A stretch of 64,000 bases of DNA from Thecamonas trahens ATCC 50062 (Eukaryota; Protista; Apusomonadida), in assembly GCF_000142905.1 (NCBI RefSeq), contig NW_013657630.1, positions 85,589-149,588 on the forward strand, in the 5' to 3' direction. A model generated the notes under the pieces. It searched no databases, had not been told where the DNA came from, and saw only the letters and a program-made list of their open reading frames with translations. Both the position numbers and the translations under genes were made by a program. Below, piece by piece: positions 1 to 64,000 of the stretch. How positions within the stretch are numbered: the first letter of the stretch is position 1; each line of letters begins with the position of its first letter.

Positions 1-410
1 GATAAAGGGGGGCCAACGATTAATGGTATGCTGGGCAACGATAAAAGGGGGCGAACGATTAATGGTGTGCTGGGCAACGATAAAAGGGGGCGGACGATTA
101 ATGGTATGCTGGGCAACGATAAAAGGGGGGCGAACGATTAATGGTGTGCTGGGCAACGATAAAAGGGGGCGGACGATTAATGGTATGCTGGGCAACGATA
201 AAAGGGGGGCGAACGATTAATGGTATGCTGGGCAACGATAAAAGGGGGGCGAACGATTAATGGTATGCTGGGCAACGATAAAAGGGGGGCGAACGATTAA
301 TGGTATGCTGGGCAACGATAAAAGGGGGGCGAACGATTAATGGTATGCTGGGCAACGATAAAAGGGGGGCGAACGATTAATGGTATGCTGGGCAACGATA
401 AAAGGGGGCG
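1..410. repeat. ~40-bp tandem minisatellite (GAACGATTAATGGTATGCTGGGCAACGATAAAAGGGGGGC), ~10 copies, truncated by window start
   Basis: Head-to-tail near-identical units differing mainly in G-run length; no unique spacers. Confidence 0.95.
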
Positions 411-519
411 CATGAACAGCTTCTCTTGGCGCTCAGCGCTTGGATCTCAACGCTCCGTGCACACTTGCCTTGGCCAGCAACGACAGAGAATGCTGCGGTT
501 GCACAGCATGTGGCGGGTG

Positions 520-1083
520 ATGGAGGGGCGTGGGTGGAGCAGGGCGGGCCACGTGCTGGTCGGTGGAACGTTCGACAGGCTGCACCGCGGACATCGCTTG
601 CTGCTGGACGCGGCGGCCGAGGCGGCGGCGGCACAAGCAGAGGCCACCACACTTGTGGTCGGCGTGACAGCTGACAAGATGCTGGTGCAAAAGGCCTACG
701 CTGAGCTCATCGAGCCGTTTGATCGTAGGGCAGGTGCGGTCCGCGCCCATCTGGCGGATGCGCTCGAGGCCAAGGGTGGTGCCGCGGCGGAATCGATTGC
801 CGTCGACTTGGTTCCGCTGGATGACCCGGCCGGCCCGGCGGGCTCGCTGGCCAAGATCGACGTCCTGGTCGTGTCGGAGGAGCCTGGCGTGCTGAAGAAC
901 GTGGCAGGCATCCGCGAGCTCCGCGCTACCCGCGGCCTCGATCCGAACTTTGACGTCGTTGTGGTGGAGATGGTCGACGAGGACGGCCGTAAGGTCGACG
1001 AGGCGAGCAAGGTCTCGTCGTCCGAGCTGCGCCGCCGCGAGGCAGAGGCCGTTGCTAGCGGCGTAGAGAATGTGGGGCAGTAG
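520..1083 (+). CDS. Phosphopantetheine adenylyltransferase (eukaryotic/archaeal CoaD/Cab4 type)
   Basis: VGGTFDRLHRGH (HxGH), VVGVT..ML..K, VVSEE and KVSSSELR motifs; start uncertain (ATG 412, 490, 508 or 520). Confidence 0.85.
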   Translation: MEGRGWSRAGHVLVGGTFDRLHRGHRLLLDAAAEAAAAQAEATTLVVGVTADKMLVQKAYAELIEPFDRRAGAVRAHLADALEAKGGAAAESIAVDLVPLDDPAGPAGSLAKIDVLVVSEEPGVLKNVAGIRELRATRGLDPNFDVVVVEMVDEDGRKVDEASKVSSSELRRREAEAVASGVENVGQ

Positions 1084-1112
1084 CAGATGGGGCACGAGCG
1101 TGTTTACTTACC

Positions 1113-3106
1113 TCACGACGATGACGACGACGACGACGACGCCGACGCAAAGGTGTACGACGACGACGACGACGAGTCGTCGATAGCGCCCGCCATGGCG
1201 GCCGCGGCCACGGCCTCGACGTCCTCAAAGGCCGAGCGGGCGACTGAAGCGTCGTGCGAGTGACCTGTGCCGCGGCGGACGTTTTGCTTCGACTCCAGCT
1301 CGCGAATGCCCTTGTTGACCTCGTAGAACCGCGAGTCGCGCGACTCCTCCTGGCGAATCATCCAGCATTTGCGGACGCAAAAGGCAACAAAGCAGAAGAA
1401 GGCGAGGGTAAAAAGGCGATGGCAATGACCATACGCCCCGCGTTGGCATCGTTAGTGACGTTCGGCGGTGGTGGCGGGAGGCCATTGCCTGCGGTGACCA
1501 CGCACGACGAGGCCGTGCACGCCACAATGGCTTCGGTCTCGGAGACGACGAGACTCTGCAGTGGGGCGCGGTGGCGAAGCGCGGCGCGCTCCTCGACGAG
1601 GACGACCGAGGCGTTGACGAGCGAGCCGACACATGGCGAGCAGGTGAGGATTGTATACTGCGTCCCCTTGCGGAACTTGTACGAGGCCGGGACAACAACA
1701 CGGACGTTGCCGGCGAGGTCGGCGCGGCCTTCGACGACGAGGGGCGTCGGCTCAGTCGACGAGACGCGGAACGAGAGGACGGTGCCGAGATCGACGCGGA
1801 GGCGGGCGGCGACAACGGCGACGTCGGCGACGGCGAAGACCGACGATTCCGTGAGCGCCAGCAGCGAGCCGACGGTGAGCGGCGCACTGGCGAGCAGGCT
1901 GCCTGAGCCTGCAAGCGTCACCGAGTCCGTCACCGTCGTCGCACTGTTGACCTTCACCGCCACGGTCCCGCGGATGACAAGCGCGCGGTCGACCCGCCCG
2001 CCATCGAGGTCAACAAGCTGCTCGAGACTCCGCCCACGGGTAAACTCGTTGGCAAGAACAACAACCGAGTTGTCGGCGAGGAGCAGGAGGGAGGTGGCGG
2101 CGCCCGGCGCGAGCGCAATCGTCGCCGACGTCGCCGTCGCAGAGACCGCTGGCGGCGGGCGGAAGAACGCGTACGACGTCTCGTTGATCAGCACTTTCTT
2201 GTGCGGAAAGGCGGCGCCGTTGGTCCCATCAAAGGCTACGAGGCCAGTGGCAACCATGTACTCTTGCCGCGAGTTGTACGCAGCGTTGAGGAGCGGGCCG
2301 TCGGTCGCCGTCGCCGCGTACACAAGGTTGACAAACCGCATGGCGTGGTCCGGCGGCGTCGAAGTCGCCGTGTCCGGAAGAACCAGTGAGCCCGCAAACG
2401 ACGAGTCGACAAAGCAGAGGGTAAAGAACGCAGCCTCGGCATCAGCCGTCACCGTCATGTTGGGAAAGGTGTGGACGACCGAGCCCGAAGCGCGGACCGT
2501 CAGCACGTACGGGTCGTCCGACGGTGCGAGCTCCACGTACGCCGACACTGTCTTGTGGGCCAGCGCGGTCACACCTGTCGCGGCGGCATCATTGATGAAC
2601 AGAGCCACGTCGCCGGTGCTCTGTCGTCCGACAGCCACGTCCAGCGTAGAAGCGATCATCACAGCGAGTAACCGCGTCCACATGATACCCACGTCCATGA
2701 CCACCACAAGCACGATCATGCCCACACCCACACCACCGATGAGTCACAGATAATGCCCAACCCCAGCCACACCCACACCACCGATGAGTTACAGATAATG
2801 CCCAACCCCAGCCACACCCACACCACCGATGAGTCACAGATAATGCCCAACCCCAGCCACACCCACACCACCGATGAGTCACAGATAATGCCCAACCCCA
2901 GCCACACCCACACCACCAATGAGTCACAGATAATGCCCAACCCCAGCCACACCCACACCCACACACCCACACAGACTACACACACCACACACACACATAC
3001 CACACACACCACATACCTCAGTATTGACATGGGCCAGACGGACATAGCTAGGAAGCGCCATGACAACTCCAGCCCAGACAACCACCATGACCACCGCCAT
3101 GCCCAT
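1113..3106 (-). CDS. Type I membrane/surface protein: signal peptide, DUF4397-like domains, beta-rich region, TM helix, Ser-rich tail; exons 3106-3017 and 2620-1113; 1-nt frameshift at ~1410
   Basis: Exon 1 MGMAVVMVVVWAGVVMALPSYVRLAHVNTE|GTATGT splices in phase to CAG|STGDVALFIND; adding one T at 1410-1414 joins the ORF to AIAFFTLAFFCFVAFCVRKCW+MIRQEESR. Confidence 0.65.
2722..2958. repeat. 45-bp tandem repeat (~5 copies) inside the intron of the surface-protein gene
   Basis: Unit GAGTCACAGATAATGCCCAACCCCAGCCACACCCACACCACCGAT repeated head-to-tail. Confidence 0.95.
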
Positions 3107-3336
3107 GGTCCCTGTCCACCCGCCACACATGCCCTGCCTTGCTACCGCCATCACCTATGGGATGGGTACAACACGGGAGGGGCGCACACGTCGGTGGTAT
3201 TGTTCTCGCTCTCCAGCTGGTCTTGGCTAGCTTGTCTTGCCCTCTACAAGGTCAGAGGGAAGAGAGAGAGAGGGAGGGGGGGGCAGGGGAGGGAGGGAGG
3301 GAGGGAGGGAGGGAGGGAAGTGTCCCGTGTCCCTTG

Positions 3337-6146
3337 CAGTGTTTGCAATGAATACCAGCATTCATCGGTCTATTCATCCAGGTATTCAATTCGGTATTCC
3401 CTTTCGGGGCTATGAATACCCACATGTGCGACTTTGCCCGGACTTGACGCCAGAATCTACACCGCTCTCAGCACTACCATGACCGGCGATGTGCTGCGCA
3501 ACTTGCGTGTTCGCAGTCAAAGCAAGCCAAGCGTGTACTGGTCGGTGGTTTACGAAGATGAAGGTGGCGAGGATGGCAAGTTTCGATGCATGCTGTGTGG
3601 CGTGCAGGTCACCGCCTCGCATGGTAAGACCTCCAACATCGCCAACCACATGAAGCTTCAGCACCGCAGCCTCATCCAGCGGCTTGCTAAGGCAGTCGGC
3701 CCTGAGACCTCGTCCCAGCCATCCATCACGCAGTCACTTGGGACGCTGTCCGGCAAGTCACTAGCGGCTCGCAAGAGGGCAACGGCGCCTGCAGCCGTCA
3801 AGTTCGTCCTGAGCTCGCACTCGCCGTTCCGCATCATGGACAACCCCGACATGCACGCCATGGTGGCGGCGGCATCGCGCCTCTCTGTTGAGCAAATCAA
3901 GCAAGTACTTCCATCTGCGTACCAGGTAGCCGGACCTGGCCTTGATGCGTTGTTTGAGCGCTGCCGCCAGTCCGTCGTCAACCTGACAAAGTCCGGACCT
4001 GTCGTGCTGTATGTCGACGAGTGGACGTCCAAGGCGACACACAAGTCATTTCTCGGCATGTGCGCCTCCTTCTACAATAATGATGGAGAGCGTGTAACCG
4101 TTCCGGTTGCTTTTCGTGCCCTCACGCCTGAGACTATGCTCGCGATCCAGGAGACTGGTTTGGATAGCGAGCCATCATCAGGCGCCGTAGCAGCGGAAGC
4201 ACTGGATCACCTGTCTACCAATGCGGCCACACTGGCCAGTATGGTGAAGGAATGCACGGATCGGATGGGACTGGAGTGGGGCCGTGTTTGCGGCGTGGCG
4301 ACTGACACCACGTCGGTCATGCCGTGCATGGCGCGTGAGCTTGGTCTGCCTTGGTTTCCCTGCCTATCCCACCGCATCAACCTCATCGCAGGCAAGGTCA
4401 TCCGCCACCTCGGCTCGGTCGCCGAGCCCTGCCCTGAGCTCATCATGCAGGACAACATGCTCGACCTAGTCGGAGACAAGCTTGTGGACAACTTTTCGGA
4501 CACGGAGGGGGATGACGTAGGTAGCGACACCGAGCCAATGGAGGCTAACTCGAGCGATCCAACGCCAGGTCCGTTCAGCGGAGCCGACTTGTCGGCGCCC
4601 GCACCAGTTGCGCCAGTGGCCAAGCGCAAGAACCCCGGTGCTACCAACGATGACGTCCCCCTCGACGATTTGTTGCTCTCAGACCTGCCCAATGCCCCTC
4701 TCGATGGTCGCCCGGATCCTCTGTCGAAGGCTCGTCGCATTGTGGCCCTCGTTCAGCGCTCGTCTAAGGTCAAGCGCTACCTCGACCATATCATTGACAA
4801 GAAGGAGCACTTGGAACAGGAGGAGTACAACATCGAGGTCTCCAAGTACAAAGGGCTAGTGCAGGGCGGATTGGCGCACAAGGTCGCCCCTCCTATCATG
4901 CCACGTCGTCGTCCGCGGTCGCTGCGCCCATCTGTCGTCACCCGCTGGGGGTCGACTGTTGCCATGCTCAATCGCATGCTCGACATGCGCGAGGACATTG
5001 ACGAGCTCTGCTCCATGCCGGAGGTCTCGGTCGAGAAGCTTTCGGACGACGACTGGGCGCAGCTCAAGCTCGCGTACCCAGTCCTCAGCATGATCGACAT
5101 GGCCTCCACCAGATCGCAGAGGGAGGATAATCGGCCCTCGGATGCGATTGTGACGATGCTGCATATGCGCTCCGGCATGCAAGAGATTATCTCAGTCCAG
5201 GCGTCTGGCGCGGGCACAGCCGCTTTGAAGGCAATCGGAAGCGAGCTCAAGTACTTTGCCGAGCAAGACACATCGCTATTCGCTTTCCTCATTGACCCCG
5301 AGGTCACCCATGAGCAACTGCGAGAGTTTTATGGCTGCTACGCCAAGGCATTGTACGGCGACAGAACGACAGATACCTTGATCCAGCGCGTTCGCCGCGA
5401 CGTGTGGGGCCGCTTTGCGAGCAAGATTGCGGTTGCATTCCATGACCAGCTTGCGCGCACCGAGAACGAACCTGTCCCGGAAGTGGTGGACATCGCGTTT
5501 GCCCCAGATGATGCTCCTCGGCGCGCCTCTGCATCTGCGAACAACATCAGTGCCGGTTCATCAGGTGTGTCCGAGTGCGGGACTGAGTCGTCACGATGTG
5601 ATGAAGTTGTGGACCTTATTCTGCAAAAGTACAAGCGCCAGCTTGAGGCTACCACCGGTAGTCGCGTTGGGTCCAAGAAGCCGCGCACGGCCTTTGCCCA
5701 GCAGGCGAGCAACCGCCCTTCCGCGACTCTGCTAATCGAGAGTTACTCCAAGGCACTAACTCAGGCCATCTTCGACTACAAGAACATCGGTGTAACGATG
5801 TCGCCAGACGCGCGCATCCAGCTGATCCCCGCCTTGGCCCGCACTAAGTGCCGCTTCGGTGACGATCAGCGCATCTTCGATCTTATGGAGGCAGCAACGG
5901 CGCTCCTTCGTCCGCTGCTGCTCCCCTCTGCTGCAGCTGCGAGCGTGGAACGGCTCAACTCGGTGGGCACAGACATGCTCACTCGTAAGCGCAACCGTCT
6001 TGACTCCGAAAGGATCGAGAAGATGGTGCTCACGCGCTGCTGGATCGCTGCCTCCACGAAGCTCGGTATCGACCTGTAGAGGAATATTCATTCCAAAGGT
6101 CCAGGTATTCATTCCTGACCAATATTTCGCGAAATTTCAAACACTG
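3337..6146 (+). mobile_element. Autonomous hAT-superfamily DNA transposon, 2810 bp
   Basis: TIR CAGTGTTTG(C/A)AAT (12/13 match) at both ends; 8-bp TSD GTCCCTTG at 3329-3336 and 6147-6154; subterminal (GG)TATTCA motifs; intact transposase. Confidence 0.95.
3479..6079 (+). CDS. hAT transposase with BED zinc finger and C-terminal dimerisation domain
   Basis: BED W..FRCMLC..TSNIANHMKLQH; catalytic VDEWTS and ATDTT; CLSHRINL; TRWGST; SVERLNS..RNRL. Confidence 0.95.
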   Translation: MTGDVLRNLRVRSQSKPSVYWSVVYEDEGGEDGKFRCMLCGVQVTASHGKTSNIANHMKLQHRSLIQRLAKAVGPETSSQPSITQSLGTLSGKSLAARKRATAPAAVKFVLSSHSPFRIMDNPDMHAMVAAASRLSVEQIKQVLPSAYQVAGPGLDALFERCRQSVVNLTKSGPVVLYVDEWTSKATHKSFLGMCASFYNNDGERVTVPVAFRALTPETMLAIQETGLDSEPSSGAVAAEALDHLSTNAATLASMVKECTDRMGLEWGRVCGVATDTTSVMPCMARELGLPWFPCLSHRINLIAGKVIRHLGSVAEPCPELIMQDNMLDLVGDKLVDNFSDTEGDDVGSDTEPMEANSSDPTPGPFSGADLSAPAPVAPVAKRKNPGATNDDVPLDDLLLSDLPNAPLDGRPDPLSKARRIVALVQRSSKVKRYLDHIIDKKEHLEQEEYNIEVSKYKGLVQGGLAHKVAPPIMPRRRPRSLRPSVVTRWGSTVAMLNRMLDMREDIDELCSMPEVSVEKLSDDDWAQLKLAYPVLSMIDMASTRSQREDNRPSDAIVTMLHMRSGMQEIISVQASGAGTAALKAIGSELKYFAEQDTSLFAFLIDPEVTHEQLREFYGCYAKALYGDRTTDTLIQRVRRDVWGRFASKIAVAFHDQLARTENEPVPEVVDIAFAPDDAPRRASASANNISAGSSGVSECGTESSRCDEVVDLILQKYKRQLEATTGSRVGSKKPRTAFAQQASNRPSATLLIESYSKALTQAIFDYKNIGVTMSPDARIQLIPALARTKCRFGDDQRIFDLMEAATALLRPLLLPSAAAASVERLNSVGTDMLTRKRNRLDSERIEKMVLTRCWIAASTKLGIDL

Positions 6147-6504
6147 GTCCCTTGTCCCGTCCCGTGTCCCCGTCCCCCGGCCTCCTCCTCGACCGACCCC
6201 AGCCACTCCCTCAGCCTCACGCAGCCTCACGCAGTCTCACCCGGCTCTACCAAGACAGACACTTCTCCCGCACAATACTCTCGACTCACGGCACATCAGA
6301 GATATTGATGACACTCTCTGACTAGAGGGTGCAGATCAGAGGCCAGTCATCCATCAATGATGGCGCGCATATGAAATGGTATGCGTCGTGTTTGTTCGTT
6401 CTCACTCACATGTGGGTGATGGCCTTTGCGGAGTGGACGCAGCAGGCTAGCGAGCGAGGGAGAAGCGAGGGACAGGGGGAGGAGGCAGTTAACACATTCA
6501 TTGC

Positions 6505-6978
6505 TCAACTCTCCCAGTCGATCATGAAGGTGGTGACTCTGGGCTTGTCGGCGATGATGGAGCGGACAATGTTGTTGGGGTCGATCTGGGTGCCGGCGGC
6601 GATGGTCTCGGGATCGGTTCCGTCGGCAAGCGAGTTGGAGACATAGTAGCCAACGCGGACAAACTCCTGGTCCTTGTACGAGCAGGTAAGGAGGCAGACG
6701 GTGACGCCGAGCAGGTCGGCCGCCGGGATGGACGACGGGTCGGGGGCGTCAGCCTGGAACACAAACCGGTTGACGCCCACAGGAATGGGGCCGACCAGAA
6801 TCGAGTCCAGCAGCTGGTCGTACGAGTCGTTCTCCGCAGACCCGACGTACACCAGCTTCCACTCTAGGTCGTCCTGCAGCTGCGCTGTGCACTCAAAGCA
6901 GATCTCAAACTGGAACGGGTTGGTGAACATCGTCGGGTTGTCCAGCACCTCGACATTCGTCAGCGCAACGTACGACAT
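6505..6978 (-). CDS. ASF1: Histone H3-H4 chaperone ASF1
   Basis: [47 protein letters not shown]. Confidence 0.97.
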
Positions 6979-8338
6979 TGTCACTTATCGATCTCTATCT
7001 ACAAACAACCTAGTCCTTGTCCTTGGTCGTCTCCGAAGGCAGTCGGCGCAGTCAGTGGCCGGCTTTGAGCGGAGGAGCGGAGCGGAGGGATGGAGCGGAG
7101 GAAGTGGCTTTGGCCAGTACGCGGCGGAGGTGGTTGGTGGTCGAGGAAGAGAGTCCTGGTCTTGCTTATTCTTGCCGGGCGCTTCTTCCTATAGCTGAGG
7201 ATATGAATATATATATATATATGTCAGGACAAGTGTGAGTGAGACCAGGTGTGATGGTGATGGTAGCAGTGGTGGTGATTGGGGGGGGGGGGGGGGCGTG
7301 GGCTGGCTGGCAGCCTGGCCTGCTGCGCCCACCTCAGGGCGGCCCGAGAGAGCAGACGGCAGTGCATGTCATGGGGGGAATAGCAAATGGAGTATAACTC
7401 TGGTATGGGTACGGAGTGATGGGAGGGGAGGGGGGTGGAGAGGGAGGGGGGGAGGGGGAGGGGGAGGGGAGGGGGGGGGGGGCGGTGTACATGGAGTGGA
7501 GGAGGGAGTGTAGAATCAACGAATGGACGAGTTGCCACTGGCGATGGCCAAAGACGCCAGCAAGGCGACCAGGAAGATGAGGAAAGTGGGAGGAAGCGAG
7601 GGCGAGGTGCGGAGGGGTACACAAGCCATTGGCTACGTGTGAGGTAGAGAGTGTAGCAAGGTGATAGCCAAAGGTACTCCGGGTACCTATACCGTTTCCT
7701 CTCCCCCTGTGCATGTTTCCCCACATGCCCAGCTATCCGCTCATCCCCACCAGGGACATGGTGTACACCATCCCTGTCCCCCTCCCTCGGCCTCTCCCGC
7801 CACCTCTCCTTCCAATGCCACCTACTTGTTCACGTACAAAAAGCTGTGCCAAAAAATGAAAGCCAAGTGGCCGTCGACTGCTGCCAATGACTCGCCAAGG
7901 CGACTCGTTGCCGCACTCGGCGCCGCCGCCCCCCCCCCACTCCGGCCGACTCGTCGTTTCTCCTGTCACTCACCGACCCCGGCCGACACACCGAAAAAGG
8001 TCGTGAATGCCTCGCCCACATCCTGCTACATCTTGTTCATCAGCTGCATGGTGACTGATTGCTGGTCGTAAGTGTGGAGAGGAGAACAGAATGTGTCGCA
8101 CGGCCTGATTTGTGGTGCTCTGGTCCAAGTATTGCGACCGTAGGGGGGTGGCCCTCCTTGGAGGGGGGGGGGGGGGGGGGGGGCGGGAGGGGAAGGGACG
8201 GCTCGGCGGGCGCGACTCGTCGTTTTCCCTGAACAAAAGACACAGCCGACAGCGCACGACAGCGACAGCCACGGCCATGGCCACAGAGGCAGACACCGCA
8301 GACACGGCCAACCACGTGACTCCAACACCAAAAGCATC

Positions 8339-8663
8339 ATGGTAAGTAGAGGGTGGAGGTGGTGGTGAGCATATGACCACGCGCACACACACGCACACAC
8401 GCGGCTCACATGGGCGCGCCGACGAGCGGGTGCAGGAGGCAGAGCGGCCGGGCATGAGCGGGGTGGTCAACGACGAGCTGGAGGAGGTGATGCCTGTCGC
8501 GGGCATCGTGTACCAGCGACTGGACGTGATGATGGAGCAACTGTGTGCCCCGGCTATCATGCCGGTCAAGTCGGCCACGCTTGAGAAGCTCGAGGCGCTG
8601 ACCAAGGAGGCAGAGCTCTCGCTCAACGCCAAGGCGGCCGAGCAGAGTGAGAGCTTTGCGTAG
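8339..8663 (+). CDS. BBIP1: BBSome-interacting protein 1 (BBIP10); probable intron 8342-8435
   Basis: EVMPVAGIV..LCAPAIMPVKSATLEKLEAL resembles BBIP1 [36 protein letters not shown]...TGCAG|GAG in phase (alternative ATG 8454). Confidence 0.8.
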
Positions 8664-8760
8664 CGTCTTCTCTGCCTGCTCGGCTCGATGGCAGCACGAC
8701 GCGCTCAGAGTGAGCGCAAACACACGACTCGCCCGGTTTAACGGCCTGTAGCGAGCTCCG

Positions 8761-9868
8761 TCAGAGGCTGACAACCACCGCGCGCGATGCCAGTCGGTCG
8801 CCAAGATCGGCAGGCATGGCGTAGTGGCCGCTCGCCCGTTTGGCCGGATGCGACTCGACGAGCTGCGCATTGGAGGCAAGAAGTTGCGCCGCAGACCAGA
8901 GCGCAAGATGCGACGACTTGCCATGGCGGGTCACAAAGTAGGTCGGCGAGTCACCGACGTGGACGACGCCGACGACCACCGCCCAGTGCGCGGCGTGCCC
9001 GGACCGCAGCGCGGGCTCGTGGTTAGGCGCCGCATCGTAGGCAAGGAGAACAAACGCGCCGGCGGCGAGCGCATCCGCCACGCTCGCCACCCGGGCCTCG
9101 ACCCCGGTCTCGGCCGCCCACGCTAGCCCGTGAACCTGCACCGCGCTCGGCAGGACTTTGCGGGCCAGCTCGGCCAGCTCGCCGGCATCAAACATCTCGC
9201 CCTCTCTCGAGTAGCCCGCCGCGACAGCCGCCTCGAGCACCGGCGCCGAGTACACGTCAACAAGCTTAGTGCTTTTGTCGTCCCCGCCGTCTGCAAGCGC
9301 GTCACGGGCCGCATCTGCGTCGGGCTTGGCCACCAGCATGGCCACAGCCGTGATGCCGCACATCGGGCCGACCTGCCGCAGCGGAGGCAGCAACCGCAGT
9401 ACACTCAGCACCATCAGCCTGTCATCTCCTGCACTCCTATCTCCTTCGCCGTCACCTGCCACCACCAGCCGACCTGCCCCGCCTTGTTGGCCTACAACAT
9501 CTCCACCTGCCTCTCCCAGCCGATATGCTCGAGCCTCCACAGCCTCCACCGCCACACGCACCGATCGCACCCTACGCCCACCACCACCGGCATCCAAGGA
9601 AGAAAGACAGAGAGAGAACGCGCATGCGTGTGTTTGTGTGTGCGTAAGTGGGGAGAGAGGAGGGGAGGGGGGGGGGGCAGGGAGGGGGTGCGTACTCTGC
9701 TGCGGGATACACTCGGTCTCGCCAGGCAGGCGGCGCCGGAGCTGCCGAGGAGGCCGTGGCGGCTTTAGCATCCATGGCAGGGATGACATGAGGTGGAGGA
9801 GGTGGAGGGGTGGCGGCAAGTGCTGGGGGCGGCGGTGGGGGTGGTGGCGGTGGCGGAGTGTCGAGCAT
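8761..9868 (-). CDS. ACTMAP: Actin maturation protease (C19orf54/UPF0692, peptidase C39-like) with proline-rich N-terminus; intron from 9695, acceptor uncertain (~9420-9440)
   Basis: QVGPMCG, GEMF, YD..PNHEP..SGHAAHWAVV, HGKS..LW..LLASNAQL; poly-Pro exon 1 ending at a GTACGC donor. Confidence 0.85.
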
Positions 9869-10032
9869 GGTCTCCGCCCAGGAGAGTGAGATGCGGTGTG
9901 GTTGGCGAGGCGTGGCGATGGTAGGCTGAGGGCCTGTGGTGATTCGGCAGAACGACTGGCGGCTGGGGGGGGCTGATCGGGAAGGGGGTGCGCAGGGGTC
10001 AGGGAGCAGCTTTATTGCGACTAGCGCTGTGC

Positions 10033-10561
10033 TTACTTGATGCCCATGAGCTCGACCTCAAAAATGAGGGTGGCGCCGCCGGGGATGACGCCACCGGCGC
10101 CACGGTCGCCGTAGCCGAGATGCGGCGGGATGGTGAGGACACGGCGCTCGCCAACACACATGTCGAGGAGGCCCTGGTCCCAGCCCTGGATGACCATGCC
10201 TGCACCGAGACGGAACTCAAAGGGAGTACCACGAGTGACCGAAGAGTCAAACACAGTACCATCCTCCAGCTTGCCGGTGTAGTGCATCGAGAGCGAGTCG
10301 CCGTTGGCCGACTTGCGCCCGCAGTCCTCCGGCACATGCTCCACATCGATCTTGAGATCCGCGCCCTGTCATCGACATCATCCACCACCGTCGCCACAAC
10401 CACAACCACCACAACCACCACCACCGTCGTCACCATCGTCACCATCGTCACCATCGTCACCATCACCATCACCGTCACCGCCCCGCCACCGCCACCAACG
10501 ACCCGCCATGCAGAGGAGATCAAGTCGTCGACCATGATCATCACCACCAAACACACACGCA

Positions 10562-10614
<53 letters not shown>

Positions 10615-10815
10615 GCACAAGTACACAATGAGTATACCCCTCCCCTTCCTCCCCTCCCCCCCCCCCCCCCTCCCCCCCCTCCCTCCCCCCTGGCAACCTA
10701 CCGCCCCAGCCGACGACTTCGGCTTGTGCCGCTTCTTGGCCTCGGCTCCAAGGAGGCAGGAAGAGAGCACAACAGCCGCAAGGACCACAACAATCAGCGT
10801 CTTCATCGTCATCAT
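10033..10815 (-). CDS. FKBP2: Secretory-pathway FKBP-type peptidyl-prolyl isomerase (FKBP2/FKBP13-like); intron 10366-10701
   Basis: Signal peptide exon; [53 protein letters not shown]. Confidence 0.92.
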
Positions 10816-11902
10816 TGTCACGGAGAAGAGAGTAAAGTCTGCCTCCACTTTCGTCCGTTTCCGGCCACCAAACCTGTGCCCCTACCACCACCAGTCCGTC
10901 CTCAGCCTGACTGACTTTGATCGGTTCCGCGACGTCAGCAAATGCAATTTTCTTCCCTATTTTTACCTTCCTCCTCCCGTGTTCCATACTCAAGACGCTC
11001 CCGTAGACACAGGCATCCTCCCCGCAGCCATCCACACTTGCTATGCCCTTTATCTCATTATCCTCTATCGTGACTCCCCTTTGTCAGTGTCTACAAGGCC
11101 ACAGCTGCGCACACGCCCTCAAACAGCTTCTAGCCGTCCGTCGGCGGAGACGCGATCACGGGACGCAACGCGTACCTCCTCATCAGTTGCCTCGCCCCAC
11201 CCTTGGAGAGGGGACCACATCGCACACACAAGGAGTGGACCCATCAGACGCCACACAACGAGGCTGACGCAAGATTCGTACTCATCAAGCCGTGCTTTTT
11301 CGCCGCATCGCGCAATCAAGCTCAATCAAGTGCCGCTGATGACCGTGTCCGCGGCGGCTAGCGCCCGCGAAACTTGCATCCAGCGCTTGGAATGCTGTCC
11401 GAGGCTTGTGATACTTCCAACGAGCCCATACGTCGCCCTGCGCAATATCATCTGGGATCTACTGTCTGGGATCAAGCTCATCCCTCCCCTCCCACTCTGA
11501 CCCGAGCTAGCACTGATCGCTGGCCAATGACCTCCGCATCAAAGTAGGCCAACAGCATCAGCAGCTGCCGCCCTGACCCAGCCAGTGCACAGATGTTGGC
11601 GCCATCGCACACAAGCCCACATGTACCCCGATCGACACCCGTACCGACTTCCCCGCCCCATCTCTGGCTATGCCCCCCCCCCCACATACCGGCTATCGTG
11701 TGCGATGACCCGGTCAATGACGCAATAGCAGGCTGCGGCGAGACGGTTGTGGCCGGCTGACGCTAGCCCCTCATGCCGAGCCGTACAAAAGCCGCAGACC
11801 CTGGCGCCACTTAATTAGCCAGCATTTTTGCCAACTAAAACGTGTTCAACACTAATCCACACCCAACTCGGCTCCTTCACCGAACAATAGTAATCATCCA
11901 TC

Positions 11903-14447
11903 ATGTCTGCATCATCGTCCACCGGTCGCTGCCCGAACAAATCGGTATGTACCCTCCCACACTTGAGAACACCAGCTCATATCTCCCCCACCCCCCTCCT
12001 TGTCCCCACTCTGACTGCGGCACTGGCTGCGGCACTGACTGCGACATCCGCAGCATATGTTCTTCCTTGCCAAACCGCCGCCCCTGCCTTTTTCCCGCAA
12101 CCTTTATCTTAACTCACGTTCTTTTTCGCCGAAAATCCCATGGCCTTTTTCGTTGGCGAATGTCTCGTGCACGTCGGATCGCTACACGCGTGCGGACGGT
12201 GGGCTCGTACACCTGCGGACACTCCCGCCGTTGTCTTCCTTCCCTCGGTCGGAACTGTAGAAGGGCGGTACCTGCCCGTTCAAGGGTCATACCAACCTTG
12301 CTGTTGGTGCACCTGGCATCCGCGAATGGTGGCCCAACTCGCTCAACCTCAAGCCGCTGGTGACCAACAGCGGGCTGGCCGACCCCATGGGCGAGGATTT
12401 TGACTACGCGGCCGAGTTTGCCAAGGTCAATCTCGATGAGCTCCGCAACGATGTCATGAAGGTCATGACGACGTCGCAGGACTGGTGGCCGGCTGACTAC
12501 GGCCACTACGGCCCGTTCTTCATCCGCATGTCCTGGCACGCCGCAGGCACCTACCGCGTCTCGGACGGGCGTGGCGGCGCTGGGACCGGCATGCAGCGCT
12601 TTGCGCCGCTCAACTCGTGGCCCGACAACGCAAACCTCGACAAGGCCCGCCGGCTGCTGTGGCCCATCAAGAAGAAGTACGGCCGCAAGATCTCGTGGGC
12701 CGACCTCATCGTGTACGCCGGCAACTTGGCCATCGAGTCGATGGGTCTCGAGACCGTCGGCTTTGGCTTTGGCCGCATCGACAAGTACGAGCCTGAGGAC
12801 ATCTTCTGGGGCGCCGAAACCGAGTGGCTCACTGACTCTGAGCGGTACCCCAAGGACGGCAAGCGCGAGCTTGCTGAAGGCCTTGGTGCTGTCGAGCATG
12901 GCCTCATCTACGTCAACCCGGAGGGCCCCGGCGGCGAGCCGGACCCGATGAAGGCCGCCGCCGACATCCGCGAGTCGTTTGGCCGCATGGCCATGAACGA
13001 CGAAGAGACCGTCGCCCTCATTGCCGGAGGGCACACATTCGGCAAGGCCCACGGCGCTGCCGACCCGTCCAAGTACGTCGGGCCCGAGCCTGAGGGCGAG
13101 TCCATCACCGCCCGCGGCCTCGGCTGGAACTCGTCGTACAAGTCGGGCGCCGGCGCACACGCCATCACCTCGGGCCTCGAGGGTGCATGGACTCCGACGC
13201 CCATCCAGTGGGACAACTCGTACTTTGACATGCTCTTTGGCTACGAGTGGGAGCTGACTAAGAGCCCGGCGGGCGCCTCGCAGTGGACGCCCAAGGGCGG
13301 CTCCGGCTCAGGCCTGGTTCCGGACGCGCACGATGAGGCCAAGTCGCATCCGCCCATCATGTTCACCACTGATCTCGCCCTCCGCATCGACCCGGACTAC
13401 GAGCGCATCTCGCGCCATTTCCACTCCAACCCGGAGGCCTTTGGCAACGCCTTTGCCCGGGCCTGGTTCAAGCTCCTCCACCGCGATATGGGCCCCATCG
13501 CCCGCTACCTCGGCCCGCTTGTGCCCACCACTCCCGAGCTGTGGCAGGATCCGCTGCCGTCGCCGCCGGCTGCCGTCATCGACGCCGATGACATTGCCAC
13601 GCTCAAGGCTGCCATCTCCGCCTCGGACCTCACCCCGGCCCAGCTCGTCCGCACCGCATGGGCCTCCGCCTCGACCTACCGCGACACCGACAAGCGCGGC
13701 GGCGCCAACGGCGCCCGCATCCGCCTCTCGCCACAGAAGGACTGGCCCGTCAACGACCCGCCCGCCCTTGCGGCCGTCCTCGCCGTCTACGACGGCATTC
13801 AGGCCAACTTTAACGCCGGCGCCAAGTCAGTCTCCATGGCCGACCTCATCGTCCTTGGAGGCGTCGTCGGCGTCGAGGCTGCTGCCGCCGCCGCCGGCCA
13901 CGACATCTGCGTCGCCTTTACTCCCGGCCGCACCGACGCCAGCCAGGACCAGACTGATACAGAGGGCTTTGCTGTCCTCGAGCCCACTGCAGACGCATTC
14001 CGCAACTACTACGCGCCCGACAACAAGCGCCCGGCCGAGCAGCTGCTCGTCGACAAGACCATCCTCCTTGGCATCACTAGCCCCGAGATGGCGGTCCTCC
14101 TTGCGGGCCTCCGCGTCATCGGTGCCAACGCTGCTGGCTCGGACCTCGGCGTCCTCACTGACCGGCCGGGTGCCCTCACCACAGACTTCTTCGTCAACAT
14201 CCTGGACGACTCGATCGACTGGGCTCCGGCCGCCGATGGCGTGTACGTCGGCACCGAGCGTGGCTCCGGCGCTACCAAGTGGTCCGCCACCCGCGCCGAC
14301 CTCATCTTCTCCTCCAACTCGCAGCTCCGCGCCCTCGCTGAGGTCTTTGCCGCCGACGATGCCGCTGACCACTTTGTCAACTCCTTTGCCGCCGCATGGG
14401 CCAAGGTCATGGATCTCGACCGCTTTGACCTCCGCTCGCGCATGTAA
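11903..14447 (+). CDS. katG: Catalase-peroxidase; exons 11903-11944 and 12261-14447
   Basis: [52 protein letters not shown], duplicated C-terminal domain; in-phase GTATGT...TGTAG intron. Confidence 0.97.
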
Positions 14448-14727
14448 GCAAGCTCTCGGTTCTCAGAAGCAGTAAATGAACGTCACCACATCCATCCGCC
14501 CGCCCACTGACCACCATCATCCCACCACCAGACCGCTGCCCGTCGCCCGCCGCCCATGCCATCATCCACCGTCTCTCGCCCGCCGCCTGTCGCCCGTCAT
14601 GTCATTCCCTTCCGCCAACTTTGGCGCGCGAAACGGCGAAACCGTTTCAAGCCAGCAACAGCGGGAAGTCTCCCCCCCTCCCCTCCCCCCCAACCCATCC
14701 CCACACCTTACGCAACAACGAGGAGGG

Positions 14728-17700
14728 ATGGACGACCTCGACGAGCTTGCCGGCCTCCTAGGTCTGGACTCGTCGTCCGGTTCGTTCGAGGTGGACACGC
14801 TCCCGGCCTCTCCCGCTGGCCCTCCCACCACCACCACCACCACCACCATGGCCTCGGCCGCTACCATGGGTCGACCGAGTGCGACACGGGGCACAGGCAT
14901 GGCCGGGAAGGCGACAGGTCGCCCGGTAGGTCGGGCTTCGGCAACAGCTTCCGCCTCTGCTGCATCCTCGTCTCGCTTCTCCTCCACTCGGAATGCCCGA
15001 CAAACCACGGCGGGCTCGGCTGGTGGCAAGGCTCCGGCTGGTGGCGCCGGCTTGGCTTACGGGACTCGCCAGCCCGGAAGGTCGTCGGTAGCGAGCTCAC
15101 TCGGTCGCCCTTCGTTTGACTCGCCGGGAGCAGAAAGGTCGCCCATCGACTCGTCGCGCTCACCGCCTCTTGGCTCGCATGCAGGATCGGCCTCGTCCAG
15201 ACCTGTTGGTGGCTACGGTAGAAATCATCAGCCCCAGGACCGCCCACACACGGCGCAGCCTGCGAGCAAGTCGGATCGGGCCATGTTTTCGTTCTCGTCG
15301 TTTGGTGCAGGTGCGCGCGCACGTCCTAGCTCGGCTGTACCGGCCGGTAACCCGACTAGTGCCACACCAGGGGCGCGACAGAGCAACTCGCGCGGGAACG
15401 AGCTGGATGAGCTCGCCCTGCTTGACGACGACGATGACGATGATGATGACCTTCTCGCCGACATGGGCCTTGCCTCGCCACCAAAGTCAAAGCAGTCATC
15501 GTTTGCACCGCGAAACTCGGCGGCGGCGGCGGCGGCGCCTGCGGCGGCTCCTGCGGCGGCTCCGGCAGGTGGCGCGGGGCGACTCGACTGGTCGTCGTTT
15601 GGCAAAGGCAAGACGGGAAGTGCGAGCAAGCCCGCGGCGCCGGCGCCATCGGCATACGACGAGTTTGAAGTCTCGCCGGCGTCGTCAACCCAGCTAACGC
15701 CCAAGTCGGCCGGCGTGGCGAACAACCCAGAGGCTTGGTACCACTGGCTTGGGCTCGACCCGTCAAACCCCGCCGACGCGCCGCTACTGTATGTCGTCGA
15801 CGTCGGCATCGAGTCGGACCTGCCGTTCCCGTGGAAGGCCCAGGCCGACGGCACGTTTGTCAACTCGCTCTCGGGCGAGGTGCGCGATGAGCATCCGCTC
15901 GTCCCGATTCTGCGCCAAAAGGTGGCGACCATGCGCGCGTCAGCCGGCGCTCCTGGCGCTGCCTCGGGCACCGCAGGGTCAGGGAGCGCCGACAAGCCGG
16001 CATCGGACGACGGCTCGTTCCCCGAGCTCTCGGACGACGATACACATCTTGCTCTGCCGGGCGCGTCGCCAGCAGCGCACAAGAGCTCGCCGCAGTCCAC
16101 AGCCAAGCCAAACATCTCGTACTCGACATCACCCGTGTTTGCAGCGCGGACTGCGATTGGCGCAGCAACGGCAGCAGCAGCCGGCGGCATTGGTCCCGCA
16201 TCGCAGGCTGCCATCAACGACCACCTCGGGACCATCGCCGAGTTGCAGCGGGCGCTGGCCTACGAGCAATCGCAGAACGCCAAACTCGAGCGCGAACTCG
16301 CGTACCTCAAGAACAGCCACGAGTCGCATGTCGCCGCCATCACTGCCGAACACGAAGCCATGGTCTCGTCGCTGCGGGCGCGCCATGCGCAAGAGGCCGA
16401 GCACGCTGCAGCCATGCACAAGCAGGCGCTGCAGCATGCCGAGTCGACACATGCCACCGAGGTCCAGGCTGCGCAGCGTCAGTTTCATGCCCAGATGGAC
16501 TCGATGCGCAAGCTGCATGAAGCCGAGCTGGAGGCCATGCGCCGTCGCGAGGTCCAGGCATCAGAGCTCTCGTCGCTCGTGAGCAAGGTCTCGGCGTCGT
16601 CGGCGTCGATCGACTCGTTGACCAAGCATGTCTCGACCGACGCTGCCCTCGCGCTCGACGCCCTCAAGGCTGAGCGCGAGCGGGTCGAGTCGGAGCGACG
16701 GGCGCTCGAGTCGGAGCGAAGCCAACTTCGCGAATTGTATGCAACGCTTGGCAACGCGCCGCCCGATCCGGATAGTGAGGCCTCGAGCGGCCGCGCCCAG
16801 TCGCTGGTGGCTTGGGAAAAGTCGCTGCGCGAGAAGGAGCTGGCGCTCAAGGAGGCCGAGGCACGGAGCAAGGACGAGCTGGCATCGGAGCGAACTCAAC
16901 TGATGCGCGAGAAAGAGGCTATGCTCAATGAGAAGGAGCTCTGGCTGGCGCAGGTGTCAGAAGAAAAACGCGCGCTCGCCCGCGAGTCGGCGTCGCTGGC
17001 CGACGCCCAGGCTGCAGCCCAGGACGCCATGAACGCCGCCGCTCGCAAGGTTCAGGACATGGAGGCCCAGCTCGAGCGCGAGTTTGGTGCCATCGCCAAC
17101 GATCGCGACACGCTCCGTGGCGCACAGGCCCAGCTCGAAGCCAAGGAGGAAGAACTTGACACCGCCTCTCGCCGGCTTGACGACGAGCGTGCCGAGCTCG
17201 CCGCTCTCCGCGACCAGCTTGCCGCCCGCGAGAGCCGCCTCGACGACGCCGCGGGTCAAGTTGCCAAGCAAAACACGGCGCTTGCCGACGAGCGCGCCGA
17301 ACTCACTCGTCGCGCCACCCAGCTAACGACCAAGGAGACCGAGCTTGCAGCTGCCAAGGCCGCGCTCACAGACAAGGAGGCACATCTTGCCGACCAGCAG
17401 CGCCGGCTCGAGCAGGAGCGCGTCGACATTGCACGCGAGCGCTCGACGCTCACCGACGAGAAGATCGCGCTCTCGCGTGAAGCCTCGGCCGCGCACGCCG
17501 AGCGCGTCCTACAGCCGGTCTCGGTCAACAGCTCGCCGCACCTTTACTATCCGCACGCCGCGCAGGCGCAGATCCACGTTCCTGCACAACAGAACGCGCC
17601 GCCGCCGCCGCCGCCGCGCCGCACCGCCACTCAGGCCTTCTCCTTCCTCGCCAAGGAACTCTCCAAGTGGGACCGCGAATCGGCACAGGCCTCGATCGAG

Positions 17701-18057
17701 CTCGATGCGCAGCGCAAGTACGTGCTCGGGCTGAAGCACAAGCAGTCTCGCGCCCTGGCGACGGCTGCATCAGTCACCGCGGCGGTGCCGCGCCCGCGGC
17801 CAGCGGCATCCTACCCCATCACCAGCTATCCGGCGGCAGCCTACCCGGCAGCAGCCGAGGCGAACGAGTCGATCGAGGCATCGTCGTTCATGCCACTGGT
17901 CCAGCTCTCGTCTATGTCGACGGCGTTTGACCCGTCGGGCATGCAGACTCCGTACCATGCACGGACTGCCCCAGTCGGCGCGTCGTCGACGCTCAAGGGC
18001 GCGCGCCAGCCGCCGGAGCCGCTTGATGGTGCCATCTCTGACGATGGCTCTCAGTAA
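14728..18057 (+). CDS. Long coiled-coil protein, FBF1-like, with CEP164-type WW module (probable basal-body distal appendage protein)
   Basis: WLGLDP..LLYVVDVGIESDLPFPWK..FVNSLSGEVRDEHPL resembles the CEP164 N-terminal WW region; ~450-aa coiled coil; start uncertain (14476/14599/14728). Confidence 0.6.
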   Translation: MDDLDELAGLLGLDSSSGSFEVDTLPASPAGPPTTTTTTTMASAATMGRPSATRGTGMAGKATGRPVGRASATASASAASSSRFSSTRNARQTTAGSAGGKAPAGGAGLAYGTRQPGRSSVASSLGRPSFDSPGAERSPIDSSRSPPLGSHAGSASSRPVGGYGRNHQPQDRPHTAQPASKSDRAMFSFSSFGAGARARPSSAVPAGNPTSATPGARQSNSRGNELDELALLDDDDDDDDDLLADMGLASPPKSKQSSFAPRNSAAAAAAPAAAPAAAPAGGAGRLDWSSFGKGKTGSASKPAAPAPSAYDEFEVSPASSTQLTPKSAGVANNPEAWYHWLGLDPSNPADAPLLYVVDVGIESDLPFPWKAQADGTFVNSLSGEVRDEHPLVPILRQKVATMRASAGAPGAASGTAGSGSADKPASDDGSFPELSDDDTHLALPGASPAAHKSSPQSTAKPNISYSTSPVFAARTAIGAATAAAAGGIGPASQAAINDHLGTIAELQRALAYEQSQNAKLERELAYLKNSHESHVAAITAEHEAMVSSLRARHAQEAEHAAAMHKQALQHAESTHATEVQAAQRQFHAQMDSMRKLHEAELEAMRRREVQASELSSLVSKVSASSASIDSLTKHVSTDAALALDALKAERERVESERRALESERSQLRELYATLGNAPPDPDSEASSGRAQSLVAWEKSLREKELALKEAEARSKDELASERTQLMREKEAMLNEKELWLAQVSEEKRALARESASLADAQAAAQDAMNAAARKVQDMEAQLEREFGAIANDRDTLRGAQAQLEAKEEELDTASRRLDDERAELAALRDQLAARESRLDDAAGQVAKQNTALADERAELTRRATQLTTKETELAAAKAALTDKEAHLADQQRRLEQERVDIARERSTLTDEKIALSREASAAHAERVLQPVSVNSSPHLYYPHAAQAQIHVPAQQNAPPPPPPRRTATQAFSFLAKELSKWDRESAQASIELDAQRKYVLGLKHKQSRALATAASVTAAVPRPRPAASYPITSYPAAAYPAAAEANESIEASSFMPLVQLSSMSTAFDPSGMQTPYHARTAPVGASSTLKGARQPPEPLDGAISDDGSQ

Positions 18058-18086
18058 AGACCATCGCACGCCACGACGAGCAACAT

Positions 18087-19408
18087 TCAGCTCACCAGCA
18101 GCTCCTCCAGCCGAGCCCCAAGTTGGTCCTCCTGCCAGCCGACCGCGAGCTCACGCGCAGCGGCGCCGGCTTCGGCGGCAAGCTCGCGAAAAGTGCCAGC
18201 GGCAAGCATGCCGCGAAGGACTGAGGCAAGCGAGTCCGGCGCGTCGGGAGGAGCGTCCATGTTGGCCACAAAAGTCACCCCGGGCTCGCAAAGCAGATCG
18301 CGGACAACGCCAATGTTGGCAGTCTCGGCGTGGCAGACGGTTGCCGTGCCAAAGGCTGCCGCCTCGGCGAGGGTCATACCCCACGGCTCGTAAGTGGCCG
18401 GATGGACGTTGACGACAGCACGGGCAAAGGCCTCGCCTAGCTCCGTCGTGCTCAACGAGCCGCGAATAATGTGCGTATCAGGGCATGCGGTGAGGACTCG
18501 CGCGTACATGGCCTCGGCGTAGGCGGCGTCAGGCGCGGCGCCGCACATGAATGGGACGATGCCCGCAGCAGCAAGCTCGCCGGCGCATGCCTCGACCGCC
18601 TCGACGTAGGCTGCCACGTTCTGACCGGCGCAACGCGGACACAGCAGAGCAGATATCTGCGGACATCTGGACAAATGTCTGCGCCCGCCGCAAGCGTCGC
18701 CACAGCACTCCGCAGCGGCGGCCAGAGGACCGCCAGCTCGGTCTCGGTCTCGCACAGGCTAGCTAGGCGCTCGCCATCAAGCGAAGAGAGGACCGCGACG
18801 CCATCTGCTCGAGCCACACAACGTGTCTCGACAGCCGCATATGTGGCAGCCGCATCCTGGGCCAGCCCGGGATCGGTGCTGTAGATCCTGTACGGGAGGA
18901 AGAGCGAGCGCGGGAGGCTCTGACACCTTGCTGCAAGCGCATCGAGAGCACCCAACGAGGTAAAGTCAACAAAGACCAGCGAGTCTGCCTCCTCCAACCG
19001 CGGAGTCGAGCCTTCACCAGCCGCCGCAGCCGCTTCAATCGCCGCCGCCCACTCGGCGTGCGGCGCAGAGGCATCGACCTTGTACCAGCTCGAGACCGGG
19101 TAGGCCCAGACGGTCGGGCGAGCCTCCCAATCATCGAGAAAGGCAAAGGCCGGATGCGTCGAGCACACCGAGGAGCAGACAGAGTTGGAGTCCTTGATCG
19201 GGACCGGGGCCATGTCCGGCACCGGGCCGCTGCCGAGCGGCGTGAGCGTGAGAGCAGTCGCCGACGGATGCTCGGCGAGCGGGACGGCGCAGACAACGTC
19301 GACCGAGTGGCCACGGGCAAGGAGGGCACGGACGTATGCTCGAGCGGCAAAGCAGTTTCCGGAAAAGCCCGGCGAGGCAAAGGCGAGCGAGAGCCAGACC
19401 ACGCGCAT
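18087..19408 (-). CDS. GT4-family (GT-B fold) glycosyltransferase with 1-nt frameshift at ~18622
   Basis: N-term MRVVWL..FSGN..RALLARGHSVDV; C-term VNVHPATYEPWGMTLAEAAAFG; adding one A gives RVAPVKNV joining the two ORFs. Confidence 0.85.
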
Positions 19409-19758
19409 GGCGAGGTGGAGTGGGGCGAGGCGGGTCGGGGAGCGGGGCGCAGCGGCTGGGTGAGTCGGCGGCTCGGGGTCGGCGACAGAGAGACTTGGTG
19501 GGGGCAATGACGCCGAGAGGCCGACCGAGCACAGCTGCCAGACGATTGTCACGGCTCACTGCCGCAACTTGCCACTGCAGTTGGCGCAGTTGATGCAGTT
19601 GATGCAGTTGCTGGTTACCAGTGGCGAGTCGATGGCAATGATTATCACGCCGTTGAGAGCGGCGGCGGCAGAGCAGAGGCGAGAGCGATCAGCAACAGCG
19701 ATTGGTGACAGCGACGGGTTCCCTATGACAGAGGTTGGTGGCGGCGAGATGGCAGGCT

Positions 19759-20445
19759 CTAGGCGCAGTGCGGATGGTGGATGATGGTAGGGAGCAGCTC
19801 ACCGATGCCCCAGACGATGACAACGGGTGGGAAGACGAGCCAGGGTGCGTTGGCGAGGATGAACTTGAACCCGAGGTCAAAGACGGAGTCGCCGACCGAG
19901 GGGAGGCCGTCGATGAGCTCTGTGGCGTAGTAGAGGGCGACCGAGTAGAGATGGACGACGGCCATGGCCATCATACCGAGCACACCGAGCGGAGCGTAGC
20001 GCCCGCCACTGGCGTAGAGACCGAGGGCGGAGGCGCCGAGCACCCCGTTGCACACCGAGAGGCCCTCCATGACCACTAGCAGCGTGTTGTCCGGCTGCGC
20101 GTACCGCGTGTCGCCGCCATCGATGTACGCCCACCACGAGTAGGCCCATGGCGCCGTCGGAGACGCCGCAATGGCCTCACGGAAGACGAGCCACCCGGCC
20201 TCCCAAGTCAGATGCGTGATGGCGGACATGGCGACAAAGGTCGTGGCCACCGCGCCCAGCCGCATGCGCCACGCCCCGCCGTCCAGCAAGGGCGCCCCGC
20301 ATCCGATCGGAAGCATCGTCGAGTACGTCAGCGCGAGAAGGTCTGCCACAACGCCGCGATCAGCGCCGAGGACAAAGACGGCGATATGGCCGAGCGCAAA
20401 GGCAGTCACAACAGCTGCAAAGGCCAGCGTAGAGATCGAGGGCAT
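19759..20445 (-). CDS. EBP/EXPERA-family membrane protein (sterol isomerase-like)
   Basis: Multi-TM; W..Y..GDTRY, VVMEGL, LYSVALYYATE, FILANAPWLVFP. Confidence 0.75.
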   Translation of the reverse strand: MPSISTLAFAAVVTAFALGHIAVFVLGADRGVVADLLALTYSTMLPIGCGAPLLDGGAWRMRLGAVATTFVAMSAITHLTWEAGWLVFREAIAASPTAPWAYSWWAYIDGGDTRYAQPDNTLLVVMEGLSVCNGVLGASALGLYASGGRYAPLGVLGMMAMAVVHLYSVALYYATELIDGLPSVGDSVFDLGFKFILANAPWLVFPPVVIVWGIGELLPTIIHHPHCA

Positions 20446-20496
20446 GCCGATGGTAGGTGGGTGAGACAGGTGTGCGCACCAGTGGCTCTTTACTGC

Positions 20497-21921
20497 CTAC
20501 GAGTCGGGCGTCCGCCGCGATGGCGAGGCGCGGATCGAGGCCGGTGTGAGCGACACGGCCGACCGCTCGGACAAGTCAGGCGAGGTCCGGGCCGCCTGCT
20601 GGGTCGGCGGGGGTTTGGTGGCGACAAGGAGCTTGCGGAGCGTGCCGACGAGCGCTGCCGGATCGAGTGCCTGCTTGCGGGCGAGTCCGCCGGCCTTGAT
20701 GGCGCGGTAGAGCGAGCGGACCGCGGTGTGGGTGGCGGTGAGCCGCGAGCGGAGCGAGTGAATGTGGCTACGGGCGCGGCTGATGGTCTTGGCGCGAGCC
20801 TCTTTGGCGCCGTCGAGCGCGGTCTTATACTTGGCATTGGCGCGGACGACGCGGACAACGGCGGCGACGGCGGCTGCGGGGTCGGCAGACTCGGAGCCAG
20901 CAAGTGGGAGTGCGGACTCGCCGGCATCGCGAAGTGCAAGCGCAAGGTCGGTCAGCACAGCCTGCGCTGCAATGAGATTGGTCTGCGCCCGAGACGCAAT
21001 CTCACGCTCGTGCTTGACTTTGTCACGAAGCGCAGCGGCCTGCGCTCGCAGCGCCCGGGCCTCGGAGCGTGACGACGGCCGGCCTTCGCGGCGTGGTGGT
21101 GGCGGAACAGAGCCGCGCGTATCTGCTGGCTCTCGGAGCGGCGAGCGGGCCTCGGAGCTGCGAGTCATAGTGGCCTTGCGGAGCGCAGACTCCAGCGTCC
21201 GCTTCTCCTTGGTAACCTCCTCCAGCTGGGCCGAGAGCTGCGAAATGCGGTTGTGCAAATCGACGAGCGAGTCGCGGGTGAGGAACCGGTCCAGCTGCGC
21301 ATGCAGCTTGGTGTTCTCCTTCCGCGACTGTAGCAGGTGTGCCCGCATCGAGTGCAGCGCCTTACCCATCTTTTCCAGCTTTTCCTCGGCCGAGCCGCTC
21401 GCCGCATCGCCCGCGGTCGCGGTCACCGGCTGCGAGTGCGGTGCCTCTGCGGCCTCCAGCACCTTGATGGTGGCCTGCAGCGAGCGGATCTGCCCGCGCA
21501 ATCTCGATATGGTGGCCTTGTCCACCTCCTCCTCGGCCGCTGCCCCACGCGCCTTGGCCGCTTCTGTTCTCACTGCTGCGATCTGGTCCTTGAGCCTGTT
21601 CACCGTCGCCTCGGCCTCACCAGCCGCCTTCTTTGCCGCCTCTGCTTCTGTTCGGATCCGCGCCACCTCGGCCTCTGCCGCCTCTGCCCGAGCCTCTGCC
21701 GCCTCTGCCCGAGCCTCTGCATCTGCTGTCCGAGCCTCTGCATCTGCTGTCCGAGCCTCTGCAGCCTCGACATGTGCTGCTGTACCTCCAGACGGAAAGC
21801 CTTCACTGACTTGTGTGACAAAGGTCCCCTTGCGAGCATACCTCCCATCGACTACCGTTGACGAGGGTTGGGAGGAGAGGACGACCGGGCCGGACCCGCC
21901 ACCCGCCACCGACGACGACAT
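20497..21921 (-). CDS. Uncharacterised coiled-coil protein
   Basis: Long ORF with heptad-rich Ala/Glu/Arg composition and internal 21-bp EARAEAA/EARTADA repeats (~21670-21765); start could be 22062. Confidence 0.65.
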   Translation of the reverse strand: MSSSVAGGGSGPVVLSSQPSSTVVDGRYARKGTFVTQVSEGFPSGGTAAHVEAAEARTADAEARTADAEARAEAAEARAEAAEAEVARIRTEAEAAKKAAGEAEATVNRLKDQIAAVRTEAAKARGAAAEEEVDKATISRLRGQIRSLQATIKVLEAAEAPHSQPVTATAGDAASGSAEEKLEKMGKALHSMRAHLLQSRKENTKLHAQLDRFLTRDSLVDLHNRISQLSAQLEEVTKEKRTLESALRKATMTRSSEARSPLREPADTRGSVPPPPRREGRPSSRSEARALRAQAAALRDKVKHEREIASRAQTNLIAAQAVLTDLALALRDAGESALPLAGSESADPAAAVAAVVRVVRANAKYKTALDGAKEARAKTISRARSHIHSLRSRLTATHTAVRSLYRAIKAGGLARKQALDPAALVGTLRKLLVATKPPPTQQAARTSPDLSERSAVSLTPASIRASPSRRTPDS

Positions 21922-22566
21922 GTCGGTGTTCGAAGGGGAGGAGGGGATGATAGAGGGGTGCAGGTCGTCGTCGTCATGAGTTGGCGTGTTATGGTCATGG
22001 TTGTGGTCGTCGTCATGGTAGTCGTCGGGCGTGTCGCTCGTGTCATCGTTCTCACCGGTCATCACGGACAGTGTCCTTCCGTTGCATTTACCTCTTTGGT
22101 CTTTGGCGCCAAAAAAGGGTCGTCAAAGGCTGTGGCGATGTCCTCGGTTTGCCTGCCTGTGGGCGTTGGCAGCGGCGGGACGTTTGTGGACTGCGCGCTA
22201 CGTCACTGGAGCGTGATCATCGGAGTCATCGTCGTCGTTTTCGCCATCGTCGTCGGCAACGGGCTCGGCCTGTGGCTCATTGCGGGGAAGGGTAATCGAT
22301 GCCAACAAGCTCATGGCTCCGGCCGCGTTCTCCATGAGCGCTGACGAGATGGATCATACGCACAGTTGGCACCCACGGGGCCGACATGGGCATGTGCGAG
22401 GTCATGGTGGCCAACATTGCGCTGCAGGGCGTCCTCACGCCGGCAAGATCGCGGAGCGAGACGGCCACACTGGCATCTGCTGCTGCTGCAACATCCTCAT
22501 CATCCTCGTCGTCCTCGTCAACTTCGTCATTCTCGTCATCGTAGAACAGCAGCTCCCCTGGCTTGG

Positions 22567-25146
22567 TCATGACGAGTCGTTCGAGCCCGAGCCCGAGTCC
22601 GAGCCCGAGTCCGAGTCCGAGTCGTACGAGTAATCGAGCCGGAATGTGGTTTCGGACGGCCCGGCGCCGGCACCCACCATCGACGTCGGTCTCGGAGCCG
22701 GGATGGGCCGGATGCGGACGACGGCGTCCGAACCTTGGTTGGTGGCGCGGTTGCGCGCGGCGGTCGCAAGCAGGCCGCGACCCTTGGCGGCCCCAGCTCC
22801 GCCACCGGCCTTGGACACTGAGCCCATGCGCTCCATAAAGTCCTCGACCTGAAAGTCGGAGATAGAGAGGGTGCCGCGCTTGTTGGCACGAGACATGTTG
22901 AGCGAGGCACGATGGGCAGAGCCAACCTCGTTGGTCCGACGCTCGGCCTCGGCCTTTGCGGCGCGGCGGGCGGCGCGGCGGGCGCGGCGCTCGAGCTTGT
23001 CGCGGGCGAGCCACTCGTCGTCGGAGAGGTTCGGGTCGTCGCCAAAGAGCGACGTCGGGGCCGCCCATCCTGCACCGCGACCTGTTTTGTTGAAGCGGAC
23101 GGCAAACCGGAGGGTCTTGATAATGTTGCGCATCTTTTCAAAGGCCTCGGTATCACCGGCATTGTCGAGCACGATGCGCTTGAACTCTGCGTCCGGAATG
23201 GGCAGGTTGATGATGGACGAATTGGAGGCGACGCCGTTGGCAAAGGCGTCTAAGCCCGCAAGCGACATGGCGTTGTTGTCGATAAAGATGGTCTCGAGCG
23301 AGGCGTTGGAGGCGAGGGCGGCGCCGAGCGCCTCGGCGCCCTCATCGCGAAAGCCGTTACCCTCAACGTTGAGCTCCTTGAGCGCGGCATTGGAGGCGAG
23401 CGCGTCAAAGAACTCGACGAGCGAACTGCCAAACGCGTACTTGGAGTTGCCGAGGATCTCGAGCGAGACCAACGGTGAGTTGGGAAGCGAGACGAGGCGG
23501 ACAAGTGCGTTGACGACGTCCGGCAGCGCCTTGTCTTTGGCGCGGACGTTGCGCGAGAGCGAAAGCGCTTCGATCATGGGCGACTGGATGAGGGCCTCGA
23601 GGACGGCGATGGTGCCTTCGGAGCCGAGCTGGGCGTCGTCCAGACAGAGCGAGCGGAGGTTGAGCCCAACCGAGATCGAGGAGGCGAGGCGGATAGCGCC
23701 GGCCGGCTTGAGCGGGATGGATGAGAGATCCAGGACCGAGCGGGTGCGGGTGCGGTCGGTGACGAGGCAGCCAACAATGCCGGCGAGGCTCTCGATGGAG
23801 ACTTTGGCAGCCGAGAGGTCGAGCTCAACAACAGCAGACGACATGAGTGCGTTTGAGAGGTGGACAACGTCGCGGTCAACAAAGGTGTTGTTCGAGAGGT
23901 TGAGCTTGACCAGACCCGGAGTGGCCTCGGGCGAGAGGATGGGCGAGAACTTCTTGACCTTGAGCGCGGTCTCGGCGACGTTGAGCGAGGCGAGGGTGGT
24001 GATTGGGGCGTCGACGAGCCAGTTGGCAAGAGCGCTGGTGCCCGACGAGCCGAGCTTGTTTCCAGAGAGGTCGAGCTGGGCGAGCGAGGTGGCGACGTGC
24101 GGCGCAGCCGCGAGGGCCTTGCCGAGCGCGGACATGCCCTTTGCGCCAAACTGGCAGTACGCCAGATTGAGCTCGCGGAGCTGGAGGGTGGCGAGGCCTG
24201 GTGCCAGGGCGGCAATGCCCTTGTCCTTGATGGCGTTGAAAGAGAGGTCGATGGCGGTGAGGGCACACACCGGGTTGTCGCGCAGGGCGCGGCCAAAGAC
24301 TCCAAAACCCGAGTTGGCCGAGAGCTCCGAGAGATCAAGGCGGGTGATGGTAGAGTTGGCGGTAAAAGCGTGGGAGAGAACGTCAAAGATGTCGAGGCGG
24401 GTGACCGACGAGACAGTGACCGACTCAAAGTAGGCGTTGTACTTGAGCGCGTTGACAAAGGGCTCGAGCAGGAAGAGCGGGCGGGCCTTGGCGTCAAGAA
24501 ACTCGAACGAGTTGAGGAGCGACGGGACCAGCGCAATGGATCTATCACCAGCGTGCTGGACAATGTAGTCAAGGAGCTCGCGATAGACAACAACGTTTGC
24601 CAGCTGGAGGCCCGCGCGGACGCAGTGGGCCTCATACGCCTCGACAAAGCCAGAAAAGGGAATGCCCTTGGGCAGCGGCGGAAAGCGAGAAAGATCCTCA
24701 GGTGCGTCTGGAGCAGCGTTAACATAGAGACCGAAAAAGGTTTCCTGCGGCACGTTGCACGACATGAGGACGTAGAAGTTCTTGATAAGCGAGACAATGT
24801 GCCTCCCGCGGGAGAGGGTCTCCACGAAAGGGAACTCAAACTCACGAAACTTGAGGTTGACCGAAGCATGTTCTGCAGCCTCTACATAGTCGAGCGAGGC
24901 AAGGTCAAGCAGGTGACCCTCACGAGCCAGTTTGAGTGCAGAGCCGAGCTTGGACTCCTTCCAGGTGGCGACTCGGTACTGACCGATGGTGAGCAGCCGG
25001 TGGTCGACAGACTTTTTCTTGCGCTTGGTCTTGGTCACCCATCCACAGAACGTCATGTTCTCTTCCGTCAACTCAAAGAATGCCTTGACTTGTGTAAACT
25101 CTTCATTGCTGGGTATCCTCGACAGAAGCAGCTCTCCAGACGACAT
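22567..25146 (-). CDS. CARMIL/LRRC16-like leucine-rich repeat protein
   Basis: N-terminal PH-like domain (HRLLTIGQYRV..EGHLLDL), linker FSGFVEAYEAHC and ALKYNAYF, RI-type LRRs. Confidence 0.8.
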   Translation of the reverse strand: MSSGELLLSRIPSNEEFTQVKAFFELTEENMTFCGWVTKTKRKKKSVDHRLLTIGQYRVATWKESKLGSALKLAREGHLLDLASLDYVEAAEHASVNLKFREFEFPFVETLSRGRHIVSLIKNFYVLMSCNVPQETFFGLYVNAAPDAPEDLSRFPPLPKGIPFSGFVEAYEAHCVRAGLQLANVVVYRELLDYIVQHAGDRSIALVPSLLNSFEFLDAKARPLFLLEPFVNALKYNAYFESVTVSSVTRLDIFDVLSHAFTANSTITRLDLSELSANSGFGVFGRALRDNPVCALTAIDLSFNAIKDKGIAALAPGLATLQLRELNLAYCQFGAKGMSALGKALAAAPHVATSLAQLDLSGNKLGSSGTSALANWLVDAPITTLASLNVAETALKVKKFSPILSPEATPGLVKLNLSNNTFVDRDVVHLSNALMSSAVVELDLSAAKVSIESLAGIVGCLVTDRTRTRSVLDLSSIPLKPAGAIRLASSISVGLNLRSLCLDDAQLGSEGTIAVLEALIQSPMIEALSLSRNVRAKDKALPDVVNALVRLVSLPNSPLVSLEILGNSKYAFGSSLVEFFDALASNAALKELNVEGNGFRDEGAEALGAALASNASLETIFIDNNAMSLAGLDAFANGVASNSSIINLPIPDAEFKRIVLDNAGDTEAFEKMRNIIKTLRFAVRFNKTGRGAGWAAPTSLFGDDPNLSDDEWLARDKLERRARRAARRAAKAEAERRTNEVGSAHRASLNMSRANKRGTLSISDFQVEDFMERMGSVSKAGGGAGAAKGRGLLATAARNRATNQGSDAVVRIRPIPAPRPTSMVGAGAGPSETTFRLDYSYDSDSDSGSDSGSGSNDSS

Positions 25147-25568
25147 ATTCCTCAAGCTCCTCCCTCCTCCCTCTTCTGACTCCAATCGCAACGTCGAACG
25201 AGCTCGCTTCCGCCGAACCGTCGTCGAGTGCTCCGCCACTCGCCGCACACACACTGCTACTCGCGCCAGCCACTCGCACCGCCACCGCCGCCGGTCCACT
25301 CACACCACCGGCGCTGGTCAACATCGTCATCGTCATCGTCACTCTCCCACCGCCTAGCACACAAGCCACCGTTGCTATGTATTGCTGGTTGCAATCATCA
25401 TGTCCATACCCGTGGTCCATCCATGTTGCATGTTCCGTGAATGGTCGCAGTGGGTGTGCAGAGCGGAGGCCGCCGCCGCAAGCTCGGGTGAGGGCAAGCA
25501 ACCTGTACACTACCAGGCATGTTAATGGAGGTCTCTTCGAGAGAGGGGAGGGCGCGGTTGCGGGTCGA

Positions 25569-26232
25569 CTAGACCGAGCCGGTGGCAGGGGCCTGCTGCG
25601 GGGCCTTGCGCGGGACGTACGCCGGGCCGCGCGAGGAGACGATGGCGTAGAGCATAAAGACGGCCGAGGCAAAGATGAGCGGGCCGGTGAAGGTGAAGAG
25701 GATGAACGAGTAGCCGACGTTGAGCTTCTTGGCGTAGAGAACGGTGCCGAGCATGGCGAGGAAGCCGGCAAAGAAGAGGAGGATGATGGCGATCCAGTGG
25801 AGGCGATACTGTGGACGGCCTGTGATGTGGATGATGATCATGATGAGGGCAGCAAAGAGGAGAATGATCGCCACAATGCCAGTGCCGAGGATATTGTCTC
25901 CGCCCTCCTCGAGCTTGCGCGCCAGCGGGTACGTCTGCTTCAGCTCTTCCAGGGAGCCCGAGATATCGCCCGACGGTGTCTCGCGACGGTACTTCTTCAG
26001 TCCGATGTACAGGGTGGTGTTGCCAGCCTCGTCCACCACCCATGCTAGTGTTGCCATGCACACAATGGCCAGCACCATCGACGTCACAATCAGCCCGAGC
26101 GCGCCATACGTCACCTTCTCGTTCACTGTGGCCGGGGCAAGGAAGGGAAGGAGGTGAGCGGCGGGGGGATTGCTGGGGGGGGGGGGGGGGGGGGGGGGGA
26201 GGGGCGAAGGGAAGGGAGGGGGATTACGTACT
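25569..26232 (-). CDS. Four-TM PMP22/EMP/claudin-superfamily-like protein; intron 26126-26231 splits the ATG
   Basis: Four hydrophobic helices, TM1-W..IGL motif, GYSF before TM4; A|GTACGT...CACAG|TG AAC gives MNEKVTYG. Confidence 0.7.
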
Positions 26233-26458
26233 GTTGGTGGAGGTCGTTGCGTCAAGTGTGCGCGGAGAGGAGAGGGGAAAGGGAGAGCAAGGGAAGGAGG
26301 CACCTGCCGGTGGTGGCTTGCGGCCCGGCCCTTGCGGGTTTGGCAGGCAAAGAGAGGCCGGGTTTCTCGGGCAGACACAACCACGAGTAGCCGATAGGTA
26401 CGGCCACGAGTCGACGGTGAAGGCGCTGCTACCACGTATCGATACGGTTGTTTGGTTT

Positions 26459-28442
26459 TTAGTTCATGCGCGAGATGAGCTTGGAGATCTGGTTCTCGCG
26501 GTTACCGGCATCACCACCCTCGATGTAGTGGAGGACCTTGGTGCTGAAGCCGCCCTTCGGCGACGAGAGCTTGAACGGCCACAGGAAGTTGTTGACCTGC
26601 TTGAAGTTGGGGCCGACGGTGTAGATCTCGTGAACAATGTCCTCAATGCAAATGACGTTGTACTTGCCGAGCTGCTCCTCGATGAGCTCGTTCGACGAGA
26701 GCTGGATGCGCTGGCCGTTGATCTTACCGTAACCGCGCTTGTAGATAAGCTCGCGGACGTTCTTGAGCGACGGGTAACCGTAGGCGACGTACGGGGTGAC
26801 AAGGCGCAGCATCTGCTCCGAGGCGCGGTTGAGCTTGACAAACACACCGTTGTGGATCTGGCGGAGGCGCAGGAGCTGGAGGACCTTCTTGGTCTTCGGG
26901 TCGACGCCCTGGGTACCGCGGATGCGGATGACAAAGGCGAGCTTGGCCTCGGGCTCGACAAAGTAGTTGCCGGCGGACTTGGCGACACGGCGGAGGGCAA
27001 TGAGCGAGCGCTCGCGCGAGCGGTACTCCTTCACGTACTTCTCGGCACGCTTGAAGGCCTCGGCGTGGCGCTTCTTGTTGGCGACCTTGCGCTCGGCAAC
27101 AGCCTTGGCCTTGGCGGCGCGCTGCTCCTTGGAGATGCGGCGCTGCTTGAGGACAGCCTCCGGAATCGAAGCACTGTGTAGACAAGAGGTCCAGGCGGTA
27201 ACAAGGGCGGGGCAAGAGGGGGAAAGGTGAGTCTCGGCGGAACGCGGTCGTCCTGCAAAGCCCACTCTCCGTGCACAGCCGCGCACTTCCTTCCAACGGT
27301 CTTCGGGTTGCATTCGACGGCTTGAGCCCGAAGCAATAAACATATTTCATCAGAGTTGGCAAAGCGAGAAAAAAGCCCAACTGCGGCATCAGCACCACAC
27401 CCTGCTTTGCTCTCGTATTTCCAACAAGGGCCAAGCAAAGGGCAAGGGCTGATCCAGCAAGTCCGACATTGTCCGCCATCAGCCAACAAAGACATACTCT
27501 TGCAAGATGCACAGAAGCAACGCAAATTAAAGTTATCACATCCCTCTGCTGCCTCGACAAGCTGGCTACCAGCTGCACCAATCCTAGGAAGATCCCAGGC
27601 CAAGGCCAGCCCAGCACGAGCTTGTACGAGCACAACAGCAAAATGGATGGCCACAGATTTCAAGACAAAGACAAGCACTTCCACCTCGACGGCGCCATGT
27701 ACACAGTTGCTCGAACCATCATAGTCCCTTTCTCTCGATCGGCAGCATGACAGTGCCAACCATAGAGAGATAGAGATAGAGATAGAGAGGGCCGGGATCC
27801 ATACACACAGCGCATACCATTCGGTGGAGACTACGTCTTACAGTCTCATCCTCCGACACATCGGGGCGGACCTGGACGAGCCAGGTGCCCCGCAAGATGC
27901 CGACATAGTTGCATGGTCACATCGAGCACGAGACTATGACAAGTAGCAAAGCACGGGTGCTTGCTGTTGTCGCTGTCCGTGCTCGGTCAAAAAGTTCCGG
28001 GACGACAGGGGGGGGGAGGCACACGGGCACAAGGGAGGAGGGGGAGGGGGGGAGCAAAATAATGGGCCATCCCATCCGGTGGCTGGAGGTGGGCCAGACA
28101 TGCCAGGGACAGCCATGGGCCACCTCTACAGCCTACGGAAAGGTTGGTGATCGGAGCGAGCGTGCGTAGCAGCTGCGCCGTAGAGAGCACAGGCGCTTGG
28201 GTGTACGGATGTGCGGGAGCCAGCAGCAGTATATCGAGGACAACGCTGCGGGTCCCCCCTCACACAAAAACCAGCCATCATCGCCACACAGCGGGAGGAC
28301 AAGCAAGGCACAAACGGGGAGGATACAACAACCAAGCCATCCACAACCACCTAGGTATGTTCCGGATGTACTGTGGATGCGCTGCTGTCAACGGCAGCGT
28401 TCTCTCTCTTCATCATGGCGGTACGTACCCCTTGGACGACAT
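26459..28442 (-). CDS. RPL7: 60S ribosomal protein L7 (uL30); exons 28442-28429 and 27173-26459
   Basis: [49 protein letters not shown]; MSSKG|GTACGT...CACAG|T ASIPE in phase. Confidence 0.97.
27475..27545 (-). ncRNA. Candidate intronic box C/D snoRNA (U16/snR87-like)
   Basis: C-like GTGATAA (27539-27533), TAATTTGCG (27529-27521) complementary to conserved SSU rRNA CGCAAAUUA, box D CTGA (27482-27479); inside a ribosomal-protein intron. Confidence 0.35.
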
Positions 28443-28868
28443 GTTGTGTGTGTGTGTGTGAGTGTGAAGTGGTGCCGGTCAATTGGGGCAAAGCGGGAAT
28501 CGTTCGTTGGCGAGATTGAGACTGCCGAAAAAGTGAAAAACATCCAAATCCAGCTCGCGCGAATCACCGCCTTCACAAACCACCCAAACTCGTTGAGCTC
28601 GGCGGTATACACGGCAGCGACCACCGATGAGAGGGAAACAAAGCACTACACGAGGTACATGTCCAGACACATCATATTCTGGTCTTCCTACCACCTGCAA
28701 AAACATCTGATCACTCTCCGTAGGGCCGATCGAGTCCGCCCCCTCCTCCCTCTCTGCTCCCCAGTACGTGACAATGATTCAATCCTGTGATGATCAGGTT
28801 GAAGTCAAAGTGGGTTGGCCAAGTCAGCTTGCGACTCACCGACTCTTCCACCTGTCGACCAGCAAGCC

Positions 28869-30401
28869 ATGAGCAGCGACGCGTCTGCTGAGGAGCGGCG
28901 GAGGGTACGCAGAGGGACACGGAAGAGGGGATGGTTCAGACTGCTAGGGGAGGAGGGGAGGGGGAGGGAAGGAGAGGAGGAGGGAGTTGTGCCAGGTTTG
29001 CGAGTTGGGCATGGGGAGGTACAATGGGTGGGGCGGGACGGGAGCAAAGGAGCATGCGGCGCCAAAAACTGCGGGGGGGTTGGGGAAGGCAAGCGGTGGA
29101 TGGAGGAGGTGGCGAGGGCTGGCACTCNNNNNNNNNNNNNNNNNNNNNNNNNNNNNNNNNNNNNNNNNNNNNNNNNNNNNNNNNNNNNNNNNNNNNNNNN
29201 NNNNNNNNNNNNNNNNNNNNNNNNNNNNNNNNNNNNNNNNNNNNNNNNNNNNNNNNNNNNNNNNNNNNNNNNNNNNNNNNNNNNNNNNNNNNNNNNNNNN
29301 NNNNNNNNNNNNNNNNNNNNNNNNNNNNNNNNNNNNNNNNNNNNNNNNNNNNNNNNNNNNNNNNNNNNNNNNNNNNNNNNNNNNNNNNNNNNNNNNNNNN
29401 NNNNNNNNNNNNNNNNNNNNNNNNNNNNNNNNNNNNNNNNNNNNNNNNNNNNNNNNNNNNNNNNNNNNNNNNNNNNNNNNNNNNNNNNNNNNNNNNNNNN
29501 NNNNNNNNNNNNNNNNNNNNNNNNNNNNNNNNNNNNNNNNNNNNNNNNNNNNNNNNNNNNNNNNNNNCTTGGGGAACATGAAAGGGCATGCGAAGGACGA
29601 CGACGAGGACGACGACGACAGAGAAGGGGCGGGGAGGGGAGCGAGGGGAATGCTCATGAGGAAGGTGGATGTGGTGGATGGGTGGTGTGGGTGGTGTGGG
29701 TGCTGGGCGCCGTGCGGGTGGGTGGTGCTGGGCGCCGTGCGGGTGGTCTGTGACATGGGCTCACATGGGCGATGGGTGGTGGTACTGGACGAGAATAGGT
29801 CAAGGCACTGCTAATCGGAGACTCAGGCGTGGGCAAGTCGTCGATTCTCAAGCGGTATGTGGACGATGATCCGCCTGGTGAGCACCAGAGTACGGTTGGC
29901 GTCGACTTTAAGATTCGGACGGTGCGCAAGACAGAGCCCGGCTCGGACGTGGTGCGGACGGTCAAGCTCCAGATCTGGGACACGGCAGGACAGGAGCGGT
30001 TCCGCACAATCACGAGGTCGTACTACCGTGGCGCACACATTGTGCTCATCGTATACGACATCACATCGCTCGAGTCGTTCAACTCGCTCCCGATGTGGCT
30101 CTCCGAGATCGAGAAGAACTCCAACGGTTCGGTCATCAAGCTGGTGGTTGGCAACAAGGCCGACGCCGATGACTCGCGCGAAGTCGACACCGACAAGGCT
30201 CGCCAGTTTTGCTCCGAGCGTGGCCTGGCCTTCTTTGAGACTTCGGCGCTATCGGCACAGAACATCGAAGAGTGCTTCGACTCGATGCTCGACGAGTACA
30301 TCAAGAAGAACCAGAAGGTCATCGGCTCCACCGCGCCGACCAAGAACACCGCGAGTCTCCACAAGCCTGCCGCCCAGCCGGCCAAGAAGGGCTGCTGCTA
30401 A
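28869..30401 (+). CDS. Rab GTPase (Rab1-related); exons 28869-28904 and 29799-30401, intron spans an N gap
   Basis: GDSGVGKS, TVGVDF, WDTAGQERFRTIT.SYYRGA, GNKAD, ETSA, C-terminal GCC prenylation site. Confidence 0.93.
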
Positions 30402-30726
30402 TCAACGCCGTCCCCCCTCTGCTGCACCACCACATTGATGACCGTGGCCGCCGACTGCAGCCACTCTCCCCGGCCTCAGATAAAGGCCCATCCACCCCAT
30501 CCTTCCCTTTTGCCGTGGACAAGACAATGCTGTAGATCAGTGGAAATACAGATCAGACAAGTCAAGAGTGAGGAGAGCCAGAAGCCAGGAGGCAGTGAGG
30601 GCGAGGCAGGACGGGCGGGAAGTGACAGCAGCGACAAGAAGACCCAGGCAGCACCGCCAGCCACCAGCCACCAACCACCAACCCACCGTCACAACCTGTC
30701 TCGCTGGGAGAGAGGAGAACAGCACC

Positions 30727-32249
30727 ATGGTGGACCGTCTTGCAGAGCTGCGGCTGGTACGTATGAGGGAATAGTTGGAGCGGGTGGCCGTGTGGGAGGA
30801 GGATGGTAGTGAGGATGCGGGCAAAGGCGAGTGACANNNNNNNNNNNNNNNNNNNNNNNNNNNNNNNNNNNNNNNNNNNNNNNNNNNNNNNNNNNNNNNN
30901 NNNNNNNNNNNNNNNNNNNNNNNNNNNNNNNNNNNNNNNNNNNNNNNNNNNNNNNNNNNNNNNNNNCCCCCCCACCCCCTCCCCACACACACACACATAC
31001 CCTCCTCTGCCTTGCTCATTCTCCTTGGGCTATGGTGTGTGTCTTTGCCCTGTGTAACTCACCAAGAGAGACGGCATGGGAACATGGCGCGGTGGCCTGT
31101 GGCCGGTGGCTTGCGGGTTATGGACGACGGACTACGGACGGCGGGCGGCGGACTACGGGCCGGACGGCGGATGGGCGGATGACCGACTGATGGGAACAGG
31201 CTCCGCCGAGAAGCAGTGGCGGAGGTGGTACCGGTGGTGGCAAGGGAGGAGGAGGTTACTATGATCCATACTCGGACGACGAGTACTCGCTGTCGGATGG
31301 GCCGGTGGGTGGAAGGGAGACTGGCGCAGCCGCAGGCATTCCGCTGGAGGCAGTCGGAGTGGGCGGCGTCGGTGGCGAGAGCAGCAAGGCGCCGTTGTCT
31401 GAGTCGTCGGGAGGGAGCGAGAGCGGCGGCGCCGAGAACGAGCTGGCACCGTTCTTCCAACGGGTCGACGTGCTGAAGGGCTTGCTGGCGCGGGTGCAGG
31501 ACAACATCGAGCGGGTGGCGGAGCAGCATGGACTCTCGCTTGGCGCAACGTCGTCGGAAGAGGCCGCCCAGTGCTCGCAGGTACTCGCCGACCTCATGGC
31601 CGAGACCGACAAGATGACCAAGTCGATCCGGGCCAAGCTCAAGGCGATGGAGAAGGACAACGCAGCATTCGCCAAGGCACACAAGGGCTCGGCCGAAGAC
31701 CGGATCCGGACCAACGCGTATGGCGCGCTCACCCGCAAGTTTATCGCCGTCATGCGCGAGTACCAAGAGCTGCAGACCGAGTACCGCAACAAGTACAAGG
31801 ACCGCGTCGAGCGGCAAGTCCGTATTGTCAAGCGCGACGCCACCCAGGACGAAATCGATGAGATTGTCGAGGGTACTGGCGGCTCGGGCGTTTTTGCCCA
31901 GATGATGCTCTCGTCGACCGCCTCGCACGCCGCCGCACAGAATGCGCTGGCAGACATCCAGGAGCGCCACGAGGACATCGTCCGTCTCGAGCGCTCCATC
32001 GCCGAGCTCCACCAGCTTTTTGTTGACATGGCTGTCCTCGTCGACGCCCAGGGCGAGCTGCTCGACCAGATCGAGCACTCGGTGGCCCAGAGTGTCGGCT
32101 ACACCGCCAAGGCCGTCAAGGAGCTCGGCAAAGCCAACAAGTACCAGCGCAAGGCCCGCAAGAAGATGTGCGCTTGCCTCGTCCTCGGCATGGTTGTCCT
32201 CGGTGCTGTCCTCATCCCTACCCTCGCCGTCACATTGAAGAACGCGTAA
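30727..32249 (+). CDS. Plasma-membrane Qa-SNARE syntaxin (syntaxin-1/SSO-like); exons 30727-30756 and 31200-32249
   Basis: N-peptide MVDRLAEL, Habc domain, ERHEDIVRLERSIAELHQLFVDMAVLVDAQGELLDQIE SNARE motif, C-terminal TM. Confidence 0.93.
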
Positions 32250-32410
32250 AACAAGCCCCTGCACACATCTCCTCTCCCACCTCCCACACCAGCCCATCAT
32301 CGCCAGCCACCGCCACGCCGCCCGCCATCCCAATTCCAAACATGATCACGACCAAGATCACGATCACCTCACCCGCACAAGCCCCCCCCCCCCCGCACAC
32401 ACACACAGCC

Positions 32411-34249
32411 ATGCTCCGGGAACTCCCACTCATGGCTGCCATCTGGTTTGGAACGTTCCTCCTCGTGGTGACGGCGTCGCTCAAGGCTTCCTACAAGTTT
32501 GCGTCTGTCTTTGTGGTGGCGCCATCGTTTGTGCCAGCGGCGGCAGCAACGTGGCTGGCGTCGGCTGCGAGGCCTCCACCACATCCGCTTGCTCTGCTCT
32601 GGTTGGTGTGGGCGATTCTGGCAGGAACAGCCTGGCTCCTTGCTCTCATTGAGCCGTATGTTTGCTCACCGACGGCACGAGCTCAGTTCCATCTCAAGCG
32701 AGCCATGGCGAGGACCGCGAGCTACGATGCCTGGCGGATCCTGGCCGAGCAGTACGATGCGCTCTCGGGTGGTCTTGCCTGGCGAAGCAACGAGAGCGAT
32801 GGCTTGTGCGATGCGAACTTGCTCCGCTCACGCATTGCCTCGCTCCGCGCTCTGCGAGGCGCCGGCAACATGCGCGCCCTCATGGGCCTGCTCCGTGGCT
32901 CGCTCGTCCGTGATTTTGCCGGCATCAACAACCCGGCCCTCTTTGCCCGTTCCATGGTGGGGACCAAGCTGGTGATCGAAGAGTATGTTGCCGAAGTTGC
33001 CGCCTCGATCGCCTTTATCGCCGGTACTGAGGCCGACGGCGGCCGCGGAGCCGGTCCGTCGGCCACTGCCCGGTCCGGCTTCTCCGGTCAGGGCAAGGGC
33101 ATGCAGGCTGCAGCTGCTGACGACGACGACGACGGGCACGGGGTGGCGCTTGCAGAGCGTTTCGAGTTTTTGTGGCAGGCCCGGCAAGTGTACGGCCGGT
33201 CTGCGATTCTGTTGTCGGGCGGCGGGCGGTTCGGCGCGCTGCACACGGGCGTGCTACTCGAGCTGTTCGAGCAAGAGCTCCTGCCGCGGGTCATGTCGGG
33301 CTCGTCGGTCGGGGCCATGGCCGCGTCGGTGTGCGCAGTTCACACCGACGAGGAGGCGCGGGCGATGAAGCCGGAGGACACGCTCAACATGAACGCGTTC
33401 GAGGCCATCGACTCGGTGGCCTCGGTCTGGCGCAAGATCCGCCGGCTGTATGAGAAGGGCGTGCTCATGGACGTCAAGGTCCTGCAAGACTGCCTGGTCT
33501 CCAACACCGGGCACACGACCTTTGCCGAAGCGTACGAGCAGACCAAGCGCATTGTCAACATCACGATCTCAGGCGCCGGGCTCAACCAGCCGCCGCGGCT
33601 GCTCAACTACCTCACTGCGCCGGATGTGGTCATCTCGTCTGCGGCGGTTGCGTCGTGCGCCGTGCCGGGCATCTTTGAGCCCGTTCCGGTTCTCGAGAAA
33701 CGGCCCGACGGCTCCATCCGCCCGTGGATGGAGTCGTCGATGAAGTGGTGCGACGGCTCACTCGAGACCGACGTGCCCAAGCAGCGCATTGCTGAGCTCT
33801 TCAATGTCAACTACTTTATCGTGTCACAGACGAATCCGCACGTGGTCCCGGTTCTCGACACCTTTACCACCGTTCGCTGGTGGACGCTAGTCAAGTCGCT
33901 AGTCGCCGCCGAAGTCGTCCACCGCATGGAGCAGCTCCGGCTGCTCCACCTCATCCCGCCGTTCTTTGCCCCGCTCATTCGGCTCATGTCGCAGACATAC
34001 GTCGGCAACGTCACCATCATCCCCTCACTCACCATAATTGACTACCTTCGCATGCTGCTCAACCCGACTCGCGACGAGCTCGTCGATTGCACCCTCCGCG
34101 GCCGACGCGCCACATGGCGCAAGCTCGCCCACATCCGCGTCGCCTACACCATCGAGCGCTCGCTCGGCGACGCGGTGACCCACATGCGGACGCTCATCAA
34201 CCCGGGCGATGAGGAGGCGGCCGACGCTTCGTTTGCGCCCCTCGAGTAA
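32411..34249 (+). CDS. Patatin-domain triacylglycerol lipase (TGL4/SDP1-like)
   Basis: N-terminal TMs, DUF3336-like region, LSGGG..G, GSSVG nucleophile, DGS, NYFIVSQTNPH. Confidence 0.92.
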   Translation: MLRELPLMAAIWFGTFLLVVTASLKASYKFASVFVVAPSFVPAAAATWLASAARPPPHPLALLWLVWAILAGTAWLLALIEPYVCSPTARAQFHLKRAMARTASYDAWRILAEQYDALSGGLAWRSNESDGLCDANLLRSRIASLRALRGAGNMRALMGLLRGSLVRDFAGINNPALFARSMVGTKLVIEEYVAEVAASIAFIAGTEADGGRGAGPSATARSGFSGQGKGMQAAAADDDDDGHGVALAERFEFLWQARQVYGRSAILLSGGGRFGALHTGVLLELFEQELLPRVMSGSSVGAMAASVCAVHTDEEARAMKPEDTLNMNAFEAIDSVASVWRKIRRLYEKGVLMDVKVLQDCLVSNTGHTTFAEAYEQTKRIVNITISGAGLNQPPRLLNYLTAPDVVISSAAVASCAVPGIFEPVPVLEKRPDGSIRPWMESSMKWCDGSLETDVPKQRIAELFNVNYFIVSQTNPHVVPVLDTFTTVRWWTLVKSLVAAEVVHRMEQLRLLHLIPPFFAPLIRLMSQTYVGNVTIIPSLTIIDYLRMLLNPTRDELVDCTLRGRRATWRKLAHIRVAYTIERSLGDAVTHMRTLINPGDEEAADASFAPLE

Positions 34250-34262
34250 TCGCCCGCTTTGT

Positions 34263-35576
34263 TTACCCGGTCACAATCCGCAACACAGTGTCGTCGGGCG
34301 TGAGAACGTGCCCGCCCGAGAGCGGCGTCCCATCCGGCCGCTCGGCGTGGCCAAAGCCCGGCCCGTCGTCGCCATACAGGCTGCGGAGAAAGTTGATGGC
34401 AAAGGTGCGGACGGTGGTGCCCGGCTTGACCATAAACACGTCGGAGAAGAGGCCAGGCCCGTCCGTGCTGCTGGCTCCTCCGCTGCTCCCCGCGGCGCCG
34501 GCGCTGCGTGCAAGGTCGAAGCCGCGACACGACTGTGCTGACGCGACCGGAAAGACTGGAAAGAGGCCGAGCTCGGCAACGGCGGCGGCAATGACTTCAT
34601 GGACGCCAGTCGAGCCGTGGCGGAAGAGAACAAGGTCCTGGATCGACTCGAGCGTTGAGGCGTGCTTGGACGGGAGCGGCTTGAGGCCGGCGTCGGGCGC
34701 GTCGGCGGCCGTGAGCACCTCGTCGGTCCCGGGCACGTACTCGATGTACTTCGCCTTGGCCATCTTGCGCAGCGCAAGCTCGGCGAGGGCAGAGCAGAGG
34801 ACGACCCGGTCGTCACCGTATTTAGAGACAATTCCCATGATGTTGACGTCGGCATCCGGGTGATCGATCTTGTTGAGGGCGAGGATAGTGGGGAAGCGGG
34901 CGGCGACAAAGGCTGCGGCGAGGTCGCGGATGCGCTCGTCGTCCCACGCTTCCAAATCCTCCGAGTCACGGAGCCCGAGCGTGTCGACGAGCTCGGCCGT
35001 CAGTGCCGGCTTGGTTCCATAGCCTGACAGTTGCGCCTGCAGCGTATCGGCCATGCGGGCGCCGGTCCGGGCGTGACGGCGAGCTGTAGCCGGCCACTTT
35101 GCAGCCAGATTGCCGGCGACCCACGAGATGATCTCGTCAAAAAGCCACTCGACATCGCCGACCGGATCGTAGCCGCGCGCAGCCTGGCCCTTTTCATCGG
35201 TCGTTCCCGAGGCGTCCACTACATGAACTAAGACCTGTGCCGTCCGCAGATCGTCCAGAAACTTGTTGCCCAACCCAGCACCTTCTGCCGCACCGGGCAC
35301 AAGTCCAGCCACATCGAGGACAGAGACCGGGACGGAACGCAACCGAGCTGATGAACCCAAAGGAGCGGTCGGATCAGCCACACACGATCCAGTTCGAGGA
35401 GAGCATCGACCTGGGGACGTTGATCTTCCACAAGCGCACGGCACCTTGATCCAGGCCATGCCTCGATTGGGCTCAATGGTGGTGAAGGGATAGGCACCGA
35501 CCTTGGCCTTGGCATCGGTCACGGCATTGAGGAGTGACGACTTGCCGGCAGACGGCTTGCCCACTGCTGCAATCAT
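34263..35576 (-). CDS. Obg-family GTPase, YGR210c/archaeal YchF-like subfamily
   Basis: GKPSAGKS, YPFTTIEPN, DVAGLVPGA..G.GLGNKFLDDLR, HVVDASGTTD, LNKID. Confidence 0.9.
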   Translation of the reverse strand: MIAAVGKPSAGKSSLLNAVTDAKAKVGAYPFTTIEPNRGMAWIKVPCACGRSTSPGRCSPRTGSCVADPTAPLGSSARLRSVPVSVLDVAGLVPGAAEGAGLGNKFLDDLRTAQVLVHVVDASGTTDEKGQAARGYDPVGDVEWLFDEIISWVAGNLAAKWPATARRHARTGARMADTLQAQLSGYGTKPALTAELVDTLGLRDSEDLEAWDDERIRDLAAAFVAARFPTILALNKIDHPDADVNIMGIVSKYGDDRVVLCSALAELALRKMAKAKYIEYVPGTDEVLTAADAPDAGLKPLPSKHASTLESIQDLVLFRHGSTGVHEVIAAAVAELGLFPVFPVASAQSCRGFDLARSAGAAGSSGGASSTDGPGLFSDVFMVKPGTTVRTFAINFLRSLYGDDGPGFGHAERPDGTPLSGGHVLTPDDTVLRIVTG

Positions 35577-35920
35577 GCCACACAGGGTAGGGGGTGGGGT
35601 GGGGAGGGGTGTGGAGGGGAGGGGGGGGGGGTGGAGGGGAGGGGAGGGGAGGGGGGGGGTGAGGAGCGAGTTGGCATACGTTCGGAAGGTGTGTGGAGGA
35701 CGGTGGCGAAGGGGGGGGGGGAGGGAGGGGAACGATCAGGGGCGAGAGGGGCTGATCGGGAGGGAGGGATCACGATTGGGGGGAAGGGGGGGGGGGGAGG
35801 GGGGGGGGGTCGTCGGCAAGGTAAGGTATTTGATGACCACGCCCGCGACCTTGATGGGCTGGTAGGCCGTCGCTCGAGGCCGGAGGTGAGGAGGGAGAGA
35901 GAGAGGGCTTGATGCCGATA

Positions 35921-36798
35921 CTAGTTCTTTCGGCCAAGGAAGAAGATGAGCGAGCCGACAAAGCCAACCGAGAGCATCGAAGCGATGGCAAGGTTGCGCT
36001 TGAGCGAGACAAGATCGGCCTTGAGCTCCGAGTTGGCCTTGAGCAGCTGACGCGAGTACTTGAGGAGAACCGGCTCGGTGTGGTGGGTGCCGTCGCAGAA
36101 GCCGACCTCGCTGCCAGTAGCCTTGCAAGTGCACATGTAGTAGTCATCGTCCTTCTCAACGTTAACCTTGACCGGCACGATGCCAGTACCCTTGTGCTGC
36201 AGTCCGGCCCGTACATCAGCCACCACCCCACACACCGCGATCACCATCACATCGATCACCAGCATATATCGATCACCGCCACACGCCACCACACCACACC
36301 AAACCACACCCCACCCCACCATCGACGCCGCACGAAACAGAAGCAGCGACCAGGCCATCACAGCATTCAAGCAAATTGTTCGTGAGTAGGTTGGTGGTCG
36401 TTGCCCCCCCCCCCCCCCTCCTCCTCCATGGCCATCACCCCCCTCACACACAGACACACCCAGCACATGCCGAGCCAGCACCACACCTGCAACATACCGA
36501 ACCATCACACCACGGCTGGTTCTGGCTCAGACCGCAAGCACCTGTGGACAGAGGGGGAGGGATGAGTTTGGGTCGCGGGGAGGGGGGTGGGGGAGAGGAC
36601 CAAAGGGCGGGGGGGGGGGGGGGGGGAGGGGCATGGCAAAGGGTGGGATGGAGGCAGGGGTGAAGGAATGGGGGATGGGGAAGGGAGAGAGGAGAGGTAC
36701 ATACACCACCAGTAGTCCTCACCGGCCTTGAGGGCAACCTTGATGGGCTTGACAGCAGCAACAGCGGGGAGGTCCGAGGAGGAGGAAGAGGCAGCCAT
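35921..36798 (-). CDS. Two-CDGSH iron-sulfur protein (CISD3/MiNT-like) with C-terminal TM anchor; exons 36798-36705, 36541-36498, 36196-35921
   Basis: Spliced product WWCACGLSQNQPWCDGSH...MCTCKAT..FCDGTH; both introns GT-AG and in phase. Confidence 0.88.
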
Positions 36799-37249
36799 GA
36801 CGAGGATTGAAAGTTCGGGAGAGAGAAGAGTTACCTCGTCGAGAATGATGACCATGACGGGTACGATACAGCCAAAGCTGCAGCTGCCAGCTAGCTATAC
36901 GTGTAGCTACAGCTACTGCCACTAGATTGCGTGGATAGTATGGAATCACGCCATGCTATCGTGTCTTCCCATCCGCCCAGGTAGCCGCGCTTGCACGATC
37001 GGGCGTTTGCGCGGCTAAGCCGTCTCGATCACACGATCCCGCTGAAAGCGCCTGGTCAAGAGAGAGAACCAAAGCTAGTCTTCTTTACCGTGCGTAGGCT
37101 ATAGACGGTGGGTGGGTGGGTGGGTGGGGTAATCTCTACTCACTCGCGCCACAGGGCCCGGGTGGTGATCGCTTCCCGGCTGCGGCCGGCACACGCACAT
37201 GGGGCGAGAGCAGAGCGAGGCCCCGAGTGGATCCGAGGCCGACAAGGCG

Positions 37250-37926
37250 CTATCTGCGGATGTTGGACCAGTTGGCGGTGGTGAGAGCGTTAGCGTGCTT
37301 GGACATCTCCGACTGACCCGATCTGAAGGAGAAGCGCATGGCTGCGGATGACGGCGGCTCGACCTCATCAGCATACCAACCGATCTCCTGCGCCTCTGTC
37401 AGCGGCATGTCATACTTTTCCTTCGGCGTCTTGGACTGAGCCTTGGCCACAGCCAGGAACTCTGCCGGGAGATCCTCGTCCGAGGTAAACGTCGAGAGCT
37501 CCATGTTGGTCGGCTTGTCAGTGACAAAGTAAGCTACACCAGTTGTCCAGTTGTCCCCCCACACACACACACACCACACACACACACACAACATCATTGT
37601 CCATGAGTACCCACCTCCCACTTCGGCGCCAGCCACATCATCCTGCTCTTCCACTACAATCACCCTTGTGGACCCTTCTCCGTGACCGTTGGTGCGGGAC
37701 ATGGCTCGTGCTGGGCGAGCAGCCAGTTTGAGGCCGTGGCATAACGGACAGGGACAGAGTGAGAGACAAAGGGGAAAGACGTACTTGTGCGCGGGTCATT
37801 GAATGAGTATTCCTCCTTCAACCGCATAGAGGAAAGCTCACGGACAATGCCCTCCTTAACGATCTTGTCGCAGTCGACAGGGTTGAAGTGAGCCGCCAGT
37901 CGAGCATCGCCTCGCAAAGTGGCCAT
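37250..37926 (-). CDS. Ciliary protein CFAP144/FAM183-like; intron 37534-37784
   Basis: TDKP, PKEKYDMPLTEAQEIGW; in-phase GTACGT...TGTAG intron. Confidence 0.75.
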
Positions 37927-38206
37927 GGCAAGGAGCGAGTCGAGTATTAACCTGCCCGTCCCCTCACCCCCCCCCCCGCTACTCACTGCGCAAGACGGTT
38001 TGACTCGGTCACGTCAAAGTCTGATATGGCAAAGGGCTAACCGCTCCGGACAGAACAGAGAGTCAATCGATGACAACCCCCCCTCCCCCTCCCCCTCCCC
38101 CTCCCCCATCCCCGTCCCCATCCTCGTCCCCATCGCCATCTTCTCGTGGTCGGGCGAGACCGGGGCGGTTTAACAACTCCCACCAGCGGGTCACGGCGTG
38201 TGTCGT

Positions 38207-38981
38207 CTACTTGCGCTTGCGGCTGCGGGCCTTGGACGCACTCGGCTTGTTGCCCTTGATGTCGTAGGCAACGATCTTGACATTGCGGCCGTCGACAGCT
38301 TCTGCTCCGGGCATCTTGAATTGGACCTCGGGGAGGAAGAAGGTCCAGAAGCCATCGCAGTTGCGGTAGATGATGTTGCCCGAGGCAGTGAATGACATTG
38401 TCGCAGTCACAGACTCCTCCAACGCCTTTGCCGCCACCTATTCGCAGCTCCCTCACTCGCATCAGTCACTCTCCCTCCATCCTCTCTGCCATCAGCAGAG
38501 AAAGGTCGCACATTGCCGTGCCGCCGACCAGCCGACCTGCCACCCACCCCCCACCCACCCACCCCGTCCCACCGGTGTCGCCACCACACCACCACCACCA
38601 CCACCACCACCCTACACCGCCTCTGCAGCTCCCTGCTCTCACCTCACCTCCCTCTCCCTCCCCACACCGCCCCAACCATCCCCTTCTCATCCGGTACGGC
38701 ATTGATCGATGGCGATCGCGACCGCGATCACGATCAGCGTCACTCCCTTTTCCCCCCCTCTCCCCCCCCTTGCACAGCCATGGGACCCTCACGCACACGT
38801 GCGCACACACCCGTCACGGCAGATGATGAGCATGGTACCATGAGTAACGTACGTTCTCAAACTTGTTCATGACGATGTTTGCGAGCTTGGAGGAGATGAT
38901 CTGGGAGGCGACCATGCCGTCGACGGTGTCCCTCAAGCACTGGCCCAGTGTGGAGTAGTAGTACAACTGCTTGGTCTCCAT
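38207..38981 (-). CDS. GTF2A2: Transcription initiation factor IIA gamma subunit; intron 38438-38852
   Basis: LY..STLG.CL.DTVD.M, V..KFE, YRNCDGFWTF, VKIVA. Confidence 0.88.
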
Positions 38982-39397
38982 GATGGACGAGAAGGTGTAT
39001 ATGACAGGAGGGAGGGCGGGAAGGAGGAGGAGAAGAAGGGGGGGAGGGGGGGGGGGGGGAGGGGGACTGCGGAGACAGGTGCTCTCGCGTCCTCGCTCGT
39101 CCTCTCTTGTCGTGGTCCCTTTTCCCTCGCGGCCTTTACAACCGATCGATCGGCTCAAGTCGCCCACGAGTCGCATGCAGCTCGTCGATGGCAGAGAACA
39201 GCCGAAACGAAGGCATGATGATCCGATGATAAAAGTATGGTCTCGGTCTGAGCTTGCAGGTCAATATTGGTAAAGGGGCACCAACCAAGTCGCCGTCAGA
39301 ATGATAGTCGTGATTGCTCTCGTGATCGTGATGGGCCACTATCCATGGGTCACGGTCATGGTCATGGCGAGAATCGGGATGGGAGGGGGCGGTTGTG

Positions 39398-39730
39398 ATG
39401 CCGGCGGTTGCGCTAGTCACGATCACTGCCACCCACGAGTTGGCTGCAGAGAGCGAAAGCGCCATCTCGACGAGCCGGTCGACTACACTTCCACAGGTGG
39501 TCTCGTATTTCGCAACGGCGACCAAACCACCGTATTCATCGTCGTCCTCAGGTACCGATGCCTCGTCTGCAGAGACAGCGGAGCTGGATGAGCCAGACTC
39601 GGCACCTGCTCCGCCGCTCGGCGAGTACTCCTACGCCTCGCACTACTTGGAGCGGACCGTGACACCAATCGAACGTGATATCGAGCTTCTGATCTCGTGG
39701 TCGTCGCTCTTAATCGACCGCAGCGAGTAG
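39398..39730 (+). CDS. Possible small hypothetical protein
   Basis: 110-aa ORF ending 7 bp from the convergent gene; no recognisable motif. Confidence 0.3.
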   Translation: MPAVALVTITATHELAAESESAISTSRSTTLPQVVSYFATATKPPYSSSSSGTDASSAETAELDEPDSAPAPPLGEYSYASHYLERTVTPIERDIELLISWSSLLIDRSE

Positions 39731-39737
39731 CCCAACA

Positions 39738-41540
39738 CTACTGCCCGTGGCTCGCCGCACCAGCTGCCGCAAGCAGTGCTGCAAACTCGCACCTGGGATC
39801 AAAGGTAAGAAAGTCGGGCAGGACATCGACTTGCTTGACGTGATCCTCCAGCTCAGCGTTATGGTCGGCAGTCTCGGGTTTGCCATCGGGCTCACAGGCG
39901 TCACCATGCAGCGCCACAAACTTGGTCAGCTTGTGCGACTCGGCAGTGTGGAAGCGGACGGTAAAAACTTGGTCATGCCCAGCGACGCGCCAGCAGGTCG
40001 TCAGCCCGCGCGAGTGAGGCCACTCGTTGGTTGCGGCGACGAGGAACAGTGCCAGATCGTTGCTGCGGGCCATAATCAGCACCCATTCCCGGGCAACTTC
40101 CAGCAGCTTTTCCGGCCTGACGACGACGTTGTACAGCAGCGCGTCGGTCACCCGGGCTGCGGCTTCCTCTAGCGGACACGCCATGACCTCGGCGATCTCG
40201 GAAATCCGGGCCCGCAGCGGATACTTGGGCATGAGCCGCTCCGTGAGGTCAAAGAGCTGCACGCACTCATGAAAGGTTGCGGCAAGCTCTTCGATGACGT
40301 CAGTGATGGCGGGCTCGGGTCCATCCAACACAGTCCAGCGAGCGCGGATGGAGCGGGCAAGGTAGAGTGCGTGGCGCTTGCTAATTCGCGCCTGGTTGTA
40401 CTCCTCCTCCTGCTCAGGCGGAATAGGCTCGAGCTCGCCCTTGGGTGCGAGCAAGCCGACCTTCTTGCCGATGCGGTCGACTCTCAACGGGCGCGGAACA
40501 GAGTCCCACAACTCCATCATCTCGCTCATCATGGTGTGCTTGGCCAGCGGATCCTTGGCGATCCGAAACTTGGAGTACACCTTGTGCGAGGCGTGCTTGA
40601 CTTCGAGCGACTCGCGGGTGTGGAACTGGAGCTCCCACAGCATGCCGGTGTTTGAGTTCCGGATGACGGTGTTGATGCCCTGGTACTCGTCACCACGCCG
40701 GACAGCGTTGCGCGAGGTCATCGAGTAGACCGTCCTCGTCACGCTCCGCTTGGTGTAGTCGCTGCCCGAGAGAATGACAGAAACCTCGTCCGAGTACTTT
40801 TGCCCGCCCACGTCGCTGTCAAAGCTCGACTGGACATTAGCCAGCATCGATGGGTCGAATGCGGCGTAGACATCCTTGCGGGCGTCGGTAATCCAGTAGT
40901 TCTTCTCCTCGACAAACTCGAAGCGACCTTGGGACGGATTGGCCTCGGGGTCATAAAAGTCAGCCTGCATAAGCGCCTGACGCACCATCTCCACTCCACT
41001 CGAGTACATCTCGGTCTCAAACTGGATGGTGTACCGCAGTGCGTCCTTGATCGAGGCGCAGAGCGCGTCCTCATCGTCATCGGCCAAGGCTGCAGCCTTG
41101 TCCCGCAACTTGCGCTCCATCGAGTGACGGGTCTTGAACCTGTGCTCCAGCCCGACCATGACTCCGCCATTGGCTTCAGCCGCCGCCTGGACGTAGCCGG
41201 TAATCTGTTTCTCGCCACGGACAGCCTGGTTGAACAGCCGAGCCGCGGCGTTGCGTGCCCGGGTGGCGAGCGAGGCCGACAGACCCTGTCCGCGATTGTC
41301 CGGCAGCAGTGTCAGCGAAAGCATACCTCCACTCCCTGTCCACAGCGCGGTGACCAGCTCAGGCTGTGACCTTATGGTGATGGTTTCACCCTCATTGTCG
41401 ACGTAGGTCGGGACAAGCCCATTGTGGTACTCATTGTCCACCACATGCATGAGCGCCGTAAAGTAGTCTGCCTCACCCGAGAGCAAGTGGACCCGGTTGC
41501 GACCGCCGACAGAAAGCTGCACCCTTATCCCATCCGCCAT
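39738..41540 (-). CDS. PB1 domain + RelA/SpoT-like nucleotide pyrophosphokinase (Apk2/phage-toxin-like) domain + degenerate second copy
   Basis: PB1 OPCA YVDNEGETITIRSQPEL; synthetase motifs GLEHRFKTRHSMERK, IKDALRYT, KNYW, YQGIN, WELQFHT.ES..VK..SHKVYSKFR; second copy VTDALLYNV..NEW..RGLT..VRFHTAES. Confidence 0.8.
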   Translation of the reverse strand: MADGIRVQLSVGGRNRVHLLSGEADYFTALMHVVDNEYHNGLVPTYVDNEGETITIRSQPELVTALWTGSGGMLSLTLLPDNRGQGLSASLATRARNAAARLFNQAVRGEKQITGYVQAAAEANGGVMVGLEHRFKTRHSMERKLRDKAAALADDDEDALCASIKDALRYTIQFETEMYSSGVEMVRQALMQADFYDPEANPSQGRFEFVEEKNYWITDARKDVYAAFDPSMLANVQSSFDSDVGGQKYSDEVSVILSGSDYTKRSVTRTVYSMTSRNAVRRGDEYQGINTVIRNSNTGMLWELQFHTRESLEVKHASHKVYSKFRIAKDPLAKHTMMSEMMELWDSVPRPLRVDRIGKKVGLLAPKGELEPIPPEQEEEYNQARISKRHALYLARSIRARWTVLDGPEPAITDVIEELAATFHECVQLFDLTERLMPKYPLRARISEIAEVMACPLEEAAARVTDALLYNVVVRPEKLLEVAREWVLIMARSNDLALFLVAATNEWPHSRGLTTCWRVAGHDQVFTVRFHTAESHKLTKFVALHGDACEPDGKPETADHNAELEDHVKQVDVLPDFLTFDPRCEFAALLAAAGAASHGQ

Positions 41541-41795
41541 ACTGCCTTTTCTGGGAGGAGAGAGCTAGTGCTGGTGTCCTGGTCCTACTCCTGCTCCTTG
41601 ACCTTGTGTGGGGGGGGGGGGTGGTCGCAGAGTTTGTGGCTTTCGCTGAACACGATCACGATCACGATCACACTCGCGATCACGATCACGATCACGATCA
41701 CGATCACCCGCACCTCCCCCCCCCCCACCACACACACACCCCACCCCCTACACATACCCACACTCACACCTTCCCACCTCACCCATCCCTAAGCT

Positions 41796-44393
41796 ATGAA
41801 ACGGTGGCGCGAAGTGGTGCATGCCCACTCGGGCGGGTGGAAGTCCACAGCCAGTGCACAGTGGAAGGCCATTCTGGCCACAGTTGCTGCTCCACCTACA
41901 GGTCTCCTCCCTTCCACACAAAGCCGCTCGTCCAAGCCCTCCACCGCATGGCCTACTTTCTCGGACTCTGCCTGCTGCCTATCAAACTCATCTTCAAACT
42001 CATCGTTGTCGTCGTCAGCATCGGTTGATCACTCTCTTAGTGATCATGGTCTTGACCATGATGATGTTGATGTCGCTCCGCTCCTCGCTCGCGCGCCGTC
42101 GCTGGAGATGCTTGCGCCGGACTTGGCGGCTATGGCCCGCACGCTCAAGTCGCAGAGTCATCGGAGCAATGGCTTGGACGATTCTGAGTCTGATTCGGGT
42201 GAATCCGACTCGGACTCGTCCTCGCTTGATCCGGGCTTGGCCCTCTCGCCCACAAAGATCAATAGCTCGCCGGACGACGATGCTGGAGAGGTGTGGACGA
42301 CAGTGCTTGCTGCGGTCAAAGCAAAGCGGCTTGCTGAGAGCAACTACAACGACGATGATGACGATGACGCTTCGTCCGACGATGGCATGGACATGGAAGA
42401 TGTGGAGGCCTTTCCGCCTGAGCTCCGCCGAGTCTCGTCGCAGCTGCTGCTGCCGCAAGAGTCGGCCGGCGAGCTGCGCGGTGCTGCCCGCTGGCGCGCA
42501 GTCGTGGCAGCCAACAAGGACACGCTCGCCGAGTTGGCCACCGCCACCTGGACTCGTATCGCTGGCACGGTGTCCGGCTCGGATGTCTCCGAGACCGAGA
42601 CTGAAGCCGAGGCCGAGTTCGGCACTCCCGAGCTCGCAGCCGACCCGCGCGCCGACAGCCTCTCCTGGCCTGTGGTGCTCTCAGAGCTCGAGTCCTCTCT
42701 CGAGCCACAAAGTGGGCCGTGGCTCACCTCGATGCTCTCGTCCGAATCACTTCACGATATGCGGTGGGGCGAGATTCAGAACTACGCCGACAAGCATCAC
42801 CCCGAGCTGGTCGAGGTCGTTGACTCGACGCTGCCGAGCTCCGACTGGGACCGTACCGAGCTTCCGGATGAGTTGCCTTCCATCAGCGACTCGACGCTCC
42901 GTGCTCGGCGCACCAGACACTCGCATGGCCGAAATCTGAGTCCGGCTGCCGTCCTTGTTCTCCGCGCCGCGCACTCGCGCGACTCGATGGGCGTGGCATC
43001 CAACAGCTCGCTTGCCAGCATGAACGCGCGCATTGCATCGTACGACGGCCTCTTTGCTGACTTGGTCAGGGACAACGGGAAACGCTGGCTGCCGGACGGG
43101 CTCACCCCATCCCCGTCCCTACAAGACCTGGTCGCTGATCCGGAGCTGGCCGCCACCGCCGCCTCACAGCCCGACTGGCGCGATGTTGCCAAGTCGCAGT
43201 GGTTAGTTGCCACCGCGCACGCTGACCTCTTATCGGCCGACTCGGACTCGGTCGACTTTACTTCGGACGACGACCATGCTGGCTCACACTCGTCGTCGCA
43301 ACACTCGGCCTGCGGCAGCAGACCGGGCGCCAGCGCCGACCTCAACGGGTCGACATCGCTGGAGGAGGCCATTGCACTCGCCTCAGCTGCAGCGACAGGC
43401 GCGGAACCGCCAGCGCCGCCTCCGATGATTATCACGGGTGTCCACGAGCTCCCGCTGGATACACTCCTCGAGTCCATTTCTGCAGCTGCGGCTCCAACGC
43501 CGTCGCCGCGCTCGCTGCCTCGTTCGCATCTCGAGCACTCGAACTTGGTCCAGACACTTGCACAGCTGTCGAGCCTTGTCGCCGACAAGGTTGCCGACGC
43601 CAAAGCCGTGCTCGCCATCTCGCCCGACCCGGCGCTCGGCAACGCCTATCGCTCGCTCTGCGCCGAAGCAGACTCGCTGGCTGAGACTCTCGATGCCGTG
43701 ACTAGTGGTGCTGAGCGGACCGGTGCCACGCACGCTGGCCCGCACGTGGCCACTGAGACCATCGACGCGCTGCGGGCGTACGCACACCGTGCCGAAGCCC
43801 AGGTCAAGGTACTTGGAAATCGATTCGAGGCTACCGCAGCCGCAACTCGCTCCGCCATTGCCCGCGTTCGTTCACAAGCAAACCGACTCGACGACCTGGC
43901 TGTGCGGCGGGCAGCGCTCGACGCCCAGTTGGCAGAGCTTGAGGCGCTGCACGTGTCAGCGCTCGAGACAGGAGCACATGCGCGTACGACTAGTGATGCT
44001 GCCGCTGCCGCTGGCGACTCGGTCGCTGCCTCCTTGATCAACAAGATCGTGACAGTGCAGCAGCGGCGGCTGGCGCCGACACCGCCGTCCGCGGAGCCTC
44101 TAGACATGCGTCCGTTGGGTGCGCGACTCGACGCGCTCTCGGCTACCCTCGCGGCGTCGTTGGAGCACAACCGCGAGCGGCTAGCATCGGCGCGGTCTCA
44201 CGCTCTCTCACAGTCGCCGTCACGGCTGCAGTTCTCGGGCCGGGCAGCAGCGCGGGCGCAGCAGCAGCGGACTAGCACGCCGCCGCCACGTCGCGGCCGC
44301 CGAGGCCAGACAAGAAGAGCCGGGCGCGGGCGCGGCCCGCTGGAGGCACGGCTGCTGGCGTCACCGTCGTCGGTCACCAACCCGTGGCGGTAG
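41796..44393 (+). CDS. Uncharacterised protein: acidic disordered N-half with repeated WxxV/I motifs, helical/coiled-coil C-half
   Basis: 865-aa ORF filling the space between neighbouring genes; no confident family. Confidence 0.7.
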   Translation: MKRWREVVHAHSGGWKSTASAQWKAILATVAAPPTGLLPSTQSRSSKPSTAWPTFSDSACCLSNSSSNSSLSSSASVDHSLSDHGLDHDDVDVAPLLARAPSLEMLAPDLAAMARTLKSQSHRSNGLDDSESDSGESDSDSSSLDPGLALSPTKINSSPDDDAGEVWTTVLAAVKAKRLAESNYNDDDDDDASSDDGMDMEDVEAFPPELRRVSSQLLLPQESAGELRGAARWRAVVAANKDTLAELATATWTRIAGTVSGSDVSETETEAEAEFGTPELAADPRADSLSWPVVLSELESSLEPQSGPWLTSMLSSESLHDMRWGEIQNYADKHHPELVEVVDSTLPSSDWDRTELPDELPSISDSTLRARRTRHSHGRNLSPAAVLVLRAAHSRDSMGVASNSSLASMNARIASYDGLFADLVRDNGKRWLPDGLTPSPSLQDLVADPELAATAASQPDWRDVAKSQWLVATAHADLLSADSDSVDFTSDDDHAGSHSSSQHSACGSRPGASADLNGSTSLEEAIALASAAATGAEPPAPPPMIITGVHELPLDTLLESISAAAAPTPSPRSLPRSHLEHSNLVQTLAQLSSLVADKVADAKAVLAISPDPALGNAYRSLCAEADSLAETLDAVTSGAERTGATHAGPHVATETIDALRAYAHRAEAQVKVLGNRFEATAAATRSAIARVRSQANRLDDLAVRRAALDAQLAELEALHVSALETGAHARTTSDAAAAAGDSVAASLINKIVTVQQRRLAPTPPSAEPLDMRPLGARLDALSATLAASLEHNRERLASARSHALSQSPSRLQFSGRAAARAQQQRTSTPPPRRGRRGQTRRAGRGRGPLEARLLASPSSVTNPWR

Positions 44394-44472
44394 ACGGTAA
44401 AAAGAGGCAGTGAGAGAGAGGATTCTGCGGGAGCAGCGTTTTACGTGAATTGACAGCCGACAACTACACGCT

Positions 44473-47400
44473 CTAGCCGACAAGCGAGAGCACAAGCTCG
44501 CGCACAAACTCGACCTCGCATCGGACAGTGAGCTCCATCTGGACAGTCCGGGTTTGGTCGAGCTTGAGGCGGATGCGAACAAGAAGCGGGACCTGGCCGG
44601 CAAAGACGGCGGAGAGGAGGAGGGTGTGAGTGACGGCGTCGGGCTTGACGGCATTCGAGCGCTCGCAAACCTGCATTCCAAGCAAGTCGATGAGGGTGGA
44701 GACAGCCTCGGCGACTGAACCGAGCGAGCCGAGGGCAAAGAGCTCGAGTGACTGATGGTCGTCGGTAAACTTGTCCCAGGCGGCAGCAAAGTTGGGCACA
44801 AAGGTCTTCTGCATGTAGTCTGCGGGGGCAATGTCGACTTCGTCGACCTCGTACTCGTCGTCTTCGCCCTCGTCGCCCTCCTCGGGCTCGCCAGACTCGG
44901 GGTCGACGTCAAGGACGCGGAACTTGAGGGTGCACGAAAAGGTGGCCGAGGGGAAGGCGGTCGCCTCCTTGCGAAGGACGACCCAGGCGGTGCCCGGGGC
45001 GCCATAGGCGATGGTGGGCGCGGCTACGACGCCGATGGGCTCGAGCCCGTCGTCACCGTCGGCAAACTCGACAACTGGCGTGACATCCTTGAGGCAGAAC
45101 ATGTCGAGGGTGTTGGTGACGTTGAACTGGAGGAGGACAGCCTGGGCGAACGAGTGCTTGACGACGTTGACCTGGTACTCGGTCTCGATCTCGGTCAGCT
45201 GGACCGGCGCCGACGAGGCGTACGGCGCGCCGAGCGGTGCAAGCTGCGGGACGGCGGCAATCATGGCGGCGTACATGGCGGCAGACGACGAGGCGGCCGG
45301 CGAGCCGGCGGCGGCGGCCGGGCTGGCTTCGGCGTGCGGCGCCTCGCCGGCGGCGGCGGCGCCACGGGCGGCCGGCGCCACTGGGTCAGGCTGGACGGTT
45401 GCGAGATTAAACGGGGTCCGCGACGGCTTGGCCTGATACTCGAGGAGGGCGGCCTCGAGGTTCTTGACGGGCAGCGGGCCGTCGTCGAGAACGAGGGCAA
45501 CGTCCTCGGGCGAGGCGCCCGCCTCGAGGAGAGCGACATACATGGCGCAGCGGTCGCGGACCTCGTCGTCGGTGTCAAACATGCAGCGCTTGAGGAGCGT
45601 GGTAACGGCGTCCTTAAGCGGCTCGCAGAGGAGGCCAAAGCGAGCGAGGGTGGAGACGGCAGCGGCGCGGACGGGCGCCACCTCGAGAATGACGCGGTTG
45701 TAGATGAAGCGGATGAAGCGCGACGGGTTGGCCGTCCGCGGGCCGACGGCGCCCATGAGGTGAAGAATGCGGATGGAGAGGATGGGAAAGTCGCAGTCCT
45801 CGATAAACTCGCACAGCTGCGAAAGGCCCGACTCTGCGGCGTCGGGGATCTGGTCGATGAGCAGCATGATGGTATCGACAATGGTCTTCTTGTACTCATA
45901 ACCGCCCTCCGAGTCGCGGAGCGCAGCGGCGAGGAACGAAATCATCATGTGGTGCTTCTTGGGGTAGCGGAGGCAGAGCGAGCGGATGGCGTCGACGACA
46001 ACAACCTTGAACTCGTCGGGAATGTCGCCCATGAACTCGGACATCTGAGTCATCAGCCGCTCTACCGACGACTCGGAGCCGATCTTGAGCAGCGTGGTGA
46101 TGGCAAGGGTGGCGACGGAGCGGTTCGAGTCCTTGACCAGCGTCTCGAGCTCGACCATGCACTGCGTGACCGAAACCGGGTGGGTCATGGCAACGGCGTT
46201 GAGCGTCCGCACCGCAGCGTACTTGTGCGACGACTTGGGCGAGCCAAGGAGGAGGTGCAGGACAGTGATGGCCGGCGTCAACTCGCGCGCGGTGATTGAC
46301 GGAATGTTGCAAATCGCCCGTGCAGCCTCGTAGATGACCATCTCCGACTTGTGGCGGAGGCAGAGCTCGAGGTAGTCAAAGAGCGAGGTGTCGGGCACGC
46401 CCGATGGGTCGTCGGCAATGACGTGCGAGGCGAGCCGGATGAGGAGGCAGGTGGCGTACGGGCACCGCAGCGTCGACTGCTTGGTCAGCGTCTGCACAAG
46501 CCGCGTCACAGCCAGCCGGTCCTGCTGCTTGATCTTGTACAGCAGGCCGAGCGCGTGGTACTGCACCATCACCGCCCGCGACTTGAGCGCTTCGTTGACC
46601 TGCGAGACCCACCGCTTGACAATGTCCTTGTTCTCGCCCATCAGGTGCATGGCCGAGACGAGCGCAGCAGACGCCACATATGTGTTCTTGTCCACAATCG
46701 CCTGCATGATGTACCGCTCAATCTGCCCCAGCATCGACGGGTCAGTCACATTGCAGAGGACCCGGACCGAGTTGGCCTTGAGCATGGGCGAGTTTGAGTT
46801 GAGGTCCTTCATCACCACAGCTGTGATCATGATGACATCCTCAGCAGACTCGGCGAGCTCCTTGATGACCAGATACACCATCCGCCGAAGCTGAAGCGAC
46901 GTTGCCTGAAACAGCTTAGAGGTGGCAAAGAAGACGTCAGTAGCCTCAGTCGTCGTCAGCGACTCTCCCTGGTGCAACAGGTACAGAATCTTGGTGAGGA
47001 TGGGGATGCACTTGCCGGCCTTGATCGGCGACTTGTGAAACAGCCGCGCCTCCTGCAGCACCGTCGACTTGACCAAGTTGGCAAACGGGTTCACCCGCTC
47101 TGGACATTCAACATCCACCATTTAGCAGCATGAGTATAGGTGGAGGGTCTGGAGGGGGGGTGGGGAGGGAGGGGGGAGGGGGAGGGAGGGAGGGAGGGAG
47201 GGAGGGNNNNNNNNNNNNNNNNNNNNNNNNNNNNNNNNNNNNNNNNNNNNNNNNNNNNNNNNNNNNNNNNNNNNNNNNNNNNNNNNNNNNNNNNNNNNNN
47301 NNNNNNGGGGGGGGGCTAGTGGGGATACTGGAGGGATATGGGAGCGGGAAAAGAGTGTAGGGATGTAGAAGGGGTAGAGGTGGTGGAGGTGGGATGTATT

Positions 47401-47652
47401 TGCGCTGGATAGTTGCGTTGTGATTGGCTGTAGAGGTAGTGGGCTAGCTGGTGTCGGTGCGGGCAAAAAACAGACGGTCGCCACGTCGTCTGGCACATGG
47501 GGGGGGTGGCGCGCATGGGGGGGAGAGGGGAGGGGGGAGGGGGGAGGGGGGGGGAGGGAGGGAGGGAAGGGATGAGGAGAGGGAGGTGGGCATGGGGAAG
47601 AAGGGGGACAATCTGTGGTCGTACCGTCATCGTCCTTCTTGAACCCCGACAT
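44473..47652 (-). CDS. COPG: Coatomer subunit gamma; exons 47652-47625 and 47099-44473
   Basis: KSTVLQEARLF, LTKILYLL.QGE, LCEFIEDC, RFIYNRVILE, LTE.ETEY.V appendage; MSGFKKDDD|E in-phase splice. Confidence 0.97.
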
Positions 47653-47915
47653 GGAGACACAAGGCGAGCGCAGTGTCTGGCTCTGCAGCTCAGTGCTGCC
47701 GAGTGGCCAAGTACTGAGCGTAGCGAGTTGGAGGCTGGCAACGATGAATGGTAGGAGACAATGATTAATCTCGCCATTCTTGACGATCATTCTGGGCAAC
47801 AAGTCAACAGCATGTACACCAGCATGAGCCATCTGCACCAGCAGTCCTTTCACCTGCCTTGCACACGACTAGTCGAGGCCTTGGTCGAGCCCGTCATCGC
47901 CCAAGGCCTCGACAA

Positions 47916-47994
47916 TCAATAATCGTTGGTCTCCATATCGTTGGTCTCAATAATCGTTGGTCTCAATAATCGTTGGTCTCAATAATCGTTGGCA
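47916..47994. repeat. 16-bp tandem repeat TCAATAATCGTTGGTC x5 in the divergent COPG/FERM intergenic region
   Basis: Direct inspection; one unit degenerate. Confidence 0.9.
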
Positions 47995-48097
47995 TTGGCA
48001 GCACCGAGACATCGCAACCAAAACCACCTCCCCCTCCCTACACCAGACAACACACTCGACTCCCCCCCTCACCCACCCACACGGCGAGAGGGAGAGC

Positions 48098-50902
48098 ATG
48101 CCTGTGGTAGTGTGCGAGGACGGCAAGCGAAGGCGGCTGGTGCACAAGAAGCGATTGGTAAAGGGGAAGAAAAAGACGGTGACCAAGAAGAAGCGCCTGG
48201 TCCGTATTGTGGACGACGGGGCCTTGGGCGGCGCCGACTCGCTGGCTCAAAGGGAGGATCTGGCAGGTCGGACGAATGGGGCGATGGTGAGAAAGGTCAA
48301 ATCGCAGGAGATGGCCACCTCTTCCATGACTCGCGCCATGTCACATGACGAAAACGCTCTCGCATCGCAGCCGCTCGGCAACTCGCTCCAGCTGGTCCAC
48401 TCGCAGCAGACCACATCGATGCCGACAACAGGCGCATCGAGTGCGACGTCGTTTTCGGCGGTGGCTATGGCGGCAGCCGCGTTTCATCCTGGCAGTGCAG
48501 GCCGGAAGGGTGATGTGCTTGGCCAGGAACACGAGGAAGATCTGACTCCCGAGGAGCGGATCCAGCGCCGGCTGGATGAACGGCAGCGGATGGCTATGAC
48601 TAGACACTTGGATGAGCTGGAGCGCCGAAAGGCTCGCGAGGCGATGCCGACCCAAGGCGCGCCGCGCAAGTGGATCATGGTCCATCTAGTCACCCCCGAT
48701 GGCTCGGTCCAGCGGCGGGTCCAGCTCCACGAGCTGGTCAGCGGCGAGTTTCTTCTCAAGGGTTTTGCCGAGAAGCTCAAGCTCATTGAGTGGGAGCATT
48801 TTCAGCTGGCCAAGGTCATCGGCGGCGGCAACGCCTTTGCCCGCTACCTCGACGCCGTCGAAGCGCGGCTGGTCATGCCCGACGCTGTCGACGAGGCATC
48901 TACCAGCCCGACGCCGCGAGCCCGCAAGTTTGCACCTGACGCAAGCAGCCAGGGTGGAGACCATGCGACTGCCATCCCGCAGCTCAAGCTGCAGTGGATT
49001 CACGACGAGGTCAAGGTGATGGAACAGGGAGTGAAGGAGGGCGACGTGCTGGTGCTGATGGTCAAGCTCTACACCGCCGACGTCGCCGAGTGCACCTGCG
49101 TCCGGGCTGTCCAACTCTACTACGTCGACATTGCCATCAAGATCTTCTCGCACGTGTGGAAGGTGACGGCCGAACAGGCGTACAAGCTTGCGTCGTTCAT
49201 GGTCCACATCCGGCTCGGCTCCTACTCTAAGGCTCGCGAGAAGGACCGCAGCGCGCTCGCCAATTCGCTCGGCCACATCCTCCCAGCCAGCTTTATCCCG
49301 CGGTCGAAAAAGGCGCGCAAAGCCGTCACCCGCACCATCTTTCGCTACTACAAAGAGTACGCCGGCATGCGCCGGACGCTCGCCATGATCAACTTTTGCG
49401 AGTACGCCACGCTCGCTGCGGGCTATGGCTCCATCGTCTTTCACGTTCACCAGTCCTCGTCGGCGGCCGCCGCTGTCGGCTCCGCCGCGCCGTCATCAGC
49501 CGACTCGGGCGATGAGCTCAGCGACGGTGACGGCGCGATGGGCGCCCTTGTTGACGCCCGCCGCCGCGCTTCCGCGCCAGTCCGATCGCTCGCCATCCTC
49601 CCGCAAGGCCTAGCAGTGTACGACGCCGCGGCCTGGGACGCCGCATCGGCAGACACTCTCCCGCTTCCGCTCGAGGTCCACACTTTTGAGTCCGACATCG
49701 ACGCCTTTACCTACGATGCCGGCACCCTCGACGTCGTCCTCTCCTCCGGCCGCATCCTCTCGTTCGAGGCCGCAAAGGTGGGCGCTGACAACGACTCACT
49801 TGATGGGCATGATTTCGCCGAGCTCTCTGTCGAGCCAATGGCGCACGCCCGCGAAGTCCTGGGAGGTTACCAACACTTTTTCTTCATCGGCAAGGTCTCG
49901 ACGCCCGGCGCGTCGCACCGCCGGCGCACCGCCTTTTCGGTCGCCGTCAGCCTGCCTTCTGGCGAGCTCCGCGAGTCGATTGCTGTGACCCAGACAACAA
50001 CCGGAGACAAAGTCTTTCGTGAGTATGCTGACCGGCTGCAGATCACCCACCGCGCCGGCTTTGGCCTCTGTGAGTCGACGCTCGACAACGACCGCTGGCT
50101 CGACATGAACCGGCCGCTGGTCGACCAGTTTGTGACCAAGCGGACCAAGCTGGTCTTCAAGATGCGGTACTTTTTCATCACCGATGCGTCCATCGCCGCC
50201 GAGGACGACGATCACGCCGTCATGGCCATCTTCCACCAAGTACGCCAGCTCATTCTCGACGGCTACTACCTGGTCACCGAGGAGGAGGCCATCGAGTTTG
50301 CCGCATTCTCGTGCTTTGTGGAGAACGGCGCCTATGACCGCTCCGCCCACGCCGTGAGCATGATCGTCGCCGACGGCCTCGGCACTTACATTCCGACCTG
50401 GCTGCGCCCAAAGCGCAAGGACCGCGAGTGGGCCACGATGGTCTTCTCCCGCTTCCGCAAGATGGGTGACGTCGGCTCGGACGTCGAAGCCCAAAAAGCG
50501 TACATCATCCGCGCCATGGACCTCACCACCTTTGGCATCACCTACTTCAAGGTTCTCTCCGACGACGACCGCGACCTCTTGCTCGGCGTCGCGCCCGCAG
50601 GCATCGTCGTCTTCACCGCAACTCACTTTAAGAAGCTGCACGTCTTCTCCTACCGCGACCTCCGCATCGATGTCACGCCGGCCGCCGTCACCCTCACGGT
50701 GCTTGTCAAGGACGGCGAGGTCGACCCGCTCCTTGGCGCCGCCCCATCGCACTGGGAGGACCACATCATGTACACCGAGACGCCGCTCGAGGCCAAGTCG
50801 ATCCGCGAAATGGCCTCGACCTACCACCGCATTGCCTACGTGCGGGCACAAGTTCGCGCCCGCGAACGCGCCCGCGCCCTCGCCGTCAGCGGTGCCTTCT
50901 AG
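48098..50902 (+). CDS. Tandem double FERM-domain protein
   Basis: Two F1-F2-F3 sets, e.g. RWLDMNRPLVDQ..LVFKMRYF, FHQVRQLILDGYYLVTEEEAIEFAA, TFGITYFKV..LLGVAPAGI. Confidence 0.85.
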   Translation: MPVVVCEDGKRRRLVHKKRLVKGKKKTVTKKKRLVRIVDDGALGGADSLAQREDLAGRTNGAMVRKVKSQEMATSSMTRAMSHDENALASQPLGNSLQLVHSQQTTSMPTTGASSATSFSAVAMAAAAFHPGSAGRKGDVLGQEHEEDLTPEERIQRRLDERQRMAMTRHLDELERRKAREAMPTQGAPRKWIMVHLVTPDGSVQRRVQLHELVSGEFLLKGFAEKLKLIEWEHFQLAKVIGGGNAFARYLDAVEARLVMPDAVDEASTSPTPRARKFAPDASSQGGDHATAIPQLKLQWIHDEVKVMEQGVKEGDVLVLMVKLYTADVAECTCVRAVQLYYVDIAIKIFSHVWKVTAEQAYKLASFMVHIRLGSYSKAREKDRSALANSLGHILPASFIPRSKKARKAVTRTIFRYYKEYAGMRRTLAMINFCEYATLAAGYGSIVFHVHQSSSAAAAVGSAAPSSADSGDELSDGDGAMGALVDARRRASAPVRSLAILPQGLAVYDAAAWDAASADTLPLPLEVHTFESDIDAFTYDAGTLDVVLSSGRILSFEAAKVGADNDSLDGHDFAELSVEPMAHAREVLGGYQHFFFIGKVSTPGASHRRRTAFSVAVSLPSGELRESIAVTQTTTGDKVFREYADRLQITHRAGFGLCESTLDNDRWLDMNRPLVDQFVTKRTKLVFKMRYFFITDASIAAEDDDHAVMAIFHQVRQLILDGYYLVTEEEAIEFAAFSCFVENGAYDRSAHAVSMIVADGLGTYIPTWLRPKRKDREWATMVFSRFRKMGDVGSDVEAQKAYIIRAMDLTTFGITYFKVLSDDDRDLLLGVAPAGIVVFTATHFKKLHVFSYRDLRIDVTPAAVTLTVLVKDGEVDPLLGAAPSHWEDHIMYTETPLEAKSIREMASTYHRIAYVRAQVRARERARALAVSGAF

Positions 50903-50918
50903 CTGCAAGCTGCCAGCC

Positions 50919-53900
50919 TCAGCTGCTGGACCAGTCGTCGTCTGTCGTCTCGGTTGTGTCGGTGTGAAAGTCCGAGGTAAAGTGGCCCGAGGTGATGGTC
51001 GTGTCGAGGTCGGCGAGCGCAGTGCGGATGTGCGCTGGGAGCGGCGAAGACGGCGTCATCGGCGAGAGCGTCGGGTCGGGCCGCGGAACCCGGAGCGAGC
51101 GCGGGGTCATCATGCCCTCGGTGCTCCGGCTCGAGCTCTCGTCGTCGTCGGAGTGGCTCTCGTCTGGCCGCGGACGCCGCCGCCGCCGCATCCGACGCCG
51201 CGGCGGGATGGCGAGCGGCGCCGTCGGCGACCTGGCGACATCGCTCTCGGCCGCCGCCGCTGCCGCCAGCTCATCCAGCTCACCCGACTCGCTGCACGAC
51301 TCGTCGCTCTCGAGAACAAGCGGCCGCGAAAGCGCAACAAGTGCGGTGATGTTGTCAGTCGAGTTGGCGCGGTAAGCCTTGTCACGGAGCTCAAGCGCAA
51401 GCTCGAGTGCCGACTTGAGCGCGGCTGACGGCGCGCGGACAACTGCCGCCGCCGAAACGTCGTCGATGACGTCCCACACTCCGTCCGAGCCCATGATGAG
51501 AGCCTCGACGTGCAGCGAGGGAACCGAGACGACGTGCGGCTCGGTGCAAATAGTGGATACGTTGAGCGAGTCGCCGAGCGACCGCGCGAGGTTGATTGAG
51601 TCGTTGACGTAGCCGTCGGGTGTGACAAAGCCGCCGGCGGCCCTGATACGATCGTACTCGTCGTACGGCAGCTTGCCGACGTTGTGGTCGATGCTGAGTC
51701 GGACAACCCGCGGGTCGCGGACCATTCGTGAAGCGTGGGTCGGGCGGTGGAACTTGTCCAGCGTCCCGTACGACTCCTTGAACGACGACGCGGCGTAGTC
51801 GGGCGTGTCGTCAGAGAGGACAGCAACGGCGCGCGAGTCGCCGACGTTGCCAAGAATGATGCGGTCCGAGGCCCAGAGAGCAACTACCGCGGCAGCGCCG
51901 TCGCGCATGTCCGAAAGCGCCTCGACAGCGTCGCCAAACGCAAGGCGCATTGCCTCTTCCTCAGACACCGCAGCCTCGCGAAGGCGCGCCGCAAGGATGC
52001 GATGAAAGTTTGAGCCGAGCCAGACCGCCGTCAGCCGGCCACCGTGGCCATCAAACACGCCGAGGTACGAGTACACGCTCCCGCGCTCGGGAACCTCGAG
52101 CAGCTCGATGTGGCACACATCTTCCATGTACGGTCGATCGCCGACCATGTCAGCGATGCCCACGTCAGAGCAAACACCGCGGGCCGACGGTGAGCCGTCT
52201 TCAGGTGGAGGAAGCACAACAGCGTGCGAGTGTGAGAGGAACGCCGCCCGCCATGCCGGGAGCTCACCGACCGACATTCGCCGCGAGAGCTCCAGCCGCG
52301 GGCATCCGTCAACGCAGAGTGAGACGGTGGAGCCACGGAGCATGGTCGCGACTCGTGGGTGGATGACTGAGAGGTGCGGACAGAATCGGGCTGCAACATG
52401 TTGCACGCGCTTGATCTCTGCCAGCGCGTCCGGCAGAATCCTCAGCGGGTTCCCGGACAAGTTGAGCTCGCGGAGCATGTGGAGGCGGGTGAGTGAGCCG
52501 TCAATCTTGGTGATGGCATTGTTGGAGAGCTCAAGCACTTCGAGGGAAAGGCAGTCGTAGAGCGGCCGCGGAATGGCATCAAGCGAATTAGACGAAGCCC
52601 GGAAGACCTTGAGCTCCGGCAGGCCGCCGGCGGCCCAGGCTGGCAGCGTCGTGAGCGCATTGCCCGAGATAGCGAGCGTAATAAGGTTTGGCAGCTCCGG
52701 CAGGTCGTGAGCGCTGGCCGGTGCGTCCGGGAGCGCCGTCAGACGATTGTAGTCGAGTGAAAGCCGCTCGAGCGTGTCCGAGCAGAAGAGCTCGATCGGG
52801 AGGCCGGCGTCGTTGAGGTTGTTGAACGAAGCGATGACTGCGGTGAGCGACGGGAGCGAGCCGAGGCAGGCCGGCAAGGCGGTGAGTGCGTTGTGTGAGA
52901 CGTTGAGGTACTCGAGCGTGTGCAGGTGGTGGAGCTGTGACGGGAGGGTGGTGAGCGCGTTACGGGTGAGGTCAAGAACGCGGAGCGCGGCCCAGTGCGA
53001 GAGGCGCGGCAGGCCTGAGAGCTCCAGCCGCTCGAGGCCGCAGCGTGCCATTGAAAGCTGGGTAAACGGCAGGGCCTTGTTGGCGCGGCGCCGACGGCGG
53101 CGCGGGCGGCGGTTGGGGTGGCTGGAGCGAGCAACCTTGCCAGCCGCGTTGAGGTTGGGCATCGAAGTCTTCCGCGAGAGGCCGGTGTATGTGTACGCCG
53201 ACTTGGTGGTGGTGTGTGAGGTGGCGGCAATGGGTGGCGAGTCTGGCTCGTCGGTAAAGCCGCCGGTGCGGGCCGAGATTGACGACGCGCGCTGACGGCC
53301 GGAGGAGGCCGTGCCTGGGTTGCGCGACCCGTGTTTGGATGAGCCTGCAGGCGCAAAGTCGACTTCGTTGGGCGATGCCGCGGTTGGAGTCAAGCCCTGC
53401 AGCGCCGATGACGTGGTCGAGAGCGAGAGGTTGCGGGCCGAGGCCGAGTGGGCAAACGGCGAGCTCCCGGACGAGGCGTGTGGGCCGTTTGTGGGAGGCG
53501 AGTCCGACGGGCGGTGCTTGCGCGGCGTCCTCGACCGACCGTCGGTGGGATCCTCTTTGGCAAGCGAAGCTACGCCACCCTTGAGCGGGTTGCCGGCAAG
53601 TGTGACGACGGTGAGCAGCGGCGCGGCACCCAGCGTGCGCGGCGGCTGATCCAGAAAGTTGAGGTCGAGCCGGAGCTCGAGGAGGGTGGCAAACACACCG
53701 AGGTCAACGTCAAACTCGGTGAGGCGGTTCCGCGAGAGAACCAGGACAGCGAGCGAGCCGCCGACAGCCTCCAGGTCATCGGGGACGGCAACAATCTCGT
53801 TGGCTTCAAGGCGGAGCGTGTGCAGCGAGCGCATGGTCCCAATCCATCCACCGGGCAGTACCTCGAGGTGGTTGTGCCCGAGGTTGAGGACCTGGAGCTC

Positions 53901-54410
53901 CGGCAGCGGCTGCGCCAGGTCGGGCAAAGCGCGAATGCTGTTGTGCGAGAGGTCAAGGATTTTGAGGGTGTGCGACCACGAGGTCGAGAGCGAGCTTGAC
54001 GAGCGGGTCTGCAGAAAGCCGACCTGAGTCAGCCTGTTCGAGCCCATGAGCAGCTCGACGAGCGCCGGAAAGACAATCTCGAGCGTGCCAACCCCGACAG
54101 CGGCCAGCTTGTTGCGGGTTAGGTTAAGGTGAGTGAGCGCGGTATGGGCGGCAAAGTCGGCGGGCGGTGGGAGGACCATGGCTACATCGTTGTGCTGTAG
54201 ATCCAGCGAGACGAGCGACGAGGCGGCCGCCACAAGCTCCCACGGAAAGACGCCCAGCCTGTTCCGCGCCACGTTTGCCGACGTCAGGCTTGCGGTCAGA
54301 TTAGACTTGCGCACCGCCTTGCGCGGCAGCGTTTCCAGATTGAGCGCCGCGAGATCCAGATGCAGCGTTTCGGCCGCCCGAGACAGCGCGTCCGAGTGTG
54401 AGTTTCCCAT
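50919..54410 (-). CDS. LRR + PP2C protein phosphatase (PHLPP/Cyr1-like architecture), possible N-myristoylation
   Basis: Two LRR blocks; GDRPYMED, GVFDGHGG, NVGDSRAV, LARSLGD, MGSDGVWDV, STDNIT; MGNSHS start. Confidence 0.9.
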   Translation of the reverse strand: MGNSHSDALSRAAETLHLDLAALNLETLPRKAVRKSNLTASLTSANVARNRLGVFPWELVAAASSLVSLDLQHNDVAMVLPPPADFAAHTALTHLNLTRNKLAAVGVGTLEIVFPALVELLMGSNRLTQVGFLQTRSSSSLSTSWSHTLKILDLSHNSIRALPDLAQPLPELQVLNLGHNHLEVLPGGWIGTMRSLHTLRLEANEIVAVPDDLEAVGGSLAVLVLSRNRLTEFDVDLGVFATLLELRLDLNFLDQPPRTLGAAPLLTVVTLAGNPLKGGVASLAKEDPTDGRSRTPRKHRPSDSPPTNGPHASSGSSPFAHSASARNLSLSTTSSALQGLTPTAASPNEVDFAPAGSSKHGSRNPGTASSGRQRASSISARTGGFTDEPDSPPIAATSHTTTKSAYTYTGLSRKTSMPNLNAAGKVARSSHPNRRPRRRRRRANKALPFTQLSMARCGLERLELSGLPRLSHWAALRVLDLTRNALTTLPSQLHHLHTLEYLNVSHNALTALPACLGSLPSLTAVIASFNNLNDAGLPIELFCSDTLERLSLDYNRLTALPDAPASAHDLPELPNLITLAISGNALTTLPAWAAGGLPELKVFRASSNSLDAIPRPLYDCLSLEVLELSNNAITKIDGSLTRLHMLRELNLSGNPLRILPDALAEIKRVQHVAARFCPHLSVIHPRVATMLRGSTVSLCVDGCPRLELSRRMSVGELPAWRAAFLSHSHAVVLPPPEDGSPSARGVCSDVGIADMVGDRPYMEDVCHIELLEVPERGSVYSYLGVFDGHGGRLTAVWLGSNFHRILAARLREAAVSEEEAMRLAFGDAVEALSDMRDGAAAVVALWASDRIILGNVGDSRAVAVLSDDTPDYAASSFKESYGTLDKFHRPTHASRMVRDPRVVRLSIDHNVGKLPYDEYDRIRAAGGFVTPDGYVNDSINLARSLGDSLNVSTICTEPHVVSVPSLHVEALIMGSDGVWDVIDDVSAAAVVRAPSAALKSALELALELRDKAYRANSTDNITALVALSRPLVLESDESCSESGELDELAAAAAAESDVARSPTAPLAIPPRRRMRRRRRPRPDESHSDDDESSSRSTEGMMTPRSLRVPRPDPTLSPMTPSSPLPAHIRTALADLDTTITSGHFTSDFHTDTTETTDDDWSSS

Positions 54411-55723
54411 GTTGGCGCGAGAGTATGAACGTGATCACGATCGCAGTGTAATCAGCGGTGCGTAATGACGACAGTTGGAGTGTCCGCCTCACAAAGGGAG
54501 AAACCACCAGAGATGGTACGAGTGCGGAGTGGCAGCAATTGATGGACAGTGTCGATCAGAGCAGGAGCGGGACCAGTCGAGTCGAAGGGGAGCGAGAGCA
54601 AGAGCGAGAGAAAGCGATGGTGCAAGGTGGGTGCGGCGACGACAGATAGTGATGGCGATAACGGCAGCAGCCGAGAATGCGGGTGCGAGCGAGCACGCGC
54701 GCGAGAGAAAGAGAGAGAGAGAGGTAGAGCGAGTGGAGGAGGCACGCAGGTATCAGCTTTGAGCAGATTAGAGGTGACAGCCTAAGATAGCGCAGCAATG
54801 ACCACAACCGATACACAGATATGTGCAAAGAAGGACAGTTGCGGGGGGGCGGCGGGCGGGCGGTATGAGGTCAGTCTGTGTAGACAGGGGGGAGGGGGGC
54901 GTGCGCGTAACGGGGAGTGGTGGTGGAGTGACAACAAGTGAGCCGTGAACANNNNNNNNNNNNNNNNNNNNNNNNNNNNNNNNNNNNNNNNNNNNNNNNN
55001 NNNNNNNNNNNNNNNNNNNNNNNNNNNNNNNNNNNNNNNNNNNNNNNNNNNNNNNNNNNNNNNNNNNNNNNNNNNNNNNNNNNNNNNNNNNNNNNNNNNN
55101 NNNNNNNNNNNNNNNNNNNNNNNNNNNNNNNNNNNNNNNNNNNNNNNNNNNNNNNNNNNNNNNNNNNNNNNNNNNNNNNNNNNNNNNNNNNNNNNNNNNN
55201 NNNNNNNNNNNNNNNNNNNNNNNNNNNNNNNNNNNNNNNNNNNNNNNNNNNNNNNNNNNNNNNNNNNNNNNNNNNNNNNNNNNNNNNNNNNNNNNNNNNN
55301 NNNNNNNNNNNNNNNNNNNNNNNNNNNNNNNNNNNNNNNNNNNNNNNNNNNNNNNNNNNNNNNNNNNNNNNNNNNNNNNNNNNNNNNNNNNNNNNNNNNN
55401 NNNNNNNNNNNNNNNNNNNNNNNNNNNNNNNTCCCCCTCCCCCCCTGGCACAATCAGTGCACACGCCCTGCCGATCCCAGCCCCTCTCCACTTGATCACC
55501 ACTTATACCACCCTCCCCACCCACCCATACCCTCTCCTGATTCTACTTCCCTGCCCATCCCCACTCCCTCCCGCTTCCCCCTTCCCTCTCTCTCGCATAT
55601 GATCAGTACCCCCCGCCCCCCCAAACCACCGGCCACCAACCGGTTCCCCCCCACCAACCACCAACCACCAACCGCCACACCACACCACACCACACCCCAC
55701 TCACACACACGGCCCGCCGCAGC

Positions 55724-58491
55724 ATGCCTCTGGACGCAAAGCTGTCCGAAGACTTTATCCGCTGGGTTCAACTGCGGTTGGCTTCGGTGGCCAATGCCTC
55801 AATTGCAACTGGTGGTGCTGGTGCTGGTGCTGGTGCTGGTGCTGGTGCTGGTGCTGGTGCTGGTGGTGGTGGTGGCCGTGTCTCTCCTGATGATGGTGGC
55901 TCTTCGAATGGTGCGGTGACGGAACAAGGACATGCTCTGGCTGTTATTCTCATTCATGCTCTTGGTATCTTTGGTCCCACACTCTCTGTTGGTCTTCGTG
56001 CTCTGCACTCGCGATTGGCTCCGCCTGAGCAACAGCAGCTGGTATCTCTCTTGACTGACATCACTGCCTTGCCTGCCACTGATCTGCTGTCAAGGGCTGC
56101 TACTGCTTCCGCTCACTCGGCTAGCTACACCGCTGTCCTGCATGGCCTGGCAGATGCTGCTTCCGTGGGAATGGATGTCGAGGTGGAGCTCTCCTCGCGT
56201 CCTAGTGGAGGCGGCTCGCCAGCATCAACGCCCGTCCCGCTGGTCTCAGTCTCGGGCATCTCGGACATCGACGCTGACAGCTCCATGGGCATGTCCCGGA
56301 TGCTTTCCACCGTCTCACGGGGCTCGGTTCGCTCCGCTACCTCGTCCGTCCGTCGGACCCACGGTCGGAGCCGCAAGTCCGCCCGCAGCAAGACCCCGGC
56401 GAGCACGGGCCGCTGGCCGTCGACGAGTGGGCCGACCCGGCCCTGCGCGAGCGGCTGCTGTCGGCCTCCATCGAAGCTTTGCTGGAGCACTCTGATGCCC
56501 AACACGCAGTCGAGGCTGTCATGGCGCATCGCGAGGTGGGTGAGGACACCAAGTCGCGGGTCCTCGGCAAGCACTGGGCACTCTCGTCGTCATCGGACGT
56601 CGAGACCGGGCTCGCCCTCTCAGCCCGGGTCCGCGAGCTCGCCTACCTCGTGGCGCTGGTCGACCGGGCGTCGACGCGGCAGTCGCGGTCGCCGCGCAAG
56701 GGGAGCGCCAAGCCGCTCGACCGGCGGTTTGCACGGCGGCGGTCGAGCGTCGCCCCCTCGGCACCATCGGCCACGGTCGTCGAGCATGTCGGTGGCGAGG
56801 TGCGGGCGCAGGTGTGGAAGACGCTGGCGTCGCTGCAAGAGATTCCGACGACCGAGCGACTCCGCGAGACCAACATGGTGGTCAACGCTGTCGAGGGCCT
56901 GCTCACCGCACCCCTGGTGGCTCGCAAGAAGGAGCGCGCCCGCTCGCCGGACGCTCGCAAGCGTGAGCGCCGTGAGCGTGCCCGCGCTCTCATGCGCGAC
57001 CCTACCGGCGCTGGATCCTCGGTCCTCTCCTCGCTCCGCCGCGGAAGCGTGACCGGCGCCACCGGCTCGCGCCGCGGCTCGGTCCACTACTCGTCGGCCA
57101 CCGTCGACGACGACACCTTTGAGGACGCGCTGCGGATCCAGGTCTCGCTCGAGCTCACCCGCATGCGGCTGGGCCTGTTGGAGCCGGTCGTCTTTGACCT
57201 GATGTTCTTCCTCTCCAAGCTCGACCTCTCATACAACTCCATCTCGCACCTCCCGCCCACCATCGCCCGCATCGCCAACCTCCGCGAGTTCAACATCTCA
57301 CACAACACGCTTGCTGACCTCCCTCGTGAGCTCGGCCTGTGCAAGCAGCTTGAAGTCCTCGACCTCTCAGGCAACGTCATCGAGGAGCTGCCGGCGTCGC
57401 TAGGCAAGCTGCCGCTGCTGCGGACGCTCCGCGCCTGTGGCAACAAGCTCACCACGCTCCCGGCCTCGTTTGTACGCCTCGACCTCCAAGAGCTCGACCT
57501 CTCGCACTGCTGCTTTGCCGAGCTGCCTGCCGAACTGGCGGTCCTCACCTCGCTCAAGAGTCTCATGCTGTATGGCAACCCGCTGGTCTCGCTCCAGGCT
57601 ATTACCCTCATCGACTCGGGTGACCGCTTTGGCGTGCTCGAGTACGTGCTGGCGCGCGCGACCCAGCGCGCACTGTATCTGGTCGGTGCCGCCGTCTCGC
57701 CCATCCACCCGGACCCGCAGTTTGTCAAGACCGGCAAGGTGAGCCGTCTCTTGTCGGCCCAGAGTCTCCTCGAAGTGCCGTCGGTCTCGACGGCGGCCTC
57801 GTCAAGCGACGGCTCGTCTTGCTCAGACTCCCACTCGAGCTCCTCGGCGAGCTCGACCGGCGCCTCCAACTTTGCTGCTCTCCACCTCGCCTCGCTCGGC
57901 CATCACATCCCGAAGTCGCCGTCACTCACCCGCGAGCACTCGGCGCTCATTGTCGAGGCCGACGCTTTGGCCAAAGAGGCCGACACCCACCTTGCCGCCC
58001 TTCTTGACAAGCTCGACACTTCGCTCACCTCCGCTGCCGTCCTCAACTCGTTTGATGACGAGCTGAGCGCCCTCGAGGCCTACTTTCCCGACTACGTGGC
58101 CCACGTCCGCGCCAACGGCTTTGCCGAGCTGCACGAGCGGTGCGAGGAGGTCAATGAGCTCCGTGCTGATCTCCATGACCTGTACGACCACATCTGCCTC
58201 GAGCGCGAGCACATTATCACTCTCCGCGACGAGCACACCACCATCTCCCATGTCCGCGCCGATCTCGAGCGCGAACTCAGCGCTGCCGTCGAGTGCGAAG
58301 CCTGGCTCCTGGACCGCATCTCTCACGCCCGTCGCGAGCAGGACCGCATGCTCATCCAGATCGAAAAGCTCCAGTCGCGCATCGATGGTCGTGACTACAC
58401 CCGCATGCGTGACACTGCCGACGCACAGAAGCGTGCGGCTAGGTCCGATGCCCATGGCCCGGCCGTCCCGCTCATGTGGTGGCAGCACTGA
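55724..58491 (+). CDS. LRR and coiled-coil protein with 1-nt frameshift at ~56392
   Basis: ORFs 55724 and 56479 join as RKSARSK-DPGEHGPLAVDEW with one added base; LDLSYNSI..LP-type LRRs; C-terminal coiled coil. Confidence 0.75.
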
Positions 58492-58759
58492 GAGCAATGA
58501 AACACACTCCAAGTCCTTGCACGCAACATCATCAGAGGGGTGGGATGGCTTTACTCAGCGACAGCAGGGCGTGGGGTGGGCACGCATGGTCCATGGCCCG
58601 AGACGCATCCAGCGCGATGCGCCGCAGGTGGAGCGGGCGGGAGGAAAGAGGCATGCACTTGCAGAGTCCGCAACGAGCAAGACGATGCGGGGAGAGAGGG
58701 GGGGATGGGGGGGAGAGAAGGTCGATTGAGCACAGAGGACAGATGCTGCAGGCTGGCGA

Positions 58760-59489
58760 CTACTGGGCCGACTCTGCGCCGACGACAATGGTGGAGAGCG
58801 GATCGACGAGGTAGTCGACCATGACATCGCCCTTTGCCTTGAGAACGCCAACATCGACGTCGTTCTTGCAATAGAGGCAGAGAAGAAGATCGGGATTGAT
58901 GCGAGCAGTAAGGACGTAACCCTCCAGACACTGAGTGATGAGCATACCCAACGCATCCTGCCTCGGCCCATTGTTCTCGTACGCCTCCCAGATGTTGGCC
59001 GCAATGGCCGCCACCAGCTTGGACTCCCTCGGGCTCCCTGCCGATGCCAACAACGACCCATCATTCGTAAACACCCTACACTCATTCCTCCACACACATG
59101 AGTATCCCCCTCCCTAGCCATAACCTCCCCCTTCTCCCCTGTCACCATACCCCCTCCCCCCCCCCCCTCTCCTCCCCGTGTCGCCATGTCGCCATGTCGC
59201 CATGTCGCCATGTCGCCATGTCGCCGTCTTGCCCCATCTCGTGACACGACCCCCTCCCCCTTCCCCCTTCNNNNNNNNNNNNNNNNNNNNNNNNNNNNNN
59301 NNNNNNNNNNNNNNNNNNNNNNNNNNNNNNNNNNNNNNNNNNNNNNNNNNNNNNNNNNNNNNNNNNNNNNNNNNNNCCCCCCCCCACACACACATACATG
59401 GATGCCACAATGCCGGTAAACTCGGAGACCTGCGAACGGGCCTGGGCAAGAACCTTGGACAGAGTGGACGCCTTCAGCATGTTGGACAT
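58760..59489 (-). CDS. LAMTOR2: Ragulator subunit LAMTOR2 (roadblock fold); exons 59489-59398 and 59075-58760
   Basis: ML....L.KVL.QA, NDGSLLA, AAIAANIWEAYE, LLLCLY, GVLKAK..MV.YL.DPL. Confidence 0.93.
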
Positions 59490-59819
59490 GGTGCTAGAGG
59501 TGGTACGTCGAGTGGTGACGGTGGCGGTGGTGGTCACACTGCTCCAGCTGGTGGTTGGTTGTCTTGTCAGCCTTGGCCGAGGCGATTGCGATCATCACAC
59601 ACACACACACATGCACACGCACACACATACACACACACATCACACACACACACACACACACATACACACATACATACACATCACACATCACACACATCAT
59701 TCCTTCCATCGCTCTAATATCCCACCAACTTTATCTTCATCTGGTGATGTCGAAGAGAGCCAGGACAGCAGACCAAGCCGGCAATCAGGCTCATCAAGCC
59801 CCAACCAAGACAACCTCGA

Positions 59820-60013
59820 TTCCTACCACCACCACCACCTTCATCATCACCACCATCATCATCATCACCACCATCATCATCATCACCACCACCTTCATCA
59901 TCACCACCACCATCATCATCACCACCACAGTCGTCATCACCACCACCATCATCATCACCACCACAGTCATCATCACCACCATCATCATCACCACCACCAT
60001 CATCATCATCACC
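59820..60013. repeat. (CAC/CAT)n microsatellite, preceded by a (CA)n tract at ~59595-59700
   Basis: Direct inspection; divergent LAMTOR2/ZnT9 intergenic region. Confidence 0.9.
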
Positions 60014-60226
60014 ACTCCTCGTCTCTTCCATCAACATCCATTCCCCTCCACTAATGCCATGCCCATGATAGCTGTAACTGTCATCGGCTTGATAGCCATC
60101 ACCAAACCCCTCCTCCCACACAGTCGGCCAGTCGCTCGTCATTCCGCCACTCTGTTGTTGGCTGGGTTTGGGCGTTGGCAGTTGGCAGTCCCTCTGCTCC
60201 ACTCTCTCCACTATCTCACACAGGTC

Positions 60227-62023
60227 ATGTTACGTATCATCGGACAACATGGGAGGATACTCCTTGGAACAAAGACCCTGTCCATGGGAAGTGTGCTGCT
60301 CTGGAAGAGACTGGCTGCCGCTACTCGGTCGTCCACGCCGTCTCGCCTGTCGCCCTTGCCTACCTCCTCGCGGCCTCTCTCGAGCACCCATCAACGGCGG
60401 GATGGGGGACATGATGGAGATGGCCGACGGGATGGCCGACGAGATGGCCGGCAGGAAGGGCAAGCAGATGGGCTTTCAAGAGCAAGTAGACAAGGTCGGC
60501 ATGCCTATCCATGTCGTGCTGATCATGTCGCCGCTAGCGGCCAGAGCCATCAGGTTGCATCGGTTCAGACGGCGGTGAGTGGATCACCTGGACAACGGCA
60601 GACGGCGGCGATGGACGAAGTGGTGGCGCTGCTGGCAGACGATGCCGAGGGCGATCTGGTCACACCGCCCTTTGGATCAGAGGATGCGCCGTTCCGTATG
60701 GTGGCAGAGCGTGACGTCAAGCGGCTGTATCTCCTGGCTGACGGGAAGCTCGACAAGTTGCCAGTGGCTCAGTCCAAGCCAGCACCCAACGTCGATTTGG
60801 CCTCGAGCTTGGCAGACGACCACATGCGGTTGTATGCCTTGGCTGATGTGGAGGCTCTGGCTCTCTCTGTCCATGGATCCGAGGAGGAGCTCGTCCGCAA
60901 GCGCAAGTCGCTGTGGGAGCTGGCTGCCAAGGCGAGTAAGACCGTGGGGCGGACGGCGCGGGCACGGCGCGTGAGCCAGAAAAGCGGGAGCAGCGGCAGC
61001 TCAGGTGGCGACGCCGGCTGGGTGCCTGGGACCAAGGCCGTGTACACCGCCATTGCCACCAACTCGATCATCTGCGTCTCCAAGGCTGTCGCCTTTGCCT
61101 TCTCCGGATCGGGCGCGCTCCTTGCCGAGACCCTACACTCGGCCGCAGACGTGGGCAACCAATCACTGCTTGCGGTGGGCATTGCCAAGTCGACTCGCGA
61201 GTCGGACGAGGTTCATCCATACGGCTACGGCTCGGAGCGCTACGTCTGGTCGCTCATCTCGGGCGTCGGCGTATTTTTCCTCGGCTGCGGCGCCTCCGTC
61301 TACCACGGCATTCACTCGCTTTTGCACCCGCAGCCGGTCGAGGCGCAAACAATGGCGTTGGCTGTCCTCGGTCTCTCGTTTGCTCTCGAGGCATACTCGT
61401 CGGCTGTCGCCGTCGCCGAGATCAGGAAGGAGGCCGCCAAGGTCAACGTCTCGTTCCTCGAGTACGTGACCAACGGCTCGGACCCGATGAACACCGCGGT
61501 GCTGCTCGAGGACGGCGCAGCCCTGGTCGGCGTCGGCATTGCTGCCGGCGCCATCGGCCTCACCGCCGTCACCGGCAACCCCATGTACGATGCGCTCGGC
61601 TCGATCGCCATCGGCGGTCTGCTCGGCGGCGTCGCCACCTTTCTTATTGCCAAGAACAGAGCCGCGTTGCTCGGCAAGTCGATCTCGCCCGACAAGCTTC
61701 GCACCGTCCGCCGCCTCCTCGAGTCGGACCCCATGGTGGCCTCGGTCCACGGCGTCCGCGCCGTCTCGCTCGGCGCCGACAACGCCCGCCTCGCTGCCGA
61801 CATCAACTTTGACGCCGCCGCCCTCGCCCGCGCCGCCTGGCCAGACTTGGACGCCTCGTACACTGAAATCACCTCGCTCCGCTCGATTGAGGAGGTCCAC
61901 GCTTGGCAAAAAGCCGCCTCGCTCCTCCTCATCGAGCGCATCGGCGCCGAAGTTGACCGTCTGGAGCAGGTCGTCCACACCGCCGTCCCGGAGATCCGCT
62001 ACATCACGCTCGAGGTATTGTAG
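60227..62023 (+). CDS. SLC30A9: Mitochondrial CDF zinc transporter ZnT9
   Basis: Arg/Ser-rich presequence; AETLHSAADVGNQ, HPYGYGSERYVWSLISGVG, VLLEDGAAL, IGAEVDRLE. Confidence 0.88.
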   Translation: MLRIIGQHGRILLGTKTLSMGSVLLWKRLAAATRSSTPSRLSPLPTSSRPLSSTHQRRDGGHDGDGRRDGRRDGRQEGQADGLSRASRQGRHAYPCRADHVAASGQSHQVASVQTAVSGSPGQRQTAAMDEVVALLADDAEGDLVTPPFGSEDAPFRMVAERDVKRLYLLADGKLDKLPVAQSKPAPNVDLASSLADDHMRLYALADVEALALSVHGSEEELVRKRKSLWELAAKASKTVGRTARARRVSQKSGSSGSSGGDAGWVPGTKAVYTAIATNSIICVSKAVAFAFSGSGALLAETLHSAADVGNQSLLAVGIAKSTRESDEVHPYGYGSERYVWSLISGVGVFFLGCGASVYHGIHSLLHPQPVEAQTMALAVLGLSFALEAYSSAVAVAEIRKEAAKVNVSFLEYVTNGSDPMNTAVLLEDGAALVGVGIAAGAIGLTAVTGNPMYDALGSIAIGGLLGGVATFLIAKNRAALLGKSISPDKLRTVRRLLESDPMVASVHGVRAVSLGADNARLAADINFDAAALARAAWPDLDASYTEITSLRSIEEVHAWQKAASLLLIERIGAEVDRLEQVVHTAVPEIRYITLEVL

Positions 62024-62082
62024 TCGTGGCCAGCCGTCATCTTCATTCGTTCCACCAGCCGAGGCTCTCTACCTTGCCGTAG

Positions 62083-63913
62083 CTAGCCGACAAGGAACTG
62101 GTTCCGCCGGAATGCGGAGAGGATAAACTTGTTGAGCGACTGCACAAGAATGCGGCCGTACTTGTTCTTCTCAATCCGCGAGAGCAGCTCAACGGCGAGG
62201 GCGCGGACCTCCTCCGAGGCGTGGAAGAGGCCGGTGCCAAGCGGCGCAAGCCCGTCACGGTCCTCGGGGAAGAACTGCAGAAACTCGGTGATCTGGGCGT
62301 CCGACACCACCGAGCCGATAAACTCCTGGAAGACCCGCAGCATTTCGTCGTCGTCGAGTCGCTGGACCCGAAGCTTGGCCACCGAGAGCTCGACGTCTGC
62401 GCCCTGCAGCGCCGACTCGGCCGCAGCCTCGTTGGAGAGTGACACGTAGTGCTTGAATGTCGCTGTCCGCTTGAGCTTGTCCGTTCGCTTGCGGTTACAG
62501 TCAAGCGTCCGCGACTTGAGCGAGGTGTTGGGAAACTCGACCCGCGCGCGCGCAAGGTCGATGTTGAACTGGGTGTACTCCTGGAAGAGGCCCAGGATCT
62601 TGGAAGCCCCGTAGTGGTTCTCGACCGCAAACATGACTTCAGCAAAGAGCTCCGTGTCCTGCGACGCATGGTTCGACGGGTTCTCCTTCCGCTCCAACTG
62701 CATCCGTTGCGAGAGTACAACCTTGCCCGTCTCCAGATCGCACAGCACGTCCCACCAGTCCTCGCGCTGCTGGAAAATGAGGTTCGTCGTGCCGGCGCAG
62801 AACGACGAGAGCTGCAGAAAGTCGAGGTTGACCAGATTGGTGTACGGGAACGTCCGCTTGATGACCGCCGGCAGCGGTGGTGACACCATCGACATGGCGC
62901 CCAGCACCGCGTCGCACACCTCGCCCGCAGGGTGCCCGTACCCAAGGAAAATGACTCTCCGCTCCAGCAGCAGCGCATTGTAGATCGTCATGATCTCCTC
63001 GCCAAACTTGTGGATGAGCGGCACAATCGACTGCTCAGACACCTCGTCAGGCAGCATGATGAGCGGGACCTTGACAGGAATCTTGGCCGGTCCGTACTTG
63101 ACATGCGACGAGTAGACGAGCGGCACTCCAAAGTCCGACGTCGACGCCCGGAGCAACTTCTTCTCCGCCAGCGAGTACTGTGGGAGCGACCGAAGATCCA
63201 TCGAGTTGATGGCGTTGAACAGGTCCTCGATCACGGCAACCTCGGGCGTCACAAAGTACTGCTCCAGCGCGAGGATGAGCAGCGGCTTGAACACATGCAT
63301 GTACTGGTGCTTGGAGCAGATCGCCATCGCCTTCACCTTGGCCCCGCGAGTCCACTCGGCGTTCTTCTGCGTCCGCACAAGATTCATGCAATACAGGAAT
63401 GGCGGCTTCGAGTCCTCCGCTCCCTCCACCTCATCGTCCACGTCTGGTGTGTCCTGCTCCACTACAGCCTTGTCCGTCGTCGCAAGCAGCTCGCAGTGCT
63501 CCAGAAAGATGAGGTCGTCCTCCGGCGACGCAAACCGGAACGCCACTGCTGCCTCTGACGTCATTGCCACAGAAAACGTCGGCTCCAGCTGCCGGTATTC
63601 GATCGCTTCGTCGCACGAGAGCACAAGCAGCTCCTCGCGGTTCCGCTGGCACACAATAATCTCCGTCGGCAGGAGCACAAGCAGCTTCATGTCATCGTCC
63701 AGCTGCTGCCACTCATCCATCTCCGGATTGAACTGATACGTCCATGCCTCGAGCACAACTTGCCGCTCCGCAGCCTCGTCAGCCCTGCTCTCGGACGCCG
63801 CCGCCGCGCTTGATCCCAGCACCTGCTCATTCTCGTCACGATTGATGAAGAACACCGTCCAGTCCTCCTCCCGATTGTGCGCTCCGTCTGGCAGCATGAG
63901 CTCGGCCAGGCAC
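62083..63913 (-). CDS. AFI1/MesA-like DENN-related polarity protein (5' exon lies beyond the window)
   Basis: LAELMLPDGAHNREEDWTVFF, NLVRT..RGAKVKAMAICS, FKPLLILALEQYF, NALLLERRVIFLG, RTFPY, WWDVLCD. Confidence 0.85.
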
Positions 63914-64000
63914 CTACACACTCCCGCGGTTGCACACACGTAGCCCAACAAGAACACATAGCCACATCCCCGTCCCCATACACAAGCCCGCCAGGTACAG

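Follow-up and report, generated by a model that had tools for sequence, protein, structure and literature searches.

A Thecamonas trahens protein that joins a PB1 domain, an alarmone synthetase-like domain and a conserved pseudo-synthetase domain

How could a eukaryote without plastids keep in its cytosol an alarmone synthetase of a type that is lethal in bacterial cytoplasm? The question is raised by an open reading frame (ORF) on the minus strand at positions 39738-41540 of a 64,000-nucleotide stretch of the Thecamonas trahens genome, referred to here as the window. The ORF encodes 600 amino acids, its product is 99% identical to the T. trahens database protein AMSG_09491 (public model P0002, annotated as uncharacterized), and by our analysis it combines a PB1 domain, an active-type alarmone synthetase domain and a pseudo-synthetase domain. 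The genes around it include those for coatomer gamma, a syntaxin, a patatin-like lipase, an Obg-like GTPase and TFIIA gamma, which places it in the eukaryotic housekeeping context that an initial annotation of the stretch had claimed. A conserved, probably expressed synthetase in a culture-collection strain makes the deliberate production of (p)ppApp/(p)ppGpp by a plastid-less eukaryote directly testable.

The reading frame and its motif series were as the initial annotation had described them, with HRFKTRHSMERK at aa 133-144, KDALRYT at 165-171, KNYW at 213-216, YQGIN at 286-290, WELQFHT at 302-308 and the acidic motif of PB1 at 46-62. Its description of the gene as intronless is unsettled, as the first 8 residues of the public model differ from those of the ORF and imply an intron at about 41517-41848. 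None of the RNA contigs that we found lay over that junction, and a profile of three relatives did not separate the two N-termini (17.7 versus 16.7 bits). We favor the unspliced start, an ATG at 41540, because it faces a 255-bp divergent intergenic stretch (41541-41795) with a cluster of GATC-containing hexamer repeats at 41652-41702. This spacer is likely a shared promoter region. Another such cluster occurs at 32344-32362, and the two lie just upstream of or at gene starts, as a possible promoter element. Across the spacer, an 865-aa ORF without a Pfam match runs divergently from the synthetase gene (41796-44393, plus strand), and exon 1 of the synthetase in the public model would overlap its 5′ end.

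The initial annotation had looked to RNA sequencing as a check, and this was answered in part by an exact 308-nt contig in RNA run X1, at a depth of 3.5, within the synthetase-coding part of the gene (40620-40927). The same run yielded a 745-nt contig that matches the ribosomal protein L7 gene exactly, with the first 20 bases of the contig placed 1255 nt from the rest across a GT-AG intron; run X1 therefore contains spliced mRNA of this organism. The L7 gene itself (27174-28449, minus strand) has a short exon 1 at about 28429-28442, ahead of its 1255-nt intron. The synthetase gene is probably transcribed, as judged from one low-depth contig of a single run that was itself found with this gene. 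Two further contigs, from runs that may be the assembly's own source, cover the upstream spacer, PB1 and half of the synthetase (X3, 40832-41626) and the synthetase with the start of domain 2 (X2, 40204-40930).

The motif series had been assigned to RelA/SpoT enzymes of the Apk/EAS toxin type, and this assignment held in sequence, fold and catalytic residues. Scanned whole, the protein matched no Pfam family, and its domains emerged after splitting; the best whole-protein score in the ESM Atlas was 0.82, which we took as a lead only. A phmmer search of the PDB with the protein found 8VX3, the exported synthetase SaEAS (SaSAS) of Streptomyces albidoflavus, at E=9.3e-18, and RNase H matches in the same search, at E-values of 0.4 or above, were dismissed as chance. 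Among 1.84 billion representative sequences, 2331 matched at E-values of 0.001 or less, and a resemblance of this strength is not one that chance would give. A structure predicted from 74 aligned sequences reached a mean pLDDT of 76.2 and a whole-chain pTM of 0.70, while single-sequence prediction was unusable (pLDDT 37.6). In this model the synthetase domain, domain 1 (aa 87-359; 40464-41282, minus strand), superposed on 8vx3_B with Z 21.9 and an rmsd of 2.3 over 197 aligned residues at 30% identity; RelP (Z 13.4), Tas1 (6ox6, Z 12.5) and CapRel (Z 11.0) ranked behind it, and Foldseek gave E=2.1e-9 for the domain.

The predicted active site comprises K136, D166, R169, Y286, N290, E303 and Q305. 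At none of 20 key columns does any of the four full-length family members depart from the consensus, which was drawn from 134 single-domain matches, a set that includes four eukaryote-like proteins in which no second domain was detected. The active-site residues of SaEAS include D121, R124, N169, E182, Q184 and K154 in the available text of PMC12691689. Five of these six correspond directly in the phmmer alignment, to D166, R169, N290, E303 and Q305 respectively, and the sixth, K154, falls by register on E211 and not on K213, so that it is not clearly kept. On sequence and model, domain 1 is an Apk/EAS-type RelA/SpoT synthetase fold with its catalytic residues intact, and it shares the RYT and GxN signatures with the Apk group, whose members act on nucleotides. 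A family-specific insertion of 66 residues (aa 217-282; 40695-40892, minus strand), modeled at low confidence and 14-44% identical between members, lies between the KNYW strand and YQGIN, where it splits the active domain and precedes the acceptor-binding Tyr286. The product cannot be called from the motifs, because among characterized relatives some make ppApp alone, some ppGpp alone and some both; motif swaps did not switch specificity.

The N-terminal PB1 domain with an OPCA motif, also proposed initially, found support as well. It spans aa 1-82 (41295-41540, minus strand), with D48, E50, E52 and E61 as the acidic OPCA residues. Pfam PB1 scored aa 1-90 at 14.5 bits (E=0.035), below its cut-off of 23.6, and the orthologue P0003 at 28.7 bits, above it. 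PB1 clusters made up 25 of 30 ESM Atlas matches to aa 1-84, with a top score of 0.92 and 194 of 256 features in common. The region is weak in the predicted structure (pLDDT 36-63), and the acidic motif is weak in the relative P0008. Strand beta-1 carries a lysine in P0003, P0008 and P0010; aa 1-82 of the T. trahens protein contain no lysine. A strand 1 lysine together with OPCA is the rule for PB1 self-oligomerization in the accessible part of PMC8200828, and this pair, which marks the self-oligomerizing type I/II domains, is incomplete here. Since the acidic motif is kept and the lysine is missing, the domain would, by that rule, bind a lysine-type partner without polymerizing with itself.

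The earlier reading of the locus omitted the 66-residue insertion and a degenerate second synthetase domain at about aa 384-581 (39798-40391, minus strand), here called domain 2. Direct comparison of the two domains gave only weak signals (BLASTP E=0.39; hhalign probability 82%), and the repeat was established through profiles and structure, not pairwise alignment. A profile of 130 single-domain sequences, from which the PB1 family was excluded, scored the C-terminal halves of the four members at 27.6-54.6 bits, versus 2.2-4.9 bits for the best of 250 shuffles of each; the T. trahens domain itself gave 27.6 bits versus a shuffle maximum of 3.1. The curated XopAD profile matched the C-terminal half alone at E=1.6e-8. 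In the model, domain 2 repeats the secondary-structure order of domain 1, at a pLDDT near 90 over aa 371-540, and superposes on RelP (6ewz_B) with Z 11.3 and an rmsd of 4.5 over 176 aligned residues. The whole-chain pTM, with both synthetase domains near pLDDT 90, suggests that the two are held in a fixed arrangement in the predicted fold; submitted as separate chains without alignments, they gave no answer either way in complex prediction (score 0.00).

Domain 2 appears dead in a consistent way. The catalytic Glu is lost in 4 of 4 members, its column reading T, S, Q and T (T in the T. trahens protein), and the equivalents of K136 and N290 are gone, with the Asp (D466) and the H-T pair (H531-T532) retained. 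Invariant across the four are R435, K439, Y440, R443, D466, W507, G512, H531 and T532, and identity between members is 30-47%, compared with 34-55% and 55-73% for the halves of the active domain. Tandem proteins of bacterial or phage type (n=8: P0007, P0009, P0011-P0015 and L019) keep both Asp and Glu in 18 of 18 copies, and decay of the second copy is thus a trait of the PB1 family. There are counterexamples to a clean split, namely an XopAD-like bacterial protein with a decayed third copy (P0130) and P0023, which keeps both copies. No other feature says more than the conserved pseudo-synthetase about how the cytosol could harbor an enzyme that is potentially toxic.

Among the best 150 of the 2331 matches, the layout recurs at full length in three relatives, P0003 (45% identity), P0008 (33%) and P0010 (33%), the last a EukProt entry. 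A fifth member, P0156, is partial, its called product, which alone was seen, being interrupted by low-complexity stretches that resemble read-through introns. Five members, four of them full-length, among those best 150 matches point to a patchy distribution. The initial annotation had named chimeric assembly as a danger, and the layout kept by three full-length relatives at 33-45% identity argues that the locus is no such chimera.

Beyond the PB1 family, an intact domain followed by a decayed second copy occurs behind ankyrin repeats (P0095, P0167), an RRM (P0066) and other N-termini (P0004, P0026, P0067, P0178). Judged by domain content, these tandem proteins look eukaryotic. The wider set that we noted (these seven with P0154, P0083 and P0065) has an intact synthetase, mostly then a decayed copy, and RRM, ankyrin or glycine-start N-termini. 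A FastTree phylogeny of 171 domain rows grouped the eukaryote-like proteins loosely with the PB1 family and signal-bearing bacterial enzymes (0.92). In IQ-TREE, run on 70 of 189 rows (30 of them drawn at random from 120 others) with 15 insertion columns dropped and 170 kept, the four full-length members formed one clade with support of 100/99 and the backbone stayed open. A single eukaryote-like clade of 12 rows (the PB1 family plus 8 eukaryote-like proteins, P0023 left out) was not rejected by the AU test (p-AU 0.303).

A gene acquired from bacteria or phage would be the simplest account, and the trees do not single out a donor. A myxobacterial lipoprotein donor had a FastTree support of 0.86, and GTDB matches, picked with a pattern derived from the family, were Myxococcota in 4 of 6 cases and Acidobacteriota in 2 of 6; IQ-TREE did not recover a link to the lipoprotein clade, and the AU test did not reject one (p-AU 0.496). 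The bacterial sequences concerned (L010-L015, L002, L003, L005, L009, P0025, P0027, P0085, P0093, P0113 and P0143) form a clade in IQ-TREE (100/97) of single-domain proteins with signal peptides or lipoboxes from Myxococcota and Acidobacteriota, a clade that the accessible part of the EAS paper does not name. Metagenome and viral scans returned bacterial- or phage-type loci only (9 and 1, respectively). Word-based homologue searches proved lossy, one of them having missed P0008 and P0010 although both were in the query. One locus, L016, encodes at 2751-7205 (plus strand) a phage-type protein of 1485 aa in which one synthetase domain is of Apk type and another, RelA-like, is weaker. The initial proposal of a domesticated bacterial or phage toxin domain stands as to a toxin-type fold in a genuine eukaryotic gene and not as to a phage Apk2 donor, on which the trees give no resolution.

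A long-RSH architecture, hydrolase domain, signal peptide and adjacent hydrolase gene had been reported as absent, and we likewise found none of them by Pfam, by hydropathy or in 35 other window ORFs. PB1 and the two synthetase folds account for all 600 residues, leaving no HD hydrolase or TGS/ACT part. No signal peptide or membrane helix was evident by hydropathy (best 19-residue window 1.37), the best 10-residue N-terminal value being 1.0 compared with 2.07-2.41 in three signal-bearing relatives, and the Pfam scan of the protein gave no secretion-system domain. The 35 other ORFs (7 plus 28 scanned, with spliced genes present as ORF pieces) contained no HD/Mesh1 hydrolase, second PB1 domain or known antitoxin gene, and within that scope no hydrolase or receptor for the product was seen; an adjacent antitoxin or hydrolase is what defines toxSAS systems, and the divergent 865-aa neighbor is the ORF without a Pfam match. 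Elsewhere in the window we noted an 866-aa ORF (3479-6079, plus strand) that encodes a BED zinc finger, lies where the GC content is slightly lower and may derive from a transposon, a 934-aa protein with two FERM central stretches (48098-50902, plus strand) and an LRR-PP2C fusion of 1163 aa (50919-54410, minus strand). A 686-aa ORF with two peroxidase stretches (12387-14447, plus strand) we take to resemble a bacterial-type catalase-peroxidase.

It seems about an even call that the protein is a regulated (p)ppApp/(p)ppGpp synthetase of the cytosol, with the pseudo-domain as its likely restraint and PB1 as the likely means of recruitment. The three closest characterized groups, SaEAS, Apk1/Tas1 and Apk2, act on nucleotides, and by analogy domain 1 would use ATP to pyrophosphorylate nucleotides of adenosine, guanosine or both, the product (p)ppApp or (p)ppGpp then serving as an intracellular signal. 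The relatives that have been characterized turn over very fast, and in the cytoplasm they are toxic if they are neither exported nor paired with an immunity protein. Given an intact site, no evident export signal and no recognizable antitoxin or hydrolase neighbor in the window, such toxicity means that another form of control is needed. For a brake or allosteric unit one would look first to the dead copy, conserved within the same chain, and for the input to PB1. The pseudo-domain may pack on the active domain and restrain or allosterically tune it, and would so take the place of the export or immunity protein on which the bacterial relatives depend. The acidic PB1 face would bind a lysine-type PB1 partner, which could localize the enzyme or switch it on. 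That the architecture is stable in distant members would be expected of a housekeeping-type role more than of a polymorphic toxin.

A broader proposal, which we offer tentatively and rather doubt, is that the synthetase and pseudo-synthetase core marks an undescribed eukaryotic signaling family, acquired once and fitted with varied inputs (PB1, ankyrin, RRM or glycine-start), with alarmone synthesis gated by the dead copy much as kinases are by pseudokinases. Were this true, protists would have a (p)ppApp/(p)ppGpp messenger system that does not depend on chloroplasts.

Other readings share much of this evidence. With the same chemistry the protein could be a conditional suicide or defense effector, silent until PB1 triggers it on infection, that drains ATP and GTP and arrests or kills the cell. 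We think this unlikely. The nearest relatives are indeed toxins (WXG100, MuF and XopAD/SKWP proteins), with SaEAS turning over about 100,000 times per minute and toxic in cytoplasm, and CapRel gives a precedent for a fused inhibitor; however, the gene adjoins housekeeping genes, and its architecture is fixed rather than polymorphic in 4 of 4 full-length members, even if their patchy membership is what an effector might show. PADLOC, whose library is prokaryotic and whose silence is therefore weak evidence, returned 0 matches for 6 of 6 queries at E≤0.1. The acceptor might also be something other than a nucleotide, for example the 3′ end of an RNA such as the CCA of tRNA, which would make the enzyme a translation brake. 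This we consider improbable: the RYT and GxN signatures point to nucleotides, and the tRNA-modifying CapRel lies far below SaEAS in structural similarity (Z 11.0 versus 21.9), although several toxSAS of the same fold pyrophosphorylate tRNA, the eukaryote-like tandem relatives P0066 and P0154 carry an RRM, and the insertion next to Tyr286 could redirect specificity.

The enzyme may instead be active with domain 2 as a structural leftover of duplication that stabilizes the fold, control coming from PB1 partners or expression alone. Many of the invariant residues of domain 2 are hydrophobic core positions, and, since bacterial effectors often have synthetase copies in tandem, the duplication may have been inherited; but the basic residues and Asp of the first two motifs are also invariant in 4 of 4 members, which would exceed the needs of a pure scaffold, and we regard this reading, too, as having a small chance. 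That the gene is an artifact or dead, whether as contamination from bacteria, as a chimera of the assembly or as a relic without catalysis, is very improbable and largely refuted. Codon usage in the synthetase gene is the least typical of 8 genes (RSCU r 0.84 versus 0.88-0.97), but its GC3s of 0.76 falls inside the 0.70-0.84 of the 7 neighbors. No contig joins the gene to a flanking one; contigs X3 and X2 do run from the spacer through the start of domain 2, in runs that may be the assembly's source. The layout is common to three full-length relatives from other data sets, EukProt among them, and the 20 intact key columns speak against a relic. A restrained cytosolic synthetase is our preferred reading; if true, a cell that lacks chloroplasts would be able to make these signals under control.

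Our literature search, which covered freely readable papers and part of their supplements, found no paper on AMSG_09491 or on a fusion of a synthetase with PB1 or a pseudo-synthetase, and 0 papers for 'ppGpp' with 'Thecamonas'. AMSG_09491 is listed under its UniProt entry among the Tas1 jackhmmer matches of PMC10083569 (Dataset S1; E=2e-15), beside rows from Pelagomonas and Reticulomyxa; the accessible main text of that paper calls the Tas1 matches bacterial and has one unrelated mention of 'eukaryot'. The protein is absent from the 6 supplements of PMC12691689, the available main text of which has no 'eukaryot', and the text of PMC7229694 that could be consulted has zero mentions of eukaryot, fung, archae or protist. 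Eukaryotes other than plants and algae are known chiefly for the Mesh1 hydrolase, with scattered synthetases of unproven activity, according to the accessible part of PMC3153485. Already in print, then, are the sequence, unremarked, and divergent eukaryotic synthetases (2011); in the sources as available to us we did not find a description of the architecture of PB1, synthetase and pseudo-synthetase.

By sequence and structure the best match is SaEAS, but SaEAS consists of one domain, which is secreted and bears a Sec signal, whereas the T. trahens protein has PB1, an insertion and a pseudo-domain and lacks the evident Sec signal or secretion domain by which the EAS family is defined. It shares its fold and the RYT and GxN signatures with Apk1/Tas1 and the MuF-linked Apk2, and tblastn matched MuF head proteins of Mannheimia and Pasteurella phages; it differs in having no PAAR or MuF domain and no iapK/aph1-like neighbors, in its nuclear housekeeping context and in FH where Apk2 has YH. 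Apk2 is defined by an N-terminal MuF domain, a prophage head region and downstream iapK and aph1, as in L017 and L018, in contrast to the PB1 domain and eukaryotic neighbors here. The protein would work like an Apk/EAS pyrophosphokinase, yet it is outside the Apk2 and EAS families as defined and, with no known antitoxin or HD gene among the 35 ORFs scanned, probably outside the toxin-antitoxin families. The XopAD/RipS SKWP type III effectors, in which tandem domains were already known, have two RelA-like domains at similar spacing and are intended for the interior of eukaryotic cells. In the one Ralstonia SKWP protein examined, both copies retain the catalytic Asp and Glu, unlike the T. trahens protein, which also lacks the SKWP repeats and the RdRP-like unit that precede the synthetase domains in that family and scored 109.5 bits against a cut-off of 2000, with the match confined to the synthetase part of the profile.

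Eukaryotic synthetase-only proteins were described earlier as divRel, the divergent RSH proteins of fungi, dictyostelids and diatoms ascribed to horizontal transfer (Atkinson 2011, PMC3153485); compared by description, they are synthetase-only like this protein, and the accessible text does not mention PB1 or a pseudo-domain. For a pseudo-synthetase next to an intact synthetase we found no precedent in the literature searched. CapRel, as far as PMC11782079 was available, has an in-cis regulatory module on an RSH enzyme, as proposed here, but there the module is a pseudo-zinc finger and tRNA is modified. Hydrolase-only SpoT uses a decayed pseudo-SYNTH domain as a regulator, but beside a hydrolase (PMC9974481, in the part available). 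The pseudo-domain of the T. trahens protein suggests how an enzyme lethal in bacterial cytoplasm was tamed, by a form of control that would differ from the Tis1-type and pseudo-zinc-finger control known from toxSAS.
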